Shown here: positions 1-64,000 of the stretch, one piece after another | Numbering within the stretch: position 1 is the first letter of the stretch | Layout: each line of letters starts with the position of its first letter | Assembly: GCA_017403825.1 (NCBI GenBank) | Contig: JAFRDO010000065.1 | Location: 6,438 to 70,437, forward strand | Direction of reading: 5' to 3' | Length of the DNA stretch: 64,000 nt | Origin: Kiritimatiellia bacterium | GTDB taxonomy: Bacteria; Verrucomicrobiota; Kiritimatiellia; RFP12; UBA1067 | The notes under the pieces: generated by a model | The model's input: the letters and a program-made list of their open reading frames with translations, nothing else | Databases searched by the model: none | What the model was told of the DNA's origin: nothing | Translations under genes and position numbers: made by a program

Positions 1-635
1 TGGTTCCAGTATGTCAGTCGCCCGGAAGACCATTCCGTCAAATATCGTACGACCGTAGTGGGCGTCGCCGGATCGGCAGAAACAGCCGACAGGCTGCCGA
101 GTCGTCTCTTGTCTGCCGACGGCTCGCCGGACAGCTTCGTCCACTTTCGCTTGGCGCGGCTTCGCGCAGTCGCGGCGGATACGACAGTCGTTCCGCCTTC
201 GGACGCCGAAGCGGAACTCGCGCCGGTCTTCATGCGTTCGTCTTGCGCCGCACCGTCAGGAAGCATGGCAAGGCGTCCGCGCATGTCGGACAGCAGCATC
301 GCCTCCAGCGGGTGACCCTGCGGAATTGCGCCGTCGTACCAGTCAACCACGGCTACAATTGGCTCGATCTCCGTGTCAGCCGACGCAACTACGCAACCGC
401 CGCCGCTCATGGCGACCTCGTACCAGAGAAGCGTCCCGTCGTCGTCACGGCGCTCCTTGACGGAGACAGGACCCCCAATCTCGCCTGACAGCGATCGGTT
501 CTGCGCCGCCCACGCCCTGGCGGCGGCAAGAGCCATGTCGCCAGTCACTTCTGCAGCTTGGGCCGCCGTTGCCAAGGCAGTTGCAGCGAACAGGAATGTC
601 CGTTTCAGCAATTTGCCGAACGACGTTGACGTCAC
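1..635 (-). CDS. Partial secreted protein with a C10-propeptide / I69 (Spi-like) inhibitor-type N-terminal domain. The gene continues beyond the window start.
   Basis: I translated the reverse strand by hand and it is stop-free from ~635 to position 1. It is not in the ORF track, presumably because it has a GTG/TTG start and no stop inside the window. N-terminus: (V/L)...KLLKRTFLFAATALATAAQA, a signal peptide. It is followed by 'DMALAAARAWAAQN...LLWYEVAMSGGGCVVASADTEIEPIVA', which mirrors the prodomain of the adjacent C10 peptidase ('SPEQAQAAVGKWIS...AVYHAVNLKGGGFVVTSGDTRLPPIIAFS'). Candidate starts are GTG 635 or TTG 611; there is no strong RBS. Confidence 0.4.
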   Translation of the reverse strand, partial: MTSTSFGKLLKRTFLFAATALATAAQAAEVTGDMALAAARAWAAQNRSLSGEIGGPVSVKERRDDDGTLLWYEVAMSGGGCVVASADTEIEPIVAVVDWYDGAIPQGHPLEAMLLSDMRGRLAMLPDGAAQDERMKTGASSASASEGGTTVVSAATARSRAKRKWTKLSGEPSADKRRLGSLSAVSADPATPTTVVRYLTEWSSGRLTYWN

Positions 636-735
636 ATCCGCACAAGCGGTTCTTTCGCAAACAGTTTCTGCAGTCACGGTTTTTATCTTACGTAGTGTCC
701 TTGATGGGCGAATTATCCGTTTTGAGTCTCCAACG

Positions 736-3621
736 TCACTGCAACGACGCCGCGAAATCAACAACAGCCCCATAATCGCCGATGTCCACGTCGATTAAAA
801 GCTCCTTGTAATACTTCAGCTTCGCATCGATGACACATGCGCACAGCGAGTATCTCGTGACGTAGGTCTCTGACTCCTTGCCTTCGTCGATCACAACAAG
901 CGTCGAGTCCAAGACGATCAGCGGAGCCGAAAGCGAGAGCGTCTTGCCGCCCACCGTGCCGGACACCTTCACAGAGTCGCCGTTCGCCAACCGCACGTCC
1001 AGCTTGTCCTTGGCCTTCGTAAGCCCCGAACCCTCGTCCGCTTTCGTGAAGCTGTCCGTGCGGCCAATCAACGCGGCAAGCTTCCCGCCCTCCTTCACCA
1101 GGTTCGGTTTCTTCTGCCCAATGAAAGTCCTCTTGGAGTTTGCGCACTCCTTTACGAACACCTCGTCGGCCAAGCCCCTCGTCTTGATCGTCAACGTGCC
1201 CGGGCTAAAGCTCTTGGAGCCCATCTTGACCTTCGGGCTGAACTTCACACCAGAGGACGCGTAAGACGAGCATGTCACCTTGAACGAATATGCCTTGCCG
1301 CCAGACGTCATCTTGCCGGACACGCTGCCAGTCGACCCAACGGTGAACTTGAGGGACGCCGGCGGCTTGCCCGTGCCATTCGGATACGCCACGCCATAGT
1401 ACGTGCCCCTCGCCCATTCCGGCATCAAGACCTTGATCTTGACCTTCTGCGTAATCTTGTTCCCAGCCGCACTCTTTACGGTCACCGTCGCCGTGAACGT
1501 ACCGAACTTCGTAGGCGTCCCCGTTATCTCGCCGGTTGCCTTGTCGATGTCAAGACCTTTCGGAAGTCCCTTCGCAGACACAGTCACGAGCGAGGCGGAC
1601 GATATCCCGAGACCGAGATAAAACTCCTCGCCGGCCACCGTGCCAGCGGGTGTATTCGCGAGTTTCTTCGTCTTGGACGAGAACTTCAGCGCCTTCTTGT
1701 CCGCTGCTTTCGTGATGAACTTCGCGTAGATGGTGGTGTTCTCCGCGGGCATCACAATCTTCACCTTCGGGTCAAGGTTGTCGTAGTCGTCAGGGTTCAG
1801 CGGATTCTTGCACGCCTTGTCCGTGAACCACCCGCCGAACGCGTTCCCGCTCTCAGCCTTAGCCGTGATCGTCACCGTCTTGCCCGCCAGATACTTTCCG
1901 CCGCCGCTTACCGTTCCGCGCGAAGTGCTGTTCGGCTTAAGCGTGAGGGTCCTTTTGACCGGGGCTGCCCACTCCGTGAACTTCAGGTCCACGCCCCACT
2001 TGTTCCCTGTCTCGCAATTGTTCCCTGCCTCGTAGTTGTAATAGCCATACGATCCGCCCGTGCTGAGAACGGACATGTTGACGGACTCCGACGGCTCCTC
2101 TTCCGTCTTGTCGTTCGAAGCCCGGACCGTGTAGCGCCCCGTAGCCGTAATCCTGAACGAGTAGATGCCCTTTGAGTCGGTGGTCGTGGACGCCTTCGCG
2201 TTCTTCGCCGAGTCGTAGAGCGTAACCGTCGCGCCCGCCACCGCCGTGCCGGCGGCGTCGAGCACCCGGCCAGAGAGTACGTCGCCCGCCTCCGTCGGGT
2301 GGATGTTAAACCCGATGCCCTCGAACTCGAAGTAAGTCTCCTGGTCGTCTCTGACCAGCAACGGTTCATTCACCAGATAGTACCAGGCATCGTCACCGCC
2401 ATACCACCCGAAGTTAAGATGCGTGTACCGCTTGCCAGACGTATAGCCATAGCCGTCGGCGACGATCGCATGGCCACCGTAATGGCCGTCGACCGACAGG
2501 ATCACGGGCATCTTCGCATCGAGACTGGCATAAAGCGCATTGTTGAAGTCGGCCACCCTCTGCTCGAAATCGTCCGGCCTGTACGCTTCCGCCTCGCTGA
2601 GCGCATCGATGTCGTGGTAGATGAACGTTCCGGACTTGTAGCCGAACCGGGTCTTCATCACATCCACCAGAACGCTTGGGGACGCACTGCCAAAACCAGG
2701 ACCCCACTCCATTCCCACAGCAACGGCTATGTTGTATGTCAGCATTCCAACAGCCTTGATCTGAGCGGCGGAGGGAGCGGGCGCATTCTGATCCCATATC
2801 AGGAACATGTTGCTCCAATCGAAGGCACCGGCGATTGATTTCTGCGTGGTCTTCTTTTTGTCGACAACGCATGCGTTCGAGAACTGGGCTATGGAGTTTT
2901 TAGGCATCTCCCAGTACTTCATGATCTGCGCACCCGCCGTGGCGACGCATCCGCACGGATAGTTGTTCGGCGTGTAGTAGTTGAACACATAATAATCGTC
3001 CCACATGTATTTTTGGGAGTTCCATGCAATGTCCCCGACCTGTCCCCACTCCGTCTTGAGCAACTTGCCGACGCGCACGTCAGAGACGGAAGTCTTCCGG
3101 CTTCCGACTGCGCAAACGCGGCGGTCGCCTTCAGCCGCCGCCGCGGACTTCGAAGGCAAAAGCTCGCTCCATTCCGCCATGGCGGCGGCATATGGGTTCG
3201 CGCCGCCGCCCTGACCGGACGACGCGGCAGCAACCTTGCGGTCGGAGCGCTCAAGGGCTGAGACCGCGCCCGCCAGGTCCTTCTGGAGAAGCGCATGGAA
3301 CGGACCGGACTCATCGCCGCTGAAACGACCCTCGGTGGAAAACGCGATGATCGGCGGCAACCGCGTGTCGCCGGAGGTCACGACGAACCCGCCGCCCTTG
3401 AGGTTCACCGCATGATAGACAGCGCGTCCCGTCTTGCTTCGGACGGTCTTAGGCGTTTCGGCGTCCTTCGACTGAAACTCCGAATCCATCCTTTTCGGAC
3501 CGAGGCTTATCCATTTCCCCACGGCGGCCTGAGCCTGTTCAGGCGACACTTCCGCAGCCCACAGCGCAAACGCCGCGAAAAACGCTGCAAATGAAAAAAC
3601 AAATTTGACAATCAGTTTCAT
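736..3621 (-). CDS. Secreted C10-family (streptopain/SpeB-like) cysteine peptidase with a carboxypeptidase-regulatory-like domain and Ig-like/putative-Ig domains
   Basis: ATG at 3621 is preceded by AAGGAGG. Signal peptide MKLIVKFVFSFAAFFAAFALWA. The catalytic Cys motif 'YPCGCVATAGAQIMKYW' closely matches SpeB 'CVATATAQIMKYH', and a His motif 'GHYGGHAIVADGYGY' follows. 'SGRVLDAAGTAVAGATVTLYD' is a CarboxypepD_reg-like segment. Repeated 'KGLPKGLDIDKATGEITGTP' units are putative Ig domains. Confidence 0.8.
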   Translation of the reverse strand: MKLIVKFVFSFAAFFAAFALWAAEVSPEQAQAAVGKWISLGPKRMDSEFQSKDAETPKTVRSKTGRAVYHAVNLKGGGFVVTSGDTRLPPIIAFSTEGRFSGDESGPFHALLQKDLAGAVSALERSDRKVAAASSGQGGGANPYAAAMAEWSELLPSKSAAAAEGDRRVCAVGSRKTSVSDVRVGKLLKTEWGQVGDIAWNSQKYMWDDYYVFNYYTPNNYPCGCVATAGAQIMKYWEMPKNSIAQFSNACVVDKKKTTQKSIAGAFDWSNMFLIWDQNAPAPSAAQIKAVGMLTYNIAVAVGMEWGPGFGSASPSVLVDVMKTRFGYKSGTFIYHDIDALSEAEAYRPDDFEQRVADFNNALYASLDAKMPVILSVDGHYGGHAIVADGYGYTSGKRYTHLNFGWYGGDDAWYYLVNEPLLVRDDQETYFEFEGIGFNIHPTEAGDVLSGRVLDAAGTAVAGATVTLYDSAKNAKASTTTDSKGIYSFRITATGRYTVRASNDKTEEEPSESVNMSVLSTGGSYGYYNYEAGNNCETGNKWGVDLKFTEWAAPVKRTLTLKPNSTSRGTVSGGGKYLAGKTVTITAKAESGNAFGGWFTDKACKNPLNPDDYDNLDPKVKIVMPAENTTIYAKFITKAADKKALKFSSKTKKLANTPAGTVAGEEFYLGLGISSASLVTVSAKGLPKGLDIDKATGEITGTPTKFGTFTATVTVKSAAGNKITQKVKIKVLMPEWARGTYYGVAYPNGTGKPPASLKFTVGSTGSVSGKMTSGGKAYSFKVTCSSYASSGVKFSPKVKMGSKSFSPGTLTIKTRGLADEVFVKECANSKRTFIGQKKPNLVKEGGKLAALIGRTDSFTKADEGSGLTKAKDKLDVRLANGDSVKVSGTVGGKTLSLSAPLIVLDSTLVVIDEGKESETYVTRYSLCACVIDAKLKYYKELLIDVDIGDYGAVVDFAASLQ

Positions 3622-3808
3622 TTTCCGCCTCCTTGTATCCCCGTTAGACAACAGACAATACCCTATGTGCAGCTCTGTGCCACCATATGATTATTTGCCT
3701 GCGATCGGTATTATAGCAGTTTCGGTTTGGGTCTGTAAAGCGAACCTCAGCCTGAGATCCCGCCTTGGGCGAGTGAGGACGGCGCAGCCATTGGGCCGCA
3801 CCGTCTGT

Positions 3809-5770
3809 TTATTTATACGTCTGCACGAAACCAGCAGTCTCTTCTACCGCAAGAACCGGCAGAACGGAAGCGCCAAGCCGCAGCATCACGTCCTCATCAG
3901 CCTTTATGTCAAGCGACCAGACTTCAGCCGGCGCCATATTCCGTTCCCCAGTCAGCGTGACCGCCGCCGTCTGGCGCGGCATGGACGCGACAACCGCACC
4001 TGCGGCGTTCAGCATAGATACCGCCGCCGGCTCCTCGGGAGTGACCGCCGCATACACCTTCTTCGCGCCGTCCGGCACAGGGAAATAGAGTCGGCAAGTT
4101 TCGCGGAACAGGTTGAGAGACGTGTCGGCCAGAAGCCCCTGGCCGGGATATGGCGAGCTAACGGACACCGTGTTGCCGCGCGTGTCGATCTCGAACCGGC
4201 GCAGGTTGCGTCCCGCCGTCTTGACCGATGCTTTCTGCACGGCGGCGGTGATGCTGAACGTGCCAAGGTCCGTCCCCATCATGTCCCTCATCTGCACGGG
4301 ACAGTTCAGCTTGCGGTTGCCGACGGTCTTCGCCCTGAAGGTCAGCGTGTACTCGCCTTCCTTCGGCAGATGCTGTAGGAACGTGAACTTTCCCCGGCAC
4401 ATGGGCGTCGCCTTCTTCACCGCAGAATCCGGCGCAATCGGACGCAGCGCCCGATAGTCCACAAATCCGCCGCCGAACGCCTTGCGCAATTCCGGGTTCG
4501 GACGGTTCTTCGCGGCAAGCGCGACAAAGTCAAACGGCGCAGACGCACCGTCGCGCTCGACCGAAAGCGTGCCGCCGACGGACTCGATGCCGACGCCCAC
4601 CGTCCCGGAGAACTCGACCGCCGGCTCCTTGTCCACGACAAGGCGGCAATTCTCGAACGACAGGTTCGCGGCATCGTCTGACAATCCGTTGTTGCTGACC
4701 AGTAGTCCGCTCCATGTTCCGCCGCGCGCGTCAAGCAACGTGTCCTTCACTGCAACTGACGCCGTCTCGCGCGAGACCCCGTTGACGACCATCGCCCGCG
4801 AACGGTTTCCGGCGAACTGGCAGTTCTCAACGCGAATCGCGCCTTTCACTGGCTTCCGCCTGCCGTTGGCGCCCACCGTAATCGCAAGGCCGTTCGCCGC
4901 ATTGCCGCGCGCGCGGCAGTTCCTCAGGGTTACGGAAATCGGCTCCGTCGTCTCGTCCAGACACGTCAGGTGAAACAGAATGCCGCTCGAGGCGTTGCCA
5001 TCGAACTCGCAGTTCTCGACGACGCAGTTGGAGAGGCGGTCAGTCGGCCTGTTCGGCTCGAAGTCGATGCCGCACTGCGGCGGCGTTCCCTTCGTGGCCG
5101 TAAAGCGCGAATCCGCGATGGTGAGATTGTGCGCCCCTGTGATGCTGATGCCCTGTCGGTAGTGGTCGCGGCAGTCCACGCGGCGAATGTCAATGTCCGT
5201 GCTGTTCCGTCCGACGTAGATGCCGTCGCCTCCGGAATAGCGGAACGAGAGATCTGAGACGCGGACATTGGCGCTGTTTATGATATTGAGAGTGTGACGC
5301 CATTCGCTGAAGCAGTATGCCTTGCGGTCGGTATAGGCGTCGCGCTCCATCCGAAGAAGCGCATTCCCCTCTCCGCGCAAAACGACGTTAGAAACGCCGC
5401 GAGCGGTGAACAGGCAGTCGTTCCGACCCTTGTACGCGCCTGTCAGCGCCCGCACCGTCACACCGTCTTCGACGACAACCTCCTGATTGGAGCGAAGGAA
5501 TACCGGCTCGACGATCCAGTCTCCCGACTGCCGGTCGATCACAACTTTCGCCGCGCCGGAGTCAAAAGCCGTCTGAAGGCACTTAGTCGCATTCGTCGCG
5601 TTCCACCCGAACGACGAGGCCTTCACGCCACAGGGAGAACTGGTTTCTCGCCCATTCACTTGTAGCTCTCGCCGCGCAGCACAACTGGCGAGATGTCCGT
5701 TGTTCCGATGACATCCCGCCACCGATATAGCTGCCAAAGACAAAGCAACCACAAGTTTCACCGGCGACAT
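3809..5770 (-). CDS. Lipoprotein with right-handed parallel beta-helix repeats (pectate-lyase fold, GH28/polysaccharide-lyase-like)
   Basis: ATG at 5770 gives MSPVKLVVALSLAAISVAGC, a lipobox. The body has repeated beta-helix signatures ('NCVVENCEFDGNASSGILFH', 'RNCRARGNAANGLAIT', 'ENCQFAGNRSRAMVV'). The track ORF extends to 5881, but that upstream part lacks a signal peptide. Confidence 0.6.
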   Translation of the reverse strand: MSPVKLVVALSLAAISVAGCHRNNGHLASCAARRELQVNGRETSSPCGVKASSFGWNATNATKCLQTAFDSGAAKVVIDRQSGDWIVEPVFLRSNQEVVVEDGVTVRALTGAYKGRNDCLFTARGVSNVVLRGEGNALLRMERDAYTDRKAYCFSEWRHTLNIINSANVRVSDLSFRYSGGDGIYVGRNSTDIDIRRVDCRDHYRQGISITGAHNLTIADSRFTATKGTPPQCGIDFEPNRPTDRLSNCVVENCEFDGNASSGILFHLTCLDETTEPISVTLRNCRARGNAANGLAITVGANGRRKPVKGAIRVENCQFAGNRSRAMVVNGVSRETASVAVKDTLLDARGGTWSGLLVSNNGLSDDAANLSFENCRLVVDKEPAVEFSGTVGVGIESVGGTLSVERDGASAPFDFVALAAKNRPNPELRKAFGGGFVDYRALRPIAPDSAVKKATPMCRGKFTFLQHLPKEGEYTLTFRAKTVGNRKLNCPVQMRDMMGTDLGTFSITAAVQKASVKTAGRNLRRFEIDTRGNTVSVSSPYPGQGLLADTSLNLFRETCRLYFPVPDGAKKVYAAVTPEEPAAVSMLNAAGAVVASMPRQTAAVTLTGERNMAPAEVWSLDIKADEDVMLRLGASVLPVLAVEETAGFVQTYK

Positions 5771-5787
5771 CCCTTCACTTATATGAT

Positions 5788-7107
5788 TCACCGCGCAACA
5801 GCCGGGCAGACCACGCGGAAGCCGATATCGGGCTCGTAGGGCGTAGCAGTGGAAGAAGTAGTGCGCATTCCACTTCCGCACTCGCCCTTGCCTGTTTTAT
5901 AGCCGCCGCCTTTGATGACGCGATAGGTGCCGCCATCACCTGCTTCAGGCCCTTCGGGATCGACAACCGCGCTCCCGTCGGAAGCGGTAGGGCCACCACC
6001 CCAGGCATCAAGACAAATTTCTCCTACATTGCCGTGCATATCGTAGAGCCCGTATGCGTTCGGCTTCAGCAAACCGACCTCTTGGGCAGTTCCCAACGCA
6101 GTCCCCCACGAATCCGCCCACATGTATTGATCGCATACGCCACGACCATCTACAAAAACGCCTTGTGTGCCGTTCCATGAGATGTTGTCATACCAGAGCG
6201 TAGTCGAACCAGCTCGGCAGGCGAATTCCCATTGTGCCTCGGTCGGAAGGTCGAACTCCATTCCTCCCGCAATGCCGCGAATTAGCTTGATGAAACGATC
6301 CGGGCTATCCTGAACCTCATGACCGTCACGCGGCCAATACTTGCTGGAGCCTCTGATATTGGCGCATGGCGTGTAAGCCCTTGGCTGCTTTTCCTCCTGA
6401 TGGTACTGATTGTCAGGAGCCAGATTCGACTGCGAAGGCCAGACGGTGGCATACTGCTTTGCCGTCAGTTCGTAGATGCCCATGTAGAAGTCATCCGTGA
6501 GCGATACGGCGTGCGGCGGCATGGCAATGTTGCGACTAAGCCAATAGCTGTAATAGGCGGACATTCCAGGGTCGTTCGTCGGATATCCCATCGTGAACGT
6601 CTCGCCGCCGGCGGGGATGCGGCGCATGACAAGCTTGGTCGTCTTGTAAACGTCGTCGGAGATGCCGCCAGGAATGGCGTTAGTGCTGTTGTAGTACTTG
6701 CGGCCACCATTCGTCAGGTCTAGCACGAAATAGTCAGGCGGGTTCGTGAGCGCCCTTGCGCTCACCTTCACCGAAACACCAGAAGCGATCTTGTGTTCCG
6801 GCCAGTCCTTCGTCGCCGCCCAGTAGATGAAGTTCGTCGCCGTTGCGCTTGGTGCGACAACCGTGTTCACCGCGCCCTTAAGACTGGTGAAGTTCTCCTC
6901 GCCGATGCTCACGCCGTTAGTGAGGACATCTACCGTGACGACGGCACTCTCCGTACCTGTCAGCTTGTAGTTGATAACAACATCCCGCTTGCCATTCTGA
7001 GCATAGGCGACATCGGAGACGTTGATTTCTCCGGCAGCGCAGATGCCGGATATGAGAGTCACTGCGGCAGCCGAAAAGGACTTGATGAAGTGATTGGTGC
7101 TTTTCAT
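5788..7107 (-). CDS. Secreted protein with a C-terminal FGE-sulfatase (SUMF1/EgtB/PvdO-type) domain
   Basis: ATG at 7107 with AAGGAA upstream. Signal peptide MKSTNHFIKSFSAAAVTLISGICAAG. The C-terminal half has FGE-domain hallmarks 'YGLYDMHGNVGEICLD' and 'RVIKGGGYKTGKGECGSGMRTTS'. The N-terminal ~200 aa are not recognised. Confidence 0.65.
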   Translation of the reverse strand: MKSTNHFIKSFSAAAVTLISGICAAGEINVSDVAYAQNGKRDVVINYKLTGTESAVVTVDVLTNGVSIGEENFTSLKGAVNTVVAPSATATNFIYWAATKDWPEHKIASGVSVKVSARALTNPPDYFVLDLTNGGRKYYNSTNAIPGGISDDVYKTTKLVMRRIPAGGETFTMGYPTNDPGMSAYYSYWLSRNIAMPPHAVSLTDDFYMGIYELTAKQYATVWPSQSNLAPDNQYHQEEKQPRAYTPCANIRGSSKYWPRDGHEVQDSPDRFIKLIRGIAGGMEFDLPTEAQWEFACRAGSTTLWYDNISWNGTQGVFVDGRGVCDQYMWADSWGTALGTAQEVGLLKPNAYGLYDMHGNVGEICLDAWGGGPTASDGSAVVDPEGPEAGDGGTYRVIKGGGYKTGKGECGSGMRTTSSTATPYEPDIGFRVVCPAVAR

Positions 7108-7135
7108 GGTTGTTCCTTGTTGCGTTTGTCAAAAA

Positions 7136-7339
7136 TTACCGAACATAGATTACCATGCCGAGAGGAATGGTATCGAGCGATCCATCAGCAGAAACGGCCC
7201 AATGGCCGACCGTAGTATTGATGGCTCCTGCGGAAGACGTCGCCGTTGAATCTGGCAAACGGTTGGTATTGGCGAATGCGGCCAACACCACAAGCATGGC
7301 CGCAACAATGGCAGCCACGCGCAATCCTGATGTTTTCAT
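7136..7339 (-). CDS. Small secreted peptide (67 aa precursor, ~44 aa mature), function unknown
   Basis: ATG at 7339 sits 12 nt downstream of AAAAAGGAGG. Signal peptide MKTSGLRVAAIVAAMLVVLAAFA. The mature part, NTNRLPDSTATSSAGAINTTVGHWAVSADGSLDTIPLGMVIYVR, ends in the same tail motif as the four PATR proteins (see findings). It sits in a 270 bp gap between two genes on the same strand. Confidence 0.45.
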   Translation of the reverse strand: MKTSGLRVAAIVAAMLVVLAAFANTNRLPDSTATSSAGAINTTVGHWAVSADGSLDTIPLGMVIYVR

Positions 7340-7375
7340 GTTCAAGTTAGGCCTCCTTTTTGCTGATGACGATGG

Positions 7376-10117
7376 TTATTCTTTGCAGATCTCAATCTTT
7401 ACTGGCCCAAGCAGCCCGGAATCCAGCAGCTTGTCGTGCTTCGACCAGTGCTTCCAGCTCGTCCACGTCGTCCGCTCGTCCTCCGGCAACATGTCCTCGC
7501 CGACGAGCCGATTCGGCCAACGGTTGGTGACGCGTACCTCTATGTCGAACACGACAGGCTTCTGCGCGCGTTTCGGGGCATCGGTGATGTCGATCCTGAA
7601 CGGTGGCTTCCAGAGCGTACGAAACTCCTTGCCATTGACGGTGACGGTGGCAAAGTCCCTCACGTCACCAAGGTCAAGTACGATACGGCTCTTCGGCTTA
7701 AGCGATGGCGACTTCTCCAGTTCCATCATGTCGGACACGTCGATTTTCCTGGAATAGTACGCCGATCCGGAGAAATACTTAAGGTCGCGGATTCCCGACT
7801 CGTTCCACTTCGCTCCCGGCGTCAGTTCCATGGGCAGAGGTTCACGCCCCGCAGGCGACTCGAAGCGTACCTTCCATGCACCTTCCACAGGAATCGTCCG
7901 TACAGTCTTAAATGCCTGTTGCAAAGGCAGGTCGCCGCCGCCGTTGCGCAGCACAACGAACGCCGACCCGGCGACAGGCAGATCGACCGACACCACAGTG
8001 CGGCCATTTTCATAGCGCCAGTTCGCGGCCGTGACCATCTCGCCGGATTCGGGGTACCATATCTCCGGCGTACGTCCAGTGACGGCGCAGGACTTCTCTA
8101 TCGTGACGGGATAGTGGTTCGTTGATGTCACGAAGTACCAGTCCGCCAGCGCGTTGCGCCTGTGGCAAACGTCGTCCTTGACCTTGGTCCCCTCCTGCAG
8201 CAAATATTGGCAACGCGTCTGGTAGCGCACGAATTCCGCGCCCTCGCGCCACCACGTCTGGGTCCTGTCGAAGTGCATGCCCCACGGCCCCATCGTCATG
8301 CCGGGATATTTCGGCTTTGCCCACGGCTGGTGCGTGAAGCGATGGAAGAAGATGCGGTTGACGCCGAGCTCGTATGCATGGTCGCACTGGCACTTGATAG
8401 AATACGGATACACCTGCCAGCGCCCGTCACTCGCGCTCGCAGTGAACGCCTCCGCCGCAACGATGCCGTGGCCCCATGCGTCGGCGGCCGCGACCACCCC
8501 TTCCACGTTGCCGAGGTGTGGACCTGTCGAAAGCCAGAAACGGTCCGTGTTCGGACGGCTCCAGAACTCGCACTGCGGCACATCGCAGAAACGCGCGTAG
8601 GTGAAATCGTCGGAAGGGCCGTTGCCATAAGGCTCCAGATAGAACAGCAGCCCGTATTCGTGCGACTTGCGCAGCATGGTGCCTGCGTAGTTCTCGGCGA
8701 ACATGTCGTTGATCACCTTGCGATAGTCGGCGAGGAATTTCTCGGATTTGTCGACGGAACCGACGATGCGCCCGGTGAACGTAGGCAGGTACGGGACAAT
8801 GGAATAGCCCATGCGGCTTTCGAACTCCTTCTCGAAACCCTGCGTCCAGTTCTGGCATTCCGCCTCGAAGCTGTCGTTGAGCACCATCTTCACGGACGCG
8901 CCGTCAGGGCCGAGCAGACGCATCAGCCTACCTACATACGCCTCGAAGTGGCGTTCCACGGCAGGCGTGGAAAGCTTGTCTACCTCAAGTCCCCGGCCTG
9001 CGGCCGTACCAGACGAGCTTACGAGCTTGCCGTTCGCGTGGTAGCCGACGCGGATGATGGTCCATTCGCCATCCGGCACGTCCCAGACGAGCCGCCCCGA
9101 TGCGTCCATTCTGTCGGTCAGGACGACCGTCTCTGCCGGATCGACCACGCCCCGCCTCGCCGTCGTGGCAAGCGACTTCGCGCAAGGCATCTTGAAGCGA
9201 AGTTTCTTTCCGTCGATGTCCTCCAAACGCGGTTCCGACTCGAGATGGAATTCTTCCATCTTTATCTTCCAGTCGCAGCACGTCGTGAAGCGCAACGCCT
9301 TGAACGTCACCGGCTTCTCGAACGTATGTCGCCGCAGGTCACGGAACTGCGCATTGAAGTACGACACGTGGAACGACATTGTCTCAAGGTGGCGGAATTC
9401 CTTGCCGTCGTCTGACACCTCTATCTCCGCGATGCCCGGCAGGTTCCAGTGCCACGGGAACGAGATGCGCCACGAGAAACCCGCCGCAGTCACCTTCTCC
9501 GGCGCAGTCACGGTGGTGACGTTTCCCTTTGTCGCCCTCACCGTGAATTCCGCTTCGTCGTGCCTGGACATCGCATCCGGCACGTTCTCGACCGTCGTCA
9601 CATCCGCTTGTATGCGACGGTCGATCCCCTTCACCGCCAATACCGCTATGTCGGCGTAGAAGCCGTTGTCGTCCATACGCCGGGGCAGAACAGCATCGAA
9701 ACGCGACGGTCCCTTCACGGGCGTCTCGGTGCAGGTCGTATACTTCATCGATTCGGCAGGCTTGACCCACGGCCCGCCCGAATTGGCCCAGCCGGTACCG
9801 TTCGCGACGCCCAGCACAAGCCCGAGCCGCGTCGCCTCCTTCGCCGCATGTCGTATGCAGTCAAAATACTCGCGATTCCCGAAAGTGACCGGCCCCTTGG
9901 GGATGTGGCAGCTTGCGTCAAACATCATGGCGCCCGCGAGTCCGTTCCCGGCAAGCGCTTCGAGGTCTGCGGTAATGCCTTCCTTCGTCACGTTGCCGTT
10001 CATCCAGTGCCACCACACGTATGGAGCATACCGACGTGGCGGATTAGCGAAGTCGTCCGGCGAAATGTCGGCTGAGGACATCGTGGAAAGCGCAACCAGC
10101 GCAATGACCACAGACAT
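7376..10117 (-). CDS. Secreted glycoside hydrolase, GH106-like (alpha-L-rhamnosidase family candidate), with a C-terminal GH2-type sugar-binding jelly-roll domain
   Basis: ATG at 10117 gives MSVVIALVALSTMSSA, a signal peptide. The N-terminal 'PPRRYAPYVWWHWMNGNVTKEGITADLEALAGNGLAG' is the P..RP...WW.W..G signature I associate with GH106/GHL families. The C-terminal 'YFSGSAYYSRKIDV...TVNGKEFRTLWKPPFRIDIT' resembles the GH2 sugar-binding domain. The exact family is uncertain. Confidence 0.6.
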   Translation of the reverse strand: MSVVIALVALSTMSSADISPDDFANPPRRYAPYVWWHWMNGNVTKEGITADLEALAGNGLAGAMMFDASCHIPKGPVTFGNREYFDCIRHAAKEATRLGLVLGVANGTGWANSGGPWVKPAESMKYTTCTETPVKGPSRFDAVLPRRMDDNGFYADIAVLAVKGIDRRIQADVTTVENVPDAMSRHDEAEFTVRATKGNVTTVTAPEKVTAAGFSWRISFPWHWNLPGIAEIEVSDDGKEFRHLETMSFHVSYFNAQFRDLRRHTFEKPVTFKALRFTTCCDWKIKMEEFHLESEPRLEDIDGKKLRFKMPCAKSLATTARRGVVDPAETVVLTDRMDASGRLVWDVPDGEWTIIRVGYHANGKLVSSSGTAAGRGLEVDKLSTPAVERHFEAYVGRLMRLLGPDGASVKMVLNDSFEAECQNWTQGFEKEFESRMGYSIVPYLPTFTGRIVGSVDKSEKFLADYRKVINDMFAENYAGTMLRKSHEYGLLFYLEPYGNGPSDDFTYARFCDVPQCEFWSRPNTDRFWLSTGPHLGNVEGVVAAADAWGHGIVAAEAFTASASDGRWQVYPYSIKCQCDHAYELGVNRIFFHRFTHQPWAKPKYPGMTMGPWGMHFDRTQTWWREGAEFVRYQTRCQYLLQEGTKVKDDVCHRRNALADWYFVTSTNHYPVTIEKSCAVTGRTPEIWYPESGEMVTAANWRYENGRTVVSVDLPVAGSAFVVLRNGGGDLPLQQAFKTVRTIPVEGAWKVRFESPAGREPLPMELTPGAKWNESGIRDLKYFSGSAYYSRKIDVSDMMELEKSPSLKPKSRIVLDLGDVRDFATVTVNGKEFRTLWKPPFRIDITDAPKRAQKPVVFDIEVRVTNRWPNRLVGEDMLPEDERTTWTSWKHWSKHDKLLDSGLLGPVKIEICKE

Positions 10118-10175
10118 CCTCTTGTAGAGTAGAGACCCACGCCTCGGCGTTGCCGCCGGTGCGACTTCCCCCTCA

Positions 10176-10213
<38 letters not shown>

Positions 10214-10379
10214 CCGTAGAGCTGCGTTCGTCATAGCTTGGCTTTTCCTTGATTGGCACTATGGCATATAAGGTTGCAGGCATTATACATCATTCCCGCC
10301 CCTCGCCACAATTATACCAAAGTATAATCGGCAGGCGTTGACACCGCTTTGCACATTTAATATCATATTGAAAACAATC

Positions 10380-12416
10380 ATGTTGAAAATGACGTTACGC
10401 GAAAAGACAAAGCGGATTCTGCTTGCCACGATTTTGGCGGCGGCGACCCCAGCTTTTGCCGTGGGCGCGGACGCAATGGCGTCTTTAAGGCCTAAGGCCG
10501 TGGAACATGTCGGCGACTTCTGCCACACGGGCACCGTCACCATGGTATGCCAGAACCTGGACTTCTCTCTCGCGGAGCGGAATGGGCGTCACCATTTTCT
10601 TGTCGTGCGGAAGCAATTTGGAATTCGCGTCGGCGAAATCATCGTCGCAGCCGGCGAATGCGTCCGCTGCGACAACGGCTCCGTGCTTAAAATAGCACGC
10701 CGCGTTCTTCATCTGGGGCAGGAGTTGCTGCCGTCACCGGAGAAAGTGTCGATCGCCGAACTAACCAAAAAGGATTTCCTATACAAAATGGTGACGACGG
10801 AAGGCACGCTCGTCCTCGCACGACGCGACGAAATAGACACCGCCTACATCCAGATGCTTGTCAAGGACGGCGCGTCCATCGTTAATGCGGCTTTTATGGC
10901 AAGCACCAACCGGACGATTGACGCAATTTCGCTTCTGGGGGCGCGCGTTCGGCTTACCGGGGTCCTGATGCAAGGCTACGGTGCCCGCAGGAACATATCC
11001 AACTATCTCTCTCTCGACCCTCCCGGAGGCTTTGAGGTGGTGACGCCCCCGCCTGCCGACACTTTTAAGGTACCGGAGCTCAACTTAGATTCCCAATATA
11101 CGCCAGAGGAAATCGTGCAAATGGATCCCCGACGCTTCAACGGCGTGGTAATGGCGACCTGGGGCGGCAACCAGCTGATGCTGGCAGGAAAAGGCAGCCG
11201 ATGCGTAAGAGCAACGCTTGCCCGCGACGGCGAACTCCCTGTCGCTGGCGACTATGTGGCCGTCGTCGGCTTCCCGGATACGGATCTCTATGGCATCAAC
11301 CTTGTCTACGCGCAATGCAGGCCTTTGGCGGACGGAAAGGATTTCGGATTCGATCCGAAGCCGGTAGAAGTCACGCTACGGCAACTTCTGACTGACGGAC
11401 ACGGCAGGCCTAGAATCAACGGCTACAGCCACGGACGCCTGCTGCGGCTCAGGGGAACGGTCCTTGACGTGCAGCCGTCGCTTGCCCTATTCTCGATAAA
11501 CGATGACGGGCTGACCTTGCCGGTAGATTGCTCGTCCTCGCCAAACGTCATTCCGCGCCTGGAAGCCAACTCCAGGATAGAGGTCGTCGCTCTCGCCATC
11601 ACGGAAACGGACAGCTGGCGCGAATGCATCGCCTTGCCGCAGACGCGCGGCCTCAGGCTTGTGCTGCGCTCCGCCTCAGACCTCGAGGTATTGGCGTTCC
11701 CGCCATGGTGGACTCCCGCCAGGTTGACGGCGACCGTCATATCCCTTCTCGTGATCATCGTGCTGATCATCGCAGCCAACCGCATCATCAACAGGATAAT
11801 GATGCGCCGCAAGGTGTCCGAGCGTACGCGCCTTGCAGTGGAGCTTCACGACTCGCTGTCCCAGACCCTCGCCGGCGTCGCCTGCCAGATTTCCGCAGGA
11901 CACGATGCCATAGACGATGACCCGAAGTCTGCCAAGGAACTTCTGGGCACGGCCGAACGGATGCTGGAGTCCAGCAGGACCGAGCTCAAGAACTGCCTGT
12001 TCGACCTCAGGAACGACACGGTGGACGACCCGGACTTCACACGGGCCATCTCAAAGACGCTCACCGGGTTCAGGACCGAGGCGAACATCTCGATTCGGTT
12101 CAACGTCGCGCGGTCTCTGCTGACCGACTCGACGGCGCACGCGATTCTCTGCATAGTCAGGGAACTCGTCGCTAACGCCGTCAGGCACGGCGCAGCGACA
12201 CGCATCAGGATCGCAGGCGTCGCCGCCGACAAGCGGCTCCGGTTTTCCGTACACGACAACGGCCGCGGATTCGATACCGAGCGCCGCCCCGGGCCACGCG
12301 AAGGACACTTCGGGTTGGCAAGCATCCGCGAGCGGCTAGCCGACATCAAAGGCTCCTTCAAGATAACATCAAGGGCAGGGGATACCCGCGCCACCGTGAA
12401 CATGACATTGCCATGA
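10380..12416 (+). CDS. Sensor histidine kinase (HisKA_3 + HATPase_c) with a large periplasmic sensor domain
   Basis: ATG at 10380 gives MLKMTLREKTKRILLATILAAATPAFA, a signal peptide. A ~430 aa periplasmic region is followed by a TM segment (ATVISLLVIIVLIIAANRII), the H-box 'RTRLAVELHDSLSQTLAGV' and the ATPase motif 'ELVANAVRHGAA...FSVHDNGRGFD'. Confidence 0.85.
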   Translation: MLKMTLREKTKRILLATILAAATPAFAVGADAMASLRPKAVEHVGDFCHTGTVTMVCQNLDFSLAERNGRHHFLVVRKQFGIRVGEIIVAAGECVRCDNGSVLKIARRVLHLGQELLPSPEKVSIAELTKKDFLYKMVTTEGTLVLARRDEIDTAYIQMLVKDGASIVNAAFMASTNRTIDAISLLGARVRLTGVLMQGYGARRNISNYLSLDPPGGFEVVTPPPADTFKVPELNLDSQYTPEEIVQMDPRRFNGVVMATWGGNQLMLAGKGSRCVRATLARDGELPVAGDYVAVVGFPDTDLYGINLVYAQCRPLADGKDFGFDPKPVEVTLRQLLTDGHGRPRINGYSHGRLLRLRGTVLDVQPSLALFSINDDGLTLPVDCSSSPNVIPRLEANSRIEVVALAITETDSWRECIALPQTRGLRLVLRSASDLEVLAFPPWWTPARLTATVISLLVIIVLIIAANRIINRIMMRRKVSERTRLAVELHDSLSQTLAGVACQISAGHDAIDDDPKSAKELLGTAERMLESSRTELKNCLFDLRNDTVDDPDFTRAISKTLTGFRTEANISIRFNVARSLLTDSTAHAILCIVRELVANAVRHGAATRIRIAGVAADKRLRFSVHDNGRGFDTERRPGPREGHFGLASIRERLADIKGSFKITSRAGDTRATVNMTLP

Positions 12417-13060
12417 ACAAAATCCGCATACTCCTTGCCGACGACCATTCCATAATGCGCGTCGGGCTTGCATCGCTCCTTTCGCGTGAAAAGGACATGA
12501 CCGTCGTGGGAGAGGCCGAAACGGGCGAAGAGGCCGTCGCAAAGGCGCGCGAACTCAAGCCTGACATCGTCGTGATGGACCTCATGATGCCGACACTTTC
12601 AGGTGCCGAAGCCACGCGGCAGATCACATCCAACGCATCGGCGGGAGATTCGGCAGAGGGAGAGACTCTGCCGCGCGTACTCGTATTCACGTCATACGGA
12701 ACGTCCGCTGACCTGGCGGACGCCGTCAAGAACGGCGCTTCGGGGGTCCTGCTAAAGAACGCCCCGACGCGCGACCTTCCGCAAGCGATCCGGAGCGTCT
12801 TTGCGGGCGAGAAGGTGCTTTCAAAGGAGATTACGGCGCTTGTGAACGAAGAATCGTCTACGCCCCATCTCACAGACCGCCAGCTGCTGCAGCTTGAACT
12901 TGCCGCCCGCGGGTTCACCAACCAGGAAATCGCCAACAGGCTGAACGTCTCGCTGATCACGGTCAAGAAACAGTTCTCCGACATCTTCGCACGGCTCAAC
13001 GTCTCAAACAGGTCGGAGGCCATCGGTCTCGCACTGCAACGCCACATCATCAAGATGTAA
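12413..13060 (+). CDS. Response regulator, NarL/FixJ family (REC + LuxR HTH)
   Basis: The start overlaps the kinase stop by 4 nt (ATGA). The REC domain shows 'ILLADDHSIMRVGLASLL ... IVVMDLMMP'. The LuxR HTH shows 'LTDRQLLQLELAARGFTNQEIANRLNVSLITVKKQ'. Confidence 0.9.
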   Translation: MNKIRILLADDHSIMRVGLASLLSREKDMTVVGEAETGEEAVAKARELKPDIVVMDLMMPTLSGAEATRQITSNASAGDSAEGETLPRVLVFTSYGTSADLADAVKNGASGVLLKNAPTRDLPQAIRSVFAGEKVLSKEITALVNEESSTPHLTDRQLLQLELAARGFTNQEIANRLNVSLITVKKQFSDIFARLNVSNRSEAIGLALQRHIIKM

Positions 13061-13399
13061 GAGGCATCCGGGGTCAGTCCCTGAAAATCTCCTCATGCAG
13101 CTTGACAGGAGTCCCCCACGAATCTACTGCCGGTTGAATTACGCGAAGCATGAACCGAAGCGGAAATGCACCGAAGAACGCGAAGCGTTCGAAGGGGAGA
13201 TTCGGCAAAGCCGAACCCGAATGGCGCGCAAGCGTCTGCGCGGAGGTCTTTTGCCATCCTCGGAGTTCCTTCAAAAACGCGATAACCGCTCAAAACAGCG
13301 CATTTCTCAGCCAAAAACCACAACGCCATTGGGGTGGCTCCCCAATTTTCCCAATTTTCTCGTGGGAGGTTAAGTCGTCGCCGGAGTCGGATTTAGCAG

Positions 13400-13840
13400 T
13401 TAAGTTTCGCCGCTGCCATCGTCATCTTCGTAGATAAAGCAACTCTTGAGAAGGAACTGTGCCTCTGGATCGTCGTCGGAAAACAACTTCACAATCGGAT
13501 TGTTGAAAAACACGAAATAAAAATCGTCGTTGCCCCAGTCTTCTTTGTCGCCGAGTTCGTCGACGTCGCCGGATTCTGCCCGCGAAATCATGCAGTAGTC
13601 GCAGGCGTCACCCAAAGAGAGGTTCCTGTATCTAGGCAAAAGCCCAAGGTTGTGGAAGAGCTTGTTGCAGGTACGCTCAACAAGCCCCCTGTCGTTAGAA
13701 CCTTTTATCAGGAAGTGGAACCCAAAAGGATTCTGGGCGGACTTTTTGCAGCCACCGAAATCTGCAATGCCGTTGCTTTTGAACAGATAGTCAACATAGT
13801 CAATCAGGGACTTGTCTGCCGCACGTGTCGGTTTTCTCAT
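13400..13840 (-). CDS. Hypothetical protein (146 aa, acidic C-terminus); low-GC foreign operon
   Basis: ATG at 13840 overlaps the upstream stop (ATGA coupling). MRKPTRAADKSLIDYVDYLFKSNG...FYFVFFNNPIVKLF...EDDDGSGET. I recognise no domain. Local GC is well below the window mean. Confidence 0.45.
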   Translation of the reverse strand: MRKPTRAADKSLIDYVDYLFKSNGIADFGGCKKSAQNPFGFHFLIKGSNDRGLVERTCNKLFHNLGLLPRYRNLSLGDACDYCMISRAESGDVDELGDKEDWGNDDFYFVFFNNPIVKLFSDDDPEAQFLLKSCFIYEDDDGSGET

Positions 13841-14061
13841 GTTCGCTGTCTCCTTTTCTCCGCCTCTCTCGCAAGACGCATCTCGTGCAGCCTCATGCTT
13901 GCCGCACGCTTCTCTTCCCATGTCATCGGATATTTCTCTATCGTCTCTATCAGAGCCTCCTCCAATCCAGGCGTCCTGTAAGGACTGGGAGCCCCGCCTT
14001 CTGCGGAGGGCCCCCTCAGTCTCTCAATCATCTCCTTGCTTAACTTGCTTGCCATCTTCAA
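13837..14061 (-). CDS. Hypothetical small helical, charged protein (74 aa)
   Basis: MKMASKLSKEMIERLRGPSAEGG...MTWEEKRAASMRLHEMRLAREAEKRRQRT. Its stop overlaps the start of the downstream gene. It shares the low-GC operon. Confidence 0.4.
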   Translation of the reverse strand: MKMASKLSKEMIERLRGPSAEGGAPSPYRTPGLEEALIETIEKYPMTWEEKRAASMRLHEMRLAREAEKRRQRT

Positions 14062-14091
14062 ACCTCCAGACTTAACCCTCTATTCTTTCTG

Positions 14092-14826
14092 TCACCTAAT
14101 TCTCCGCCCTAATACAATTGCATACAAATCTGGATTGAAGTCATCTGGCAGTTCTTCTATTGTTACGAACCGTCCGTCCTTCATGGCGGGGAAGGTTCTG
14201 TCCTCGTCATCACGAGCAAGCAGAATGTCTTTAACTTCCCAGGTCATCTGCTCGGGGCGTCCGCCAAGGGGATTAGAATAGCCCAACTGAAGACAGACGG
14301 TTGAAACAGGCTTGCCAGTGCCAAACAACTTATCGCAGTAATACTGGTTCAACGTCCTATATTCTCTTGTCTTCTCCCCTGACTCAATCATGCGGTAGTA
14401 GACTTTCTTCATAACCATAAATGCGCGGGTTGAAGCAGGTACTGTATTCAGTGGCGTCGGGAGTTCTGGTCTGCCGCCATATCTCAATGCCATCGCACGA
14501 TTCTTATCTCTACGATATCCCAAATTGGCGGCAGGTATATCTGGGTGTATGAAAGACCATTCATACATATTATCTAAATTCCTGCCAAAGAAACAGAGGT
14601 CTGCCTCCTTGACATTGAAGTCTCTGACAAGCATCTTAGTGACCTTAGGGTCTACCTGCTTTATCCTCATTCCTTTTGCTTCAATAAGAAGTGCTATGTC
14701 CCAAGTGTCTTCATCATCTATACGAATAGACGCTCGGTTTGGGTCTATGCCAAATGCTGACATTTTAGACTTTATCCGCTCCAAGAGCACCTGACAGGTG
14801 GCTTCTGTAAGTTTCTGCAGTTTCAT
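14092..14826 (-). CDS. ASCH (PUA-like) domain protein with an uncharacterised N-terminal half
   Basis: ATG at 14826 is preceded by AAGGAAGGAGC. The C-terminal 'RAFMVMKKVYYRMIESGEKTREYRTLNQYY...VCLQLGY...MTWEVKDILL' fits the ASCH consensus (K..yf..I.sGkKT.E.R). The N-terminal 120 aa are not recognised. The gene is low-GC. Confidence 0.5.
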   Translation of the reverse strand: MKLQKLTEATCQVLLERIKSKMSAFGIDPNRASIRIDDEDTWDIALLIEAKGMRIKQVDPKVTKMLVRDFNVKEADLCFFGRNLDNMYEWSFIHPDIPAANLGYRRDKNRAMALRYGGRPELPTPLNTVPASTRAFMVMKKVYYRMIESGEKTREYRTLNQYYCDKLFGTGKPVSTVCLQLGYSNPLGGRPEQMTWEVKDILLARDDEDRTFPAMKDGRFVTIEELPDDFNPDLYAIVLGRRIR

Positions 14827-14840
14827 ATGGACATTGCTCC

Positions 14841-14896
14841 TTCCTTGGTTTTCACTATATATTACCATGTACCGCCGATTTCTGACAGGCAAAAAC
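14841..14896. repeat. Left copy of an imperfect ~56 bp direct repeat (42/56 identical to 23212..23267)
   Basis: tccttggttttCACTATATaTTACCAtgtaccgccgatTTCTGACAggcaaaaacg versus tccttgtcttcCACTATATgTTACCAcacccaaccgttTTCTGACAagcaactacg. Both copies are in the same orientation and they bracket an ~8.4 kb module. Confidence 0.7.
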
Positions 14897-14955
14897 GATT
14901 TTTAAGCTCGCACTGCCGCATTACGGTCCGAAGCGTTCCTTGGCAAAGGGGCTGT

Positions 14956-17900
14956 CTATCCGGCGCTACAGACATGATCGATCGAGACAATCACGCCGTC
15001 ATTGTCACAATCAGGCGCGGCAACGGCGATCTTTTCGCCAAGGCTCTGCTCAAGGGACGTCAAATAGCCACCCAGCGCCGGAAGCCCCCGCCGCCCCTGC
15101 TTGATTATTTCCCGCAAGACATGGTCTGGCAGCGTGCCGCGATTCTGAAGGTCGCTCAGGAGTTTCTGGGCGAACTCGCGCTTTACTCCGTTCGCCGCAG
15201 CCTCCATCAGGATCGGGCGCGCCTTGTTCGCCAACGACTGCGCCCCCTCCGTGCGCTTCACTTCATGGACCGGGACTTCGCTCGCCAGTTTCTCGTACCT
15301 GTCCCAGAACCCTTCCGAAAAGCTTTCCAGGCGCGGCTGGTCAAACGGGCATGTCACCTCAGGCAACGCATCCTTCATCAGACGATAGACCGGCGCCTTG
15401 TCTTCTGCGCCCATGAACGCCGCGAACAACGTCAGCCCCTTGCGCGTGAACAGGTGCGTGCCGGCTCTCGGCCCCGTCGTTGCCGTCTTCACCCGGTTCG
15501 GCAGCCGCTCGATCCGCTTCACCACCTCAGGGTGCTTCTGCTCGATCTCCGCCCACTTTACCTTGCATTCCGTCAGGAACGTCGCCCTCTCGGAATCCTC
15601 GGGATTCGTCCCCAGCCGCTCGAACAGCCCCGCCGCCTCCAGCGATTCGTCCGCATCGAATATCCGCGCGTCCTCTCCGACCGTCTTGTGGATCATCAGT
15701 ACCTTGTTCTTTGCGATCGTCCTGATGTTGTAGTGCTGCGCTCCCTGGTCCGTCGGGAAGTAGTTGTACAGATATAGGTCGTTGAACACCTTCACGCCGA
15801 TGCGGTTGATGCGTCCCAGGCGCTGGATCACGCGCGTGGGGTTCCACGGTATGTCGTAGTTGATGACCAGGCCCGCCCGGTTCAGGTTGTATCCCTCGCT
15901 CATCTTGTCCGTGGCGATCATCACGTCGTAATCGTCTCGCTTCGCCGCCTTTTCAACAGTCCCGTCGAAGTTGCGCCGAATCAGGCGGCTCGCGTCCTTC
16001 GACAGCGACCGCACCGTGCAGACGCGCCCCGGGAAAGCCTGCTCCAGGTATGCCGTCACATGTTCCACCGTGTCGGCGAACTCGCTGAATATCAGCACCT
16101 TCCGTTTCGGCTCGCCCCTCCTCGTCGCCAGGTTCGCCTTGCCTTTCAGGACCTTCCGGACGATGGTCACAAGCTGCCTTGCCTTGGGGTCGTTCGCAAT
16201 AAGGTCCAGCTTCTCCACCTCGCGCCGCACGCGCCTGAAGAGCGCAATGTCGCTTTTCACGTCCTTGATGAACGCATCGTACCCTTCTTTCGAGAAATCC
16301 TCCTCCACACGGTATATCTGCTTGTTCACGGCCTCCACGGAGACGGCAGCCTCATAATCCGAAAGCATCGTCTCGAAGATCTCGTCCCCGAGCGTGGCGT
16401 CGCAGAACTTCTCCATCATCACGCGGTCGAGTATGATGATGCCGCGGTGCCCGTCGCCAGGGTTTCCCGTCGGCTTGATGGCGAGCTTCAGCACCATCTC
16501 GTGGATTTCGATCAGGTTGCCGATAGTCTTCGCGAACGCGCCGAAGGAACTCTCGAACCGATGGACGAGCAGCCGCCTGATGAACTTGTACATGTTCTCC
16601 TGCTGCGTCTTCAGCGTTTCGCGATCTTCATCGTCATCATTCGCGATGCTTGCGTAAAGCCCCGGACGGTAGATTGCGCCCTTGAAGTTTCCGCGCGGTC
16701 CGAAGTATTTGTCGATCACCCGGTCGTAAAACTCGCTCTGCTCGCGGTCGAGTTTGTAGAACTGCTCGATCGGCGGGTGGACGGTCGGCAGGTTCTTGCC
16801 GATTTCCGCACGGTACTGGGGGTCAAGCCGCAGGTCGATCCGGTTGCGCCGTATCATGACCGGCTCGATGATGGCACGGATGCTTGAGGCTGTCTGCTCC
16901 AGAATGGCGTGCGCAAACTTCTTTGCGGCGGCAACGTCAAGCGGTTCGTCGTCCGCCCCCGCGAATCCGAGCTTACGCAGCCGGTTGCGGACATAGCGCT
17001 CCAGGTTTCCGCTGTCGTCCGGACTGGCCAAGCCGACGTTCTTCAGCACGTAGTCGCAGTCGTCATAGGCACTCTGGAACTCCGCGAACCGCGCATACAG
17101 GTCGCCGTCAGGCGCGAGTTTGCTCTTCTTCGGCACCGTGAACAGCTTCAGCAGCGAGTATATGTCGCTCGGCCTGTTCCCGAACGGCGTGGCCGTCATC
17201 AGCACCACCTTCTTGCCCCGGCAGATGCGCCAGAGGTAGTCGTAGTCTATCGACCCCTCGTTGCGGAAGTAGTGCGCCTCGTCGACCAGCACCACGTCGA
17301 TGTCGGGGTGCGTCTGCACATACCGCTCCACCTCGTCCATCTTCCCCCGGCTCATCGCCCGCCAGCCGTACATGTTGAAGTCATCCAAATAGCCGCACCA
17401 GCCCGTCTTCTCGGTTTCGCTGCCGACAAGCCCCGGCGGAGCCACCACGATTCCCCGCCGCACGTCCATCACGCACCCGAGAACGCTCCCGATCACCGAC
17501 TTCCCCAAGCCCACGACGTCCGCGATGATGATGCCATTGTATTCGTTGAGAATGGACAGCGCCTGGTTGACGGCGTCCTTCTGGAACATGAGCGGACGGT
17601 ATTTCGGTTCGCCGGTGAAAGGGTCGCGCGGAATCGCAAAGGCCCGGTCGATCTTCGGCGTCTCGTCGACGAGCGCACGGTGTTCGAGATAGTTCTTCAG
17701 GACGATCGCATAGGCCTCGTAGGGCGTAACCTCCGCATGGACGCCCTCGTCCTTGACCGTCCTGCGGATCTTCTCGGCCATTCCCGCAAAGTCCGTGATC
17801 TCCTCGGCTTCCGCCCACTGCGCCTCAAAGTATTCCTTCGCATCGCGCCCGCCGAAGTTCGACAGCTCCACGTTGAACTCGTTCTGGCTGTTCAGTCCGG

Positions 17901-18384
17901 GGAACGTGAGGTTGCTCGACCCAGTGATCCAGCGTATCGGCTCGATCACCCGCAGCTGTTCGTTCATCTCGAAGACATAGAGCTTGGCGTGGTTCGGCTC
18001 TTTCGTCTTCCTGATTGCAAGCCGCCCCTCTTCCATCATCTTGAGAAACGTCTCCATAGACTGCGCGCATCTCTCCCGGTCGAAGAGCCGCGACCTCGCG
18101 CTGTTGCGCAGCGAATTGAGGAACTGTTCCTGCGCAGTCGCACCGTCCCCTGCGCGAGCCAGCTCGTAGCCCATCTTGTCAACGTCCAGTCCCACAAGGA
18201 TACGAAGTTTCAAACTCGTGTTCTCGGAAATCGGTCCCATCAACGGCGGAATGCCGTTAAAGTAGAAGTAGCCCGAAAGGACGGACAGCGTCTCCGTCAC
18301 GGGAATCAAGTCCCGCAGCCGTGCGCTCATGCTCGCCGGCTCGGCCGGCTGCTCGTTGACATTGTTCTTGTTTGTTATGAACAT
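14956..18384 (-). CDS. Fusion protein: N-terminal PLD-family (HKD) nuclease domain + SNF2/SF2 helicase (DEAH) + helicase C-terminal domain
   Basis: ATG at 18384 with AGGAGAAAG upstream. HKD motif 'NHAKLYVFEMNE...ITGSSNLT'. Walker A/motif I 'IIADVVGLGKSVIG'. Motif II 'VVLVDEAHYFRN'. Helicase-C 'MIATDKMSEGYNLNRAGLVINYDIPWNPTRVIQRLGRINRIG'. Confidence 0.85.
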   Translation of the reverse strand: MFITNKNNVNEQPAEPASMSARLRDLIPVTETLSVLSGYFYFNGIPPLMGPISENTSLKLRILVGLDVDKMGYELARAGDGATAQEQFLNSLRNSARSRLFDRERCAQSMETFLKMMEEGRLAIRKTKEPNHAKLYVFEMNEQLRVIEPIRWITGSSNLTFPGLNSQNEFNVELSNFGGRDAKEYFEAQWAEAEEITDFAGMAEKIRRTVKDEGVHAEVTPYEAYAIVLKNYLEHRALVDETPKIDRAFAIPRDPFTGEPKYRPLMFQKDAVNQALSILNEYNGIIIADVVGLGKSVIGSVLGCVMDVRRGIVVAPPGLVGSETEKTGWCGYLDDFNMYGWRAMSRGKMDEVERYVQTHPDIDVVLVDEAHYFRNEGSIDYDYLWRICRGKKVVLMTATPFGNRPSDIYSLLKLFTVPKKSKLAPDGDLYARFAEFQSAYDDCDYVLKNVGLASPDDSGNLERYVRNRLRKLGFAGADDEPLDVAAAKKFAHAILEQTASSIRAIIEPVMIRRNRIDLRLDPQYRAEIGKNLPTVHPPIEQFYKLDREQSEFYDRVIDKYFGPRGNFKGAIYRPGLYASIANDDDEDRETLKTQQENMYKFIRRLLVHRFESSFGAFAKTIGNLIEIHEMVLKLAIKPTGNPGDGHRGIIILDRVMMEKFCDATLGDEIFETMLSDYEAAVSVEAVNKQIYRVEEDFSKEGYDAFIKDVKSDIALFRRVRREVEKLDLIANDPKARQLVTIVRKVLKGKANLATRRGEPKRKVLIFSEFADTVEHVTAYLEQAFPGRVCTVRSLSKDASRLIRRNFDGTVEKAAKRDDYDVMIATDKMSEGYNLNRAGLVINYDIPWNPTRVIQRLGRINRIGVKVFNDLYLYNYFPTDQGAQHYNIRTIAKNKVLMIHKTVGEDARIFDADESLEAAGLFERLGTNPEDSERATFLTECKVKWAEIEQKHPEVVKRIERLPNRVKTATTGPRAGTHLFTRKGLTLFAAFMGAEDKAPVYRLMKDALPEVTCPFDQPRLESFSEGFWDRYEKLASEVPVHEVKRTEGAQSLANKARPILMEAAANGVKREFAQKLLSDLQNRGTLPDHVLREIIKQGRRGLPALGGYLTSLEQSLGEKIAVAAPDCDNDGVIVSIDHVCSAG

Positions 18385-18404
18385 GACTTTCTCCTAACAC
18401 CCCA

Positions 18405-18433
18405 TTGACACGATGCCGTACATGATGTATTAT
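18405..18433 (+). promoter_or_regulatory. Sigma-70-type promoter for the vapBC operon (TTGACA, 17 nt spacer, TATTAT), likely giving a leaderless transcript
   Basis: TTGACA at 18405-18410. The 17 nt spacer is cgatgccgtacatgatg. TATTAT at 18428-18433. The antitoxin ATG lies only ~8 nt downstream at 18441. Confidence 0.55.
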
Positions 18434-18440
18434 ATTGCAC

Positions 18441-18698
18441 ATGAAAACTTTGGTAACAAAAGTGACTGAGCGTGGTCAAGTCTCGATTCCCGCCTCGATT
18501 CGCGAGTCCATGCAGATGATACCTGGAACGACCCTGTTGTGGAATCGCGGACAAGATAACTACACATGCGTGATAACGATTGTTCGCAAGCAACAGCGTA
18601 AAGGGGCAAAGGCCATGCTCGGCTACGCCTCCACATTCCGCAAACCGCGTACGACAGCGGAATGGATGGCAGAGATTCGCGAAGGAGAAGAGCGGTGA
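18441..18698 (+). CDS. vapB: AbrB/MazE/SpoVT-type antitoxin (VapB-like)
   Basis: MKTLVTKVTERGQVSIPASIRESMQM... carries the swapped-hairpin 'RGQVtIPa.iR' motif. Its stop overlaps the region just before the PIN gene start. Confidence 0.75.
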   Translation: MKTLVTKVTERGQVSIPASIRESMQMIPGTTLLWNRGQDNYTCVITIVRKQQRKGAKAMLGYASTFRKPRTTAEWMAEIREGEER

Positions 18699-18700
18699 GC

Positions 18701-19105
18701 ATGGTAGTGGATACGTGCGTCATACTCGACGTGCTTGATCGCGACCCCGTCTTCGGCGCCGCTTCGGCGGAAGCAATCGACAGGTACGCAGAGGGCGGGC
18801 TTCTCATTTCACCACTCACATACGTTGAACTCGCTCCTGCTTTCCTCGGTGATGAAACGCGAGAACGCGATTTTCTCTTTGAAATCGGAATAGACCTCCC
18901 GCCGACCTTCGGGGAGGACGATCTTTCGCTTGCACACGCCGCCTGGAACAACCATATCCAGCGCAAGCGTTCAGGCAAAGTCGCCAAACGCCCCGTCGCA
19001 GACGTGATGATAGGCGCGCTCGCACAGGCCACCAATGGACTCATCACACGCAATGCAGACGATTTCCGAGCACTCTTCCCGACTCTCAACATAGTCACTC
19101 CTTGA
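18701..19105 (+). CDS. vapC: PIN-domain toxin (VapC-like)
   Basis: ATG at 18701. MVVDTCVILDVLDRDP... has the conserved N-terminal Asp of PIN domains, and ...LITRNADDFRALFP is a typical VapC C-terminus. It lies immediately after vapB. Confidence 0.8.
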   Translation: MVVDTCVILDVLDRDPVFGAASAEAIDRYAEGGLLISPLTYVELAPAFLGDETRERDFLFEIGIDLPPTFGEDDLSLAHAAWNNHIQRKRSGKVAKRPVADVMIGALAQATNGLITRNADDFRALFPTLNIVTP

Positions 19106-19111
19106 CTTACC

Positions 19112-22100
19112 TTAGAATTCCTCTTCGAACTTCGGAGTCCGTTTTTTCTTTTGGGAGCCCTGCACGCGGGAGGGGCGCGATTTGCCGAGGGTGGTGCTAT
19201 CAGCAGCATTATGGGGAGGAGTGGAGAGAGGACTGCCTTCGATGACGGCGATTTCGTCTTTGGAGAGTCCGTAGAGGGTATAGACGAGGGCGTCGATTTC
19301 GCGCTCCAGGGCTGAGGTGTCGGCAGAGGGGTTGCGGCGCTTGGCGGAGAGAATGCGGTCAACGAGGGCGATCATTTGTGCCTGTTGCTTTGGAGAAGCA
19401 AAAGGAAAAACTGGTAAAGCATCTACCTCATAGCCGTTCACATTGGAGTTTGTACTAAACTTTGAAAAATAAAAATTCATGAGCCGACTGTTCAAAACAC
19501 CTAACAGAACACGAGCCTTTTTACCACCAATAGGAATATAGTTAGCCGAATTCGCACAATACACGCCCCGTGCCAGAGTCGCTTTGATGCGCCACTTCTC
19601 ATTTACACCAGTGATTCCCTGTAAAACTATCCGCTCACTATCCCGCAGCTTATGCATCGCCTCAAGATCTTTCAGTTTTTTCTCGTTTACAAAAAGATGT
19701 TCGCCCTGACTCATTATCGTCGGCAACGAGTACCGCGCAATGCCTGCCCCTCTTAACATTTTGGGGAACTTAGAGTTTTTAGAAAATGCTTCTCTGGCAA
19801 AGGTCATGTCCAATTCGCCTGTCGCACATCTACTTACAGTAGTCAGCCTTTGCGCCGCACCACGCACCTTGAAAAGCACACGATAGTCTATCTCCCCCGC
19901 TATTGGAAGACGTCCATATTCGGGATCAAGTTCAATCAATGATTTGCACGGCAAATGAAATGACTCACCATCATAATCAACATAACTATCAGTATTGATT
20001 CTTAACACCATGTCACCTTGTGGCCTTGCATTTAGGGCCAAAAAAATGCAGACGGACATTTTTGCAGCTTCAAACACTCGTTTAGCGGGATTGTCTCGTT
20101 CTGGGAATGCATCAAAAGATATTGCTTGATAATTTGAAAACACATATTTTCGCAACGACGCCGCACTTAAATCTCCTGCAAAAGCTAAAGGAAAAATCTC
20201 TGAAAACACACCTGCATCAGATAGCAATTTAAGACTTTTCTGAATAAATAGACGATAGATATTTATAGTTCCACGGCCTCTTGCCTCCGAGAACTCTGGC
20301 GAATTTTTATAATAGGACATCGTGTCTTCATCGACAACAATCGCCACGCCCTTGTTTTGCCGCTTATTTACCAATCCATACGGCGGGTTGCCGATGACAA
20401 TATCAAAGCCGTCCTTGACGTTGAACATCCATTCGGGGTCGAAGAACTCGGCATGGACGTTCTGGTTGTATGGGTCCCATGAGGCCATCAGCCGTGTCGA
20501 TTCCTCCGAATAGCCTACCTTCTTCGCCGCGACGGCAAGGCGCTTGCGAAGCCTCTTGTCCTCATGGCGGAGTTCGTTCTTCTCCTGCCGCGTCTTCGCA
20601 AGGAAATGCCTGTGCCGCACGTCCCAGAGCGCATCCTTCGTCTCCTGTATGTCGCCCGTCTCGAAGAACAGGTCTCGCTGCGCCTCCTTCTCCAGTCCGA
20701 TGAGCGAATTCGCCGCGACGAATTTCGTCTCAAGGTTCGGCAACGTGTTTATGCCGTAGTTCGGCTTCGTCTTGTCGGGCTTTTGCTCGCAGACGAGCGA
20801 GATGAACATGCGGAGTTTGGAAATCTGCACCGCTATCTCCTGAATGTCAGAGCCGAAGATGCAGTTCTCTATGAGGCTCAGTTTGAGTCCGTAGAGATTG
20901 GCGTCCTCGGGTAGCCCCTTCAGGATTCGCAGGAGTTCGGTCATTTTCAGCAGTTCCCCCATCGGGAATGCACCAGAGCCGCAGGCAGGGTCAAGAATCT
21001 TCGCCGCCTCAACTGCCGCGACAAGCCGTGCGCAAATGGCATCGTCGGACGGGCGAATGCCGTCCGCGACAAGCGCACGGACGGTCGCCTCGTCTGCCTT
21101 TGCCTTTTCTGTGAGATAGACGACAAGCGATTCGTCAACCATGTAGTTTACGATTTCGCGGGGCGTGTAGAATGAGCCCGTTGAATTCCGCACGACCACC
21201 TCAGTCTCGGGATTGTATGCACCCAGCAGGTTCTCGAACACCTTGCCGAGCAGTTCTGGGTCAAGCGCAACGTCCTCGTCGCCAGGCGAATTCTCCTCAA
21301 CCGTGAAATTGTATCGCTTGAGGAGAGGAATGATGCCGTAGTCTGGGTCAAAGAAAAGGTCGTTCGGCACGTGCGCCCATGTGAGCGTGCCGAGGTCGCG
21401 ATGATGTTCCTGCAACGAAAACCCGTCATAGTACATGACCTTGCCGTCGTCGCCCTCTTGGTCAAGGCACTCGAAGAGCCCGCCGTTCAGGAACGGAATC
21501 GGACGGAAGAGGTCAAGGACCGCCTCCTTTGAAATCGCAAACTCATCGGCATAGCGGTATGTTGTCTTGACGCCATGATGCCGCGACATCGCCTTCCCGC
21601 CTGCCTTCCGCCCACTCGGCGCGTCCGCAAATTTCCTGTCGCCGATTTCGGAGTTGAGAGTGGCAAAGAACAGGTTCTGGAGGATTGCGCGATAGTACTG
21701 GTGCTGCTTGCGTCCGACAGGATTGAAGTCCTTGAGAATTTTCCGCAGATAGTTCTCATCGAAGAGTTCGGCAGGCACAAGCCCCTTCTGCTTCAGGAAC
21801 CACACGAACATGAGGCGAGTGATAAGCCGCAGGAGATGCTTGCGGTTCTTGTCCTCGCGGTTGTCTGCGTCGGTGTCAAGCCCGTTCGGGTATTCGACGC
21901 GCCTGTCGTCGCAGGCACGCTCGTACCACGCAAAGAGCAGGTTGTAGAACTCCTTGGTGAGCTTCTCGACCGAAAATGCCTCCTTGATGCCTTTCAGCGT
22001 GCTCCAGCTCATGCACATGCGCTGGACGAACGTTGCATTGGCGTCGGGGTCGTTCGTCACATAGAAACTCTGGCGGCGGGCCTTGCTCCAGTTGAACTTC

Positions 22101-22510
22101 CCGTTCTCGGGGGTGGCGGTGACGAGGCTCACGCGGAAACGTCCCTTCGCATCGTGGAACACGAACACCCCTTGGGCGATCACGCCGTCGAGTTCCATCG
22201 GCGGCGTCGCGGCAAAATGCTCCAGCACCTTCTTCGCCAGCTTGAACTGACGGATACGGCTGGAGCGCTCGGTAAGGGCGGCGGAGAGCGGCACGTCTGC
22301 CACGAGGAGCGGAGCCGTAAGGCCGTTCTCGCCAGGGAGGTCCCTGACCACGCCCAGAACACTGACCTTCTCGTCGCTGACCGCCCGAAAGAAGTAATCC
22401 CGTCCCACCGACACAAATGCCGCAGGGGCACAGGCCAACTTCAAGATTCGCACGAAACCATCTGCCGTATAGTCCCCGATCAGTTCCCGAACCGCCTCTT
22501 TCGACACCAT
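19112..22510 (-). CDS. Large gamma-class N6-adenine DNA methyltransferase of Type IIG / Eco57I / BREX-PglX type (~1130 aa) with a C-terminal target-recognition region. No recognisable endonuclease domain.
   Basis: ATG at 22510; the track start at 22522 is TTG. Motif I 'ILDPACGSGAFPMGEL'. Motif IV 'DIVIGNPPYGLV'. The C-terminal ~430 aa (coordinates ~19112-20400) are markedly lower in GC (~43%) than the N-terminal part (~58%). Confidence 0.8.
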   Translation of the reverse strand: MVSKEAVRELIGDYTADGFVRILKLACAPAAFVSVGRDYFFRAVSDEKVSVLGVVRDLPGENGLTAPLLVADVPLSAALTERSSRIRQFKLAKKVLEHFAATPPMELDGVIAQGVFVFHDAKGRFRVSLVTATPENGKFNWSKARRQSFYVTNDPDANATFVQRMCMSWSTLKGIKEAFSVEKLTKEFYNLLFAWYERACDDRRVEYPNGLDTDADNREDKNRKHLLRLITRLMFVWFLKQKGLVPAELFDENYLRKILKDFNPVGRKQHQYYRAILQNLFFATLNSEIGDRKFADAPSGRKAGGKAMSRHHGVKTTYRYADEFAISKEAVLDLFRPIPFLNGGLFECLDQEGDDGKVMYYDGFSLQEHHRDLGTLTWAHVPNDLFFDPDYGIIPLLKRYNFTVEENSPGDEDVALDPELLGKVFENLLGAYNPETEVVVRNSTGSFYTPREIVNYMVDESLVVYLTEKAKADEATVRALVADGIRPSDDAICARLVAAVEAAKILDPACGSGAFPMGELLKMTELLRILKGLPEDANLYGLKLSLIENCIFGSDIQEIAVQISKLRMFISLVCEQKPDKTKPNYGINTLPNLETKFVAANSLIGLEKEAQRDLFFETGDIQETKDALWDVRHRHFLAKTRQEKNELRHEDKRLRKRLAVAAKKVGYSEESTRLMASWDPYNQNVHAEFFDPEWMFNVKDGFDIVIGNPPYGLVNKRQNKGVAIVVDEDTMSYYKNSPEFSEARGRGTINIYRLFIQKSLKLLSDAGVFSEIFPLAFAGDLSAASLRKYVFSNYQAISFDAFPERDNPAKRVFEAAKMSVCIFLALNARPQGDMVLRINTDSYVDYDGESFHLPCKSLIELDPEYGRLPIAGEIDYRVLFKVRGAAQRLTTVSRCATGELDMTFAREAFSKNSKFPKMLRGAGIARYSLPTIMSQGEHLFVNEKKLKDLEAMHKLRDSERIVLQGITGVNEKWRIKATLARGVYCANSANYIPIGGKKARVLLGVLNSRLMNFYFSKFSTNSNVNGYEVDALPVFPFASPKQQAQMIALVDRILSAKRRNPSADTSALEREIDALVYTLYGLSKDEIAVIEGSPLSTPPHNAADSTTLGKSRPSRVQGSQKKKRTPKFEEEF

Positions 22511-23211
22511 CTTGTCCACCAATTCCCGTCCGCGCTACCAAGTTTGACCCGCCGTGCCGCGCAGACAGAAAAAAGAAACGCGGCGTGCCTTCAGTCCAAT
22601 ATCCCGATTGAGGCACGACCAAGCGCCTTGTAGTGAATACGGAAAGAAAGCACGTCGCGTGTGCAACGCACACGCGACGCACCCCGCTTATCTCGCTCAC
22701 TACTTGAATGTTTGGTCGTTTTCAATCAGAGCTCGATACGCAAGTTGCGTAGCGTGACCTCCTTTGCGCTTTCCACCTTCGCGCGAGGCTACTGTGGACG
22801 AATTGCGCTACGGAGGTCGTGCCGGGTTCCTTTTGGGATTTCCCGGCTCCTCGTTCCGCCGTTCATTGCCGACACGGCATCTGCGAGGTTCTGCCAGTTG
22901 CGTCGCTTGCGCGGCGCTTCGGGCCGATGGCGGGCGTTGAATGCCACCCGCCGATGTCAAAGATCACCTGTCCCCCATTCAAGGAACAGCACAATTATAT
23001 CATAAAAAAAGTGGCTAGTGGGTAGGCGAAAAATGGCGGACGTGTCGTCTCCGCCTGTGGGTGAAATCCTAAGCCGATGAGCGCTGAAACACAGAGCCTC
23101 CATGACAAACAGCTCTTGGCGGCACGCTCCGACCACGTTCACCACGGCAAGTGGAGGTCCTCCTTGCTTCCGTTAGCCGCACATCCTGAATGAAAGTCGT
23201 TGTCTTCCCCT

Positions 23212-23267
23212 TCCTTGTCTTCCACTATATGTTACCACACCCAACCGTTTTCTGACAAGCAACTACG
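23212..23267. repeat. Right copy of the imperfect ~56 bp direct repeat (pairs with 14841..14896)
   Basis: See the left copy. It lies ~250 bp upstream of the rhamnosidase-like gene, in sense orientation. The left copy is antisense to its neighbouring gene, so the two copies are not a shared promoter. Confidence 0.7.
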
Positions 23268-23517
23268 TGGCGGGCGAGTTGTTCATGCAAAGTCATAGCG
23301 ACATGATTTCGTCATGGGTTAACCATTGCGACCGAAGAATCTCATCTCTAGCCCCTTGCGCCTGTAAACGAAACGCTCATTTCGTCAATGCTCGTTTCGG
23401 TTGCAAGCGATATCATTTACTCCCCAAGGCTGTCAAATGGACAGCGGGGGATATTCCCCTCGCGACGACCAAAGCTTGGGACTCCATGCTACGCCTGTTT
23501 TTGATATAATGTTCCGT

Positions 23518-25263
23518 ATGACGAATGTCACTATGCTCCCGTCGCTGCTAGCGTTCGCTGCGCTGGCGGCGTCCGCCTCATGCCCGGACGAGCCGAAGCG
23601 TACCGTAGCCGAGATACAGTTCCCGGAGCGGGTGTTCACGAACGCCGCAGGGCGCCTCTGCGCCGACTTCGGCAAGGACGCGTTCGGGTGGCTCGAGATA
23701 GATGCGCCGGCCGCCGGGCTCGACTACTTCCTCGCCATGGGCGAGCACCTGCTGGGCGACGGAACGCTGAACCGCATACCGCCGCCCTGCGTCCGTTGCG
23801 CCGGCATCAGGTGGCACACGGAAAAGGCCGGTTTCCAGCGCCTGCCCATGCCGCCGGACCTTCGCAACCTCTTTGCCGCGAAAGAAGGCGCGGCAATCGC
23901 CCTGCCGAAGGAGTTCGGCACCGTCATGCCGTTCAGGGCCGTGGAGATATACGACTGCGCGTTCCCGGTGACAAGGGAAACCATACGCCGCCATGTCGTC
24001 ACGTATCCGGCGGACCGCGCCGAATCGTCGTTCTCCTGCGACGACGCCCGCCTGACCGCAGTCTGGGACTTCTGCAAGCATTCCATGTTCGCGACATCGT
24101 TCGCCGGGCAGTTCGTCGACGGCGACCGCGAGCGGATACCCTACGAAGCCGACGCCTACGTGTCGCAGCTCAACTGGTATGCGGTCTCCTCAGACTACGC
24201 CTATCCGCGCCACTCGATCGAATATCTCTACACGCACCCGACGTGGCCGACGGAGTTCCGCCAGATCTCCATACTTAGCGCCCGGGCGGACTGGCTGTGG
24301 ACGGGCGACACGCGCTCGCTGGAACGCAATTACGACATGCTAAAGCGTGGCAAGCTCCTCATGTCGCACCGACGCGACGACGGCCTCCTAGTCAGCGGCG
24401 GCGAGCGCCGTCCCCATCCGCACATAACCAACAAGCTCGGGCTGGCCGACATCGTCGACTGGCCGATGTCCGAACGCGACAACTTCGAGTTCCGCGACGT
24501 GAACGCCGTCGTCAACGCTTTCCACTACCGCGACCTCGTGGCGATGTCGGAGATCGCATCGGTCCTTGGCAAGAACGATGACGCCGAGACGTTCAAGGCC
24601 CAGGCAAAGGAAACGTACGCGGCCTTCCAGCGCGTCTTCTTCGACGCCGGACGCGGACTTTACCGCGACGGCGAAGGCGCACAGCACTCTTCGCTGCATG
24701 CGAACGCCATCGCACTTGCGTTCGGCCTTGTGCCGGAAGACCGCGTCGGCAAGGTCGCGGACTGGGTGGAGTCCCGCGGCATGGCCTGCAGCGTGTACTT
24801 CTCGCAGTATCTCCTTGAGGCGCTGTACCGCACGGGACGCAACAAGGCGGCCCTGCGTCTTCTGACGGCGGAGAACGACCGGAGCTGGATCGGCATGATG
24901 AGGCAGGGCGCGACCATAACGATGGAGGCGTGGAACAGCCGTGTGAAGCCCAACCTGGACTGGAACCATGCGTGGGGCGCGACGCCTCTCAACGCAATCT
25001 CCCGATTCCTGCTGGGCGTCACGCCTCTCGAGCCTGGCTTCAAGAAGATCGCCATACGTCCGCAGACGGGCGGTCTCAAGCACGTATCCGCCACCGTGCC
25101 TACGTGCGCCGGACCCGTTACCCTGAAGATTTCGCAGGACGCGCTGGAGTTCAGTTCGCCCGCGCCGACGGAGGCGACCTTCGCCGGCATCACGCGCACC
25201 TTTCCGCCCGGACAGCATCAGATGAAGGCCCCGGGCGACAAAAAAATAAAAAAGAGGAAATGA
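23518..25263 (+). CDS. GH78-related six-hairpin glycosidase (alpha-L-rhamnosidase-like catalytic + C-terminal domains), lipoprotein
   Basis: ATG at 23518 with TATAAT at 23505-23510. MTNVTMLPSLLAFAALAASASC is a lipoprotein signal. The C-terminal 'NHAWGATPLNAISRFLLGVTPLEPGFKKIAIRPQTGGLKHVSATVPTCAGPVTLKI' matches the conserved GH78 C-terminal block. Confidence 0.6.
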   Translation: MTNVTMLPSLLAFAALAASASCPDEPKRTVAEIQFPERVFTNAAGRLCADFGKDAFGWLEIDAPAAGLDYFLAMGEHLLGDGTLNRIPPPCVRCAGIRWHTEKAGFQRLPMPPDLRNLFAAKEGAAIALPKEFGTVMPFRAVEIYDCAFPVTRETIRRHVVTYPADRAESSFSCDDARLTAVWDFCKHSMFATSFAGQFVDGDRERIPYEADAYVSQLNWYAVSSDYAYPRHSIEYLYTHPTWPTEFRQISILSARADWLWTGDTRSLERNYDMLKRGKLLMSHRRDDGLLVSGGERRPHPHITNKLGLADIVDWPMSERDNFEFRDVNAVVNAFHYRDLVAMSEIASVLGKNDDAETFKAQAKETYAAFQRVFFDAGRGLYRDGEGAQHSSLHANAIALAFGLVPEDRVGKVADWVESRGMACSVYFSQYLLEALYRTGRNKAALRLLTAENDRSWIGMMRQGATITMEAWNSRVKPNLDWNHAWGATPLNAISRFLLGVTPLEPGFKKIAIRPQTGGLKHVSATVPTCAGPVTLKISQDALEFSSPAPTEATFAGITRTFPPGQHQMKAPGDKKIKKRK

Positions 25264-25265
25264 CA

Positions 25266-27866
25266 ATGAGAAGAACGTGTTTCGTCATGTCGGTCGTGGC
25301 GCTTGCCGCGATATGCCAGGGTTCGTTCGGGCCGCTCACGCCGTCGGCGAAGCCCTACGAGCGAGAGTACATCTGGCCGGACGGGAAGATGCCCGACGTG
25401 CAGGCGCACCAGATCGCCGCGAAGACAGGCGAGAAGAGCAGTCCTGACTTCAAGGCGGAAAACTTCCGCCGCCCGTACATCGACTGGTATGCGCCTAACC
25501 CGGAATGCAAGACCGACCTCTGCGTCATTACCATTTCCGGCGGCGGGTTCTACACCTGCTGTGACGCCGAACGGCTCCAGCCAGCCATCGACAGATTCGT
25601 CAAGGCGGGCGTCACGGTCGCGGACGTCACGTACCGCACGCCGCGTCCGAACGGCCTGCCGATCCACCAGTCGGCATGGGAAGACGTGCAGCGCGCGGTG
25701 CGAGTGGTGCGCTCGGAGGCGGCGAAGCGCGGGTTCAACCCGGACAAGATCGGCGCGACCGGCATCTCCGCCGGATCCAAGGCGCTGCTGCTAGTGGCGA
25801 CGAGTTCCCTTACGCCCGCATACGCACCAATCGACGAGATCGACAACCTGCCGTGCAACCTGCTCTTCGCAATTCCGCAGGCCCCGGCGTACGTGCTGAC
25901 CGACGGCGAGGGTACGCCGAACTCGCGCGACGGCGACGCGCCTGACGTGGCGCTCGTGCCGGAGCTGAAGTTCGACGAGAAGACGTGTCCGATGTGCTTC
26001 TTCCAGGGCGGCATCGACGAGTATTCGCCATCCGGTTCCACACAGATTTACCGCCAGCTCCGCCGCATGAAAATCCCCGCCGAGGTGCATCTCTTCGCCG
26101 ACCGCTGGCACGGTTTCCACGGCGACATGAACAAGGGCGACGACGCCACCGGCTGGGATCACTGGTTCCATCGCGCCGAGGAATTCATCCGCCAGATGAA
26201 CTACGACGGGCGGCTAGGGGCCGACGAGGCGCTGATGCATCGCTTCGCGAGTGACGAAAGCCGCGGCACGTGGGAGAAGGAAGACATCTGGCCGGAAGGC
26301 AAGACGCCGCCCGGCTACACCAACCAGTGCACGCCTTTCATCGAATGGCATTTTCCGAAAGAGCTGAAGACACGGTCGATCCAGATCATCTTCTCCGGCG
26401 GCGGATACCACTGGAACAAGCCGGAAGGCATGGAGGTGACGCCGGCGAGGCGCTACTTGAACGCGAAGGGAATGACGGTCGTCACGCTCAAGTACCGCGA
26501 GCCACGCCCGGCAGGAGGCCTCGCAAAGCACACGTCCGCCTGGCAGGACCTGCAGCGCGCCGTCCGCATCGTCCGCTCCAAGGCGGCGGCAAAGGGGCTC
26601 AACCCCGACCGCATCGGCATAATGGGCGGCTCAGCCGGCGGACACCTCGCGCTGATGGGTGCCACGTCGTCGCGCCACAAGTCCTACCTGCCGGTCGATG
26701 CAATCGACAAGACGCCCTGCAACGTGCAGTGGGCCGTAGCCGTCTACCCGGCATATTCCCTCACCGACGGCATCGACTGCAAGAACACGGACGGCGGGAA
26801 CGGCGACGGCGACAGGCTCGTGCCGGAGTTCTCGTTCGACCTCGACACGTGTCCGGTACTCTTCCTCCACGGCGATGCTGACGGCTACTCGCCTATGGCA
26901 TCGGTCAAGGCATGGGAGCAGTTGCGGCGTATGGGCGTCCAGGGCGAGGTGCACACGTTCGCGACGCGCGGCCACTGCTTCCAGAACAAGTCTGCGCCCG
27001 GCACCGGCAGCTATACCTACCTCGACCGCATCTGGGAGTTCATGAACCACAAGGGGTACAACGCGCCAACGCCACTTCTGAACCGGATAGCAGCCTCGCA
27101 CAAGATCATCAAGCAAGACGTGTGGCACGGCTATTCGCGGGTCGTCTTCGATTTCGAGGGACATCAGGCGTGGATCGTTGAGCCGAACGGCGAATGGGCC
27201 GCCGGCCATCCGTGGACATGGACCATGCAGTGGGCCGATGCGTACGTCGAGAGGACCGGAGTGCCTGACATGCTCGGGAAAGGCTGGCGGCATGTCACGA
27301 TCGACACGTTCAGGCACAGGATGGATGAAGAGGGGCTTCGCGTGAGCCGGGCGTTCCAGAAGTACCTCGTCGACGAGCTTGGCTTCGCGGCCAAGGCGAA
27401 CCTCGTCGGCATGAGCTGGGGCGGATTCTTCTCGGTGCGCTACGCCGCGGCGTATCCCGACTGCGTGTCGAGGATATACCTTGACGCGCCGCTCCTGACG
27501 TTCGGTGGCGGATTCGGCGTTTCGGACGGTGCGCCGTCCGGCTCGGCGGCGCAGATCGGGCCATGGGCCGGAACGCCGCCGAAAAACGGCGACTGGCTTG
27601 CCGATCCGCGAATGCCGGTGAACATGGCGGGCGCAATCGCCAAGGCGGGGATTCCCATCCTTCTGCTCTACGGCGAGCACGACCAGACCGTGAAGCCGGT
27701 GTACAACTGCGAACCGTTCGCGGAGCGCTTCAAGGCCGCCGGGGGGACAATTGACGTACGGAAGCGCGCGGCGTTCGGGCATCATCCGCACGGCGAAGAC
27801 CCTGGCGCGACCCGCCGCATTACGGATTTCTTCGCAACCCCCTTGCGGAACGCGTCCGCTTTATGA
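25266..27866 (+). CDS. Secreted multi-domain carbohydrate esterase with three alpha/beta-hydrolase modules
   Basis: The ATG at 25266 lies 3 nt from the upstream stop, with AAGAGGA as RBS. Signal peptide MRRTCFVMSVVALAAICQG. It has nucleophile elbows 'GISAGSKALLL' and 'GGSAGGHLALMG', and a third module with 'GMSWGGFFS'. Confidence 0.7.
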   Translation: MRRTCFVMSVVALAAICQGSFGPLTPSAKPYEREYIWPDGKMPDVQAHQIAAKTGEKSSPDFKAENFRRPYIDWYAPNPECKTDLCVITISGGGFYTCCDAERLQPAIDRFVKAGVTVADVTYRTPRPNGLPIHQSAWEDVQRAVRVVRSEAAKRGFNPDKIGATGISAGSKALLLVATSSLTPAYAPIDEIDNLPCNLLFAIPQAPAYVLTDGEGTPNSRDGDAPDVALVPELKFDEKTCPMCFFQGGIDEYSPSGSTQIYRQLRRMKIPAEVHLFADRWHGFHGDMNKGDDATGWDHWFHRAEEFIRQMNYDGRLGADEALMHRFASDESRGTWEKEDIWPEGKTPPGYTNQCTPFIEWHFPKELKTRSIQIIFSGGGYHWNKPEGMEVTPARRYLNAKGMTVVTLKYREPRPAGGLAKHTSAWQDLQRAVRIVRSKAAAKGLNPDRIGIMGGSAGGHLALMGATSSRHKSYLPVDAIDKTPCNVQWAVAVYPAYSLTDGIDCKNTDGGNGDGDRLVPEFSFDLDTCPVLFLHGDADGYSPMASVKAWEQLRRMGVQGEVHTFATRGHCFQNKSAPGTGSYTYLDRIWEFMNHKGYNAPTPLLNRIAASHKIIKQDVWHGYSRVVFDFEGHQAWIVEPNGEWAAGHPWTWTMQWADAYVERTGVPDMLGKGWRHVTIDTFRHRMDEEGLRVSRAFQKYLVDELGFAAKANLVGMSWGGFFSVRYAAAYPDCVSRIYLDAPLLTFGGGFGVSDGAPSGSAAQIGPWAGTPPKNGDWLADPRMPVNMAGAIAKAGIPILLLYGEHDQTVKPVYNCEPFAERFKAAGGTIDVRKRAAFGHHPHGEDPGATRRITDFFATPLRNASAL

Positions 27867-27891
27867 TATACTTTATTTTACCGCAAGCGAT

Positions 27892-27967
27892 GGGGAAGTA
27901 GCTCAGTTGGTAGAGCATCACGTTCGCAACGTGGGGGTCGGGAGTTCGAATCTCCTCTTCTCCACCA
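27892..27967 (+). tRNA. tRNA-Ala (anticodon CGC), with encoded CCA
   Basis: GGGGAAGTAGCTCAGTTGGTAGAGCATCACGTTCGCAACGTGGGGGTCGGGAGTTCGAATCTCCTCTTCTCCACCA. The acceptor stem has the G3:U70 alanine identity pair. The anticodon loop is TTCGCAA (CGC). The T-arm is GGGAG/TTCGAAT/CTCCT. Confidence 0.85.
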
Positions 27968-27975
27968 TCGCAAAA

Positions 27976-28025
27976 GTGCATTTCGCCCAATAAAATCAAA
28001 GGTGAAATGCATTTTGTGTTTTATT
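27976..28025 (+). terminator. Rho-independent terminator after the tRNA
   Basis: The stem TGCATTTCGCC / GGTGAAATGCA (one mismatch) with loop caataaaatcaaa is followed by TTTTGTGTTTTATT. Confidence 0.7.
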
Positions 28026-28144
28026 GATCCGTCGTTGACTCTTGCCGTCTCTTTACTTTCCTTCCCAATGTGACAAGGGGGCAATTCCGGGGGCAAGGAT
28101 CGAACCTCCCACCGTGAGAGAATCGGCTTCTGCGCAAAAGGATC

Positions 28145-28268
28145 AAAAAATGTGCGCGACGAGGTTTGATTTCGGTCGAAAAATGTGCAGATGAAGGCAG
28201 ACTTTCGGTTGAAAAATGTGCAGATGAAGGCAGACTTTCGGTTGAAAAATGTGCAAGAGAAATGATAT
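28145..28268. repeat. Tandem 33-bp direct repeats (two perfect copies, one degenerate, one truncated) overlapping the promoter of the downstream ATPase gene
   Basis: The unit is GAAAAATGTGCAGATGAAGGCAGACTTTCGGTT, at 28178-28210 and 28211-28243. The degenerate copy at 28145-28177 is aaaaaatgtgcgcgacgaggtttgatttcggtc. The truncated copy at 28244-28268 runs into GATATAAT (-10), then GGAGG, then ATG at 28289. There are no spacers, so this is not CRISPR. Confidence 0.75.
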
Positions 28269-28288
28269 AATTTGCGCAGGAGGTCACT

Positions 28289-29626
28289 ATGCAAAGAGTT
28301 GCTTTCAATGAAATTGAGGCTTGGAACAAGCGAAAAAACCGCAAGCCGCTCATATTGATGGGCGCACGCCAAGTCGGCAAGACGTGGCTCATGGACGAAT
28401 TTGCCCGATCGGTCTATTCGGGTGATTCCGTTTCGGTGAACTTTATGGAGGACGATGCGATTCGCGAGAATTTCGAGACGGTGAAGCTTGATCCGAAAAC
28501 GCTTGTTTCGCTCATCCAGGCAAGAAGCGGACGAAGGATTGTACCCGGGAAGACACTTCTCGTCCTGGACGAGATACAGGAATCGCCCAGAGCATTGACC
28601 TCGCTCAAGTTCTTCAACGAGAAGATGCCGGAGTTGGCGATCATCGCCGCAGGGTCTCTCCTTGGTCTCAGCCTTCGCAGAAAGCACGGCACGAAGGAGC
28701 GAGAGTCAAAAGGTTCCTTTCCCGTCGGAAAAGTCGATTTCATAGACGTTCGGCCGATGACGTTCTCAGAGTATCTTTTGGCAAGAGGCGAATCGGTGAA
28801 GTCCGACGAGCTTGCCACCGGGAACTGGGAGATCCTCAACCTTATCCACGATGAAATGGTTAGACACCTCAAGGATTATCTGTTTGTCGGCGGAATGCCT
28901 GACGCAGTTAGGACTTTTGTCGCAAACGGTGACTATCTTGAGACACGCCGAACGCAGAAATCCATTCTGAAGGCATATGACAAGGATTTCGTCAAACACG
29001 CCGAGCCTTCGCTCCTCCCCCGCATCCGTCTTCTCTGGAACAACGTCTCGGCACAGCTTGGGAAACCAAACAAGAAGTTCATATACAAAGCGATGAAGGA
29101 AGGTGCGCGCGGGCGAAGCTATGAGGACGCCTTGCAGTGGCTGGACGACGCAGGCATGGTTCATCAGGTGTTCCGTGCGGATCCGCCTCGTATGCCGCTC
29201 AAGTCTTACGAGGATTTTTCCGCGTTCAAGTTGTACATGCATGACGTGGGGCTTCTTGGTGCGATGAGTGGACTTCCGGCATCGGCGCTTCTCGAACTAA
29301 ACTCGATATTTACAAATTTCAAAGGCGCCTTGACGGAACAGTACGTGCTCCAAGAATTGCTTGCGGCAGGGGTGTCTCCGTCGTACTGGGCGGCGGAACG
29401 CGGTGACGCAGAGGTGGATTTTATCGTGCAGGGGTCCAAGGCCGTATTCCCCGTAGAAGTCAAGGCCGAGCGCAATCTCAAGGCGAAAAGCCTGAAGACA
29501 TATCGTGAATTCTTCAAGCCACCGGTCTGCTATCGAACATCGCTTTCTGAATATGCCGCAGGGCGATTGACACGCGACATTCCGCTCTATGCCGTCGCCC
29601 GCATCGCCGAGGAAGTGCGCAAATGA
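28289..29626 (+). CDS. AAA+ ATPase of the DUF4143 family ('ATP-binding protein')
   Basis: The Walker A 'ILMGARQVGKTWL' is followed by the long C-terminal region typical of DUF4143 proteins. It has its own promoter (TATAAT at ~28264) and RBS GGAGG. Confidence 0.75.
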   Translation: MQRVAFNEIEAWNKRKNRKPLILMGARQVGKTWLMDEFARSVYSGDSVSVNFMEDDAIRENFETVKLDPKTLVSLIQARSGRRIVPGKTLLVLDEIQESPRALTSLKFFNEKMPELAIIAAGSLLGLSLRRKHGTKERESKGSFPVGKVDFIDVRPMTFSEYLLARGESVKSDELATGNWEILNLIHDEMVRHLKDYLFVGGMPDAVRTFVANGDYLETRRTQKSILKAYDKDFVKHAEPSLLPRIRLLWNNVSAQLGKPNKKFIYKAMKEGARGRSYEDALQWLDDAGMVHQVFRADPPRMPLKSYEDFSAFKLYMHDVGLLGAMSGLPASALLELNSIFTNFKGALTEQYVLQELLAAGVSPSYWAAERGDAEVDFIVQGSKAVFPVEVKAERNLKAKSLKTYREFFKPPVCYRTSLSEYAAGRLTRDIPLYAVARIAEEVRK

Positions 29627-29650
29627 GATGGCCGAAAGAGAGATGAAGTC

Positions 29651-30097
29651 ATGGAGAAGTTCGAGGTGGTCGTGATGTGCGGGATTCCCGGAAGCGGCAA
29701 GACGACGTTTTGCCGCGAGCGGTTGTTTCCGCAGTATCTCTACATTTCGCTCGACCGGCTCAGGTCGCGGTCGGCGGAGGCGGAGCTTTTCGCATTTGCG
29801 CTGCGCCGCAGAAAGAGTTGCGTCATCGACAACACTAACATCAACGGACACGAGAGGACTCGTTACGTCCCGGCCGCCAAGAAAGCAGGCGCGAGCGTTG
29901 TCGCATACTGGTTCGATCCAGACGTCAGGGCGTGCAGGGCAAGGAACGCGAGCCGGACTGGGCGCGAGCGCGTGCCTGACTTCGTAATAGGGACCAAGGC
30001 GGCCCGCTTTGCCCCGCCGAACAAGGCGGAAGGGTTCGACGACATCCGCAAGGTGTCCATAGACGGCGACGGTTTCAAGGTGGAGGAGGGAATATGA
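29651..30097 (+). CDS. P-loop polynucleotide 5'-kinase-like protein (T4 Pnk kinase-domain-like / AAA_33)
   Basis: 'VVMCGIPGSGKTTFCRE' aligns to T4 Pnk 'TIGCPGSGKSTWARE'. 'VIDNTNINGHER' aligns to 'IISDTNLNPERR'. 'CRARNASRTGRERVPDFVI' aligns to 'VKRNSKRGTKAVPIDVL'. It overlaps the next gene by 4 nt. Confidence 0.65.
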   Translation: MEKFEVVVMCGIPGSGKTTFCRERLFPQYLYISLDRLRSRSAEAELFAFALRRRKSCVIDNTNINGHERTRYVPAAKKAGASVVAYWFDPDVRACRARNASRTGRERVPDFVIGTKAARFAPPNKAEGFDDIRKVSIDGDGFKVEEGI

Positions 30098-30834
30098 GAA
30101 AGAATGGTCTTGGCGACCGAATGAAAGAGTACGAGCGTGCGAGCGACGTGAAACTAGTCCGCCGGCTGCCGATGATCGTTCGGCTTGACGGCAAGGCGTT
30201 TCATTCATGGACGAAGAAAACGGGATGCGTCCGCCCGTTCGACCACACGTTCATCGAAATGATGGCGGGGCTGGCGCAGTACCTCTGCGAGAACATCGGC
30301 GGCGCGGAACTGGCCTACGGGCAGTCCGACGAGATATCAATTCTCGTGCGGGACGACCAGAACCTCGACACCGACGCGTGGTTCGACAAGCGGTTGCAGA
30401 AGGTCGTTTCCATCGTGGCATCGATGGCAACGTATTGGTTCAACGCGAACAACGCCTTCGAGAAAAAGCTCCCCGCGTTCTTCGATGCGAGGGCATTCAT
30501 ACTGCCTGAACATGAGGTCAAAAATTACTTCATCTGGCGGCAAGAGGATGCCACGACGAACAGTCTCTCTATGCTGGCCCAGAGCCTGTACCGACATGGG
30601 GAGTTGCAGCACAAGAAGTGGACAGAGCTGCAGGAAATGTGCTGGCGGAAGGATTGCAACTGGAACAACCTCGATTCGGTCGAGAAGCGGGGTTTCTGTG
30701 TCTATCGCCAAGAGGTGGTCGTAGAAGGACGACAGGGGCCTGTCAAGCGGATGAAGTTCCTCGTGGACCGCGCCATCCCGATCTTCACAAGCTCGGATTC
30801 CGCCGGGTGGTGGTCTCGGTTCCTGAAGGCGTAA
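30094..30834 (+). CDS. Thg1-like protein (tRNA-His guanylyltransferase family; 3'-5' nucleotidyltransferase)
   Basis: 'MKEYERASDVKLVRRLPMIVRLDGKAFHSWTK' matches the Thg1 N-terminal signature (fe....l.p...ivvRiDGr.FHkF). It is 246 aa, typical of bacterial TLPs. Confidence 0.8.
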   Translation: MRKNGLGDRMKEYERASDVKLVRRLPMIVRLDGKAFHSWTKKTGCVRPFDHTFIEMMAGLAQYLCENIGGAELAYGQSDEISILVRDDQNLDTDAWFDKRLQKVVSIVASMATYWFNANNAFEKKLPAFFDARAFILPEHEVKNYFIWRQEDATTNSLSMLAQSLYRHGELQHKKWTELQEMCWRKDCNWNNLDSVEKRGFCVYRQEVVVEGRQGPVKRMKFLVDRAIPIFTSSDSAGWWSRFLKA

Positions 30835-30846
30835 GGAGTTATAGCA

Positions 30847-31084
30847 ATGCGGATAATGGCGACAACTGGCTTGCACGGCAACCTTGAGGGCTCGACCCCA
30901 AGAGTGCGGATATCGTCGTCCTTACGGGCGACATCGCACCGCTGCGCGGTTGCGGGCTATGGACGCCTGTACAAAGCAACGTTGGGCGTGATTTGCAGCC
31001 AATCCCGCCCGACAGTTTCCGGCCTCGAAAGCGTCATTGGCACGACTCGACGGACGCAAGGAACTCCAGCCTGTCGGCGACATA
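30847..31084 (+). pseudogene. Frameshifted, truncated calcineurin-like metallophosphoesterase remnant
   Basis: AAGGAG, 8 nt, then ATG at 30847, which reads MRIMATTGLHGNLEG. After an apparent 1-nt deletion the +1 frame reads LDPKSADIVVLTGDIAP. Together these form the canonical phosphoesterase N-terminus (DxHG...GDxx). Homology is lost after ~35 codons, and the frame runs into the convergent GH78 gene end. Confidence 0.5.
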
Positions 31085-34000
31085 GACCATGCAGTTCACC
31101 CAGTCGCTGCCGTTCCGGCTGTCGAAGTAGGTTGGTATGGTGCCGTCGGCGCGCTGGTGCCGCGTGACGTTGTCGGCGAGAGCCTTCGCCTTTTCAATGA
31201 AAAGCCCGTTCCCAGTCGCCTTATACGCCGCCGCAAATGCGCCGATCATGTCGCCCATAGAAGCGTCGATCGGCGTGTAGTAGTCGTATTGCTCGAGCGC
31301 AGTCGGGGTCTTCCAGTTCTTCCAGTCCATGTTGTGGATCGGATCGCTCCACACGACAAACTGGTCTTCGCACCAGTCTACGATTTCGCAAGCCTCGGCG
31401 TTGCGTCCGAGCGAAAAGAGACTGAGCGCCGTATCTACGGCGACGCCCTTCTGCATGTTCCGGTAAGGCGGCATGGGATCCATGTCCTCGAACTGTCCGT
31501 CCCAGTTCCAGTTCGTTGCAGGCCCCTTCAGCACGTATCCGAACGCGCGGTCGCGCGCAGCGGCGAAAGCCGCGTCGCCCGTGGCGGCGAACGCGCGGTC
31601 GAACGCTCCAAGCACGTAGCGCGACGGCACAAGGCGGTTGGCGCGGACGGGCGAGCCGTCCTTCTCGCTCACCTTGAGCGGCCACGTACCGTCCTCGCCC
31701 TGAAGCCTCATGTAGCTTCGGACAATGTCAAGCGCGGCGTCGCGGTATTTCCCGTCGCGCGTCGCTTCCGCCAAGTCAAGGTAGGCGTGCGCGGCATGAG
31801 CGGGATAGTGCAGCATGTGCTGCCCCGCGTACTTCACCGCCACGTCGCGGCGGTCGCCCCAGTACGTGGGCGGGAAATGCGCGAGCGGCGTCCCGGCAGG
31901 CTGGCTGTGGGCAATGAGCCAGTCGGCCATCTTACGGGCGATGGCAAGGGCATCCGCCGAGTCCTTAGGCTCCGCCTTGGCGTGGCGGCAGAGCGCACGA
32001 ATCATCGAACTGAGTATCTTGGCCGGATAGCAGTAGAGGTCGTAGCCTTTCGGCGGATCGTCGGACGTGCGCCAGCCCTGCACCTGCAGCATGTTGAACA
32101 CCGCCGCATATACCTTCCTCGCCGCATCGCGATAGTCGCACGCGCCCGAAGGATACGGACCGCGGAACACGGCGGCGCGGTAGAACGAGCGCTCGCCAGA
32201 GCCTTCGACCTTCAAAGTATAGTAGCCGGGCGCAAGTGAATCCCAGATGTCGGCGGGAACGGGAATCCAAGGCTTGACGGCAGTCCAATCCTTCAGCCAC
32301 TCGACCTCCGCCGATTGCTCCCGATTGCGTCCGATGCGATACCGATATTCCTTCACGCCGCCGATCTCCTTGAAGTCAAACGCCGGCGGATGCATGAACG
32401 CCTTAGAATGTCCGTTCCAGAACGGACGCACTCCCGGCACGCCTGCCCGCACCGGCGTCTTGGCTTGCTCACGTGCGGCGGCGTTCAGCTCCTGCCAACG
32501 GTCAGGAGCCCCCGACAGCTCGTAGTCGCCGGCGGCGTATTCACGAGAGGTGCCGTCAAGTCCGGAGACAAGAGCTACGCTTCCCGGCGGCACTGAGAAC
32601 TGCCAGACAAGCCGCCCCGCATCGTCGTACCGCCATGCGCTCCGAATCACGCCGAAGCCGCTGCGGTACGTCGCCGAACACGACCCGAGCCTACGGTCGG
32701 GATACGGCCTCAGCCTGAACCGCCGCCAGCCGCCATGCTCCGGGTCGGGGCGAATCCCCGCCGCCGCAGAGAACAGCCACTCCAGCACGCAACCGTAGGC
32801 GTAGTGGTTGAAGCTGTTCATGCCGACCGGACCGAAGCCCTTCTCCTTCGTGTAGCCGTTCCATCGCTCCCAGACAGTAGTCGCGCCCTGATCGACAGAG
32901 TAGAGCCAGCTCGGGAAGGCGTCCTGCAGCAGCAGCGAATACGCCAGATCCGGCGCGTCCGCCTCGAACGTCAGCGTCGGCAGCAGGATAGCCGTGCCGA
33001 GAAAGCCAGTCTGGAGCCGGTTCCCGTGAGCCTTGATGTTGGCGATCAGGTCGCGCTTCGTGGCCTCGACCGCCGCCGCGTTGCCGCAAAGGCCGAGCTT
33101 CAGCATGTAGAGGTCGTTGCACTGCCCCTTGTATTCGTCCTTGATCGTCCCGTCCGGCCCGACGTATTCCGCCGCGAACGCCTTGCGCAGCTTCGCCTCT
33201 TCCTCCGCATAGTGGCGCGCCGCCTCGGCTCTTCCAGTCGCCGCCGCCATCTCGCGCATGAGCATCGCCATCCACACGCGGAAGTACGCGTTGAGCGCCT
33301 TGACCTGGCGATCGTCCATCGCGTCGTCGGTGAGGTCGCCGGCGGGCTTTTCGTGATGCTCGAACGCAAGCCAGTCGCCGTGGTTGATGCGGTACGGCTC
33401 CGCGTCGCTTTCGAGGAAGTCCATGTAGCGGACCATCGAATCCCACGACTCGTCGACGAACCTGCGCTCGCCGTACCACTTCCACAGGCGGTATGGGACG
33501 ATCACCCCGGCGTCAGTCCACCCCGCGCTCGCCCACGGATCGGTGGTATGGCGCACGTTCGGCACGAAGCACATGTAACAGCCGTTGGCGCGCTGCGCGT
33601 CGCGCAGGTCGGCGAGAAACTTGCCGAGGAACTCCCGCGTGTCTGCTAGATATGCCGCGCTGTTCATGAACACCTGCGTGTCCGCCGTCCAGCCGAGACG
33701 CTCGTCGCGCTGCGGACAGTCCGTCGGCGACGAAAGATAGTTCGACAGCATCCCCCAGCGAATGTTCCCGACGAGCCTGTTCACGCGGTCGTTCCCGGTC
33801 ACGATGCTTCCCCTCTCCATCCCCTTCGTGACGGACGATACGGGCGTAGAGCGCCAGCGCGCGAACACGACCGGCCCTGTCGCCGTCACGCCCAAATAGC
33901 GGTAGCCGAAGTAAGTGTAGCGCGGCATGTACGACTGCGGGCCGTCCTTGAGCATGTAGCGGATTCCGGCGTAGGCCTCGCGCAGAGAGGCGAGATACGG

Positions 34001-34945
34001 CGTCCCCGCAGGGCCGTCGTTGCCGCGAGACTTTTCGCCGTGCGACTCGTTGAGCATCTCCGACGTGCGGATCTCAAGCGCCGTCCCTGACTCGCCAGTC
34101 ACATCGAACGACGGCACGGCGGAGCAGTTCTGCCCGAAGTCGACGACCAGCATTTCGCCCGGGTCCAGGCGGACGTCTTCCCCGTCCTTGCAGCGCCGGA
34201 CGACCCTGGCGACGCCAAACGCATCCGCCGACGCTCCGTCCGCGCCGCACACGACCCACATCTCGCGCGGCTTTAGCACAAGGTCTTCGCGCAGCGTCAC
34301 TTTCGCCACCGCCGGCCGCAGCTCGCCGGTGAATTCCGTGTTGCGGCGGACGGGCTTGAGCCCCTCCACCTTCCGCCGCGCGTCATACACCTCGCCCTCG
34401 TATATTCCTGCCGAGACGACTGGCCCCGTGTAAGCGGCGAGCCAGCTCTTGTCCGTGCCGACCGCCTGCGCCGAGCCATTGTCGAACTCAAGGCGCAGCT
34501 CGCCGTAGAACGCAATCTCCTTTCCGAGCTGCCACTCCTGTTTGAAGTCTTTCTGCCATTTGGGCTTTTCGGCAGGCGGACGCATCATCTGGTCGCACCA
34601 CCAGCCCGGGGTGACCGTGGCCGAGAGGACGTTCGTCGCCCCGGCGCGGCAGTCGAGCATGCCCGTCACGTCATAGCAATAGACGTGGCGGCAAATGCCG
34701 CACTCCGTGATGCCGGGCTTCAGGAAGTCGTCGCCCACGCGCCGTCCGTTGGCAAACGCCTCGAACACGCCTTGCGCCGTGACGCCCCACGTCGCGCGGC
34801 GGACGGCCCTGTCATTCACGAAACTTTTCTCGAACACGGCAGCCGCGCCGTCGGCAGGCGACTTCTCCTGCGGTGAAACAAACGCTGCGGCTCCCGCAAC
34901 GGATGCGGCAAGCGCAGCGACGCAAAGACATGTCATATTTTTCAT
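31034..34945 (-). CDS. Secreted GH78 alpha-L-rhamnosidase with an additional C-terminal (alpha/alpha)6-like domain (~1300 aa)
   Basis: Signal peptide MKNMTCLCVAALAASVAGAAA. N-domain 'VFEAFANGRRVGDDFLKPGITE...VTPGWW'. GH78 hallmark 'SSPTDCPQRDERLGWTADTQVF'. Confidence 0.8.
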   Translation of the reverse strand: MKNMTCLCVAALAASVAGAAAFVSPQEKSPADGAAAVFEKSFVNDRAVRRATWGVTAQGVFEAFANGRRVGDDFLKPGITECGICRHVYCYDVTGMLDCRAGATNVLSATVTPGWWCDQMMRPPAEKPKWQKDFKQEWQLGKEIAFYGELRLEFDNGSAQAVGTDKSWLAAYTGPVVSAGIYEGEVYDARRKVEGLKPVRRNTEFTGELRPAVAKVTLREDLVLKPREMWVVCGADGASADAFGVARVVRRCKDGEDVRLDPGEMLVVDFGQNCSAVPSFDVTGESGTALEIRTSEMLNESHGEKSRGNDGPAGTPYLASLREAYAGIRYMLKDGPQSYMPRYTYFGYRYLGVTATGPVVFARWRSTPVSSVTKGMERGSIVTGNDRVNRLVGNIRWGMLSNYLSSPTDCPQRDERLGWTADTQVFMNSAAYLADTREFLGKFLADLRDAQRANGCYMCFVPNVRHTTDPWASAGWTDAGVIVPYRLWKWYGERRFVDESWDSMVRYMDFLESDAEPYRINHGDWLAFEHHEKPAGDLTDDAMDDRQVKALNAYFRVWMAMLMREMAAATGRAEAARHYAEEEAKLRKAFAAEYVGPDGTIKDEYKGQCNDLYMLKLGLCGNAAAVEATKRDLIANIKAHGNRLQTGFLGTAILLPTLTFEADAPDLAYSLLLQDAFPSWLYSVDQGATTVWERWNGYTKEKGFGPVGMNSFNHYAYGCVLEWLFSAAAGIRPDPEHGGWRRFRLRPYPDRRLGSCSATYRSGFGVIRSAWRYDDAGRLVWQFSVPPGSVALVSGLDGTSREYAAGDYELSGAPDRWQELNAAAREQAKTPVRAGVPGVRPFWNGHSKAFMHPPAFDFKEIGGVKEYRYRIGRNREQSAEVEWLKDWTAVKPWIPVPADIWDSLAPGYYTLKVEGSGERSFYRAAVFRGPYPSGACDYRDAARKVYAAVFNMLQVQGWRTSDDPPKGYDLYCYPAKILSSMIRALCRHAKAEPKDSADALAIARKMADWLIAHSQPAGTPLAHFPPTYWGDRRDVAVKYAGQHMLHYPAHAAHAYLDLAEATRDGKYRDAALDIVRSYMRLQGEDGTWPLKVSEKDGSPVRANRLVPSRYVLGAFDRAFAATGDAAFAAARDRAFGYVLKGPATNWNWDGQFEDMDPMPPYRNMQKGVAVDTALSLFSLGRNAEACEIVDWCEDQFVVWSDPIHNMDWKNWKTPTALEQYDYYTPIDASMGDMIGAFAAAYKATGNGLFIEKAKALADNVTRHQRADGTIPTYFDSRNGSDWVNCMVYVADRLEFLASVESCQ

Positions 34946-34961
34946 AATTGACAAAAGACTA

Positions 34962-37844
34962 TCACCGAACGGAGTATGTCATTCCGTAAACATGGGGAGC
35001 GAGGTAGCCGTCGGAATCAAGAATCACGCGGCGGCCGTCCCAGCGAATGCGATTGACCTGCTGCGGCGTGAGCCCGTTCCCGTCCGTGCCGAAACGGAGC
35101 GTGCGCGCCGCCGAAGGCCCCGTGATGGTCAGGCGACGGCTGCCCCAGTCCTGCGCGGAAGAATCGCCGAACGAAAGTTCCGAGCCCTCAGCCACGGCAA
35201 TCGTGCTGTTGGAGATAACGGAAAGCGTTCCCGCCACATTCGTGCTTGCGCCCGCATCGAACGTACCGCCCGCGAGCGTCAAGTTGATGCCCGCGTTGAA
35301 CGCGCCGTTCGTGCCGAGCAGGATCGCGCCCTCGACGATGGAGACGCTGCCGGCATAGCTGTTCGCCGCGCCGAGACGCACAGTACCAGCGCCCGTCTTC
35401 TCGATTGGCCGCCCGGCGAACGCTCCGCCGCTTCCGACATAGTTCGCAATCGCGCCGTTCAGGTAGAGATCGGTGCCTTCGGCAACGTCCGCGACATTAA
35501 GCTTCCACAGGTTGTCGTAACCGACCAAAGCAGATGAGTAGTTACCGCGCAGAATAGAGAACGGAAGATTTACGACCGCAGCGGCCGTTCCCGCCACCGT
35601 GATGCCAGAAACGGCCATGTCGCCCTCATAGCCGGAACGGAATTCATCGCCATTCACGGTCGCGCCGTCCGTCAGCGTAAGGCGCGTCAAATAGCCATAG
35701 TCCTGCCCATTGTCGCCGTTACCACCCGCCATGAACACCTCCGAACCTCCCGACACGTTGACGGTCGTCTGCGCACCATTCGAGCGGAAGCGTCCGAAGC
35801 ACAGGTAGCTGTCCTCCGTGACGTTGACCGTAGATTTGCCCAACACACCGACTGACGACTCGGGGCGGTTAACATCGATGAAGAGCTTGGCGCGGCTCTT
35901 CAGTGTCGTCTTGCACGACACATCACGTGGCAATGCACCGACCGCCGTAAGCCCCAGCAAGGCACCATCGACCACCGTGCCACCATAGTATGTATTCGCA
36001 GCACCAAAAGTGACCGCCGTGTCTGTTTCGTTCGTGACTGTGACAGTAAATTCGCTGCATGTATAGCCATTCGGCAAAGTTCCGTTCTCAAAATCGCACC
36101 CCCAATAGGCAAAACCCGTTCGATAGGAGCTACCCACGCGTCTGCATGTGATGTCTGCACCATTCTGTGCAAACTCGTACACGGCGCATTTCACATAGTT
36201 GTTTCTCTTATCATCTTTTATCTGGAACTGACAACGGACAGACTGCCCGTTGTTGCGGAAAAAGAAGGTGCCCGGCGGTTCATCGATATCTCTGCTCATG
36301 CTGCCACTTCCCTTGAATGTAGCCGTTGCAGCAACCCAGCCGGATATGTCGGCATTCTGAAAAAGGACACCGCCTGATTCTGGCAATTTTGCCGAATATG
36401 TGAGTGTGCGCCCCGAAGGATCGACCGTACCCTTAATGACAACGCTGCCAGCCGATGAAGCTCCAGACGAATCAGAGATGTCGCCGTTCAGAACCTGCCG
36501 CGTATGGGCAATTTCAAGGGTGCTGCGATAAATAACGATGGGGCTGCTGAATGTTCCGCCGCCAAGCGTTCCGCCCGTGACGGCGAGAGTGGACATGTTG
36601 TCGGCGCGCACCATTCCGGTGAAGGTGTTGTAGGCGGCCAGCTCCACGCGCGGGCAGAGATGCAAATCGCACATGCCGTAGACCGCAGTGTTGCCGTCGA
36701 ACAGACGCATGTTCGTCGCCTTCGGGTGTGTGCGGAAATCCACGCCGCGGCAATCGACATACTGGTCGTTGATGTAGGCCGCACCCGTCACCCTGCCGCA
36801 GATGTCCGGTCCGACCTGCGTCAGCTCCAGGAAAATGCACTTGGTGTAGCCGCCGCCGTACCACTGCATCTGCGCTGTGAGCGTAGAGCCGTTGTTTTCA
36901 AGGAAATACGATTGCTGCGGGGTGGAATCCCAGCCGACGGAATTGCCGCTCGCCGTGGAGATCAGGTTGCTGATGCCAGCCAAGGTGGCGTTTTGGAACA
37001 GCACCTGCGAGGCAGCCGGAAGCACGGTATGCGCAGCCAAACCATATTGATAAATGCAATTGGCGACGCGGAAGCCGTTTGCGCCGGCAAGCGGACATTC
37101 GAATCTGGCCAGACCGGAATACATGATGACTTCGGATGCCCCAACCATCGTGATCGTTCCACCCGTGAACGTGACAGGCCAGCCCTTCATCGTGAAGTGG
37201 CTCGCCGTGATGCCGGAAGCCTCAACATTGACGGTCGTCGCGACAGCGTTCGTGAACACCGCCCGAGCACCGGGAACCCAAGCCGTCGCCTCGCCGCTCT
37301 CCGTAAGCCAGTTCGCCGTTGTGCCGTCCCATGCATCGCCTCTCGCGCCGTTCCAGTAGAGCTTCGTGCGCAGGAAGGAGTCGTCCTCGTCGCTCAACGT
37401 CACGTCGCGGATCTTGTAGCTGCCGTTTGACCAGCCAGAAGACATGTCTGAACCTTCATGGTTGTGGTACTGGTCGTTGAAGTACCTTGCGAAGGCTTTG
37501 CCCTTGATGTCATCGCCGTCCTGCGTGAGCTGAAGCACCACGCCCTTGGTGTAGTCGCCCAGATACACCTGAAACTGCACCGTCAGAGTCGAACCGTCGT
37601 TGGAATAGTGGTACGCCGTGGCGGGTGCGCTCTTGCCGGCTGTTCCCATTGAATCCCCGGTGACCCACGCTGAAACGGACTTTACGTCGGCAAGACTCAC
37701 GCCCGTGAACATCACGGTGTCCGTCGCCGGAACGGTACCGGAGTAGGTTCCGAGCGTTGCCGCCGGAGCAACTGGCGAACATGTCGCGGCGATGCCGGCA
37801 ATCGCAGCCGCCAGAATGGTTCCATGTGGCTTTTTCATTTCCAT
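34962..37844 (-). CDS. Large secreted protein built from autotransporter-associated beta-strand (PATR) repeats; the C-terminus ends ...DSDGYLAPHVYGMTYSVR
   Basis: Signal peptide MEMKKPHGTILAAAIAGIAATCSP. PATR-type repeats, for example 'GAGTVRLGAANSYAGSVSIVEGAILLGTNGAFNAGINLTLAGGTF'. Confidence 0.7.
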   Translation of the reverse strand: MEMKKPHGTILAAAIAGIAATCSPVAPAATLGTYSGTVPATDTVMFTGVSLADVKSVSAWVTGDSMGTAGKSAPATAYHYSNDGSTLTVQFQVYLGDYTKGVVLQLTQDGDDIKGKAFARYFNDQYHNHEGSDMSSGWSNGSYKIRDVTLSDEDDSFLRTKLYWNGARGDAWDGTTANWLTESGEATAWVPGARAVFTNAVATTVNVEASGITASHFTMKGWPVTFTGGTITMVGASEVIMYSGLARFECPLAGANGFRVANCIYQYGLAAHTVLPAASQVLFQNATLAGISNLISTASGNSVGWDSTPQQSYFLENNGSTLTAQMQWYGGGYTKCIFLELTQVGPDICGRVTGAAYINDQYVDCRGVDFRTHPKATNMRLFDGNTAVYGMCDLHLCPRVELAAYNTFTGMVRADNMSTLAVTGGTLGGGTFSSPIVIYRSTLEIAHTRQVLNGDISDSSGASSAGSVVIKGTVDPSGRTLTYSAKLPESGGVLFQNADISGWVAATATFKGSGSMSRDIDEPPGTFFFRNNGQSVRCQFQIKDDKRNNYVKCAVYEFAQNGADITCRRVGSSYRTGFAYWGCDFENGTLPNGYTCSEFTVTVTNETDTAVTFGAANTYYGGTVVDGALLGLTAVGALPRDVSCKTTLKSRAKLFIDVNRPESSVGVLGKSTVNVTEDSYLCFGRFRSNGAQTTVNVSGGSEVFMAGGNGDNGQDYGYLTRLTLTDGATVNGDEFRSGYEGDMAVSGITVAGTAAAVVNLPFSILRGNYSSALVGYDNLWKLNVADVAEGTDLYLNGAIANYVGSGGAFAGRPIEKTGAGTVRLGAANSYAGSVSIVEGAILLGTNGAFNAGINLTLAGGTFDAGASTNVAGTLSVISNSTIAVAEGSELSFGDSSAQDWGSRRLTITGPSAARTLRFGTDGNGLTPQQVNRIRWDGRRVILDSDGYLAPHVYGMTYSVR

Positions 37845-37984
37845 TGCTCCTTTTCACTTTTCAGACACGTCACTTGCCCGCTCCATCAAAACGCCTTGAA
37901 TTATACCATAAAATCCGTATTCCCGCGCAGGACAATCCGGCTTCCGGCCCGCTTGCAGGACCTTGAAAGACATCCTTATGAATC

Positions 37985-38095
37985 AATTGCAAAACCTCCC
38001 CGTGTGTATTTTTCAACCACGGAAATCACGGAATAACACGGAAAACAAGCAATTTCGATTCCGTGTATTCTGTGTATTCCGTGGTTTTGCAATTG
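37985..38095. repeat. ~110 bp complex palindromic element between two genes on the same strand
   Basis: The outer 13-bp perfect arms are CAATTGCAAAACC and GGTTTTGCAATTG. The inner left arm has 3x CACGGAA at a 10-bp period. The inner right arm has TTCCGTG / TTCTGTG / TTCCGTG at a 10-bp period. Confidence 0.7.
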
Positions 38096-38109
38096 CCTCT
38101 TAATATAAG

Positions 38110-40494
38110 TTACTTCCTTGCCCACCCCTTAGGCAACTTCACATCAACCTTCAAGCCATCGCCGGTCCTGCGCCACTTCACAACCGCAACTTCGTCTCGT
38201 GACAACGGCAGCGTCCCCTCGCACCACTCAAGCGGAATGTCCGCCGCCGGACTGACGCGGACGACCTTCGCCTGCCTGTCGATCTCGCGCACCCCGAGAA
38301 CGTCTCGGAAAAGATATTCGCTTGCGATCGAGGCGAAGCCATGGCAGCAGCTGCAATTCCCCTTCGTGTCAAGATGTTCCCACAAAGTCCCCGTTTGATC
38401 TGCCATCGTCAGGAACCAGTCCCGCGTTTCGTCGAGAATCTGCCTCGAGCGCCCTGCGCGCGCCAGAAGCTCAAGCCTCTCGCAGGTGCCGAAGATGAAA
38501 TTCGCAGGCCATATGCGCTTGTGGAGTCCTTTAGCAACGCGGTCCGGACCGAACTCGTCAAGCATGCGTTTCCACAGCGCCGAATGGCTCTCCGGCGTCA
38601 CCGTGTTGAAGAAGAATGCGCAATATTGGCATGTTTCGGTGCACTCGCCGGACAGCTTCAGCGTTCCGTCCGGCTGCCTGACCGCGTTGTCGCAGAACCA
38701 TTCGCCGTTCCAGCTCTGGCGAACCACTTCCGCCCGAACCGCCCGCGCCTCAGCCGCCAGCTCCGGCATCTGATACAGCTTCGCGCAGGCCTCCAGCATC
38801 CGCGCATACATCATGTTTGACGGATAGTTCACGTCCTGGACGAGTTCGTTGGCCTTCGACCATTCCACGAACACCCAACCGGGGAGCTTCTCAAGAAGAC
38901 CGTCGGCGTTCTTGAACTTCCCGAGGAAACGCACAATGCCGAGAACCGCAGGCCGGCACTTTTCCGCAAATTTCCGGTCGCCATAGCGGGCGACGTGCTC
39001 TTCCAGCTGCATGACCGTCCACATCATGTAGTTGGGAATGAAGTTGTCCCAGAATATCCCGCCGGGATAAAGGGCCGGAATCGCGCCATCCATGCTGACG
39101 CCCTTCGAATCGTAGTGGGACCAGTCGAATCCGTCCGCCAGCAGGAAGTTCGAGAGGAACGTCTTCTCCACGGAGCCGTCTCCGGTCAGCCATGAGGACG
39201 CACGCCCCGTAAAGAACGTGTCGCCGGACCAATAAGCGCGTTCCCGCGTCGGGCAATCGGTGAACCCGTCTACCGCGTTCGCCCTGTACGATTCCCTCGC
39301 CGCCCGGAAGATGCGCTCAAGAGCCGGATCGGAAGCACGGAACGACGCGCGGTCAGCAAGCGGCGACACGTAAGTTCTCACCCACAGCGAATCGACGGCG
39401 GCCTTGCCTTCAAGCACGGCAACGTCTATGTACTTGGCCGCATATGGCTCAAACGTCTCAAGCTCATATTCTCCCGCCGATGCGATGCGCCACTCCGCGA
39501 CCGCCGCGCAGTCAAGGCGGGAGAAATAATTCAGAATGCCGTCCTTCCCAAGTATCTCGTCCCACGAAATGACGATGCGGCACGGTCCGTCCGTCCGCAC
39601 CTTCAGTCCGATAAACCCGGAGACGTTGCGGTCGCCCTCGAACGTGGCGGACTCGCCTGATGCAAGCGTTCCTGCATCGCCGCCGATGCATGACCTTGCG
39701 AAGCCCTGCAACTCGTAGTAGGGGTTCGTCTCCAGCTCGTCGAGCGGGAACCGGGTGTGCATCGGATCGTCGCTGGGATCGATGAAACCCAAGCGATAAA
39801 TCTTGCGTGACGGGTCTTTCGCGAGACGTTCCTTTCGGATCGGGCGAAACGACCTGTTCACGGCGAAATCAGGGTAGGGGAGCGGCCTCGGCTCGTATCT
39901 CTTCGTCGGCTGCACCGCCAGCCTGGGCGGCGATCCGGCCGCAGCGCCGACACGCCATGCATCGATGAACGTGCGTTGGCCAGAGAAGCGCGGCGCCTTG
40001 CATATGCGCCCTGCATCAAAAGCCTCGAAGCCGCCGCATGCTCCTGTCGCGGCGGCGACTTTTCCGCCGACCAGCAACTCCGCCTGCATAAACGAAGGCT
40101 GATTGATGAAATAGTAGCAGTTGCAGCAGTACCCTGCGGCCTCGACTTCAAGCACGTTGTCTCCCGCCTTGGCGTCAAGTTTCCACTCGTCAATGCGGAA
40201 GACACCCTCTGGTCCCCGGACGGGGCCAAAGCCGACGAAGCGGCCGTTCAGCCGCACGCGATAGTCGTAGGCGGCGGTCACGCGCAGGACCGCGGCGCCT
40301 AAATCGCCGTTGAAACGGCTGCGTATCGCACAGAAGGAGTTTGTCGCCCGCTCCTCGCCCGCTATCCACACCGGCTTTGCTTCGGCAAAAGATCCGACGG
40401 CTGAACCCGGCTCGGCGACACATGCAGCCGACATGCAGACAAGCCCCGCCGAGACGAACGCCGCACTTGCGGCCAAAAAATCTTTCCGCGTCAT
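38110..40494 (-). CDS. Tat/Sec-secreted GH78-family glycoside hydrolase (alpha-L-rhamnosidase-like)
   Basis: The ATG at 40494 gives MTRKDFLAASAAFVSAGLVCMSAACVA (the track start at 40500 is TTG). It has the rhamnosidase N-domain and 'FTDCPTRERAYWSGDTFFTG', matching the GH78 'DCPtRERlgWtGD' motif. Confidence 0.7.
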   Translation of the reverse strand: MTRKDFLAASAAFVSAGLVCMSAACVAEPGSAVGSFAEAKPVWIAGEERATNSFCAIRSRFNGDLGAAVLRVTAAYDYRVRLNGRFVGFGPVRGPEGVFRIDEWKLDAKAGDNVLEVEAAGYCCNCYYFINQPSFMQAELLVGGKVAAATGACGGFEAFDAGRICKAPRFSGQRTFIDAWRVGAAAGSPPRLAVQPTKRYEPRPLPYPDFAVNRSFRPIRKERLAKDPSRKIYRLGFIDPSDDPMHTRFPLDELETNPYYELQGFARSCIGGDAGTLASGESATFEGDRNVSGFIGLKVRTDGPCRIVISWDEILGKDGILNYFSRLDCAAVAEWRIASAGEYELETFEPYAAKYIDVAVLEGKAAVDSLWVRTYVSPLADRASFRASDPALERIFRAARESYRANAVDGFTDCPTRERAYWSGDTFFTGRASSWLTGDGSVEKTFLSNFLLADGFDWSHYDSKGVSMDGAIPALYPGGIFWDNFIPNYMMWTVMQLEEHVARYGDRKFAEKCRPAVLGIVRFLGKFKNADGLLEKLPGWVFVEWSKANELVQDVNYPSNMMYARMLEACAKLYQMPELAAEARAVRAEVVRQSWNGEWFCDNAVRQPDGTLKLSGECTETCQYCAFFFNTVTPESHSALWKRMLDEFGPDRVAKGLHKRIWPANFIFGTCERLELLARAGRSRQILDETRDWFLTMADQTGTLWEHLDTKGNCSCCHGFASIASEYLFRDVLGVREIDRQAKVVRVSPAADIPLEWCEGTLPLSRDEVAVVKWRRTGDGLKVDVKLPKGWARK

Positions 40495-40522
40495 TTTCAA
40501 ACCTCTCCGCCCTTCTCGGCCG

Positions 40523-41566
40523 TCAAGCGTCCATTGCGGCGGCGAGCTGGTCCATGCCCGCGCAGTTCAGCTTGAACGCCCAGTCGTTCTTGCATTCCAG
40601 CCACGAAGCCATCAAAAAGCCCTTGAGATGCTCCGGCGAAACGTTGGCGCGGCAGAACTTCACCAGTTCGCCGGCACAGTCGGAGTTCTCGGTGCGGCCG
40701 GAAGCCTTCAGCTTCGGCGACACCCAATTCGTAGGCATCGCCACCATGTCGAACCCCGCCTTGTCCAGATTGATGAAGTTCTTGAGGCGCGGCTGATAGC
40801 GCTTTTCCATCTTCTCTATCACGTACCCCTGCACGTCTTCATTGTAGTAGCCGGGGTTCTGAAGGACGCTCTTCGGGCATTTCTCGACATATTCCGGATG
40901 GCTCCAGGCGTAGCCTGTGAACATCCACGGCCTCACGCCGTGGCTCTCGACCGCACCGACGAGCTTGTAGAGCCAATGCCACCACAGCTCATGCTGGCGG
41001 CAGGTCACGTGTGCAAACTTCTTCTGCCACTCGAGGGTCTCTTCGTCCATGCCGATGTGCATGAAGCGCGGCGTCTCGAAGATTTCGCACACGTCCTTGA
41101 TCACATCGAAGCACACGCGGTAGTACGGCTCAGTCGCCACCATGCGGTGGTACTGCTTGAGCCACTGGTCGTGAGATGCGGAGAAGTTGAGTTTCGGGAT
41201 AGGTTCAAGCCCCATCGCCCTCAGCCGCCGCACTTCGTTGCGCATCCGGTCGGGCGGCCAGCTGCCCTTGACCGCCAGCTCGGGGTGGCTCGGATACTCG
41301 ATGAATTCGCCAAGGTCCATCACCACCATGTTGAAGTTGCGCTTCTTTGCGTGGTCGACGGTCTTCTTCCAGATGTCTTCTGAGAAATAGATCTCGTCGC
41401 GCGTGTAGCGCTTGCCTTCGATCCTCGGCTCGTCCGGCGCAGCCCATTCGCCCCACATGTTCATGCCCATGTGCAGCAACACGCCGCGGATATCCTCCGG
41501 CTTCTTCGCAAACGTCGGCGCGGCGGCCAAAGCGCTCATGCCCGCAATGAATTCTTTTCGCGTCAT
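40523..41566 (-). CDS. Tat-signal secreted TIM-barrel hydrolase-like protein (family unresolved; paralog of 53958..55016)
   Basis: MTRKEFIAGMSALAAAPTFA is a Tat-like signal. It is ~60% identical over its full length to the 53958 protein ('LHMGMNMWG.W.AP.EP...RY..DEI.FSEDIW.KTVDHAK...NMVVMDLGEF.EYPSHPELAVKGSW'). Confidence 0.6.
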   Translation of the reverse strand: MTRKEFIAGMSALAAAPTFAKKPEDIRGVLLHMGMNMWGEWAAPDEPRIEGKRYTRDEIYFSEDIWKKTVDHAKKRNFNMVVMDLGEFIEYPSHPELAVKGSWPPDRMRNEVRRLRAMGLEPIPKLNFSASHDQWLKQYHRMVATEPYYRVCFDVIKDVCEIFETPRFMHIGMDEETLEWQKKFAHVTCRQHELWWHWLYKLVGAVESHGVRPWMFTGYAWSHPEYVEKCPKSVLQNPGYYNEDVQGYVIEKMEKRYQPRLKNFINLDKAGFDMVAMPTNWVSPKLKASGRTENSDCAGELVKFCRANVSPEHLKGFLMASWLECKNDWAFKLNCAGMDQLAAAMDA

Positions 41567-41586
41567 CCTACATTCACTACTGAAGC

Positions 41587-43812
41587 CTACCTGATGGACA
41601 TAATGAAGCCGCTCCGGACCAGATAGCCGTCAGGATCCTGAACGGCACGATGTCCGTTGATCCTGACTTTAGACAACTGCGCGCCCGTCAGGAACTTCGT
41701 CGTGCCAACGCGGAACGTCTTCTCGCCGACATCTCCCGTCAGACTCAGACCCTTGGCGTTCGCCGCAAACGCAAGATTGGTGCACGTAAGAGACGAGCCT
41801 GCCGCGAAGTTAATCGTGTTGATCGCGTTCGTGCCGCCGACCGTCAGCATCGCAACGTCCGTATTGACGCCAGCGGCAGAATCGACCGTGCCGTCGCCGT
41901 AGAGCGAAAGCGCCTGTGTCCTGACAATCGCGTTGTTCTTGCAAAGCTCCAACGTGCCCTCATCAACGCAGACCTCAATCGTATTCTCCTTCTGGGAATT
42001 GGCAGGATAGTCATCCTGCGTATAGTCGAGAATCAGTTTCCCCGAACCACACTTGCGCAGACGCCTGCCGACTTGATAATATTCAGCAGACGTAGGAGCC
42101 GTCATGATTCCGCCCGTAAGCCGCAGATTCTGCCGCGTGTCGAACGTAGTGTACTGAGAATTCCCGTTCCAGCTGTAGTTTCCGTCCGACATTATCCTGA
42201 TGCGGCCGGCGACCGTGACCCCATTCGTACCGTCAACCGTCAAGCGCGGTGTCGTCGTCAACGAACCCACGGACCCGAAACGCAAGGAACCGATTGTGAT
42301 GGCATCTTCGGTGACCTGTGCGCCGTTCCTGAGCGTCAGATCGAAGACCTCCTGACTAATCGTTCCTGAACTACTCCCGCTGCAGTCAGACCTAAGCGTT
42401 CCGCCGTCAATGATAGCCCGCAGCCACCTGAGATTGCGGTGTGATCTGGACGACGTGAACTTTGAATTCGGCCCTACATAAAGCGCAGCCCCAGTGTCGC
42501 TATCGCCTCCAGGAGTGTTATGCGCATACGTATTGATTTCAAGCATGCCGCCGTTTATGACACGAATTGGGCAACCTGGCCCGCAGACTTGAGTTCCCTT
42601 GAACGTGTCACCATGACACGTCAGCTTTCCTCCGTCAATGGTAAGGCCACCCGTGAGACTGTTCGTGAACCAATAGTCGAAATAGACCGTGGGAGTCGCA
42701 CCCGTATGCTTGATGAGCAGCGATCCGTTACCCGACAGGGAATCGCCCCAATCTACAGAAACGAGAGGTTTTGTTCCAGGCACATAATCCCAAATGAACT
42801 TATGCTGCTGCCTTCCGCTGTCATTGCCGGTAATCTGCCAGGTGCCGTTGCTTACAATGCAGGCTCCGATCACGGTCGTGGAATTCGTGTGCGCAAAGCC
42901 TCCGCTGAACTCCAGAGTCCCCTTCGGTTCGGCATGTATTTCGCTCCCATACACGCACCAGCCCGATGTGTTGACGCCATCGTAGATTTTGCTCACACCG
43001 CCAGAGAGAAGACCTGCATTCTCAAGTGCAACAAAATCATCGCCCAGCTTAAGCTGTTCTCCGTTCACATCGAACTTCAGGGAACGAATCCTCATCCCCT
43101 TCACTGTCACGTCATCCCCGACCTGCTCGAACTTAAGCGTAACCCAATCGATGTTGCCCAAAATTCCGCTGGGGTACTGGAACTGAATGGTCAGTTCGCC
43201 GTTATTCCATGTCGGGTGATAGGCGTTCGCCCGAAGCGCACTGTTTATCACGCCTCCGCTTCCGACCTTGTGGAAGTAGAGCGACTTGATTTCGAGGTCC
43301 TCAAGACGGCAGTTCCGCCAAAGCGTGTTGGTTCCGCCAGTATAGATATCCCATGTCCCATACCCTCTGCACGTAAGAAATCCCGGATGCGCGCACTCCG
43401 GCTGAACGAAATTGGCGACGAAGCCGTTGGCGAACGTCAGCTTGGACGAGATTGTCGCGCCCTTGTAGGTGTTCACATCGATCGGCATCTTCGCGGCGAA
43501 ATTGAGCGTGCCGCCGGAAATCGTCGGCCTTATCGTGCCGTTGAAGACGAGTCCGCCAAGATTAATTGTTCCCGAGGCCGCGATACTCGCACCGCCATAG
43601 TCGCCGAAGACGGCTGTCGAGCCGTCCACCCACGCGCTCGGATCGCCGTTCTCGTCCTCCCAGTTCTGAGCCGTGGTGTTCCACGCGCCGCCGGAGGCTC
43701 CGACCCATTTAAGTGTGCCTGCCGTCACAGTAAGAACGCCTGCCATGACGCCGAGAAGGAAAACTGAAAGTTTACCTCCGCCCATGCGCACATTATTCGT
43801 AATTGTGTTCAT
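41587..43812 (-). CDS. PATR-repeat large secreted protein; the C-terminus ends ...DPDGYLVRSGFIMSIR
   Basis: ATG at 43812 is preceded by AAGGGAGGAGG. The N-terminal 'WVGASGGAWNTTAQNWEDENGDPSAWVDGSTAVF' is typical of the family. Confidence 0.7.
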   Translation of the reverse strand: MNTITNNVRMGGGKLSVFLLGVMAGVLTVTAGTLKWVGASGGAWNTTAQNWEDENGDPSAWVDGSTAVFGDYGGASIAASGTINLGGLVFNGTIRPTISGGTLNFAAKMPIDVNTYKGATISSKLTFANGFVANFVQPECAHPGFLTCRGYGTWDIYTGGTNTLWRNCRLEDLEIKSLYFHKVGSGGVINSALRANAYHPTWNNGELTIQFQYPSGILGNIDWVTLKFEQVGDDVTVKGMRIRSLKFDVNGEQLKLGDDFVALENAGLLSGGVSKIYDGVNTSGWCVYGSEIHAEPKGTLEFSGGFAHTNSTTVIGACIVSNGTWQITGNDSGRQQHKFIWDYVPGTKPLVSVDWGDSLSGNGSLLIKHTGATPTVYFDYWFTNSLTGGLTIDGGKLTCHGDTFKGTQVCGPGCPIRVINGGMLEINTYAHNTPGGDSDTGAALYVGPNSKFTSSRSHRNLRWLRAIIDGGTLRSDCSGSSSGTISQEVFDLTLRNGAQVTEDAITIGSLRFGSVGSLTTTPRLTVDGTNGVTVAGRIRIMSDGNYSWNGNSQYTTFDTRQNLRLTGGIMTAPTSAEYYQVGRRLRKCGSGKLILDYTQDDYPANSQKENTIEVCVDEGTLELCKNNAIVRTQALSLYGDGTVDSAAGVNTDVAMLTVGGTNAINTINFAAGSSLTCTNLAFAANAKGLSLTGDVGEKTFRVGTTKFLTGAQLSKVRINGHRAVQDPDGYLVRSGFIMSIR

Positions 43813-43905
43813 TGCCGTTTTCCTCCTCCCTTTTTGTGACATAACATCTTCAGTTTGTTACATTATACCATATTTTTCACACATGATGCACAAACCGCGG
43901 AAACG

Positions 43906-45372
43906 TCAGGCGAAGAACCAGTCGGTTGAAATCGGAACCCCCTTTCGCCCGAAGCAGCTGCAGGGACGCACGACGAACCGCCAGGCGATCGTTGCGCGCT
44001 GAGGGCCGTCGTTCACCGTGAACGGCTTCGGCAGCTCGTCCTTCGCGAAGACGCATGCGACGGTCTTGGCGTCCGCCTGCTCCGGCATGTAGAACTTGGG
44101 CGAGAACACGCGCTTGACGAGGTGCGGACGCTCCACGTCGAAGTCCCGCACCTCGCACGTCACCTCGAAGTCGTAGGCGCGCGCAAGGCTGCCGTCCATC
44201 TTGCGGACGTTCGGGAACTCGACAACGACCTGGTCGACGTCCTCCTTGCGCCTGTTCTTCCCGCGCCGCTCGGACACCTTCACCGCCGCTCCTACGGCGA
44301 ACTGCGGCACGGGAAGCTTCCTGTACCGCTCCTCGTAGGAGCAGCCGTGCCCTGTGCCGTTCGACCACGGAACGACCCAGTCCGCGCCAAGCGGCAGCTT
44401 GCTGATTATGTCGTACCGCGAAAAGACCAAGGCGTCGTCATAGACGTCCATCGTCATGGCGGGGGCGCTGTCGGGCGCCCAGATGAAAGGCATCTGCGAC
44501 GTCTTGGGGTCCTCCACGCCGAACGTGCGCGAGTTCTCGCGGCCGCCGTTGACCGCCGTGTAGCGCAGCGAGCCGGCGTTGACGCACGTGAACTCGCCCT
44601 GCCAGAGCGACCGCTCGTCGACGATCGTCGCGTGGGAATGCCCGGTAATCGCCACAACGTTCGGGAACTCCTTGAGGGCGGCGGTGATCGTGCCGTCGTC
44701 GCCGCTCCAGACGTACGGAATCGTCCCCTTCGGATGCGGATGCTGCATATAGAAGAACGGACGTTCCCCTTTCAGCTCGTCTGCATGGGCGCGCAGCCAC
44801 TGCGGTGCGCCGTCCACGTGGAACGGGCCGCGGCTCCAACTGCCGCCAACGAACACATAGCCCTTGACGGTCTTCTTCCAGATCGGCTCCCACGGTTCCT
44901 TGAAGAGCTCCTCCCAGAAAGTCTTGCGGTGGTCGCCGAGCGCGGTGGCGTTGGCGTCCATCCATTCTTTGCTCTTCGTCTTTCCCTCTGGATACGAATA
45001 CTTGTGTCCGCCGATGTCGTGGTTGCCGTATATGAAGAGCTTCTCGACCGGCTTGCCGTCCGCGCCGAGATTATTGGGGAATACCTTGAACCACGTATCC
45101 GCTACGATGGCAAGCTGCGGCTTCACGCCGCCGTCCGCAAGGTCCCCCGGAATGCACACTCCGTCGACCCCGATGGAGCGGAAATGCTCAAGCGCCCTGC
45201 GGAAGCGCTGCGCCACCTCCTCGCTCGTCACGTGGATGTCGCTCACGATGCCGATCCTCAGCCGCCGCTTCCCGGCGGCCAGCCCTGCGCCCTGCGCCGC
45301 GATCAAGCCTCTTCCCGCAAGGGCGGCAAATGCGGTGCCCGCTCCGATGAACCCTCTTCTTGTCAAACTCAT
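43906..45372 (-). CDS. Tat-signal calcineurin-like metallophosphoesterase
   Basis: MSLTRRGFIGAGTAFAALAGRG is a twin-arginine signal. Phosphoesterase motifs: 'IGIVSDIHV', 'GDLADGG', 'GNHD'. It is a paralog of the next gene. Confidence 0.75.
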   Translation of the reverse strand: MSLTRRGFIGAGTAFAALAGRGLIAAQGAGLAAGKRRLRIGIVSDIHVTSEEVAQRFRRALEHFRSIGVDGVCIPGDLADGGVKPQLAIVADTWFKVFPNNLGADGKPVEKLFIYGNHDIGGHKYSYPEGKTKSKEWMDANATALGDHRKTFWEELFKEPWEPIWKKTVKGYVFVGGSWSRGPFHVDGAPQWLRAHADELKGERPFFYMQHPHPKGTIPYVWSGDDGTITAALKEFPNVVAITGHSHATIVDERSLWQGEFTCVNAGSLRYTAVNGGRENSRTFGVEDPKTSQMPFIWAPDSAPAMTMDVYDDALVFSRYDIISKLPLGADWVVPWSNGTGHGCSYEERYRKLPVPQFAVGAAVKVSERRGKNRRKEDVDQVVVEFPNVRKMDGSLARAYDFEVTCEVRDFDVERPHLVKRVFSPKFYMPEQADAKTVACVFAKDELPKPFTVNDGPQRATIAWRFVVRPCSCFGRKGVPISTDWFFA

Positions 45373-46877
45373 GCCTCTTTCCTCCTCACCTCGAAATCCG
45401 TCATGATCGGTCGCCCGCGCGTGTAGTACGAATTCATCGGATTGACGATGAACCGCGACGGCAAGTCTGCCGGCACGTCACTCTTGAGCATCCGGCAGAC
45501 GACCTGCTTCTTCTCTGCCCCGTAGATGTAGTCCATTGGATAGAAACGGCGAGTGGCGACCGTCTTGACCACATCGCAAGCCTGCAGCTCAACGCGCACC
45601 TCGTACTCGTTGGCACGTGGCGTGGACGCCGTTGACGCGGCTGGCGGAAACGTCAGCTCGTACATCTCCCGCATCTCACCCAGCCGGTCTTTTGCACGCA
45701 CCTCTTTCACCGTGATCACCGCGCCGACAGGGAACTGCGGAGCCGGAACAACCTTCCGACGCGTCTCGAACGCATAGGGCCTGTCGCCCGGCGCAGGAAA
45801 CGGAATCACCCAGTCCGGCCCAAGTGAAACGCCGTACTTGAACTCATGACGCTTCACCACCATGCAGTTGTCATAGACTGAGACGAAATAGCCCTGACGC
45901 GTAAAGTCGTAGCCTTCGCCCACGGCCATTTCCGGCATCGTTCGCACGATGTGCCGCGTCTCGCGGTCGAACAGCGAGAAACCGTTCTCTCGCCCGCCGA
46001 GCGTCACGCAATATCTGAGCGACGGCACCTCGATGGCGCTGAACGCGCCCTGCCACACGCACTGGTCGTTCACGGCGCACTGATGGGCGTGTCCGCAGAA
46101 CGCGATGACGTTAGGAAACTTCGCCGCGAAGAGCGCACCAGTCGTTCCGTCTTCCTGTCCCCACACGTACGGACCGCACGCGGTATTGCGGTACACGCGG
46201 TGCTGCGAATGGAAGAATGGACGGTTAGGATCGAGATCGAGCCCAGCCATGAACTTTTCCAGCCCCGGCGTGTTGTCTCCCCGCTCGTTTCCCTTCTCGC
46301 CCTGCGTGAAGTGCGACAGCACGAAGTCATAGCCTTTCACGCGCTTATGGACGATCGGCGACCACGGCTCGTGGAAGCACTTCTCCCAGATCGCCTTGCG
46401 ATCGTTGAGGCGGATGATGACCTTCTTCATTTCCTCTTCGTCGGGAAACATCTTCACGCACGGCTTGCAGCGGCGGTAGGTCGATCCGCGCGTGTCATGA
46501 TCTCCGTAGTGCATCAGGTTCGCGACGGGGCGGCCGTCGCGCCCCTTGCCGTCCGGGAACACCTCAAACCACGCTCTCGCGACACACTCAAGCTGCGGAA
46601 TGACGCCGTAGTCGGCAAGGTCGCCGCACACCATCACGCCGTCCGCCCCCCAACTGTCGAACTCGCGCAGCACGGCCCTGAACGGCCCAGTGGCCTCCCA
46701 GTCCGTGATGTGTATGTCGCTCAGCACGCCAAGCTTGAGGCGTACTGGGCCGCGCGGTTCCACGATCGGTCTGCCGAACGACGGCACGGACGCCATCGTC
46801 ACTCCCGCAAACGATCCCTTCAGAAACGAACGCCGATTCATGCCATCCCGTATATAACGCGCAAAAAGATTTTTCAT
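45369..46877 (-). CDS. Tat-signal calcineurin-like metallophosphoesterase (paralog)
   Basis: MNRRSFLKGSFAGVTMASVP is a Tat signal. Phosphoesterase motifs: 'LGVLSDIHI', 'GDLADYG', 'GDHD'. It has 4-nt overlaps with both neighbours. Confidence 0.75.
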   Translation of the reverse strand: MKNLFARYIRDGMNRRSFLKGSFAGVTMASVPSFGRPIVEPRGPVRLKLGVLSDIHITDWEATGPFRAVLREFDSWGADGVMVCGDLADYGVIPQLECVARAWFEVFPDGKGRDGRPVANLMHYGDHDTRGSTYRRCKPCVKMFPDEEEMKKVIIRLNDRKAIWEKCFHEPWSPIVHKRVKGYDFVLSHFTQGEKGNERGDNTPGLEKFMAGLDLDPNRPFFHSQHRVYRNTACGPYVWGQEDGTTGALFAAKFPNVIAFCGHAHQCAVNDQCVWQGAFSAIEVPSLRYCVTLGGRENGFSLFDRETRHIVRTMPEMAVGEGYDFTRQGYFVSVYDNCMVVKRHEFKYGVSLGPDWVIPFPAPGDRPYAFETRRKVVPAPQFPVGAVITVKEVRAKDRLGEMREMYELTFPPAASTASTPRANEYEVRVELQACDVVKTVATRRFYPMDYIYGAEKKQVVCRMLKSDVPADLPSRFIVNPMNSYYTRGRPIMTDFEVRRKEA

Positions 46878-49177
46878 CGAATGCCCACCAATGCCGAAAC
46901 GGCGTCATGGTCGGACGGGAACTTGCCGCCAGGACGGTCGTCGTGGGTGTGATGCCGCAAAATACGAAAAGCGTCCGACACGAAGATGTAGTCGATGCGG
47001 CGCGTCGCCGGCGGCTTGTAGCCGTGCGACGTGCAGACCGGCCCTGTGTGCGGCGTCTCGGTCAGGTCGAACGAATCGCGCAACACACCCTTCGCCAGAC
47101 GGATGGATTCACCGAATTCGTGTTTTGGGTCGAACGGAGACCACGGCACGATGCCGCCGATCATCTCGTTCAGGTCGCCGGTCATGATCACGTCCTCGCC
47201 GTCGGCCATGGCCTTCTTCGCTTTTTCAAGTACAAGCGCCATGCCCTTCGAGCGCGATTCCTGGCTCTTCCAGTCGGGATGCTGGCTGAACACCCGCATG
47301 AGACGGCCCGTCGCCTTGTGCTTCAGAAGCGCCCACTGGCATATGCGCACGCTCGACGATCCCCATGTGCACGTCTTGAAGTCGTCCGGCTTTGCCGAAA
47401 GCGCAAATCGTCCGGAATCGATGCGCTCGAAGAGTTCGGGGCGGTAGGCGATGGGATTAGGCCCGTTCTTGTCGCGTCCGTCTGCGAACTCGTACTCCGT
47501 CAGTGCGCCGACGAGATCTGGCCACATGTTCTTCGTCACCTCCTGAAAGCCGATCAGGTCGAACCGACCGTCACGTATGACCTTCACGACGCGCGGCAGG
47601 CGTTCAGGCCACGCCTTGTCGCCGGTGTCCGTGACCTTGCCGCCCTCCGTGTCGATGCGGATGTTGAACGTGGCCACGCGGAACGTGTGCGCCGGAGCCG
47701 CTGGCGGCTCGACGTACTCTATCATCGTGAAGGACTGCGGCGGCATCCGAAGCGTCAGCTCGGTCGGGGACGTCGGCCGCATGGCGACTTCGGTGTACAG
47801 GCGCGCGCTGTCCGTCACGTGCGTCACCACCTCCGGCGGGAACAGGCATCCCTTCGCGAGCTTCACCTTCACGATACGGCCCGACGAATAGTTGTTGTCG
47901 TCGTCATAGCGCACAAGGAAGATGGCGCGTTTCCCGCCTTCGCCACGCGCCGCCGTGACGTAGATGTCCTGGATGTCGGAGTCGGCCTTCACGGTGCGGC
48001 CGCAGGTCGAGGCGAGCCGCCCCCATGCGTATATGGCGTAGTACGGACGCACCGGCTCAAGCGTCGTGTTGTCGAACATCCCGTTGAAGTGGGCCGTCGG
48101 CATTGCGTCGTAGTACATGAGCATGTCCACCGGCGCGGCCTGGCAGGCCACCATGCCCGACGCGACGAGCGCGGCGCCCTTCTGCGACGAAAGCTGCACG
48201 ATGGAATAGTGGTAGTCCTCCTTCCAGCCCTTCACGTAGTTCCACTCGTTGAGGATGGACTCGGCGTTCCCGTAGCCGTACTTCTCCATGAGGCCCCTCG
48301 CCCACTTCGCCTTCTGCGCCATCGACTTCGGGCTGCGCGCGTAGATGTGCCACGAGAAGAAGTCCATCGGCGTCTTGTGCGCCTGCTGGTACGCGAGGAA
48401 CTGCTCGCACCACTCGGGGATTCCCGCCGCCGCGGGCCCGCCGATCTTGAGTGCGGGGAACTTGGCCTTCAGGTGCTTCGCCACGACCTCGAAGAACTCG
48501 AAGAACTGCTCCGCCGTGCCGCCCCAGGTGCGTGGCGGACCCTTGCGGTTCCAATCCACGTCCGCCTCGTTCCAGATCTCCCAGTAGTGGATGTTCCATT
48601 GGAAGCCGTTGGCCCAGCCGTAGTCGTAGTGGCGAATCACGTGCTCGCAGATGCGCGCCCACTTCGCGTAGTCCTTCGGCGGATAGACGTTGTACTTCTT
48701 CACGGCGTGCTCGATGCGCTGCCCAAGACGGAAGAACGGTTCAGTGCCGGCGGCGCGGACGTTCCTGAGGTATGCGTCGGTCACCGCGAAGTCATAGCTG
48801 TTCGGGTCGTTCTCGTCGGCGTCGAAGTTCGGAAACACCGCCGAAATGTCCACGCAGTGGTCACCGCCGTAGACGATGTACTCCGAAGTGTCGTGGGTGC
48901 GCGCATAGGGAATATGCGCCGCCTTGAACGTGGCGAAGTTGCCGTGCTGCGAGCCGAGCGACGAGCCGTCCACCCCGACGGGGCCGTTGTTCACCGCGTT
49001 CATCGGCTTGACGGGGCCGCAATCCACCGCGAAGTCGACCGTGACCGTCGCGTCGGCGGGACGCTCCTTAGACGACGTGACGTTCAGGTTCTCGGCGTCG
49101 GCGAACGCGCCGCCGGACATCATCGCCGCCGCCAGCACGGCGGCCGCCTTCCTGATTCTCTCGTTTTTCGCTTTCAT
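46874..49177 (-). CDS. Secreted fusion: GH39-like TIM-barrel glycosidase domain + C-terminal endonuclease/exonuclease/phosphatase (EEP) domain
   Basis: ATG at 49177 is preceded by AAGGAG. Signal peptide MKAKNERIRKAAAVLAAAMMSGGAFA. 'NIHYWEIWNEADVD' matches the GH39/GH5 catalytic NEP motif. The C-terminus 'FRVATFNIRID...LIGFQEV...GDLNE...SDHDAV' is EEP-type. The track ORF to 50065 is an upstream extension across the GRE gene and is not credible. Confidence 0.65.
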   Translation of the reverse strand: MKAKNERIRKAAAVLAAAMMSGGAFADAENLNVTSSKERPADATVTVDFAVDCGPVKPMNAVNNGPVGVDGSSLGSQHGNFATFKAAHIPYARTHDTSEYIVYGGDHCVDISAVFPNFDADENDPNSYDFAVTDAYLRNVRAAGTEPFFRLGQRIEHAVKKYNVYPPKDYAKWARICEHVIRHYDYGWANGFQWNIHYWEIWNEADVDWNRKGPPRTWGGTAEQFFEFFEVVAKHLKAKFPALKIGGPAAAGIPEWCEQFLAYQQAHKTPMDFFSWHIYARSPKSMAQKAKWARGLMEKYGYGNAESILNEWNYVKGWKEDYHYSIVQLSSQKGAALVASGMVACQAAPVDMLMYYDAMPTAHFNGMFDNTTLEPVRPYYAIYAWGRLASTCGRTVKADSDIQDIYVTAARGEGGKRAIFLVRYDDDNNYSSGRIVKVKLAKGCLFPPEVVTHVTDSARLYTEVAMRPTSPTELTLRMPPQSFTMIEYVEPPAAPAHTFRVATFNIRIDTEGGKVTDTGDKAWPERLPRVVKVIRDGRFDLIGFQEVTKNMWPDLVGALTEYEFADGRDKNGPNPIAYRPELFERIDSGRFALSAKPDDFKTCTWGSSSVRICQWALLKHKATGRLMRVFSQHPDWKSQESRSKGMALVLEKAKKAMADGEDVIMTGDLNEMIGGIVPWSPFDPKHEFGESIRLAKGVLRDSFDLTETPHTGPVCTSHGYKPPATRRIDYIFVSDAFRILRHHTHDDRPGGKFPSDHDAVSALVGIR

Positions 49178-49191
49178 TCCGTTTTCTCCTT

Positions 49192-51504
49192 TCAATATCC
49201 CTTCATCACGTTTTCGGCGCGGCGGATGTAGGCATCCTGCTCGGCCTTGCAGAGGTCGTTCCACCTGACGTTCCAGCCGCACACGCGCACCTGGAGGCTC
49301 TCGTACCTCTCCGGGTGCGCCTGCGCGTCGCGCAGCTCCTCCGCGCTGAACACGGTGAACTGGATGACGCTGCCGCCGTTCCTGTGGAAGATCTCGACGA
49401 GCGACCTCATCGCCACGAGGCCCTTGTCGCCTGCACAGACGGAAGGATGCAGCATCATGTCGAGCGGATAGTCGCCGGGGAGCTTCGTCACGTCCGATGC
49501 CGCAAGTGTCGCCACGAGCGCCGTCGCGCCTTCCGTGTCCACGCCCATGGTTGGCGAGAGGTTCTTCGACATCTCCTCGCCCCTCCTCCGCCCGTCGGGC
49601 GTCGCACCGGTCTTTTCGCCGAGCACGATGTACTGACGCGCGCAGTGGCCGGAGGCGAGGAAAACTCCGCCGCGCGAATTGGGCTTGCCGTTCAACTGCG
49701 CGGCGAAGCAGTCGATCAGCTCCGCGCCGAGCGCATTCGCTGCAGCGTCGTTGTTCCCCCACTTGCGCTTCGACCGGAGCATCCGCCTGCGCAGCGCCTC
49801 GTGTCCCTCCCAGTTGGCCGCCATGATCTTTCCAAGTTCCGGAAGCGGCATGTTCTCCTCGTACACCAACTCCTTCACGGCCAGAAGCGAGTCGACAGCG
49901 GTGCCAAGGCCGACGGCGAGGATTGCGGTGTCGTTTCCGCGCGGGCAACCGTTCGCGAAACCATCGCAGCGGACCTTGAGCGAGTGTTCGGTCGCGAGCG
50001 TCATGCAGTTGGCGGGGTTCACCTCGGGCAGAACCTTCTCCAGCTCGAAAGCCACCTTGCGGCACCGGTCGGTCACGTCGGCGAGCCGACGCAGATATTC
50101 GGTCTTGAAGGAAGAAAAAGTTTCGAATTGAAACTTAGTTGGAGTTTTGAGTTGGAGTTGGAGAGCGGAATTTTCCATTCTCGAACTCGAACTCTGGACT
50201 CCAACTTCTTCCAGCATCGTCTCTATCGGCTTCAGGAAGTTGACGTGTCCGACGGCGGTGTCGTTCACAGCGTCGCGCAGCGCGAACTCGTAGCAGCCCT
50301 TCACCACCATCGTGCGGCAGTCATCGTCGCTCGCGCCGCTCCACTTCTTGAGCGCCCTTGCCGTCGGCTCCTCGCCGATGAACGCGATGGAGCGGTGCCG
50401 GCGGGCCATGTCGAGCATCTTGTCCCAGGCCCAGCCAGGCGTGTTCGGCGCGACCTTCGCCAAGAACTTCGGCGTCGCAAGCGCACAGTCGTCCATCACG
50501 TCAAGGACGATCCTGGACACGTGGTTGTACTCGCTCGCGCCGTCCTTTCGCGTGCCGCCGAGGCCGACGGGCTGGTTCCAGTAGTTGGCGACGGATCCCC
50601 ACTGACAGAAGAAGTGCCTGAGCTGCTCGCGGAACTCGGCCTCCGTGGTACGTCCGGCGGCACGGTCGGCGTCGTAGTACGGCGTGAGGGTCACGTCGAT
50701 CTCAGTCAGCGAGCGGCACTGGATGCCGTCAAGATGCTCCGAGAAAAAGAAGTAGAGCCACACGAACATCATCACGTCGTAGGCCGTTTGCGGCGGATCG
50801 CTCTTCAGACGCTCAAGACACGCAACCTCCTTCTCCAGGCGCTGCGCCCCCGCGTCCCCGCGCGGGATTCGACCCAGCCGCTTCCGCCCCTGCGCGGCGA
50901 ACCGTTCGATACCTCCCAGCATAGCGTCCATCGCGATCCGCAGCCCCTCGTAGAACGGATCGCCCGCAACGGCGTGCCTTTCCAGCCGCGCCTTCATCCC
51001 CGGAAAGCCCAGGGACAGTATCACGCGCCAGTCGGGAACGGAGTGATCGAAGTCCTGCCAGATGTTCCAGGTGCCGTCGCGGTTTCCGGCCTGCCATTCC
51101 CCGACGACCTCGGCGGATAGCATCCGCGCGTTGACCTCGGCGGCGCGGTCGCGCTTCGTCACCTTCCATATCGGCAGCGAAAGCCTGTCCCAGATCGCGA
51201 TCGCCGGAAACCAGTCGAGCGGCGAGACGTCTATCGCCTGTTCCAGGGCCTCGGCGGCGAAGCACCTGGCCTTGGTGACGCGCCACGGTTCGCCGGACGC
51301 CTTGCCTGCCGCGACTATCTCCGACAGGCGCTTTGCGACTCCCTCCTGCGAAAGCCCCGTCGTCCTGTCTGTCACGTCCTGCCTGAACTTCCGGCGCAGG
51401 TACGTGTCGACGTCGGCGATGTCCGCGACATACGGATCCCACCACGTCATGTCGAGGTAGTTCCTCTGCCGTCGCAGATCCGTCTGGCCTTCGGTGCCCA
51501 TCAT
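49192..51504 (-). CDS. Glycyl radical enzyme, eliminase/dehydratase class (PFL-fold). No signal peptide.
   Basis: The C-terminus 'GEKTGATPDGRRRGEEMS...LQVRVCGWNVRWNDLCKAEQDAYI' aligns to PFL 'GKKTGNTPDGRRAGAPFG...[23 protein letters not shown]', with the radical Gly retained. The Cys-loop 'VVKGCYEFAL' is of the single-Cys GCxE type (as in choline TMA-lyase and GRE dehydratases), not the PFL 'CC' type. The start is either ATG 51504 (just after the PATR stop) or ATG 51450 (better RBS, AGAGGAA). Confidence 0.7.
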   Translation of the reverse strand: MMGTEGQTDLRRQRNYLDMTWWDPYVADIADVDTYLRRKFRQDVTDRTTGLSQEGVAKRLSEIVAAGKASGEPWRVTKARCFAAEALEQAIDVSPLDWFPAIAIWDRLSLPIWKVTKRDRAAEVNARMLSAEVVGEWQAGNRDGTWNIWQDFDHSVPDWRVILSLGFPGMKARLERHAVAGDPFYEGLRIAMDAMLGGIERFAAQGRKRLGRIPRGDAGAQRLEKEVACLERLKSDPPQTAYDVMMFVWLYFFFSEHLDGIQCRSLTEIDVTLTPYYDADRAAGRTTEAEFREQLRHFFCQWGSVANYWNQPVGLGGTRKDGASEYNHVSRIVLDVMDDCALATPKFLAKVAPNTPGWAWDKMLDMARRHRSIAFIGEEPTARALKKWSGASDDDCRTMVVKGCYEFALRDAVNDTAVGHVNFLKPIETMLEEVGVQSSSSRMENSALQLQLKTPTKFQFETFSSFKTEYLRRLADVTDRCRKVAFELEKVLPEVNPANCMTLATEHSLKVRCDGFANGCPRGNDTAILAVGLGTAVDSLLAVKELVYEENMPLPELGKIMAANWEGHEALRRRMLRSKRKWGNNDAAANALGAELIDCFAAQLNGKPNSRGGVFLASGHCARQYIVLGEKTGATPDGRRRGEEMSKNLSPTMGVDTEGATALVATLAASDVTKLPGDYPLDMMLHPSVCAGDKGLVAMRSLVEIFHRNGGSVIQFTVFSAEELRDAQAHPERYESLQVRVCGWNVRWNDLCKAEQDAYIRRAENVMKGY

Positions 51505-51508
51505 ACGC

Positions 51509-53941
51509 CTACCAAATCGACAGGATGAATCCTCTCTTGATTCTCGGCACGATCCATCCGTACTCGTCCACCGAGACGCCGCGCTCGCCGTAGAATATGT
51601 TTCCAAGTTCGCTGCGGGACGGCTGGTTCACTACCCGGATCTGCCCGCCGGCTTCACTAAGTTCGTTAGTGATCGTCAGCGTGGCATTCGCCAGATTCTC
51701 AATCGAATCCACCACGAGCGTGGAGTTCGTCGGCACGTCCAACACACCCGCTGTCGTAAGCGACACCTTCCCGATCGCATTGGAGACGCCGTCCGCAAGC
51801 GCAAGCCCGCCGCCGAACAAAAGCGAGATGTTCTGCGATGCGTTCATCGTCCCCGTCCGCCCGAGTTTTAAGAATCCGCCGGAGACGAGCGTGGGGCCGA
51901 CGCAGCTGTACGTGCCGTTCATGAGCCATGTGCCGCTTCCGCGTTTGAGGACTGTGACATTCGTGTATGCCTCATTCAGAGGCGTGAGGATGTTGCCGGT
52001 GAACGTGAAATCCACGCCGCCGTCACCCGTCACGTCCTCGACGTCCACCGTGAACGTCCTGGGTTTGGGATTCTGCTCTGTAGAGGAGTTGTCGCCGTAG
52101 AGGTAGAGCGGGCTTGCCGAGGCGGAGCACGGAGTCGAACCGTAGACGTACCAGTTCCCCGCATGAAGCTTGCCGCAGTACACCTGGGCCGCATTGACGG
52201 TGGCGCCGTCGCAAAGCCAGAGATGGTTGAGGTAGCCGACGAAGCCGGAGCCTCCGACAGACCCGAACTCCACCGCACCGCCATCGTTCCATATTGAAAA
52301 CATGTAGCCAATGGAGTACCTCGCCGTCTGGCGGAGCGTGCCGCCCGGCTTGATGCAGAGCGCGCAGGTGTTGGACCCATAGTTGTACGACTGCTCGGTC
52401 ATGTTGAAGTTGAAGAGGACGGACGAGCCGTTTCCGGCGACAATCGACCCCATGCACGGAAGCGCGAACTTGCTGTCCAGCGACAGCGTGACGTCGCCGT
52501 ACGCCCTGTATTCGCCGCTGTCCATCGTGTTGACGCCGGAAAGCGCCGCCGCCGCCAACTCGATCGGCTCCGAGAACTCAAGTTCCACATCATAGACATA
52601 GACTGCAGCGCCGTTCGCGCTGTCGGTTGTAGATGCCGTCACCCTCTGCTGACTCCCGACCAATTCCGACCCTTGCGTCCCGGTGCCCTGCCTTGCTTCG
52701 GCGTACTTCACAAAAATGTCGTCTCCGACCTGAGTAAACTCGAGCGTGGCGCACCGCATGAAATTGGCGCCTGTCGATTTGTCAAGGCCCTGAATCTGCC
52801 AGCGTTGCGTCGTGGCCGTGGAAGAGAGGAGAACATACCCGTTCCCGTTGTTGGCAATCGGCAGCACGCCTTTGCTGTAGCATCCGACGACGGCCTTTAC
52901 GTTCGTTACGTTGGAAAGCCTCGCGTTTGTCTTGAACACCATGGAGGTCGTGTGATACTCCGTGTCCATGTCGGCCGCCGTGTAGAAGAAGCCGTCCCGC
53001 TTATATGAATAGACCGGGTCGTTCTCGAAAACGACGTCGCCCGCCCCGGAAACGGCGCTGGCGACGGAGATCCCGCAGGAATTGCGCAGTTCAACAGTGG
53101 AGCCGGCCCCCACGTTCAGACCGTTTGCGAACGTTCCCGCCACGGCGGCCCGACCGGCGTCTATCGCGACGAATGCGCCGTCCGCCGCCGAAACGGAACC
53201 TGAGAGCGCGCCGGCGAAGATGACCTTGGCGGCGTCATGCCCAGCCGTGATCTCCACGGTCAGGTTGTCCACGGTTCCTTCGACCGCAGTGCCGACGTCC
53301 GTGAAATCTCTCCTGCCGCGATAGTCACCGTAATCCGTGCCGTTCGTCTTCGTCCAGGCGACGGAGCCGTAGATGTCTGCACCGTTCTGCACGAGCACGA
53401 GCTTGGCGGACTGCGTCTGCCCGGCGTTGTAGCTGGTGACAAAACACTGCGACTGCATCTGCACTTCCAGCCGCCCGGCCTCGCGCACGATGAAATACGG
53501 CCTTGCTACGCCGGCAAGTTCTCCGCTGAAGCGCGATGCGACGGGAGTGACGGCGTCGAGCGAAAGGTTCTCGAACATCAATGCGCCGGGATTGCCGTCT
53601 TGGTACGCCGGAAGCGCAGCGCCGCTGTAGGTGAACTGCTGCCCCGTGCGCGAACAGGTCAGCCATGCGCCGGCGACATCGTTGGAGAACACGAGCGTTC
53701 CCGAGGCCGCCATTGTCACCGTTGCACCGGCGGCAAAGGCGATCGCATCGCCTGTGACGGTCAGGGTTTCACCGTTCGCCGGCGTGGCGACGAGCGTCTT
53801 CACGGCTCCGTTCTCGTATGTGAACGCAAGGGGACCAAGCGACGATGGAGTTGTGCCGGATGTCCAGACATAAGTTTCATCCGCCGTACAGACGGAACAT
53901 ATGGCGAACGCTGCCAACATCGTTTTGATTTTCCTGTTCAT
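51509..53941 (-). CDS. PATR-repeat large secreted protein; the C-terminus ends ...DEYGWIVPRIKRGFILSIW
   Basis: ATG at 53941. Signal peptide MNRKIKTMLAAFAICSVCTA. Repetitive beta-strand composition (G/T/S/A/V-rich). Confidence 0.7.
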   Translation of the reverse strand: MNRKIKTMLAAFAICSVCTADETYVWTSGTTPSSLGPLAFTYENGAVKTLVATPANGETLTVTGDAIAFAAGATVTMAASGTLVFSNDVAGAWLTCSRTGQQFTYSGAALPAYQDGNPGALMFENLSLDAVTPVASRFSGELAGVARPYFIVREAGRLEVQMQSQCFVTSYNAGQTQSAKLVLVQNGADIYGSVAWTKTNGTDYGDYRGRRDFTDVGTAVEGTVDNLTVEITAGHDAAKVIFAGALSGSVSAADGAFVAIDAGRAAVAGTFANGLNVGAGSTVELRNSCGISVASAVSGAGDVVFENDPVYSYKRDGFFYTAADMDTEYHTTSMVFKTNARLSNVTNVKAVVGCYSKGVLPIANNGNGYVLLSSTATTQRWQIQGLDKSTGANFMRCATLEFTQVGDDIFVKYAEARQGTGTQGSELVGSQQRVTASTTDSANGAAVYVYDVELEFSEPIELAAAALSGVNTMDSGEYRAYGDVTLSLDSKFALPCMGSIVAGNGSSVLFNFNMTEQSYNYGSNTCALCIKPGGTLRQTARYSIGYMFSIWNDGGAVEFGSVGGSGFVGYLNHLWLCDGATVNAAQVYCGKLHAGNWYVYGSTPCSASASPLYLYGDNSSTEQNPKPRTFTVDVEDVTGDGGVDFTFTGNILTPLNEAYTNVTVLKRGSGTWLMNGTYSCVGPTLVSGGFLKLGRTGTMNASQNISLLFGGGLALADGVSNAIGKVSLTTAGVLDVPTNSTLVVDSIENLANATLTITNELSEAGGQIRVVNQPSRSELGNIFYGERGVSVDEYGWIVPRIKRGFILSIW

Positions 53942-53957
53942 GACCGTTCTCCTTTCT

Positions 53958-55016
53958 TTACAATTTCATCGCGGCGGCGAGCTGGTCGATGCCAGCGCAG
54001 TTGAAGCGGCACGTCGCTTCGCCCTGCGTGTCGGCCCATGACGCCATCATGAACCCCAGGAGCCTCTCCGGGGCAATGTGCTTGCGGCAGAACTCGACCA
54101 TCTTCCGCGAGTTCTCCGAGTTGTTCTTGAGCCCCGCCTTCTTCGCACGCTCGGAAATCCAGTTTGTGACGCACGGCAGCTGGTCGAAACCCGCCTTCTC
54201 CAAGTCGATGTACAGCTGGAGCTGCGGCTTGAACTCGGGCGCCATGTTCTCGATCACGTAGCCCTGCGCGTCCTGGTTGTAGTACCAATTCTGCTGAACT
54301 GTGCTTTTGGGCATCTTCTTCACGTATTCGGGATGCTTCCACCCGTAGTCGGCGCTCACGATGGCCCGCATGCCCAGCTTCTCGACGGCATTCACGAACC
54401 AGTAGAGGTCATGCCACCACATCTCATGCTGACGGATCATGACTACGCCACGCCCGCTCTGCAGTTTGTAGCACTCCTCGTCAAAGCCGATGTGGATCAT
54501 GCACGGCGTCTCAAATATCTCGGCGACGTCCTTCAGAATGTCGGAGCAAACGTTATAGTAGATCCGCGTGGAAAGCATGCGGTGATATTCCTGCAGCCAG
54601 CAGTCGTGCGTAGCCGAGAAGTTGAGACTCGGGATCGGCTCAAGCCCCATCTTCTTCAGCCGCTTTACCTCCGCCGCCATGCGCTCCGCCTTCCAGCTGC
54701 CCTTCACCGCCAGTTCGGGATGGCTCGGATATTCCAGGAACTCGCCAAGATCCATCACGACCATGTTCAGCCCCTTCGCCTTGGCGTGGTCGACGGTCTT
54801 CCGCCAGATGTCTTCGCTGAAGAATATCTCGTCTTTCGCGTACCGGCGGCCGGGGGCGACCGGCTCGCCGGGCGCATGCCAGTCGCCCCACATGTTCATG
54901 CCCATGTGCAGCATCACGGCGCGGACAGCCTCTGGAGATGCGGCGAACGATGGACTCACCGCAAGCCCGGCAGAGCCAATCATCGCCTCCTTGATGAATG
55001 TTCGCCTCGTCTGCAT
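53958..55016 (-). CDS. Tat-signal secreted TIM-barrel hydrolase-like protein (paralog of 40523..41566)
   Basis: ATG at 55016 lies 9 nt after GAAGGAGG. MQTRRTFIKEAMIGSAGLAVSPSFAASPEA is a canonical RRxF(I)K Tat signal. Its RBS overlaps the stop of the upstream activase gene. Confidence 0.65.
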   Translation of the reverse strand: MQTRRTFIKEAMIGSAGLAVSPSFAASPEAVRAVMLHMGMNMWGDWHAPGEPVAPGRRYAKDEIFFSEDIWRKTVDHAKAKGLNMVVMDLGEFLEYPSHPELAVKGSWKAERMAAEVKRLKKMGLEPIPSLNFSATHDCWLQEYHRMLSTRIYYNVCSDILKDVAEIFETPCMIHIGFDEECYKLQSGRGVVMIRQHEMWWHDLYWFVNAVEKLGMRAIVSADYGWKHPEYVKKMPKSTVQQNWYYNQDAQGYVIENMAPEFKPQLQLYIDLEKAGFDQLPCVTNWISERAKKAGLKNNSENSRKMVEFCRKHIAPERLLGFMMASWADTQGEATCRFNCAGIDQLAAAMKL

Positions 55017-55021
55017 TCCCA

Positions 55022-55879
55022 TCAACCTCCTTCGTTTTCCCTTTTCGGCGGCATCGTATCCTTCATGCCGAGCGCAAGGTACTTCGAGCGGGCGTAGTCG
55101 TAGTACTCAAGGTTGACGATCGACGACTCAGGGATGCCGATGGAATCGAGGTAGCGGTGGCGGGCGACGATGTCGTCGCCGTCCGTGCAGCCGGGAACCA
55201 CAAGGCACCGGACCTCCAGCTTCGCCTTAGCCGCCACGAGCCGTTCGAGGTTCTTCTTTATGGCACCGTTCGAGACGCCGGTGTACTTCACGTGAAGCGC
55301 ATCGTCGTCCGCCTTGTAGTCGGGAAGCCACAGATCCGTCACCGGCAGGAGCGCGTCTATCGCGGCGGGCGGAGCGTAGAGCGACGTGTCGAGGCAGGTG
55401 TGGAGCCCAGCCTTCTTGAACGCCGCGAACAGCTCAGCCGCCCATTCCCAGAAGAAGAGCGGCTCGCCGCCGGACAGCGTCACGCCGCCGCCGGACTCGT
55501 CGTAGAACGCCTTGTCCTCAAGCGCCTTGGCCACGATTTCATCAATCGTCATCGGCTTGCCGTAGAACTTCAGCGCGCGCGTGGGACACGTTGCCTCGTC
55601 CATCGTGCATTTAGCGCAATTCCTGCAGAGATGCCGGAAGCGCGCAGTCTGCGGCTTCACGTCGATGGACTCCGGGTTGTGGCACCAGATGCACTTCAAG
55701 GGGCATCCTTTCACAAAGAACGTCGTGCGGATTCCCGGCCCGTCATGGATAGCCATCCGCTTCGTGTCCAGCATCAGCGGCGTCTTTGCGGCGCGGCCGG
55801 CAGCGGACGCGACAGTCAGCGGCCCACAGGCCGCATACGCGGCGGAGACAGCGATGAACTCTTTGCGTGTCATCTTCAT
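55022..55879 (-). CDS. Glycyl-radical-enzyme activating enzyme (radical SAM, PflA-like) with an unusual ~40-aa Tat-signal-like N-terminal extension
   Basis: The core 'MAIHDGPGIRTTFFVKGCPLKCIWCHNPE' aligns to E. coli PflA '[26 protein letters not shown]' and contains the CxxxCxxC cluster. 'GVTLSGGEPL' is the SAM motif. Upstream and in frame, MKMTRKEFIAVSAAYAACGPLTVASAAGRAA is preceded by GGGAGGT and then 10 nt before the ATG at 55879. An alternative core start is the ATG at 55756 (MAIHDG...). Confidence 0.7.
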   Translation of the reverse strand: MKMTRKEFIAVSAAYAACGPLTVASAAGRAAKTPLMLDTKRMAIHDGPGIRTTFFVKGCPLKCIWCHNPESIDVKPQTARFRHLCRNCAKCTMDEATCPTRALKFYGKPMTIDEIVAKALEDKAFYDESGGGVTLSGGEPLFFWEWAAELFAAFKKAGLHTCLDTSLYAPPAAIDALLPVTDLWLPDYKADDDALHVKYTGVSNGAIKKNLERLVAAKAKLEVRCLVVPGCTDGDDIVARHRYLDSIGIPESSIVNLEYYDYARSKYLALGMKDTMPPKRENEGG

Positions 55880-55897
55880 GGACGCCGCGACCTCCCG

Positions 55898-57421
55898 TCA
55901 ATTCTCTCCGAACAGTCCGTTGATGTCTTCAACCGCCGCATCGCAGAGCTTGAACGCGCCCTCGTGGCCGATCTGGCCGTTGTTCACGCCGCCGCCGTAG
56001 CCGCGCGCCTCCTCGGCGGCGGGCGTCGGCACGTAGCCGTATGTGCCGCCGCACTGCTCCACCACGAACGTCTGCTTCGCCCGGCTCCGCGCCTTGATCG
56101 ACTGGCCGTAGGCGAGGTACAGCTCGAACGGACACGTCGCGAACGCAACGTCGCCGATGCGGCAGACGTGCATTTCGAACGTGAGGTCCGGCTGCTCGAC
56201 CTGATCCTTGCCCCGCCGCACGATGGCCTTGTTGATCTCGCGGCTGATGAAATCCATCTCCTTGTCGTCGTACGGGCCAGGGCCGCCAGTCGCCTCGTTC
56301 TTGTGGACGACGGCAAGGAACTCGTCCCATGTCTCCTTGTCCGTCTTGGTCTTCCGCGCTTCCGCGAGCGCCTTCTCCGCCGCCGCCACCTGCGTCGCAG
56401 TCACCTTCCGGCGCGGCACGGTCACGGACAGCTTCTCGTGCTTAAGCACGGGCATCGTCTCCACAGCGCGCGGCTTCGCCTCCGTGATGCACTTAACGAG
56501 CCTGTCCGAAAGGAGCGCACATGATGCCGCGTTCCAGCCGTGGAAGCCGTCGCGGTAGCCGCGCACGAGGTCACGCGGACTCTGGCAGCCCGCCGCGCCG
56601 ATCTGGTAGATCATGTGGAAGTTCTCGCCGTATGTCTTCTTCAGCTTCTCGCGCGTCTCGCCCGCGATGTCGCTCGAAACCTGATACGTCGCCTCCATAA
56701 CCTGCGCCGGACACGCCACGTTGACGAAAAGCCCTGTGTAACGCCCCTGCGCATCAACGGTGAACAGCATCTCCACGCCGTCGTCTTCGCTCTCCAGCAT
56801 TCTCACGAAATCGGGGCGCGTCGTGTCGCCGTACATCTGCGCTGAGCCGTCGGCGTACAGCGCGAGTCGGCAGTGCCCGATGCGCGCCGAGCCAAGCGCT
56901 CGCCGCACGCCGCCGGGCTTGCGTCCGCGCCATGCCTCCGCGAACGCCGCCGCCGCACGTTCCAGCGCGAAGTCGGCATATTCATTCGGCCCCCATACGT
57001 CGGGCTGTTTCCGCTCCATCTCCGCGCCCTTCGGCGTGCCGGAATGGCGGATCGCCGGCGCGCAGTGCGTATGGATGCAGTTGATGAAGATATGCTCAGG
57101 CGCGACCTCCGGCACGAGTTCGTGCACGCGGGCCCGCACGCGGTCCTGCCACGGCCCCCACACGCATTCGTTGTCGATAGTGCCCATCAGAAAGTAGTCT
57201 CCGCCACGCTGAACCGCCGCCGCCACGAACTTGAGCCGCGTGTGAATCGGATTCTTCGTATCCGCAAGCCTTTGATAGTACTGGCCGTCAAGCGGCACGC
57301 GCTTCGTCAAGGGCGGCGTAACGTCCACCTCCGCCCAGCCGATGTTCAGCGTATCGGATGCCGGCAACGACAGGGTCGCAACCGCAAACACGGAACATAA
57401 ATAATGATTCATTAACTTCAT
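55898..57421 (-). CDS. Secreted neutral/alkaline ceramidase-family-like protein
   Basis: ATG at 57421 with AAGGAGG upstream. Signal peptide MKLMNHYLCSVFAVATLSLPA. The N-domain 'IGWAEVDVTPP...IHTRLKFVAAAV..GGDYFLMGTID' matches the ceramidase_alk pattern (IG.g.aDiTgp...GiHtRL.aRAf......vfvs.D). Confidence 0.45.
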   Translation of the reverse strand: MKLMNHYLCSVFAVATLSLPASDTLNIGWAEVDVTPPLTKRVPLDGQYYQRLADTKNPIHTRLKFVAAAVQRGGDYFLMGTIDNECVWGPWQDRVRARVHELVPEVAPEHIFINCIHTHCAPAIRHSGTPKGAEMERKQPDVWGPNEYADFALERAAAAFAEAWRGRKPGGVRRALGSARIGHCRLALYADGSAQMYGDTTRPDFVRMLESEDDGVEMLFTVDAQGRYTGLFVNVACPAQVMEATYQVSSDIAGETREKLKKTYGENFHMIYQIGAAGCQSPRDLVRGYRDGFHGWNAASCALLSDRLVKCITEAKPRAVETMPVLKHEKLSVTVPRRKVTATQVAAAEKALAEARKTKTDKETWDEFLAVVHKNEATGGPGPYDDKEMDFISREINKAIVRRGKDQVEQPDLTFEMHVCRIGDVAFATCPFELYLAYGQSIKARSRAKQTFVVEQCGGTYGYVPTPAAEEARGYGGGVNNGQIGHEGAFKLCDAAVEDINGLFGEN

Positions 57422-57483
57422 GTTTCACCTCCTTCGGTCGGCCAGCGTGCGAAGCGAAGCCTCCCGATTTCCTTTACATAACG

Positions 57484-60432
57484 CTACGGACAACGCACAA
57501 ACTCCGCCTTGTCGATGTAGACGCCGTTGACGGACGACTTGCCGTCGTCGCCGAACGTGCCGGGCGCGATCCACAGGATTTCGCCGATGCGCGGCGTCCA
57601 GGTCAGAATGTCGTACCAGGCGTACTCGTTGGGCGTCTGGCTCGTCTTGAAGTTCGCGCTGCCAGGCGACTTGCGGTCGTCGGTGCTGTAGACGCCCGCG
57701 CTGAACGCCATGCCGTCGCGACGGCTGTCGACGCGCACCCTGAGGCGCAGCTTGTATTTTGCGCCCGGCTCGAACGCGATGCGCGAGATCGGGAACTGCA
57801 CGCACCACGTGTAATGCGTGTTGAAGAGCTTGAGAGCCTTGCCGTCGTCGGCCTTCGGGTCGTCCACGAACTCGCCCCACGTGCCGGGGTTCATGATGCC
57901 GATGAACCGCTCCTCAAGCTCGCCCCTGTCGGCGCACGGCGGACGCGAAAACGCCTTGGCCACGTCGCGCCAGCACTGCTTGACGTTCTGGCGCGGCGAC
58001 TCCGCTATCCGTATGTCCTTGGCCTCGTCCAACCGCGCGACAAGCGAGCGGGCGAGAGCTCGGGTCTCTTCCGAAGACAATATGCCGGCCTCGCTGCGCG
58101 AAAGGTTCAGCAGCTTGCAGCCGCGCTCCATGCGCACGTAATCGACCGAAAACGCGCCCATGCGCACGTTGTAGGAGGTCGCCGGATCGTCCTTCACGGC
58201 ATCCTCGGCCTTGCGCCACATCTCCGCCGCCTCGGCAAGGAATTCATCGGTTAGAGAGGGAATCGCCTCGCTGTCGAACACGCGGAGCGGACGTTCGGGC
58301 GAACTGGAATACTCGCGCTGAATGCGGTGCAGCTTCTCGAAGTACGCGCGCACGAACGGCGCGCCCTTGCCGTAGTAGCCCGCGAAGAACTCGTCCAGGA
58401 GCGGCTTCATCGGCAGGTCGGGGTTCCACATCCATTTAGCGAGCAGCCACGTCTTCAACTCCCCGAAGTCGGCGTGACGCCCCTGCCACGCGCCAAGCGC
58501 GAACAGCGCCTTTACGTTGTTGCGGCGGAAGAACCGGAGGTTCCCCTGAAGCGAATAGACGTTCGCCCACGGCAGCGGATAGTGCGCGAAGTCCGTCGTG
58601 TAGTCCCAGACGAACAGGAAGTCAGTCTGCCGCCCCCAGTCCTCGATGTCCTTGCGAAACTCCACATTCTCCTTGTAGGGACTTTCGTCGATCGGCCGCG
58701 CGAAATCGCAGCTGATCGCACAGAGACACGGCACCACGTTGTGCCGGAGCTTCGTCTTCTTCGGCGCCTTCTGCGTGTAGGAATAGGCGAGCGTCTCAAT
58801 GAGCACATCGGGAAACTCCTTCTCCACCGCCTCGGCGACTGCGTTCACGAACCGCACGTTCGTTCCAGAGGGCGATCCTTCCTCGTCGTCCACCGCCTTG
58901 CACTTCGGACAGCGGCAATACATGCTGTTGTCCTCCTGGCTCACGCCGTAGAACTTCGCGCCGGGATCCTTGCGTATGCGGTCCAAGACATTCGAGGTGA
59001 CGATCCTAAGCACGTCTGGATTCGTGAGGCATGGCTGCGTCTTGCCCCGGACGCGCTTGCCGTCGATCATGCTGAAGTATTCCGGGTGCGAATCGAAGTA
59101 TTCCTTTTGCTGCAGAAGCGTGTCGAACGTGTGGCAGCTGCCCAGCCCGCCGCCGAAGCGGTAAGGGTTCCCGCCGTACTTCTCGTCGAGCGACTTCCAC
59201 GAACGGCTGTTCGCCCTGAGCCGAGCCGCGAACTCCGGGTGCTGGGTCACGTCGTACCAGTACGGCTCGCGCATCTCGAATGCCGGGGCCTGCGTTTCGT
59301 CCAGGTCGGCAGGAATCTCGATGCGGTCGAGGCGCGGCACGGTCGAATGCCACGACGCGTACCACCGGCAGCCAGCGAAGCGCTCCAGCACCTCATACGC
59401 GCCGTATAGCACGCCGCGACCGTTTTCGCCGATGATGCGCAACCGCTTGCCATCGGCTTTAAGGCGAAATCCGTCCACCCCTTTTGTCCCTGGCCCTACC
59501 TCCAGCACAATCGCCTTCTTCGGCATAGGCTCCGAGTCGGAGACGATCGGCAGCCGAACGCCCGTCGTCTTCTCGGTGAAGTCGCGCAGCTCCTCCGCCG
59601 CGTACTTCTGCGACGGCGACGCCTTCTTCGGAAGCACGATCGAATACTCCGCCGCCTTCCCGCGCTCGGCAATGGTTATCACTGGACGCGGAAAGATGTT
59701 CGTGACGGCACCGAGCCAAGCCTTAGCCATCTTTTTGTAGCCTATGTCATTGGGGTGCAGTCCATCGGCAAGGTTTTCAAACCCAACGACAGAATGCATG
59801 TCGAGGAAAAACGCCTTCTGTCCCTTCGACCGCTGCCGTTCCACGATTTGCGGGACGGCGGGGTTGAAGACATTGACGATGTCCGCATATTTCCAGTTGC
59901 CATCCGCCTTTGTCACGTCCGTGCGACGCGGTAAAAGCGTGGTCACCACCACGCAGGCGCGCGGGCTTCGCGCATGTATGCGGTCCAGCAGCCGGACAAG
60001 GCGGTTTGTCGCCTCGTTCACGAATACGTCCCGCCCCTTAAGCGACTCATTGGTGCCAAGATGCAACAGGACGCAATCGACCTCTCCGCACTTGTCGAAC
60101 ACCCCGTCAATCCGATCGATCATCCCCCCAATGGTGATGCCGCTGATTCCCTCGTGGTCGGGGTCGCCGAGCAACGGATCAAACCGACCATAGCTGTCCG
60201 TCTGCGTCCCGACGAAATCGACACGATAGCCAAGATTCGTCAGTGCGCACCAAAGAGGGGCGCGATACCCGTTGCCGGTGGAGGAATGCGAACCATGGGT
60301 GATGGAATCGCCAACGGGCATGATGCGAAGCGGCTTTTCCACTTGCAAGGCTGAGTCCCCAAGTACGATCAGAGCCGCAAGCCCAGCCGTCAGAACAACG
60401 CTGCCGTTCAGAAGTCCAGTTCTCGGGAACAT
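57484..60432 (-). CDS. Secreted multidomain protein: N-terminal SGNH/GDSL esterase + central DUF4838-like glycoside-hydrolase-related region + C-terminal beta-sandwich
   Basis: ATG at 60432 gives MFPRTGLLNGSVVLTAGLAALIVLG. The SGNH domain shows 'MPVGDSITHG ... DGLHPNDIGYKKMAKAW'. 'KYAAEELRDFTEKTTGVRLPIV' is the N-terminal signature of DUF4838/GH-like proteins. Confidence 0.6.
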   Translation of the reverse strand: MFPRTGLLNGSVVLTAGLAALIVLGDSALQVEKPLRIMPVGDSITHGSHSSTGNGYRAPLWCALTNLGYRVDFVGTQTDSYGRFDPLLGDPDHEGISGITIGGMIDRIDGVFDKCGEVDCVLLHLGTNESLKGRDVFVNEATNRLVRLLDRIHARSPRACVVVTTLLPRRTDVTKADGNWKYADIVNVFNPAVPQIVERQRSKGQKAFFLDMHSVVGFENLADGLHPNDIGYKKMAKAWLGAVTNIFPRPVITIAERGKAAEYSIVLPKKASPSQKYAAEELRDFTEKTTGVRLPIVSDSEPMPKKAIVLEVGPGTKGVDGFRLKADGKRLRIIGENGRGVLYGAYEVLERFAGCRWYASWHSTVPRLDRIEIPADLDETQAPAFEMREPYWYDVTQHPEFAARLRANSRSWKSLDEKYGGNPYRFGGGLGSCHTFDTLLQQKEYFDSHPEYFSMIDGKRVRGKTQPCLTNPDVLRIVTSNVLDRIRKDPGAKFYGVSQEDNSMYCRCPKCKAVDDEEGSPSGTNVRFVNAVAEAVEKEFPDVLIETLAYSYTQKAPKKTKLRHNVVPCLCAISCDFARPIDESPYKENVEFRKDIEDWGRQTDFLFVWDYTTDFAHYPLPWANVYSLQGNLRFFRRNNVKALFALGAWQGRHADFGELKTWLLAKWMWNPDLPMKPLLDEFFAGYYGKGAPFVRAYFEKLHRIQREYSSSPERPLRVFDSEAIPSLTDEFLAEAAEMWRKAEDAVKDDPATSYNVRMGAFSVDYVRMERGCKLLNLSRSEAGILSSEETRALARSLVARLDEAKDIRIAESPRQNVKQCWRDVAKAFSRPPCADRGELEERFIGIMNPGTWGEFVDDPKADDGKALKLFNTHYTWCVQFPISRIAFEPGAKYKLRLRVRVDSRRDGMAFSAGVYSTDDRKSPGSANFKTSQTPNEYAWYDILTWTPRIGEILWIAPGTFGDDGKSSVNGVYIDKAEFVRCP

Positions 60433-60443
60433 GTGTTCCCTCC

Positions 60444-62861
60444 TTACCTGATGATGACTTTCGTTCCCTTCACACAAACCATCTTCAGTTCATGCGAGCC
60501 AGGATAATACCTCACCATCCAATCGCCGGTAAGGTTGGTGGAGCTGAACTCGCCCGTGCAACCATGAGACAGCGTGGCGATCGTGTACTTCTTCGCCTCG
60601 TTCAGCTTCGAGGTGTCGTTTACCTGAAGCGTCATCTTCGAGAGGTCGAGCTGCGTCGGACAGCTGAAGCAGTCGCTCCCGCCCGTCTCATCCACGTCAA
60701 TCTCCAGCACGACATTGTCTGCGATGTTGATTCTGCCGTCGTCTGCGATGGTCAGCGTACCAAGCGAATCCGCACTCATGCCAGGAGCGATGGCGGAGGT
60801 CACTGACAGGACGGAACTGGACGAAAAGCCTCCAAACCTGCCGCTTCCCTCGATACGCGCGAAAGTCTGCGAGAAGGTGTTCATGCTGAAGCTCGCGTCG
60901 GCGTTGACACGTGCTGTGGTTGTCGAAGGAAGCGCCTCGCTCATACCGATGGAGACGGTACCCTGCATGACGGTGAGCGGCCCGTTGAAGGTGTGGCCCG
61001 ACCTCATGATTGCGAAGGTATGTCTCCCCCACTTCGTGAGACCACCGTCCGTCTCGCCAGCCGGGACACCGCTCTTGATACGCGGGTAGAACCACATCTG
61101 GAGGTCATTCGTGATGTTCATACCGCCCTTCAGCACATTGTAGGCGACATTGGTCTCGGTGGAGCCATTGTCGCCGCCGAAGGGGCAGTTGGCGAACTGA
61201 TTGCCTGGAACCTCCGGTTTGGCCCACTCAATCGCGCCGCCGTTAAAGTTGACGGTCGCCTTGTATTCCTGCTGAACGCCATGAATGTAGAGGCTGCCCT
61301 TGAGACGCACTACGCCACCCGTTTCGATGTTGAAGACGGACTTCGACGCATCGCTCCCCGCACCATTGCCGCCGATACGGACGTTCTGGAGGTAGAGGCG
61401 GCCGCCGTTCCGGACGGTTGTCGTGGCAGCGACGGAATTTGCATGGAGCATTTCATGGCCGTCGCAATCGACAAGCCCGCCATCGATGATCAACCTTCCG
61501 TTCTGCGTGATAATGCGGCTCCCCGCGACAGTCCTGAGTTCGGCGCCGCTTTTGACCGTCAAGGTACTGCCGTTGTGCAACGGCGAACCATTGTTCGTTC
61601 CAAATCCTTCGTCGCTGCTCTCATTAAGACCCTTCGTGCTGTAGAGAAGCGTCGTACCGCTGGCAAGGACGGTCGGTATGCCGACGGAGAGGCGGCTGAG
61701 GTGATTTGTACGGCCATTTCCAGGATCAAGCGTAACCGTGGCGGCACCACCCCAATGCCGCGTAAGCAGGAAACCATGCTCTAAGTTCTCACACGAAATC
61801 GTGCCCTTGATCGTCAACGGCGAGTTGTCCGCGTAAGTGCCGATTTGAGCCGCAATGCCATTGCCGATGCGGATATTGCGGTTCGAATTAACGGTGACGC
61901 CGCCATGTGCGATGAACATGGACGAGGTCGTATTGGACGGGCACTCGAAGAAGATGTTGTCCGTAGGCTCGGACGGAACCGCGCCAAGAGCCGAATCGCC
62001 ATCGATGCCAACGCCGCCGCCTGTACCCGCGATGTGCAGGCCGCCGCGAAAGGCGTTGGATGAGTGGTTCTGCATATAGATGTAGCTGCTGTGATCACCC
62101 GTAATAAGACCGCCGTCAGTAGGCAGATCTTCGTCCGTGCCGATCGGACCGGGCAGATAGGTCCAACCGCCGGGACGCTCCGCAATGTACATTCCGCCCG
62201 CGCCGACAACCAGCTTTGTATTGCCGAGATTGACCCTGTTCTGGTACGTATCATAGGTGTGGAGCAACGTTCCGCCGTTGAAATAGATCGTGGGCCTGTT
62301 GCTGTTGTTGAGGGCGTTCTTGTTGAACGTGGCCCTGAAAGTGCCGTTTGTGAGGACAACCAGCTTGCCTGCGTTGCTGCTGTCGTACGGCGAATAGTAC
62401 GCATCGAGATAGCCGCCGTCGCCGACGGTGAAAGTTCCGGTTCCCCCATACATGCGGAATCCATAAGAAGTGTCTGTGCAGATTACGGTATTGTAGATCG
62501 TGAGGTTGCCATTGTTCACGTCGATGACCCGCATCGTGACCGGTCCGCCGGAAAGCGTATGAACGCCGCCCATGTCGAACTCGAATCCTTCCACGCCCTC
62601 GGCCATGACCGTTATGTCCGTAGCACCGTTCGAGTCGAACTTCGGGTTGGAGCTGGAAGAGTTGTTGACCCATGCTTTCCGGTTGGCCGACGATGCGTCC
62701 GACGCCCAGTTCTCGGACACCATGTCCCAGTCGGGGTTCTCCGTCGTGCCGCGCCAGATGAAAGTCTCGGCGCTCGCACGGAGAGCCAAGGTCACACAAG
62801 CTATAACAACGACGGCTTTCATTACAGCAGCCATCTCTCCCAGTTGCTTCATCTTACTCAT
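60444..62861 (-). CDS. PATR-repeat large secreted protein; the C-terminus ends ...GSHELKMVCVKGTKVIIR
   Basis: ATG at 62861 lies 7 nt after AAGGAGG; the track start at 62867 is TTG. Signal peptide MSKMKQLGEMAAVMKAVVVIACVTLALRASA. The N-terminal 'WRGTTENPDWDMVSENW' motif is typical of the family. Confidence 0.7.
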   Translation of the reverse strand: MSKMKQLGEMAAVMKAVVVIACVTLALRASAETFIWRGTTENPDWDMVSENWASDASSANRKAWVNNSSSSNPKFDSNGATDITVMAEGVEGFEFDMGGVHTLSGGPVTMRVIDVNNGNLTIYNTVICTDTSYGFRMYGGTGTFTVGDGGYLDAYYSPYDSSNAGKLVVLTNGTFRATFNKNALNNSNRPTIYFNGGTLLHTYDTYQNRVNLGNTKLVVGAGGMYIAERPGGWTYLPGPIGTDEDLPTDGGLITGDHSSYIYMQNHSSNAFRGGLHIAGTGGGVGIDGDSALGAVPSEPTDNIFFECPSNTTSSMFIAHGGVTVNSNRNIRIGNGIAAQIGTYADNSPLTIKGTISCENLEHGFLLTRHWGGAATVTLDPGNGRTNHLSRLSVGIPTVLASGTTLLYSTKGLNESSDEGFGTNNGSPLHNGSTLTVKSGAELRTVAGSRIITQNGRLIIDGGLVDCDGHEMLHANSVAATTTVRNGGRLYLQNVRIGGNGAGSDASKSVFNIETGGVVRLKGSLYIHGVQQEYKATVNFNGGAIEWAKPEVPGNQFANCPFGGDNGSTETNVAYNVLKGGMNITNDLQMWFYPRIKSGVPAGETDGGLTKWGRHTFAIMRSGHTFNGPLTVMQGTVSIGMSEALPSTTTARVNADASFSMNTFSQTFARIEGSGRFGGFSSSSVLSVTSAIAPGMSADSLGTLTIADDGRINIADNVVLEIDVDETGGSDCFSCPTQLDLSKMTLQVNDTSKLNEAKKYTIATLSHGCTGEFSSTNLTGDWMVRYYPGSHELKMVCVKGTKVIIR

Positions 62862-63083
62862 CTTCAAGCCTCCTTGTTGCCGTTGTACGGCGAAACGCTT
62901 TTCCTAGTTGTGTGATAATAATATCATAAACTCATTCGCGTCCGCAACAGCTATATAGACAGGTGGAGCGTTGGACGCGATTCGGAACGTCGTTTCCGGA
63001 ACCGGCATTGCGGCGGTTGACTTCGGGCGCGATCTTTGGGATAATGCGCTGAAGTGAAACACCCTCAAGACCGGAGAAACGCC

Positions 63084-64000
63084 ATGAACGGGATGACAGG
63101 CGCCGCCGCGCTGGCGGCGGGCCTTCTGCTGGCGTCGCACGCCATGTGCGACGTGGTGATCGACAATGCGAAGTTCCGCCTCACCGTCGGCGACGACGCA
63201 TGCGTGAAGTCGCTGGTGCTGAAGTCGAACGGCGAGGAACTCGTCGACGCGACGGAGCGCATTCCGCTCTTCGCCACGACTCAGGAACGTCCCTTCAACA
63301 ACGAGATCAAGCTTGCCTGGCCGAACAAGCGCACCACGTGGCCGGCCAACCGCCTGCGCCGCGAAGGCGACACGCTCATAGCCGGCTTTGAGATCGTGCC
63401 TTACGAGGCGGTCGTGCGCGTAACCTGCGGCGACGGCTACGCTGTGCTGACGCTCGAGCGGTTCAACTGCGTCGCCGACCTCCAGTACGAGGGGCTGTAC
63501 ATGGATGTCCCGCCCGTGTCTGAGTTCCGCATCGCACAGCTGCCGGTCAGGAAAAGGGCCAATGTCGGAGACTGGCTCAACGTCGTATGGGACGAGCGCG
63601 GCGCGGCGGCGGTCGTCGGGGCCGACCCGTTCTCCGCCGTGGACCACGACCGCAGGCACGGCTTCGAGCTCCTCCACGCCAGCCTCCTCAAGGGAATTTC
63701 GCTCGTCGGAGGCAAGGCGGCGATCGTCGCAGGCGCGGGGCGCGACGACTTCCTCGCGTCCGTCGAGGCGATGGAACGCGACCTCGGCCTGCCACGAGGC
63801 GTAGAGAGCCGCCGCGACCCGAGGCTTAACGCATCGATATACTGGACTGACGACATAAACCCGTCGAACGTCGACAGCTACATCGCCATCGCGAAGAAGG
63901 GCGGGTTCCGCATGATGCTCATCTACTATCCGGCGATGACCAAGGCCCCGGGCGGTTACCGCCAGCTCGGAGACTACGACTGGAACGACGCGTACCCGAA
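63084..64000 (+). CDS. Secreted protein (partial; runs off the window end), function unknown
   Basis: GGAGA, then ATG at 63084. MNGMTGAAALAAGLLLASHAMC is a signal peptide. It is stop-free to position 64000 with high GC3. It is not in the ORF track because it has no in-window stop. The listed minus-strand ORF 62904..63677 is its shadow. Confidence 0.55.
   Translation, partial: MNGMTGAAALAAGLLLASHAMCDVVIDNAKFRLTVGDDACVKSLVLKSNGEELVDATERIPLFATTQERPFNNEIKLAWPNKRTTWPANRLRREGDTLIAGFEIVPYEAVVRVTCGDGYAVLTLERFNCVADLQYEGLYMDVPPVSEFRIAQLPVRKRANVGDWLNVVWDERGAAAVVGADPFSAVDHDRRHGFELLHASLLKGISLVGGKAAIVAGAGRDDFLASVEAMERDLGLPRGVESRRDPRLNASIYWTDDINPSNVDSYIAIAKKGGFRMMLIYYPAMTKAPGGYRQLGDYDWNDAYP

Follow-up and report, generated by a model that had tools for sequence, protein, structure and literature searches.

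The three-gene cassette g1-g2-g3 at positions 13400 to 14826, three minus-strand open reading frames on the 3' margin of a restriction-type island carried by a gut Kiritimatiellia bacterium, is best read as phage-derived, with the ASCH protein g1 modulating or sensing in DNA-modification and restriction biology. We assign this reading a probability of about 0.4. It draws on the mostly phage membership of the rare g1 family and on the presence of DNA methyltransferase genes beside family members in each of about three independent contexts. To judge by its distribution, the cassette itself is not a conserved triad.

Organization and composition of the cassette

Positions refer to the window, the whole 64,000-nt stretch of DNA that was analyzed. 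As the first-pass annotation had claimed, three same-strand reading frames are present between 13400 and 14826. g1 (14092 to 14826, minus strand) encodes 244 amino acids from an ATG start, a call based on the open reading frame and on a ribosome-binding site, GGAAGGAG, located 10 nt before the ATG. g2 (13837 to 14055, minus strand) encodes 72 amino acids from its ATG; the 74 amino acids reported earlier are obtained if a TTG at 14061 is used. g3 (13400 to 13840, minus strand) encodes 146 amino acids. When genes were called independently on nine metagenome contigs from this species, the lengths of 244, 72 and 146 amino acids were obtained again. Translational coupling, proposed for all three genes, was supported for g2 and g3, whose stop and start overlap as ATGA, but not for g1 and g2, which are separated by 36 nt and of which g2 has its own GGAGG site.

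The GC content of the triad was 48.1% versus 59.6% for the window, in agreement with the claimed drop below a background of about 60%. Among segments of the same size the standard deviation of GC content was 3.8%, and 1.3% of these segments were as low as the triad. The local values of 35 to 45% given previously fit the lowest stretches alone, where minima of 38 to 44% were found over 100 to 200 nt. GC3 was 0.48 in g1 versus 0.825 in the adjacent helicase gene.

The spacer between the helicase gene and g1 (14827 to 14955, minus strand; 129 nt) is AT-rich and may hold a promoter of the cassette's own, and 128 of its 129 nt were the same across strains. No terminator-like site was found between the helicase gene and g1. 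By eye, the spacer contains a weak -35/-10-like pair (CTGTCA and TAATAT, 18 nt apart).

The 3' boundary of the cassette was placed at 13385 to 13399 (unstranded). Homology to a variant cassette on contig L083 stops at 13385, 15 nt past the g3 stop, GC content increases there, and the last 87 nt of the variant contig are unrelated to the window. Neither meaningful repeats nor att-like sites were detected on the flanks of the cassette, an integrase, att repeats and further phage genes were missing from its vicinity, and no Rfam family was found in or near it. An empty insertion site, probed with the flanking response regulator, could not be defined; the nearest regulator genomes were Kiritimatiellia MAGs (79 to 82% amino acid identity), in which synteny was lost or the contig ended right past the regulator.

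The neighboring restriction island

The gene adjacent to the cassette encodes an HKD/PLD and SNF2 helicase (14956 to 18384, minus strand; 1142 amino acids; Pfam Helicase_C, SNF2-rel_dom and PLDc_2). The protein matched the PADLOC model HKD+Snf2 (E 5.6e-30), and partial NCBIfam matches to a PLD anti-phage protein and to DrmD fell below cutoffs. The island also contains an Eco57I-family Type IIG-like adenine methyltransferase (19112 to 22522, minus strand; Pfam Eco57I, N6_Mtase and TaqI_C; PADLOC REase_MTase_IIG, E 7e-60) and, on the opposite strand, a VapBC-like pair. The description of the triad as foreign in composition and abutting a defense module was accurate.

By contrast, the claim of a foreign signature common to the triad and the island was not sustained. 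Since the helicase gene is host-like in composition (60% GC, GC3 0.83), triad and island do not carry one common signature, and low GC content in the island was found in the target-recognition segment of the methyltransferase alone. This segment was swapped between strains that share 99% identity elsewhere, which would be a setting in which restriction alleviation is useful. Because the composition of the cassette differs from that of the helicase gene, the cassette is a later addition and may function independently.

Predicted domains and conserved motif of g1

When compared with Pfam (even at E ≤ 10), NCBIfam and PADLOC, g1 gave no match. The AF2 model of the protein (pLDDT 89.9) contains two domains, and its C-terminal half is predicted to be a divergent ASCH-like (PUA-like) domain (residues ~131 to 244; 14092 to 14436, minus strand). 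In the model, which has the elements E134-139, H141-149, E154-158, H161-168, E176-181, E193-204 and E234-243, a beta-barrel has helix alpha1 inserted after beta1 and ahead of beta2, as in the five/six-stranded barrel of the ASCH fold. The top Foldseek match in the PDB was the ASCH protein 3iuw (probability 1.0, E 9e-3, TM to target 0.63), and matches in BFVD included many phage ASCH, DUF3850 and "activating signal cointegrator" proteins with probabilities of ~1 (best E 1.8e-6). The best BFVD match is labeled "restriction alleviation protein," an automatic annotation that may apply to another part of that protein. Among PHROGs, g1 matched phrog_625 alone (E 4.5e-7), a group of unknown function. 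The DUF3850 model (PF12961) gave no sequence match to g1, the likeness being at the level of fold alone, and the g1-family profile found only a designed ferredoxin among PDB sequences (E 0.02).

A GxKxxExR motif (14356 to 14379, minus strand; G150-E-K152-T-R-E155-Y-R157) was located between helix alpha1 and strand beta2. G150, K152, E155 and R157 were invariant in 23 sequences; across 52 family members E155 was invariant, and G150, K152 and R157 were each conserved in at least 90%. A GxKxxExR motif at the alpha1-beta2 position is a cavity-lining hallmark of ASCH domains (PMC6803910). A single g1 relative (P0019; 1 of 52) matched Pfam, with a score of 20.7 bits on PF04266, where the cutoff is 21.2. 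The proposed C-terminal ASCH domain, with an N-terminal half of no known family, was thus borne out by structure and motif and not by Pfam.

Compared with the ASCH superfamily (PF04266, PUA-like clan; human ASC-1/TRIP4, EOLA1, Zymomonas ZmASCH, E. coli YqfB and Enterococcus EF 3iuw), the C-terminal domain of g1 has the same barrel and alpha1 placement, with the pocket motif in the same place. However, g1 falls below Pfam detection, carries an extra N-terminal domain of ~120 amino acids peculiar to it, and is found in the context of DNA methyltransferases and not of RNA metabolism. The catalytic Lys, Thr and Glu of YqfB are K21, T24 and E74. Alignment by hhalign to an approximate YqfB sequence (pairwise E 0.022) paired K152 with K21, E155 with T24 and R157 with R26, and left the E74 equivalent unaligned; the Thr24 position of YqfB is Glu in g1.

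The N-terminal domain (residues ~1 to 118; 14473 to 14826, minus strand) has an alpha-beta-beta-alpha-beta-beta-alpha order without a known family (DSSP of the model: H8-24, E32-38, E43-49, H55-70, E78-82, E87-93 and H99-115). L14, W42, G81, W90, F92 and P95 were invariant in the closer relatives. Fold matches were weak (E 0.05 to 0.5) and comprised RNAP subunit L/Rpb3-11, uL23, YajQ, permuted S6 and I-DmoI. A LAGLIDADG homing-endonuclease fold was rejected for this domain: the topology is similar, but a LAGLIDADG motif and an invariant acidic residue are both lacking, and the I-DmoI match had an E value of 0.15.

Distribution and gene contexts of the g1 family

The g1 family is rare, with 51 matches among 1.84e9 representatives, and a single clade of rumen and gut (jumbo) phages supplies most members. 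The phage link claimed for ASCH proteins therefore holds for g1, whose relatives are phage proteins. A copy of g1 with 96% identity had the same neighbors. For g1 and g3, a k-mer-indexed search across 5.8e9 proteins retrieved copies from the same species alone. tblastn of g1 against GenBank phages returned nothing significant, no close relatives of g1 were found in IMG/VR, and a scan of GTDB species representatives found none.

The phage genes form a block with the order p347, DUF932, ParB-like, p231, the g1-like gene, a basic protein of ~105 amino acids and a giant C5 methylase. More than 10 contigs have this block, among them contigs of 194 to 252 kb and one with a 13-tRNA array; in contig L080 a non-homologous HTH_17 protein replaces the ~105-amino-acid protein between the g1-like gene and the methylase. 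The g1-like gene opens the block with the methylase after a gap of 500 to 700 nt, and the phage loci are 38 to 51% GC. The other bacterial copy (P0004) lies directly 3' of hsdR-hsdM-hsdS (Type I R-M), in an island of 46 to 53% GC in a host of 68% GC. About three independent contexts were therefore recovered, 3/3 beside DNA methyltransferase genes, although the phage contexts represent one related clade and ~3 independent associations are too few for statistics. From this adjacency we infer that g1 takes part in DNA-modification or restriction biology. The chemistry of the adjacent enzymes varies with context, being C5-cytosine in phages and N6-adenine in bacteria. Because these enzymes make different modifications, a base-specific reader role for g1 is unlikely, and g1 differs in this respect (m5C versus m6A) from PUA modified-base readers.

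Combinations of ParB-like, DUF3850 (PUA-like) and DNA methyltransferase domains recur in phages, "perhaps in anti-defense" (PMC12704722). Phage DUF3850/ASCH and ParB fusions likewise place small PUA-like domains in early or anti-defense regions with ParB-like and methyltransferase functions (PMC12704722). Unlike the ParB-DUF3850 and ParB-methyltransferase fusions of prophages (PMC12704722), the three functions lie here in separate genes, and g1 has no sequence-level DUF3850 match. BapA, an ASCH-like protein, acts on modified DNA bases in defense (bioRxiv 10.64898/2026.02.25.707755). With the 5hmC DNA glycosylase BapA and the EVE/SRA/YTH-nuclease fusions (Type IV), g1 has in common a PUA-like pocket fold and a defense or restriction setting, but no recognizable nuclease or glycosylase residues are fused or adjacent to it. 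Lambda Ral and Rac-prophage Lar are small phage-borne R-M modulators encoded near modification functions, and the best BFVD match of g1 is so labeled, but g1 has no sequence similarity to either.

The idea of a triad recurring in other genomes did not hold up. g1 alone has a wider family, and g2 and g3 were limited to the species and one variant cassette. The triad was found beside the HKD-SNF2 helicase gene in same-species contigs alone, and the other g1 relatives adjoin a phage C5 methylase or Type I R-M genes and never an HKD-SNF2 gene. g2 and g3 are missing from all other contexts of g1, so the triad does not have to work as a single system.

Properties and strain variation of g2 and g3

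g2 is basic (pI 9.6) and helical. One identical copy and others of 61 to 63% identity, and no more, were found in the k-mer-indexed search of 5.8e9 proteins. The N-terminal 21 amino acids were invariant and the center had diverged; as judged by these sequences, g2 evolves fast. A borderline likeness to a segment of GlnRS was detected (E 0.0016).

g3 has a basic N-terminal half (pI 9.86) and an acidic C-terminal half (pI 4.05), as stated in the first-pass annotation, with a pI of 4.6 for the whole protein. Its net charge of about -9 is confined to the C-terminal half, and a CxxC is present at residues 80 to 83. The single-sequence AF2 model of g3 (pLDDT 54) was uninterpretable, and its BFVD matches were not significant.

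The statement that g2 and g3 match nothing was upheld in Pfam, NCBIfam, PADLOC and PHROGs, and none of the three cassette proteins matched a family among the PADLOC-DB 2.0 defense models at E ≤ 0.1. Profile comparison detected no relationship of g2 or g3 to the g1 family, nor of g2 to the ~105-amino-acid phage protein 3' of the g1-like gene. No g3 homologues were found beyond the species and the variant cassette, including by tblastn against GenBank phages and plasmids and among close relatives in IMG/VR. The variant cassette, 81% identical and carried on contig L083, was the sole other source of g2 and g3 outside the species. Both proteins are thus orphans restricted to the lineage. A possible likeness of g3 to SUKH-type immunity proteins was set aside for want of Pfam support. 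A DNA-mimic assignment of the Ocr or ArdA type was likewise rejected, the acidity being in the C-terminal half alone and family homology being absent. As a candidate Type II toxin-antitoxin pair, g2 and g3 are overlapping small genes of opposite charge but matched no toxin or antitoxin family in Pfam, NCBIfam, PADLOC or PHROGs.

The triad was intact in 9/9 contigs of the same species; an apparently split g1 in one contig (L088) was a scaffold gap of Ns. Relative to the variant cassette, g3 (92.5% nucleotide identity) showed 22 synonymous and 7 non-synonymous codon changes, a pattern indicating that it is under purifying selection. Between strains, the nucleotide difference was 2.9% in g1 versus 0.23% in the helicase gene (~12-fold).

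Proposed role of g1 and alternative explanations

Under the reading that we favor, the triad was horizontally acquired from a phage and lies at the 3' edge of the Type IIG-like methyltransferase/VapBC-like/HKD-SNF2 island. g1 would be a nucleic-acid- or nucleotide-binding protein whose ASCH pocket, with GxKxxExR intact, is predicted to accommodate a DNA or RNA base or nucleotide, and whose N-terminal domain may mediate oligomerization or partner binding. Most likely, g1 would act as a modulator or sensor and hold down restriction of the DNA of its own carrier (restriction alleviation or modification control). Phages would use the g1-like protein together with their own methylase, and bacteria would use g1 beside R-M genes whose specificity domains get swapped. 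The coupled g2-g3 pair may act as partners or regulators of g1. We infer ligand binding by g1, the link to restriction and the direction of that link, alleviation as opposed to defense.

Most characterized ASCH members act on RNA or free nucleosides and not on DNA, which counts against the proposal. Characterized ASCH proteins work on RNA or free ac4C, and g1 could be a comparable RNA- or nucleoside-directed enzyme or binder, for example an N4-acetylcytidine amidohydrolase of the YqfB/EOLA1 type or a single-stranded RNA nuclease of the ZmASCH type. The cassette would then be unrelated cargo that a phage brought in, placed beside restriction genes by chance because islands are insertion hot spots. 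Consistent with this, the motif Lys of g1 aligns with a Lys of the YqfB catalytic region (approximate YqfB sequence), the cassette is unlike the helicase gene in composition and possibly has its own promoter, and defense islands gather unrelated mobile genes. However, where YqfB has Thr24 g1 has Glu, a residue shared with ASCH proteins that are not amidohydrolases, the phage g1-like gene stands first in a methylase block after its 500- to 700-nt gap, and the three independent contexts all directly adjoin DNA methyltransferase genes. We regard such a role as somewhat unlikely.

It is unlikely that the cassette is an anti-restriction set that a phage or another mobile element left behind, in which g1, the acidic g3 or both inhibit restriction enzymes as a remnant or as domesticated self-protection. 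The family is mostly phage-borne, its DUF932/ParB-like/methylase surroundings are of the kind where early anti-restriction genes typically lie, and the best BFVD match of g1 carries a restriction alleviation label. The strongly acidic C-terminal half of g3 (pI 4.05) also fits, and the fast evolution of g2 and the ~12-fold g1/helicase divergence are compatible with arms-race genes. Against this, an integrase, att repeats and other phage genes were not found nearby, and g3 is acidic in one half alone, has an unreliable model and does not resemble Ocr, ArdA or any other mimic. Further, the cassette is kept in all nine species contigs beside an apparently intact restriction system.

An independent small defense module, with g2-g3 as a toxin-antitoxin or abortive-infection pair and g1 as its nucleic-acid sensor, would suit two small, oppositely charged proteins encoded with a 4-nt overlap, in an island that already holds a VapBC-like pair; PUA-like sensor domains are also found in defense proteins. 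We nevertheless consider it very unlikely, as no toxin-antitoxin or defense family matched the triad (Pfam, PADLOC, NCBIfam and PHROGs), no nuclease or other effector motif was recognizable, and g2 and g3 are never beside g1 elsewhere. A decaying, functionless remnant of foreign DNA, suggested by the foreign composition, the two orphan genes and the lack of a detectable function, is highly improbable given that all three reading frames are intact in every contig, that synonymous changes in g3 outnumber non-synonymous ones (22 versus 7) and that the g1 ASCH motif is fully intact.

A broader form of the favored reading, in which g1 modulates or senses in restriction biology, is quite doubtful. 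It holds that g1-type proteins, with their novel N-terminal domain and ASCH pocket, are an unrecognized class of dedicated methyltransferase and R-M partners in jumbo phages and bacterial islands that tune restriction, with g2 and g3 as lineage-specific adaptors. These proteins would sense the nucleic-acid or modification state; in bacteria they would alleviate restriction while specificity is switched, and in infection they would protect methylated phage DNA. On the same account, the fast-evolving g2, which at its N terminus bears a borderline likeness to the acceptor-binding segment of GlnRS, would be one such adaptor.

Implications

If the methyltransferase link is false, the cassette would be ordinary phage-derived cargo and orphan genes gathering at the edge of a defense island. 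If it is true, it would give a function to an unannotated ASCH-like family of phages and bacteria that is recorded solely as a PHROG of unknown function, and restriction-modification biology would gain a new accessory factor. This factor could account for the survival of hosts whose methyltransferase specificity domains are exchanged, or for the way in which giant phages that encode huge C5 methylases handle their modified DNA.

Organization and composition of the cassette

Three minus-strand genes, termed g1, g2 and g3, occupy positions 13400-14826. The first, g1 (14826..14092), encodes a 244-aa ASCH-like protein from an ATG start with GGAAGGAG upstream. After a gap of 36 nt, g2 (14055..13837) encodes a 72-aa protein from an ATG preceded by GGAGG; an alternative TTG start two codons upstream gives a 74-aa reading. 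The g2 stop and the start of g3 (13840..13400, 146 aa) overlap as ATGA. Thus, the translational coupling ascribed to all three genes by the first-pass annotation applies to g2 and g3, but not to g1. For this species, 9 independent metagenome contigs yielded the same three gene calls. An apparent split of g1 in contig L088 was due to a run of Ns in the scaffold.

The GC content of the triad was 48.1%, compared with 59.6% for the window, with local minima of 38-44%; only 1.3% of equal-sized windows were as low. The low-GC three-gene set originally described on the minus strand is present, as judged by its ORFs and composition, with two corrections needed. GC3 was 0.48 in g1 and 0.62 in g2 and g3, as compared with 0.825 in the adjacent helicase gene, and the foreign composition proposed for the neighboring island does not extend to this helicase. 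Compositionally, the triad is a foreign cassette attached to a restriction-type island.

The flanking island and its variation between strains

Upstream of the triad, the minus strand encodes an Eco57I-family Type IIG-like adenine methyltransferase of ~1130 aa (22522..19112) and a 1142-aa HKD/PLD and SNF2 helicase (18384..14956), with matches to Pfam Helicase_C, SNF2-rel_dom and PLDc_2 and to PADLOC 'HKD+Snf2' (E 5.6e-30). The restriction island also contains a VapBC-like pair, encoded between these two genes on the plus strand (18435-19105): the antitoxin is of AbrB/SpoVT type (87 aa, ERGQVSIPASIRE) and the toxin (134-147 aa) has a PIN domain; a 310-aa minus-strand ORF at this pair (18430-19362) is probably spurious. 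The helicase stop is separated from g1 by a 129-nt AT-rich spacer, identical at 128 of 129 positions between strains, in which no terminator-like hairpin was found. Downstream of g3 is a convergent two-component system, composed of a histidine kinase (10338-12416) and a LuxR-type regulator (12413-13060). The nearest genomes, gut and rumen Kiritimatiellia MAGs, encoded regulators of 79-82% identity, and an identical g2 in NCBI is an annotated protein of a Kiritimatiellae MAG.

Comparison of the window with contig L001 revealed a segment of ~1.27 kb in the C-terminal part of the methyltransferase (19109-20375; GC 38-50%) that was unalignable, with flanks 99% identical downstream (from 19108) and 80% identical upstream (20376-20823, methyltransferase body). 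At the sequence level, this looks like a target-recognition domain swap that would have changed methyltransferase/restriction specificity between strains. Between the same two strains, g1 (14092-14826; L001 5875-6609) differed at 2.9% of bases, with 10 synonymous and 10 non-synonymous codons, while the helicase differed at 0.23%. Such a local excess of divergence, ~12-fold, suggests that g1 has recombined with a variant cassette or has evolved faster.

Elsewhere in the window, positions 10124-10212 on the minus strand matched the domain V/VI region of the Rfam group II intron model (RF00029; 51.4 bits versus a gathering threshold of 40). The match lies at the 5' end of a 952-aa GH106-like ORF (7376-10234), and its surroundings showed no evident intron-encoded protein. 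A third low-GC patch (~50%; 27800-28700) adjoins tRNA-Ala(CGC) (27892-27967) and contains a 33-nt tandem repeat of 2.6 copies (28170-28255), followed by an ATPase-like gene (28289-29626) and two small genes. This patch may be an integration hot spot.

g1 encodes a divergent ASCH-fold protein

Scans of g1 against Pfam, NCBIfam and PADLOC gave no match, and in PHROGs residues 138-185 matched phrog_625, of unknown function. Relatives are rare: HMMER, run in full against 1.84 billion representatives, recovered only 51, of which ~20 were full-length proteins with 28-39% identity. In the family alignment, I147, G150, K152, E155, R157 and G182 were invariant and Y183 nearly so, forming a G-x-K-x-x-E-x-R motif. 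GxKxxExR is the published hallmark of ASCH proteins, in which it occupies the alpha1-beta2 part of the pocket (PMC6803910).

An AlphaFold2 model built from this alignment (pLDDT 89.9) predicted an alpha-beta-beta-alpha-beta-beta-alpha domain (residues 1-118), a Pro-rich linker, and a beta-barrel (residues 131-244) whose first two strands are separated by a helix. The motif falls exactly between helix 141-149 and strand 154-158. The top PDB fold match was the ASCH protein 3iuw (probability 1.0, E 9e-3), and the BFVD matches were phage proteins labeled ASCH, 'activating signal cointegrator' or DUF3850; the best of these (E 1.8e-6) carries the automatic annotation 'restriction alleviation protein'. 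One g1 relative scored 20.7 bits against PF04266, with a cutoff of 21.2, and hhalign placed the g1 motif onto that of E. coli YqfB. Collectively, these data support, in fold and motif, the C-terminal ASCH domain reported in the first-pass annotation, and g1 as modeled is a divergent ASCH-fold protein, below the Pfam threshold for membership.

The N-terminal domain gave weak, non-specific fold matches to RNAP subunit L/Rpb3-11, uL23, YajQ, permuted S6 and I-DmoI (E 0.05-0.5), and no catalytic-looking invariant residues were found in it in the family alignment. A 187-aa metagenomic relative, P0018, has a C-terminal 96 residues 45% identical to the g1 ASCH-like domain and an N-terminus matching RNA polymerase alpha/Rpb3-Rpb11 dimerization and insert domains (Pfam E ~6e-11), to which the weak RNAP subunit matches of g1 point as well. 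P0018 represents a genuine fusion or else a chimeric assembly.

Relatives of g1 adjoin DNA methyltransferase genes

To place the g1 relatives in their genomic contexts, contigs from metagenomes, IMG/VR and NCBI were inspected. Phage contexts were found on >10 contigs, up to 194-252 kb, all from one related clade of rumen/gut phages with Terminase_3, YqaJ and SAM-synthetase genes near the g1-like gene. The block order is p347, DUF932, a ParB-like gene (phrog_1033, E 1.7e-4), p231, a gap of 500-700 nt and the g1-like gene, followed by a basic ~105-aa protein (L002, L006, L013 and L080) and a giant C5 DNA methylase (870-1153 aa, sometimes with an intein). The basic protein had no homology to the ~104-aa proteins that take its place in L081, nor to the HTH_17 (Pfam) protein that adjoins it in L080. 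Hint/intein and LAGLIDADG-type interruptions of the methylase were observed in some phages (L010, 8829-12290; L080, 9495-12581). The 194-kb contig containing L081 also carries an array of 13 tRNA genes, with an IS605 OrfB/TnpB-like gene directly after the methylase.

On a bacterial chromosome, the 449-aa relative P0004, with a second ASCH-like repeat, lies directly after hsdR-hsdM-hsdS and a 139-aa orphan. After it comes a radical-SAM protein, for which PADLOC gave a weak viperin-like match (E 1e-4). This island, at 46-53% GC versus 68% for its host, may be an uncharacterized defense cluster; it also holds a 313-aa orphan and two 76-aa proteins (L075/L076/L077, e.g., L075 1805-11929). With the phage clade counted once, DNA methyltransferase genes adjoin the g1 family in all three independent contexts.

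g2 and g3 are a lineage-specific pair

The loci of g1 relatives, whether phage or bacterial, encoded no g2- or g3-like protein, and the triad is not conserved as a co-occurring unit. Large-scale searches recovered only same-species copies and one variant cassette (L083/L084), 81% identical in nucleotide sequence over window positions 14193..13385. The variant g3 shares 95% protein identity, with 22 synonymous versus 7 non-synonymous codon changes, which indicates that g3 is a genuine protein under purifying selection. In the variant g2, the first 21 residues are kept and the center is heavily diverged (47/75 aligned positions identical). Homology ends 15 nt past the g3 stop, marking the 3' edge of a cassette that can occupy another flank.

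The single-sequence model of g3 was unreliable (pLDDT 54) and had no significant fold matches. No relation was found between g2 or g3 and the g1 family, or between g2 and the phage ~105-aa protein. A g2 profile (13837-14055) matched only glutaminyl-tRNA synthetases in the PDB (best 2hz7_A residues 163-199, borderline at E 0.0016; weaker, E. coli and P. aeruginosa GlnRS 118-181), with the common pattern LS.E.I.RLRG....G.PSPYRD....E..L. This likeness may be fortuitous; alternatively, g2 may be a piece of the acceptor-binding insertion that was captured, or may mimic one.

Proposed role of the cassette

The family to which g1 belongs is rare and found mostly in phages; its ASCH pocket is intact and its genes are syntenic with DNA methyltransferases. 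We infer that g1 would bind a base or nucleotide of nucleic acid and act in modification/restriction biology, and favor a modulator or sensor that would temper restriction of its carrier's own DNA. Such a role would suit phages beside their own methylase and bacteria beside R-M genes exchanging specificity segments, the latter suggested by the segment that is unalignable between strains. ParB-like, DUF3850 (PUA-like) and DNA methyltransferase domains are recurrently joined by phages, possibly for anti-defense (PMC12704722), and the ASCH-like protein BapA is reported to act in defense as a 5hmC DNA glycosylase (bioRxiv 10.64898/2026.02.25.707755).

Against this link, the independent contexts number only three, the chemistry of the adjacent methylases is not uniform (m5C versus m6A), and g2 and g3 are tied to g1 by position only. 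The targets of characterized ASCH proteins are mostly RNA or nucleosides, which also counts against a DNA-modification link; that the cassette is unrelated RNA-directed cargo is doubtful, though it carries some weight. An anti-restriction remnant, which the best BFVD label would recall, is rather improbable, and a TA/Abi module is more improbable still. As a set, the triad matches no known system. Its ORFs are intact and g3 is under purifying selection; the cassette is thus being maintained and is unlikely to be a dead remnant.

In structure g1 is an ASCH/PUA-like protein, and it is predicted to act like one; it stands apart by its N-domain and methyltransferase-linked context, and falls outside the curated Pfam ASCH family by score. 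The triad is a testable lead on an unannotated phage/defense-island family, rather than a demonstrated new mechanism.

What the first reader, a model, noticed from the sequence alone, without database searches (positions are those of the whole stretch)
27892..28288. tRNA-Ala(CGC) followed by a terminator, a T-loop-like fragment and a 33-bp iteron-like array over the promoter of a DUF4143 ATPase
Downstream of the tRNA and its terminator lies GGTTCGATCC (minus strand, ~28095-28104), resembling a tRNA T-loop fragment. Then come four phased copies of AAAAATGTGC-containing 33-bp units (3 helical turns apart). The last copy overlaps the -35 region of a GATATAAT promoter driving the AAA ATPase gene. 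tRNA 3' ends are classic integration sites. The array looks like a multimeric repressor or activator operator, or an iteron.
Basis: seen in the sequence. Interest (0 to 1): 0.55.

Follow-up and report, generated by a model that had tools for sequence, protein, structure and literature searches.

The report
Self-operator array of a DUF4143 ATPase
The four 33-bp repeats are real and are most likely the binding sites through which a very common but uncharacterised ATPase-nuclease (a candidate phage-defence gene) controls its own promoter; the same phased array sits in front of related genes in at least eight bacterial phyla, which I found described nowhere in the literature I could search.

Summary
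tRNA-Ala(CGC) lies at 27892-27967, followed by a strong hairpin. Four phased units, spaced exactly 33 bp, occupy 28137-28268. The last unit carries the -35 of a near-consensus promoter for an AAA_14/DUF4143 ATPase (PADLOC candidate PDC-S01). The 'T-loop-like' 10-mer is at chance level.

The integration and iteron readings fail. DNA homology to 87%-identical relatives covers only 28146-29635, which is the array, the promoter and the ATPase ORF. None of 23 relatives has a tRNA, kinase or Thg1-like gene nearby.

The main result is comparative. Homologues at 24-92% identity, from Kiritimatiellia, Lentisphaeria, Bifidobacterium, Coriobacteriales, Bacteroidota, Fusobacterium, Gammaproteobacteria, Ruminococcus and Criblamydia, carry 2-5 upstream units at 32-33 bp. 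At least three phased units occur in 44 of 78 metagenome loci, in 0 of 234 control windows and in 3 of 234 shuffles. A 19-bp core is conserved and the linkers drift. Paralogues on one contig have different cores. The lineage-specific half-site co-varies best with residues 268-282, the predicted helix-turn-helix.

Best reading (about 0.6): a cognate operator array through which the ATPase represses itself. Binding itself is inferred, not shown.

The parts
28146..29635 (+). Transferable cassette: operator array, promoter and ATPase ORF.
   Evidence: blastn homology to 87%-identical relatives L110 and L111 spans only 28146/28147 to 29633/29635, and the flanks are unrelated. GC is 0.523 against 0.64 in the flanking genes.
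28137..28169 (+). Unit 1 (distal, degenerate): AAAGGATCAAAAAATGTGC + linker. It keeps only the AAAAATGTGC half.
   Evidence: The positional counterpart in L111 is also degenerate.
28170..28202 (+). Unit 2: core TTTCGGTCGAAAAATGTGC (28170-28188) + 14-nt linker.
28203..28235 (+). Unit 3: core TTTCGGTTGAAAAATGTGC (28203-28221) + linker identical to that of unit 2 (recent duplication).
28236..28268 (+). Unit 4 (promoter-proximal): core TTTCGGTTGAAAAATGTGC (28236-28254). It contains the -35 hexamer.
28242..28271 (+). Sigma-70-type promoter: -35 TTGAAA 28242-28247, 18-bp spacer, extended TG 28263-28264, -10 TATAAT 28266-28271.
   Evidence: 11 of 12 matches, TG present. Identical geometry in L111, L110, L107 and L004.
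28278..28283 (+). Ribosome-binding site AGGAGG, 5 nt before the ATG.
   Evidence: Read from the sequence.
28289..29626 (+). 445-aa ATPase-nuclease: AAA+ core (about 1-165), lid (about 166-250), predicted winged helix-turn-helix (about 253-317), PD-(D/E)XK-like domain (about 347-445) with E350, E375 and E390-x-K392.
   Evidence: Pfam AAA_14 4e-20 and DUF4143 7.5e-37. PADLOC PDC-S01 4e-159. AF2 model pLDDT 83. Fold matches. Invariant residues.
27892..27967 (+). Neighbour, not part of the cassette: tRNA-Ala(CGC).
   Evidence: No tRNA next to any relative.
27969..28018 (+). Neighbour: hairpin plus U-tract, the probable terminator of the tRNA gene.
   Evidence: (I1).
29651..30834 (+). Neighbour: separate two-gene RNA-repair module, a PNK-like AAA_33 kinase (29651-30097) and a Thg1-like protein (30094-30834). 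It is probably read through from the ATPase promoter in this genome; that is an inference from the 24-nt gap.
   Evidence: Homology to relatives spans only 29660-30827, and those relatives lack the ATPase.

Best explanation
The array is the cognate operator of a self-contained, horizontally moving cassette (28146-29635) made of the operator array, the promoter and one gene. That gene encodes an AAA+ ATPase fused to a winged helix-turn-helix and a PD-(D/E)XK nuclease-like domain.

Proposed mechanism: the protein binds its own upstream units through the helix-turn-helix. Each unit holds a 19-bp core, which is an imperfect palindrome in many lineages. It consists of a near-universal AAAAATGTG half and a lineage-specific half. 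Units lie 32-33 bp apart, about three helical turns, so bound proteins sit on one face of the DNA and can bind cooperatively. The promoter-proximal unit contains the -35 hexamer, so occupancy shuts off the otherwise near-consensus promoter. This is negative autoregulation of a potentially harmful ATPase-nuclease.

Shown here: the array, its phasing, its link to this gene family across phyla, selection on core and spacing, promoter overlap, and co-variation with the predicted helix-turn-helix.

Inferred: that the ATPase is the binder, that binding represses, and any role of ATP.
For: 1. Linkage to the gene only.
- Homology with 87%-identical relatives ends at the first unit and 9 nt after the stop codon.
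- Relatives at 82-92% protein identity sit in unrelated contexts.
- No kinase, Thg1-like protein, hydrolase or tRNA occurs in 23 genome loci.

2. Family-wide phasing.
- Mean autocorrelation of the region -220 to -20 in 23 genome loci is 0.40 at lag 33 against a background of about 0.256.
- In 14 of 23 loci the locus-wide maximum of the lag-33 score lies directly upstream of the ATPase.
- In 78 independent metagenome loci the top lag is 32-34 in 56% (32 or 33 in all 44 such loci). In 341 control windows the top lag is 33 in 1.8%.
- At least three phased copies occur in 44 of 78 upstream regions, in 0 of 234 random windows and in 3 of 234 shuffles.
- Arrays are also present in cultured Glaesserella, Fusobacterium, Bacteroides thetaiotaomicron, Acinetobacter baumannii, Vibrio, Ruminococcus and Criblamydia.

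3. Selection on core and spacing.
- Among the closest relatives, core identity is 0.80 and linker identity is 0.36.
- The within-array conserved footprint is 19 nt.

4. Specificity per gene. Paralogues at 24-32% identity on the same contigs carry their own 33-bp arrays with unrelated cores: L025b, L094b and L078b.

5. Promoter overlap.
- TTGAAA-18-TGnTATAAT sits in the proximal unit in all five members of the window's clade.
- Read from the sequence context printed, the -35 falls inside the proximal unit in at least 17 loci, including Bifidobacterium and Glaesserella. This is my count, not a tool tally.
- In Bacteroidota-type loci the TAnnTTTG box abuts a unit at +6 or +8 in 11 of 15 cases.

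6. Protein.
- The AF2 model places an H-H-H-beta-beta module after the AAA+ lid.
- The best PDB matches are the archaeal AAA+ ATPases 2qen and 2fna, then the clamp loader RFC, MalT and Orc1/Cdc6 bound to origin DNA.

7. Co-variation. Identity of the lineage-specific half-site, controlled for overall protein identity, correlates best with residues 268-282. That is the top window of those scanned (15 aa, step 3, along the 445-aa protein), with partial r = 0.194; 0 of 500 permutations reach it.
Against: - No binding or expression data exist.
- The helix-turn-helix is predicted from secondary structure and whole-chain fold matches only. No Pfam HTH model hits it. The region is modelled with low confidence: residues 259-274 have pLDDT below 50, and the domain-only model was poor there.
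- The co-variation signal is modest (r about 0.19). Label permutation does not fully remove phylogenetic structure.
- About 40% of sampled homologues show only two units or no clear array. One paralogue has none (L107 at 12442). One has 23-bp repeats and one has units about 40 bp apart.
- A site over the -35 can also serve class II activation, as with MalT and SARP regulators, so the sign of regulation is not settled.
Confidence: 0.6

Rival explanations
1. The ATPase binds the array, but the array is mainly an assembly or activation platform. ATP-dependent oligomerisation on phased sites would activate transcription (positive feedback, MalT-like) or load and license the ATPase-nuclease on DNA (DnaA/Orc1-like). 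Autorepression would be secondary.
For: The fold class is shared with Orc1/Cdc6, the clamp loader RFC and MalT. The strict 32-33-bp phasing, and arrays of up to five units extending far upstream of the promoter, exceed what simple promoter occlusion needs. In Bacteroidota some units lie downstream of the -7 box.
Against: The promoter is near-consensus (11 of 12 matches plus extended TG), unlike typical activator-dependent promoters. The proximal unit covers the -35 in many lineages.
Confidence: 0.17
2. The units are sites for an unlinked host regulator or nucleoid protein, not for the ATPase.
For: A-tract-rich cores resemble sites of nucleoid-associated proteins. No direct binding evidence exists for the ATPase.
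Against: The cores differ between paralogues on the same contig. They travel with the gene across eight phyla and into unrelated contexts. They co-vary with residues 268-282 of the ATPase. No second gene is conserved nearby.
Confidence: 0.08
3. Plasmid-type iterons: a replication origin of an integrated or episomal element.
For: The repeats are direct, phased and AT-rich, lie next to a gene for an initiator-like AAA+ protein, and the region has lower GC.
Against: No Rep-family domain is present. The arrays are chromosomal, with two or three family genes on single contigs. Only 59 of 72,556 plasmid records carry a homologue; among the plasmid records inspected, three (L114, L122, L123) have a replicon type assigned by PLSDB. 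The array ends in the gene's own promoter.
Confidence: 0.03
4. Scar or att region of an element integrated at the tRNA-Ala 3' end, with a tRNA-like fragment.
For: The array lies near a tRNA, the ATPase region has lower GC, and a 10-mer resembles a T-loop.
Against: There is no duplicate of the tRNA 3' end, no integrase within 10 kb and no tRNA-like signal at 28097. The 10-mer recurs by chance. The cassette boundary is 179 nt past the tRNA. No relative is next to a tRNA.
Confidence: 0.03
5. A neutral tandem duplication (minisatellite) or generic intergenic repeat with no function.
For: Units 2 and 3 are an almost perfect 33-bp duplication. Copy number varies from 2 to 5 among relatives.
Against: The period and core are conserved across phyla while the linkers diverge. 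The element occurs only at this one place in 64 kb. It is the locus-wide maximum in 14 of 23 loci.
Confidence: 0.02

Closest known systems
Archaeal Orc1/Cdc6 with ORB repeats next to the orc1/cdc6 gene (structure 2qby)
   Same: An AAA+ ATPase followed by a winged helix. Repeated recognition elements lie immediately beside the protein's own gene. It is a fold match (E 6.6e-5).
   Different: ORB elements flank an unwinding region and act as an origin. Here the units are all in direct orientation, at a fixed 32-33 bp, and end in the promoter. Several family genes occur on single contigs. The protein carries an extra PD-(D/E)XK domain. No origin features were found.
DnaA boxes in the dnaA promoter (autoregulation by an AAA+ DNA-binding protein)
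   Same: An AAA+ protein with a C-terminal-side DNA-binding domain binds arrays of short sites and represses its own gene. This comparison rests on my own knowledge and was not tested here.
   Different: The sites, spacing and DNA-binding fold differ. DnaA is single-copy and essential, whereas this family is accessory and horizontally mobile.
MalT and other STAND/LAL regulators on phased direct repeats (structure 8bob)
   Same: An ATP-driven oligomerising NTPase with an HTH that binds phased repeats overlapping the -35. It is a fold match (E 2.2e-5).
   Different: MalT activates weak promoters of other operons and has a LuxR-type HTH and a sensor domain. Here the promoter is near-consensus, the target is the protein's own gene, and a nuclease-like domain is present.
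Iteron-Rep plasmids, and the ParR-parC or omega-heptad centromere/operator arrays
   Same: Arrays of direct repeats bound cooperatively by the product of the adjacent gene, overlapping and repressing its promoter.
   Different: There is no Rep or Par protein, no replicon context, and the unit is 32-33 bp rather than 7-22 bp.
PADLOC candidate PDC-S01 / COG1373 (AAA_14 + DUF4143)
   Same: The window's gene is a member: PDC-S01 model at 4e-159 and the Pfam domains. PMC12988326 calls it the fourth most common defence system in prokaryotes and describes it as an ATPase fused to a PD-(D/E)XK domain.
   Different: The papers I could search describe only the protein. None mentions an upstream repeat array. 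One heterologous test of a PDC-S01 gene in E. coli B was not among the four candidates reported as protective.
Archaeal Walker-type ATPases PABY2304 (2qen) and SSO1545 (2fna)
   Same: They are the best structural matches over about 390 alignment columns.
   Different: Identity is 12-15% and neither has the C-terminal nuclease-like domain. Their function is also unknown.

Membership tests
PDC-S01 / COG1373 ATPase (AAA_14 + DUF4143) | AAA_14 P-loop domain with a Walker A motif | tested here: met
   PF13173 at 4.4e-20, residues 18-163. G25-A-R-Q-V-G-K-T32 is invariant in 19 sequences.
PDC-S01 / COG1373 ATPase (AAA_14 + DUF4143) | C-terminal DUF4143 domain | tested here: met
   PF13635 at 7.5e-37, residues 232-393.
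PDC-S01 / COG1373 ATPase (AAA_14 + DUF4143) | Match to the PADLOC PDC-S01 models | tested here: met
   PDLC04786 at 4e-159, covering residues 1-440.
PDC-S01 / COG1373 ATPase (AAA_14 + DUF4143) | PD-(D/E)XK fold and catalytic motif | tested here: met
   E350, E375 and E390-x-K392 are invariant. All top fold matches of the C-terminal model are PD-(D/E)XK nucleases such as McrC, DdmD, Can2, Bax1 and Hjc, but the E-values are weak (>= 0.01). The family is listed in the superfamily survey.
PDC-S01 / COG1373 ATPase (AAA_14 + DUF4143) | Anti-phage activity | not testable with these tools
   This is only a candidate system. One tested representative was not among the protective ones.
Autoregulatory operator array (cognate sites of the adjacent gene's product) | Sites overlap the core promoter of the regulated gene | tested here: met
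   The -35 lies inside unit 4. The geometry is conserved in relatives.
Autoregulatory operator array (cognate sites of the adjacent gene's product) | The product has a sequence-specific DNA-binding domain | tested here: inconclusive
   A helix-helix-helix-hairpin module at 253-317 follows the AAA+ lid, as in 2qen, 2fna and Orc1. No Pfam HTH hit was found and local model confidence is low.
Autoregulatory operator array (cognate sites of the adjacent gene's product) | Sites co-inherit and co-vary with the protein | tested here: met
   Cassette boundaries. Paralogue-specific cores. Partial correlation peaks at residues 268-282, with 0 of 500 permutations reaching it.
Autoregulatory operator array (cognate sites of the adjacent gene's product) | Demonstrated binding and repression | not testable with these tools
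   Needs EMSA or footprinting and reporter assays.
Plasmid iterons / Rep origin | Adjacent Rep-family initiator gene | tested here: not met
   Only AAA_14 and DUF4143 were found.
Plasmid iterons / Rep origin | Located in a replicon's origin, one per replicon | tested here: not met
   The locus is chromosomal, among glycosidase genes. Two or three family genes occur on single contigs. Homologues are rare on plasmids.
Plasmid iterons / Rep origin | Phased direct repeats | tested here: met
tRNA-targeted integrative element | Direct repeat of the tRNA 3' end at the far junction | tested here: not met
   The 24-nt tRNA 3' end, with up to 3 mismatches, occurs once in 64 kb.
tRNA-targeted integrative element | Integrase gene next to the tRNA | tested here: not met
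   The genes called within 10 kb are glycosidases, a hydrolase, a restriction-modification enzyme, a PIN protein and an SNF2 helicase. The whole window was not scanned protein by protein.
tRNA-targeted integrative element | tRNA junction shared by relatives | tested here: not met
   There are 0 tRNAs in 23 related loci.
Known structured RNA (Rfam) | Match to a covariance model, or stable structure | tested here: not met
   No hit reaches the gathering score except the tRNA. Folding z-scores are 0.26 and -0.27.

The most novel reading that the evidence does not exclude
The phased array is more than an autorepressor site. It would be the nucleation platform of a single-gene DNA-sensing switch. 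The ATPase-nuclease would be stored or assembled, under ATP control, on its own 32-33-bp-spaced sites. The near-universal AAAAATGTG half-site would reflect a DNA-recognition mode that the family also uses on foreign DNA. Titration of the protein away from the array during invasion would then both derepress the gene and arm the nuclease. This would give a mechanism for one of the most abundant uncharacterised defence candidates.
Probability: 0.15. Interest if true: 0.8.

Novelty: new variant of a known kind. Interest (0 to 1): 0.62.

Why it matters
AAA_14/DUF4143 ATPases (PADLOC PDC-S01) are reported as the fourth most common defence-system call in prokaryotes, with about 39,000 instances, and they have no known mechanism. 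In the one test I found, the gene was not among those reported as protective.

A conserved, phased cis-element attached to these genes gives the first concrete handle on what the protein recognises and how it is controlled. It predicts a DNA-binding specificity that can be tested with a gel shift in a day. It also explains why the gene moves as a 1.5-kb self-regulating cassette, and it could serve as a sequence signature for finding and classifying family members.

There are practical consequences as well. Heterologous tests that clone only the ORF behind a foreign promoter bypass the gene's native control. The perfect 33-bp duplications coincide with breaks in short-read assemblies next to these genes: contigs L002 and L003 start inside the array.

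Tried and rejected
- tRNA-like fragment. Rfam at E <= 10 and ARAGORN find nothing at 28097, and the 10-mer recurs at 29910. Rejected.
- att duplication. No duplicate of the tRNA 3' end was found. Rejected.
- Structured RNA or sRNA. Folding z-scores are 0.26 and -0.27, and the isrD hit (20 bits against a gathering score of 37) is chance. Rejected.
- CRISPR-like mini-array. The 'spacers' are 14 nt and the last unit is the promoter. No Cas domain was seen among the eight proteins scanned with Pfam or the genes called within 10 kb; the rest of the 64-kb window was not scanned for cas genes. Rejected from the sequence.
- Operon logic with the kinase and Thg1-like genes. No relative of the ATPase has them, and their own relatives lack the ATPase. 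They are not part of the element.
- Sequence search of the PDB, with the single protein and with a profile. Only P-loop matches were found.
- Pfam scan of the 245-325 segment for an HTH family. Only DUF4143 matched.
- Domain-only AF2 model. It was worse than the full-length model in the HTH region (pLDDT 69) and was used only for the nuclease-like part.
- Distance between -10-like hexamers and unit anchors across all loci. The result was too noisy in AT-rich loci to be useful. I replaced it with an explicit promoter scan in GC-richer loci.
- Search of IMG/VR for the window's core. There was one hit, a single copy inside an ORF, which is chance level.
- Phage and plasmid collections. Homologues are rare: 12 of 50,697 phage records and 59 of 72,556 plasmid records. 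Neither collection is enriched for this gene.
- Literature searches for DUF4143, COG1373, PDC-S01, AAA_14 and 33-bp repeats. Nothing on upstream arrays was found. The AAA_14 search returned mostly irrelevant papers.
Full report
**1. What is in the window**

ARAGORN and Rfam both call tRNA-Ala(CGC) at 27892-27967. A hairpin follows at 27969-28018, ending in UUUUGUGUUUUAUU. It folds at -21 kcal/mol with z = -5.3, so it is a plausible terminator for the tRNA gene.

From 28137 to 28268 there are four 33-bp units in exact register:
- Unit 1: AAAGGATCAAAAAATGTGC + linker. It is degenerate.
- Unit 2: TTTCGGTCGAAAAATGTGC + linker.
- Unit 3: TTTCGGTTGAAAAATGTGC + linker.
- Unit 4: TTTCGGTTGAAAAATGTGC, running into the promoter.

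The 19-mer core, with up to 3 mismatches, occurs nowhere else in the 64 kb, and the shuffle expectation is 0.00. Units 2 and 3 share an identical linker, so they are a recent duplication.

Unit 4 contains TTGAAA (28242-28247). Eighteen bases later comes TG-n-TATAAT (28263-28271), an 11-of-12 match to the sigma-70 consensus with an extended -10. AGGAGG follows at 28278-28283 and the ATG at 28289.

The gene, 28289-29626, encodes a 445-aa AAA_14 + DUF4143 protein. It matches the PADLOC candidate defence family PDC-S01 at 4e-159.

The one item that does not hold up is the 'T-loop-like fragment'. GGTTCGATCC is on the minus strand at 28097-28106. The same 10-mer occurs again at 29910, and no tRNA model sees anything there at E <= 10.

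**2. The locus is three independent modules**

blastn against the closest relatives shows DNA homology only from 28146/28147 to 29633/29635. These relatives are L110 and L111, at 87% nucleotide and 92% protein identity. The homologous stretch runs from the first unit to 9 nt past the stop codon.

Upstream and downstream, those relatives have unrelated genes. L110 has an Amidase_3 gene upstream. L107 lies between another ATPase and a sulfatase-maturase gene.

The downstream pair is a PNK-like AAA_33 kinase (29651-30097) and a Thg1-like protein (30094-30834). It is a separate module. Its relatives at 71-86% identity sit in an RtcR-RtcA-RtcB RNA-repair operon, or stand alone, and never sit next to a DUF4143 ATPase. 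Homology to them covers only 29660-30827.

None of 23 genome loci with an ATPase homologue has a tRNA, kinase, Thg1-like or hydrolase homologue within 6 kb. There is no second copy of the tRNA 3' end in the window and no integrase within 10 kb.

The cassette has GC 0.523, against 0.64 for the flanking genes. So the array belongs to a 1.5-kb cassette that was acquired horizontally and happens to lie 179 nt after a tRNA. The tRNA-integration reading is not supported.

**3. The array is a hallmark of the gene family**

This is the main result. I pulled the 330 nt upstream of 23 homologues at 37-74% identity. They came from Kiritimatiellia, Lentisphaeraceae, Coriobacteriales, Bacteroides and many Bifidobacterium type strains. 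Nearly all of the 22 with upstream sequence show 2-5 direct repeats just before the promoter.

An unbiased test gives the same answer:
- The mean autocorrelation of positions -220 to -20 is 0.40 at lag 33 and 0.32 at lag 66. The background is about 0.256, and the other lags (5-109) range from about 0.23 to 0.30, lags 32 and 65 being the highest.
- In 14 of 23 loci, the highest lag-33 score anywhere in the locus (up to 13 kb, or 64 kb for the window) lies directly upstream of the ATPase.
- In an independent set of 78 metagenome loci at 42-55% identity, the top lag is 32-34 in 56% (32 or 33 in all 44 such loci). In 341 control windows the top lag is 33 in 1.8%.
- Chains of at least three phased copies occur in 44 of 78 upstream regions. 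They occur in 0 of 234 random windows from the same loci and in 3 of 234 composition-matched shuffles.

Complete genomes and plasmids of cultured bacteria show the same arrays:
- Glaesserella parasuis, Fusobacterium animalis and Bacteroides thetaiotaomicron.
- Acinetobacter baumannii, Vibrio coralliilyticus, Ruminococcus albus and Criblamydia sequanensis.

Distant paralogues on the same contigs, at 24-32% identity, carry their own 33-bp arrays with unrelated cores:
- L025b: TATTTTGTGAAT, five copies.
- L094b: TTGGGGGAAACNACAACTTTTTGC, three copies.
- L078b: TTGTCTTTTCGTG, three copies.

The feature is not universal. Roughly 40% of sampled genes show only two units or no clear array. One paralogue has none (L107 at 12442). 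One has 23-bp repeats and one has units about 40 bp apart.

**4. Anatomy of the unit**

I anchored 46 arrays on the AAARYGY core. Agreement between units of the same array is high from offset -11 to +7, which is 19 nt, and falls to background in the remaining 13-14 nt.

Within those 19 nt, the 3' half (A)AAAATGTG is shared by most lineages. The 5' half is constant within an array but differs between arrays.

In many lineages the unit is an obvious palindrome. Examples are CACATTTTTCGATGGAAWAATGTG in most Kiritimatiellia and ACACTTTTATGCGCATAAAAATGT in Acinetobacter and Vibrio. In the window's clade only TTTC-N4-GAAA of the left arm survives.

Among the five closest relatives, positional counterparts keep the core at 0.80 identity (about 0.9 in the proximal unit), while linkers are at 0.36. 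So both the core and the spacing are under selection, and the sequence between cores is free to drift. Copy number ranges from 2 to 5. The window's units 2 and 3, and L104, show that arrays grow by unit duplication.

The promoter is built into the proximal unit:
- TTGAAA-18-TGnTATAAT is identical in geometry in the window, L111, L110, L107 and L004.
- Read from the sequence context printed, the -35 lies in the proximal unit in at least 17 loci, including Bifidobacterium and Glaesserella. This is my count, not a tool tally.
- In Bacteroidota-type loci the TAnnTTTG -7 box abuts a unit at +6 or +8 in 11 of 15 cases.

**5. The protein**

The AF2 model has pLDDT 83 and pTM 0.84. It shows four parts:
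- An AAA+ core (about 1-165).
- A helical lid (about 166-250).
- A helix-helix-helix-hairpin module (about 253-317).
- An alpha-beta-beta-beta-alpha-beta domain (about 347-445).

Its best PDB matches are the archaeal Walker-type ATPases 2qen and 2fna. The clamp loader RFC, MalT and Orc1/Cdc6 on origin DNA follow.

The C-terminal model matches only PD-(D/E)XK nucleases, namely McrC, DdmD, Can2, Bax1 and Hjc, at weak E-values. E350, E375 and E390-x-K392 are invariant across 19 diverse sequences. This agrees with the literature.

No Pfam HTH family matches the middle module, and residues 259-274 are modelled with low confidence. The winged-helix assignment is therefore an inference from topology and from the position of the same module in the fold neighbours.

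I tested it indirectly. Across 46 loci, I scanned 15-aa windows in steps of 3 along the 445-aa protein. For each window I correlated pairwise identity of the lineage-specific half-site with pairwise identity of that protein segment, controlling for whole-protein identity. The maximum is at residues 268-282, with partial r = 0.194. The next best windows are 265-279 and 394-408. None of 500 label permutations reaches that maximum. Residues 268-282 span the second and third helices of the predicted module. The effect is modest, and permutation does not remove all phylogenetic structure, but the peak falls where a recognition helix should be.

**6. Mechanism**

The only gene that travels with the array is the ATPase. 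Paralogues in one genome have different cores. The cores co-vary with the ATPase's predicted HTH, and the proximal core occupies the -35 of a strong promoter.

The most economical explanation is that the ATPase binds its own array. It may bind as a dimer per palindromic unit, with neighbours on the same face of the helix every three turns. Binding would repress its own transcription and keep an ATPase-nuclease at a low, buffered level.

I put the whole statement at about 0.6. Self-binding alone is about 0.75, and repression given binding is about 0.75.

The main rival, at about 0.17, is that binding is real but serves ATP-dependent assembly or activation, as with MalT, DnaA or Orc1. The strictness of the 32-33-bp phasing and the length of some arrays hint at more than promoter occlusion. 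An unlinked host factor, plasmid iterons, a tRNA integration scar and neutral duplication are each at 0.08 or lower, for the reasons given under rival explanations.

In this genome the 24-nt gap before the kinase gene suggests that the kinase and Thg1-like pair is now read through from the array-controlled promoter. That is an inference only.

**7. Comparison with what is known**

The gene is a member of PDC-S01/COG1373 on all sequence criteria. The array works like an autoregulatory operator. It resembles DnaA boxes at the dnaA promoter, ORB elements beside archaeal orc1/cdc6, MalT boxes, and iteron or centromere arrays that overlap promoters. It is not a member of the iteron, att or Rfam classes, whose defining features were tested and not met.

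In the library I could search, DUF4143 appears in three papers and PDC-S01 in seven. None mentions upstream repeats. PMC12988326 reports PDC-S01 as the fourth most common defence call in prokaryotes, with 29,494 bacterial and 9,986 archaeal instances. A cold-seep preprint tested one representative in E. coli B, and it was not among the four candidates reported to protect. I cannot exclude a description in a paper outside that library.

**8. Verdict**

It is a conserved, phased cis-element of a very abundant and functionally unknown gene family, and it makes the family's DNA recognition and control directly testable.

I rate it as a new variant of a known kind (a self-operator array), with interest 0.62.

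Limits: there is no experimental evidence of binding, the HTH is inferred, the arrays are not universal in the family, and archaeal members were not examined.

Noticed in passing
window 29651-30834; L113 3840-4379: RNA-repair genes follow the ATPase in two unrelated cases. In the window they are a PNK-like kinase and a Thg1-like protein. On the Fusobacterium animalis plasmid pSB029A it is an RNA 2'-phosphotransferase gene that overlaps the ATPase stop codon. That is 2 of roughly 115 loci, so it may be chance, or it may hint that the nuclease-like domain acts on RNA.
   Followed up: partly
L115/L116 1-7738; L117 5647-13846: In relatives the kinase and Thg1-like pair ends an RtcR-controlled operon (AAA/nSTAND3 gene, unknown gene, RtcA, RtcB, kinase, Thg1-like). 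Elsewhere it sits with two RlaP genes, RtcA, a Cas1 homologue and an SLFN/AlbA_2 gene. This suggests a role in tRNA 5'-end repair within Rtc-type stress responses.
   Followed up: no
window 19112-22522 (-) and upstream; L001 1-4222: A defence-type cluster lies about 6 kb upstream of the cassette: an Eco57I-like type IIG restriction-modification enzyme (1132 aa), a PIN-domain gene with a small partner ORF, and an SNF2 helicase. The Glaesserella homologue sits next to a type III restriction-modification system.
   Followed up: no
window 28127-28138 and 28271-28282: A 12-nt inverted repeat, CTTCTGCGCAAA / TTTGCGCAGGAG (11 of 12 complementary), brackets the array (I4). The left arm lies outside the region conserved with relatives, so it is probably chance.
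   Followed up: partly
L002 and L003 position 1; protein table: Two Logan contigs start 63 nt before the ATG, inside the array. Most homologues in the protein database sit on contigs of only 1.5-3 kb. Perfect 33-bp unit duplications may break short-read assemblies next to these genes, although most contigs in that collection are short anyway.
   Followed up: no
L107 4650-4747: A different ATPase (370 aa, with nSTAND1/AAA_16/AAA_22 hits) lies directly upstream of the 82%-identical homologue. It has its own long palindrome, AAAATCAACCAAATGG-N7-CCGTTTGGTTGATTTT, before its promoter. This may be a second self-operator in another ATPase family.
   Followed up: no
L020 about 5700-5790 (between divergent genes): Three 23-bp tandem repeats, CATAACATTGAC..., lie upstream of a very distant (22% identity) divergently oriented ATPase paralogue. 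The period differs from the 32-33 bp seen elsewhere.
   Followed up: no
window 27863-27874 and 28262-28273: The tRNA gene and the ATPase gene have near-identical extended -10 elements, ATGATATACTTT and ATGATATAATTT (D3). This probably just reflects the organism's promoter consensus.
   Followed up: no
window 30847-31167 (+): A 106-aa ORF after the Thg1-like gene has no Pfam, NCBIfam or PADLOC match and overlaps the end of the convergent rhamnosidase ORF. It may not be a real gene.
   Followed up: no

Follow-up and report, generated by a model that had tools for sequence, protein, structure and literature searches.

The closest described counterpart of the locus analysed here is a conserved gene neighbourhood. 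According to the accessible text of Anantharaman, Iyer and Aravind 2010 (Biol Direct 5:43; PMC2904730), a polynucleotide kinase is the most persistent neighbour of bacterial Thg1, and this kinase was predicted to make the 5'-phosphate that Thg1 or the Thg1-like protein (TLP) needs. Subsets of the Thg1-kinase neighbourhoods were associated with RNA ligase genes, and MACRO-domain partners were also described. Bacterial and archaeal TLPs, including that of B. thuringiensis, are reported to perform templated repair of tRNA 5' ends in vitro (PMC3061083, PMC3701042). The searchable literature yielded neither a biochemical or genetic test of a TLP-associated kinase nor a report on what bacterial TLPs do in cells or where the damage comes from. 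Two other families met at this locus, PDC-S01 and PDC-S10, are PADLOC phage defence candidates that were defined by guilt-by-embedding (bioRxiv 10.1101/2024.01.29.577857).

The window, meaning the whole 64-kb stretch of DNA that was analysed, carries a kinase-TLP pair within a low-GC islet of approximately 3 kb. The features of the islet and its edge are as follows.

27892-27967, + strand: tRNA-Ala gene (anticodon CGC), found with ARAGORN and by Rfam (tRNA, 68 bits); upstream edge of the low-GC islet.
28143-28271, + strand: 33-nt tandem repeat in 3-4 copies (families D1 and D2), found by repeat search; overlaps a sigma-70-like promoter.
28289-29626, + strand: DUF4143/AAA_14 ATPase (Pfam DUF4143 7.5e-37, AAA_14 4e-20); first gene of the co-directional run.
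29651-30097, + strand: stand-alone P-loop kinase of the PNK family, 148 aa, with the P-loop GIPGSGKT and the family-invariant residues K17, D35, D60, R69 and R98.
30094-30834, + strand: Thg1-like protein (TLP), a predicted 3'-5' nucleotidyltransferase of 246 aa, with a Pfam Thg1 match and D32, D79 and E80 present.
30847 to about 31030, + strand: pseudogene of a 229-aa calcineurin-type metallophosphoesterase (MPE) of the PADLOC PDC-S10 family, recognised by two-frame reconstruction against intact copies.

The 148-aa protein belongs to the polynucleotide 5'-kinase clade that includes T4 Pnk, PNKP and Pnkp, and 5'-OH kinase activity is predicted from this placement. Pfam matched it to AAA_33 (1.1e-20). 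Searched against the PDB as a single sequence, the best match was the kinase domain of mouse PNKP (2.5e-15), with the kinase domain of C. thermocellum Pnkp at 4e-6 and T4 Pnk at only 1e-3. When a profile of the kinase family was used instead, all 16 matches (E<=1e-3) were PNKP, Pnkp, Pnkp1, PSTK, T4 Pnk (1.5e-8) or two fungal kinases, and the best partial matches in NCBIfam were the kinase regions of PNK-3'Pase and bacter_Pnkp. The relatives are polynucleotide or tRNA kinases; had they been shikimate or nucleotide kinases, the proposal of an earlier note made from the DNA would have failed. That note also described a clear similarity to T4 Pnk; its family assignment stands with the profile, but the choice of T4 Pnk as the particular relative was overstated in view of the direct score. 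Both the P-loop lysine (K17) and D35 were invariant across 11 family members. In the alignment D35 falls on the Asp in the 'NRD' stretch of PNKP, the catalytic residue that activates the 5'-OH. The kinase gene is under purifying selection, with dN/dS values of 0.11-0.35 against its relatives.

The 246-aa protein covered positions 2-130 of the 130 in the Pfam Thg1 model (PF04446; 7e-31, 107.3 bits against a cut-off of 29.2) and matched the B. thuringiensis TLP (PDB 4KGK) over residues 5-232 at 4e-57, which bears out its earlier description as Thg1-like. The match to human Thg1 (PDB 3OTB) was far weaker, at 2.5e-16. In the alignment to 3OTB, D32 (RLDG) and D79-E80 (QSDEIS) correspond to the metal-binding palm-domain carboxylates D29 and D76-E77 of the human enzyme. 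The HINNLYN motif, through which eukaryotic Thg1 recognises the anticodon, is absent, and its position reads ATTNSLS. The protein is accordingly classed by its sequence with the bacterial/archaeal TLP subgroup and not with eukaryotic Thg1, and 3'-5' addition is its predicted activity. Purifying selection was also seen for this gene (dN/dS 0.03-0.08 against relatives).

The start codon of the TLP gene (ATG, 30094-30096) overlaps the stop codon of the kinase gene (TGA, 30095-30097) in an ATGA, and both reading frames have the coordinates and lengths first reported for them. In 13/13 intact close TLP homologues the kinase lay immediately upstream of the TLP, abutting or overlapping it; the earlier note had made its proposal depend on this adjacency recurring in other genomes, and it does. 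The genes flanking the pair were unrelated from locus to locus, and similarity between the window and its relatives was confined to 29640-30830. Among distant TLPs (33-49% identity, from other phyla and phages), a PNK-like kinase was detectable within 3 kb in about 10 of approximately 57 loci. Within this clade the coupling is strong, but it is not universal. The pair also decays in some genomes, with an internal TLP deletion in one (L032) and only a TLP fragment kept in another (L018), and is therefore dispensable.

In relatives, the pair resides recurrently in operons of RNA-repair genes. One locus (L001) has the order RtcR..RtcA-RtcB-kinase-TLP and a second (L267) the order RtcB, a 167-aa ORF, kinase and TLP. 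RlaP-RlaP-kinase-TLP was found in L008 and L009, and the reversed order kinase-TLP-RlaP-RlaP in L006. At more distant loci, a full Pnkp lies 136 nt upstream of the TLP (L034) and a kinase-HD fusion lies upstream of a viral TLP (L140). The gene contexts of relatives were taken from homology mapping and from the gene calls that accompany the contigs, greedy ORF calling being unreliable in the high-GC loci. Since no ligase, RtcB, RtcA or RlaP gene is present anywhere in the 64-kb window, the pair here acts alone or with distant genes.

The pair follows the DUF4143 ATPase and the tRNA-Ala gene, as noted before, in DNA with a GC content of 0.49-0.60 compared with 0.63-0.66 in the flanks; the drop, from about 0.63 to 0.49-0.55, comes just past the tRNA-Ala. 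This lower GC, together with the restriction of similarity to the segment around the pair, fits the earlier suggestion of an acquired and partly decayed module. A promoter candidate at 28242-28271 (TTGAAA, 18 nt, TATAAT with TG; 11 of 12 consensus positions matched) faces the operon, within which no convincing terminator was found. The tRNA-Ala 3' end was not directly repeated at the distal edge of the islet, no integrase was found among the annotated ORFs between 24.9 and 35 kb, and Rfam gave no RNA besides the tRNA-Ala. The ATPase matched PDC-S01 over its full length (4e-159 over residues 1-440), PDC-S01 being a candidate only. Nothing similar to it was found in the other kinase-TLP loci, so it is no conserved companion of the pair.

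The locus is probably a small, horizontally acquired islet beside a tRNA-Ala gene that carries an intact, translationally coupled two-gene module for RNA 5'-end repair. We infer the following mechanism, and with it the substrate, the passing of the RNA end from the kinase on to the TLP and the origin of the damage. An RNA, most likely a tRNA stripped of 5' nucleotides of its acceptor stem, would be left with a 5'-OH end. The PNK-family kinase would move a phosphate from an NTP onto this 5'-OH, and the TLP would then activate the 5'-phosphate with ATP to give a 5'-adenylylated intermediate. The TLP would next add nucleotides in the 3'-5' direction by Watson-Crick pairing, copying the 3' strand of the acceptor stem. 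The earlier note raised a possible role against tRNA-targeting ribotoxins; near the examined copies of the pair, no ribotoxin was identified that takes nucleotides off the 5' side of the acceptor stem to leave a 5'-OH.

Downstream of the pair, and on the same strand, the sequence TAAGGAG followed after 8 nt by an ATG at 30847 marks the start of the MPE remnant, 12 nt after the TLP stop. The remnant itself had no Pfam or PDB match, and its homologues were seen only in a large protein collection, where the two-frame reconstruction (MRIMATTGLHGNLEG in one frame, LDPKSADIVVLTGDIAPLRG in the other) matched 26 proteins among 5.8 billion sequences with 71-86% identity and E values down to 6e-13. Several of the 26 carry PF00149. 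Intact copies are 229 aa long and match Pfam Metallophos with 62 bits against a cut-off of 21.5; one of them (L187, positions 997-1686) matched PDC-S10 over its full length (3.2e-43 over residues 1-228).

Compared with the intact copies, 1 nt is deleted after 30890, where GAGGGACT now reads GAGGGCT. Motif I is altered from SD to TG so that DxH reads GLH, the GNHD and GHxH motifs are missing, and the 3' end is gone before the convergent rhamnosidase gene (stop codon 31034-31036). Judged by the alignment, the loss of the metal-binding Asp, of one nucleotide and of the 3' end is certain, and an internal deletion of about 111 codons is probable. This sequence is identical in an ENA assembly and a Logan assembly (L036, L037), so the lesions cannot be put down to a single assembler. 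The MPE had been described as frameshifted and truncated behind a good ribosome-binding site, correctly on each count; in this genome the gene is dead and now plays no part.

Whether the 5' end of the MPE gene could be an att-like site, or one for cassette recombination, was also considered. This idea was dropped as less likely, because conservation begins exactly at the ATG and spans the whole gene. Many contigs stop 135 nt into the MPE gene, which is better explained by a branch in the k=141 assembly graph where a conserved gene meets variable upstream sequence.

The adjacency of the MPE and the DUF4143 ATPase to the pair may be incidental, which we regard as plausible though somewhat short of probable. 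The locus would then be a miniature defence island in which PDC-S01, PDC-S10 and kinase-TLP modules have been shuffled, and the MPE would be unrelated to the chemistry of the pair. The full-length matches of the ATPase to PDC-S01 and of the intact MPE to PDC-S10 point this way, these families having been defined as single-gene candidates by their embedding in BREX, DISARM or type I RM loci. Elsewhere, the MPE and an NTF2-like protein, here called X, adjoin or sit inside defence loci (AbiE; Z1-DUF4420-AIPR; Dcm-Vsr), and a 54%-identical homologue of X lies inside a type I-C CRISPR-Cas operon. Each module also has sharp boundaries and unrelated flanks. Against incidental adjacency, the tight spacing and stop/start overlap of the MPE with RlaP genes (L188, L038) suggest operon membership, and because PDC-S01 and PDC-S10 are themselves candidates, to call either a defence gene is to go by inference.

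It is unlikely, although some linkage favours it, that kinase, TLP and MPE once worked jointly and that the window holds the remnant of a decayed trio. The MPE would in that case have removed a 3'-phosphate or 2',3'-cyclic phosphate, the role of the Pnkp phosphatase, and the trio was possibly part of a larger set, RlaP-RlaP-kinase-TLP-X-MPE. Apart from the close spacing, shared strand and good ribosome-binding site of the MPE remnant, a chain of linkages supports such a set. RlaPa-RlaPb-kinase-TLP-X occurs in L009 and kinase-TLP-X in L035, while RlaPa-RlaPb-X-MPE occurs in L038 and RlaPa-RlaPb-MPE in L188 and L197. In L188 stop and start overlap by 7 nt, and the X that follows the TLP is 80% identical to the X that precedes the MPE. 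More distant support comes from the Pnkp (kinase, MPE and ligase) adjoining the TLP in L034, the kinase-HD fusion before the TLP in L140 and two viral contigs (L143, L152) in which a 332-aa MPE immediately follows the TLP. In 30 viral loci, Metallophos was moreover the family found most often in ORFs lying no more than 1 kb from the TLP (7/97 ORFs); however, this enrichment was not significant against the 3/95 ORFs of a control zone at 2.5-4 kb.

The intact three-gene form that the earlier note had hoped to reconstruct did not appear: 27 genome loci, 57 viral loci and all contexts of close TLP homologues were searched, and none held an intact kinase-TLP-MPE trio. The same MPE instead follows unrelated modules (AbiEi/AbiEii, an SLFN-HATPase protein, ORF6N, an HTH regulator), both of its flanks are unrelated between loci, and it has decayed here while the kinase-TLP pair is conserved. 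The MPE could belong to the kinase-TLP system, but its link to the repair genes is indirect, and it is maybe an independent defence-island gene.

A broader scheme, which we consider doubtful, would make the kinase-TLP pair one interchangeable arm of a ligase-independent rebuilding of both tRNA ends. The PNK kinase and TLP would rebuild the 5' end, the 229-aa MPE and two RlaP nucleotidyltransferases would heal and rebuild the 3' end, with the NTF2-like X as linker, all shuffled as defence-island cassettes in gut Kiritimatiellae-like bacteria; the window would be a stripped-down, half-decayed copy.

That the TLP is a housekeeping enzyme adding G-1 to tRNA-His like eukaryotic Thg1, with a kinase unrelated to that role, agrees with the family name, with the Pfam Thg1 model and with the fact that some bacteria and archaea do not encode G-1, but is very improbable given that the closest solved relative is a bacterial TLP (4e-57) and not Thg1 (about 1e-16), that HINNLYN is replaced, that the pair is mobile and patchy, in varied contexts, decayed in two relatives and here set within a low-GC islet, and that a 5'-kinase is always coupled to it although G-1 addition to RNase P products, which have 5'-phosphate ends, needs none.

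For this genome alone, the preferred two-gene repair module amounts to an ordinary accessory module beside a dead gene. Together with its relatives, the locus provides compact natural constructs for testing 5'-OH phosphorylation followed by 3'-5' extension, namely the 148-aa kinase coupled to the 246-aa TLP, the versions appended to RtcB operons and the versions joined to an RlaP pair. The PDC-S10 MPE and the NTF2-like X are leads for research on defence islands and RNA repair. Both were seen repeatedly to trail RNA-end-modifying modules in this clade.

Among known systems, the Pnkp/Hen1 (C. thermocellum Pnkp) and Pnkp1-Rnl-Hen1 systems of bacterial RNA repair (4GP7, 4XRP) have a homologous kinase domain (3e-18 and 1e-9 with the family profile), and the Pnkp end-healing pair likewise consists of a kinase and a calcineurin-type MPE. 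The kinase here stands alone, scoring 39.4 bits against a TIGR04075 cut-off of 750 and over the kinase region only. Unlike Pnkp/Hen1, it has no ligase domain and no adjacent ligase or Hen1 ORF, sealing would be replaced by the proposed 3'-5' fill-in, and the MPE is encoded separately, comes from another subfamily and is dead. The best solved relative with the profile is the kinase domain of mammalian PNKP (3U7G, 1YJ5; 9e-25), with which the P-loop and the 'NRD' Asp align; PNKP, however, works in DNA repair and also contains FHA and HAD phosphatase domains, neither of which accompanies the kinase here.

The Rtc operon (RtcR-RtcA-RtcB) is related by position, the kinase-TLP pair being a 3' extension of an rtc-type operon in L001 and L267; no rtc genes are present in the window. 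Because RtcB requires a 5'-OH end, the kinase-TLP route would be a separate branch and not a helper of RtcB. PADLOC recognises the window ATPase (PDC-S01) and the intact MPE (PDC-S10) over their full lengths, but returned no match for the kinase, the TLP, RlaP or X. The B. thuringiensis TLP (4KGK) has the same catalytic carboxylates as the TLP here and likewise lacks HINNLYN, with about 50% identity as estimated by eye; the present protein comes from a PVC-group (Kiritimatiellae-like) gut bacterium.

The accessible text of the 2010 study (PMC2904730) does not list the calcineurin-type MPE, the RlaP pair, RtcA/RtcB or the NTF2-like X that accompany relatives here. The Thg1/TLP-kinase neighbourhood that it describes has the same pair and the same logic, as a prediction only. 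The earlier note had offered the pairing as a new, non-canonical repair logic, but the same hand-off of a 5'-phosphate from kinase to TLP was already predicted there, and the locus is a further example of this known, predicted kinase-TLP repair pair.

The co-directional gene run spans positions 28289-31030 on the + strand. The features of this islet and its borders were located as follows.

27892-27967: tRNA-Ala(CGC), upstream of the gene run
28289-29626, + strand: DUF4143/AAA_14 ATPase, first gene of the run
29651-30097, + strand: kinase, 148 aa, starting 24 nt past the ATPase gene
30094-30834, + strand: Thg1-like protein (TLP), 246 aa, its ATG overlapping the kinase TGA (ATGA)
30847 (ATG), + strand: remnant of a calcineurin-type metallophosphoesterase (MPE), a short reading frame 12 nt past the TLP stop, preceded by TAAGGAG
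31034-31036 (stop codon), other strand: convergent GH78 rhamnosidase gene

Both the kinase and the TLP reading frames described in the earlier note were present with their ATGA overlap, and the succession of kinase, TLP and MPE remnant was confirmed. A 166,782-base ENA gut-metagenome scaffold (L036) was 100% identical to the window over 16.7 kb, and a separate Logan assembly (L037) was identical over the 400 bases compared (30701-31100). The nearest genome-derived relatives were MAGs carrying the labels Verrucomicrobia, Kiritimatiellae and Lentisphaerae; where a source was named, it was sheep, goat or yak gut.

From ~27970 to 31000 the GC content was 0.49-0.60, against 0.63-0.66 for the esterase and rhamnosidase genes on either side. 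This low-GC segment opens directly past the tRNA gene, which fits the suggestion of an acquired module. A search for att-like copies of the tRNA end was negative, and no integrase was seen among the annotated ORFs. The remaining neighbourhood consisted of carbohydrate-active enzymes (GH78 rhamnosidases, a BD-FAE esterase). A large gene at 19112-22522 (- strand), ~5 kb upstream of the islet, gave hits to N6_Mtase (faint), Eco57I and TaqI_C (weak) when analysed in the identical contig L036; these hits point to a putative type IIG restriction-modification enzyme. The DUF4143 ATPase matched the PADLOC family PDC-S01 over its full length (4e-159) and was found beside the kinase-TLP pair in no other locus examined. 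Upstream of it, a sigma-70-like promoter was predicted at 28242-28271 by consensus match only (11/12; TTGAAA, 18 nt, TATAAT with TG), from which ATPase, kinase and TLP could be expressed as a single transcript. A 33-nt unit (TTTCGGTTGAAAAATGTGCAGATGAAGGCAGAC) in three to four tandem copies (28143-28271) lies directly upstream of the ATPase gene and overlaps this match, the best in the region; it could be an operator-like array.

The kinase fell into Pfam AAA_33 (1.1e-20). Its best partial NCBIfam matches were to PNK-3'Pase (2e-17) and bacterial Pnkp (2e-10), in each case to the kinase region; since the rest of those proteins is absent here, both scores lie far under the full-length cut-offs. 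Among solved structures, the single sequence matched the kinase domains of mouse PNKP (2.5e-15) and Clostridium thermocellum Pnkp (4e-6), and T4 Pnk weakly (1e-3). With a profile built from 11 family members these values became 9e-25, 3e-18 and 1.5e-8, respectively, and all 16 of the 16 profile hits were polynucleotide or tRNA kinases (PNKP, Pnkp, Pnkp1, PSTK, T4 Pnk and two fungal kinases). The homologues are therefore not generic nucleotide or shikimate-type kinases, and the assignment as a Pnk-type kinase stands. The stress on T4 Pnk was slightly misplaced, since the PNKP and Pnkp kinase domains are the closest relatives. Residues K17 (P-loop), D35, D60, R69 and R98 were invariant in the family, D35 aligning with the Asp of the PNKP 'NRD' stretch.

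The second protein matched Pfam Thg1 (107 bits) and, over residues 5-232, the B. thuringiensis TLP structure 4KGK (4e-57), with human Thg1 at 2.5e-16; it was correctly called Thg1-like. By alignment, D32, D79 and E80 correspond to D29, D76 and E77 of human Thg1; where eukaryotic enzymes have HINNLYN, this protein, like the bacterial TLP, has ATTNSLS instead. The 4KGK match, the shared carboxylates and this replacement thus class the protein as a TLP-type enzyme. A dedicated tRNA-His G-1 enzyme was considered and rejected, the nearest structure being 4KGK and HINNLYN being absent.

Adjacency of the two genes recurred, as the proposal in the earlier note required. The kinase lay immediately upstream of the TLP, abutting or overlapping it, in 13/13 distinct intact homologues, namely TLPs of at least 70% identity placeable on a contig (including L001, L004, L006, L008-L012, L035, L266, L267 and L036, the window itself). 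Nucleotide similarity between the window and its relatives was limited to 29640-30830, the two genes, with unrelated flanks. Purifying selection acts on the TLP (dN/dS 0.03-0.08) as well as on the kinase (0.11-0.35). Identity to L008 was 91% for the TLP and 60% for the kinase, compared with 86% and 82% to L001, and this mosaic divergence inside the pair (29651-30834) suggests recombination between the two genes. Decayed pairs were seen in a Kiritimatiellae MAG (L032, 685-1304), where a 90%-identical kinase is kept and the TLP is internally deleted, and in L018 (6001-6249), where the sole remnant is an 83-codon TLP fragment. Among more remote TLPs from other phyla and phages (33-49% identity), ~10/57 loci had a PNK-like kinase within 3 kb.

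Gene context of the TLP in relatives and viruses
L001 (996-8738): RtcR, AAA protein, Y, RtcA-RtcB-kinase-TLP
L267 (113-3965): Y-RtcB-167-aa ORF-kinase-TLP
L008, L009, L266: RlaP(-RlaP)-kinase-TLP
L006: kinase-TLP-RlaP-RlaP, then AAA protein, Sel1 protein, RtcA-Cas1
L034 (Desulfatiglandales MAG; 3646-6618): complete Pnkp (AAA_33 + Metallophos + PNKP_ligase) 136 nt upstream of TLP
L140 (viral; 5105-6771): kinase-HD fusion directly upstream of TLP
L143 (314-2330) and L152 (664-2448), viral: 332-aa Metallophos protein directly downstream of TLP

The context of the pair in relatives points to RNA repair; none of these RNA-repair partner genes occurred within the 64-kb window. Y, a conserved uncharacterised protein of ~300 aa, lies upstream in both rtc-type loci. 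In a census of the ORFs lying no more than 1 kb from any of 70 non-redundant TLP genes, Metallophos was counted nine times, AAA_33 six times (an undercount from the ORF caller), HAD_SAK_2 twice, and RtcB, RlaP, RNA_ligase and PNKP_ligase once each. At 30 viral loci, the frequency of Metallophos near the TLP (7/97 ORFs) did not differ significantly from that in a control zone at 2.5-4 kb (3/95 ORFs).

Direct HMM and PDB searches with the MPE remnant were blank. A search of 5.8 billion sequences with a two-frame reconstruction gave 26 protein matches (71-86% identity, E-values down to 6e-13), all starting MRIMATSDLHGNLEGLDPKGADVVVLAGDIAPLRGRG and several carrying PF00149, so the description of a frameshifted, truncated phosphoesterase was correct. 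Intact copies on metagenome contigs encode 229 aa with GNHD and GHIH motifs (Pfam Metallophos, 62 bits). Relative to these, the window copy has TG in place of SD, which costs it the first metal-binding Asp; it lacks one base after 30890 (GAGGGACT to GAGGGCT); and its 3' end has been lost at the end of the rhamnosidase gene. Past LRG, the sequence resembles the post-deletion part of the variant P0121, whose 41 N-terminal residues run straight into PGSDVDRSLQ, implying that an internal deletion of ~111 codons is probable, though not certain. However the lesions are counted, the gene is dead.

The MPE behaved as a single-gene module. Between loci (L186-L192, L038-L048; intact example L187:997-1686) it was 75-83% identical at the nucleotide level, conservation running exactly from ATG to stop with both flanks unrelated. 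The preceding gene varied widely and often lay 0-15 nt away or overlapped the MPE: an RlaP pair (L188, L197, L038), AbiEi-AbiEii (L190), AbiEi alone (L189, L041), ORF6N (L187), an HTH regulator near Dcm and Vsr (L042), and a SLFN/AlbA_2-HATPase_c_4 protein itself after Z1-DUF4420-AIPR (L040). It decayed independently in at least four places, by internal deletion in L042, by an 11-nt duplication in L046, in P0121 and in the window. PADLOC called it PDC-S10 (3e-43), which like PDC-S01 is a candidate single-gene phage defence defined by embedding in BREX, DISARM or type I RM loci. Because of this modular behaviour and the presence of both PADLOC candidates, the islet may be a miniature defence island and the MPE an incidental neighbour, a tentative reading that we place just short of probable. 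Against pure coincidence stands a chain of linkage. Loci L035 and L009 have, after the TLP, a gene for a ~305-aa protein (X), of which an 80%-identical version is found ahead of the MPE in L038 and L046. One RlaP nucleotidyltransferase pair, RlaPa-RlaPb, lies in front of kinase-TLP (L008, L009), of X-MPE (L038) or immediately of the MPE (L188, L197). The same chain favours a former three-enzyme system of kinase, TLP and MPE, which we consider unlikely after weighing it with the census, the non-significant viral control and the module behaviour, the intact three-gene form that was sought having been recovered in none of the loci examined.

X (L038:5084-6010, L035:953-1864, L009:6720-7625, L270:7001-7924) is clade-restricted, occurring after the TLP in some loci and before the MPE in others, and had no match in Pfam, NCBIfam or PADLOC. 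Its AlphaFold model was confident (pLDDT 92), the fold matching NTF2/SnoaL-like proteins only. A 54%-identical homologue is flanked by Cas4/RhuM and Cas1 within a type I-C CRISPR-Cas operon.

Beside the observed gene identities, catalytic residues, coupling, conservation and RNA-repair neighbourhoods, we infer the RNA substrate, the kinase-TLP hand-off and the biological trigger from reported TLP activity and an earlier prediction. An RNA (most likely a tRNA) that damage has shortened at its 5' end would be left with a 5'-OH; the kinase would add a 5'-phosphate; and the TLP would adenylylate this end and fill in the missing nucleotides 3'-5' with the 3' strand as template. Bacterial and archaeal TLPs are reported to have tRNA 5'-end repair activities (PMC3061083). 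The kinase-TLP pairing and its logic were predicted in 2010 by Anantharaman, Iyer and Aravind (PMC2904730), and the claim of a new, non-canonical repair logic is not upheld; no experimental test of the pair was found in the searchable literature. The cassette interpretation is otherwise supported, save for the putative role of the MPE. The linkage of RlaP, X and PDC-S10 and the rtc-appended versions of the pair are leads rather than established novelties. Networks of RlaP and phosphoesterases may already have been described by Burroughs and Aravind in 2016. RtcB itself requires a 5'-OH end, so that kinase-TLP would run parallel to RtcB, and not help it, wherever the two are found together.
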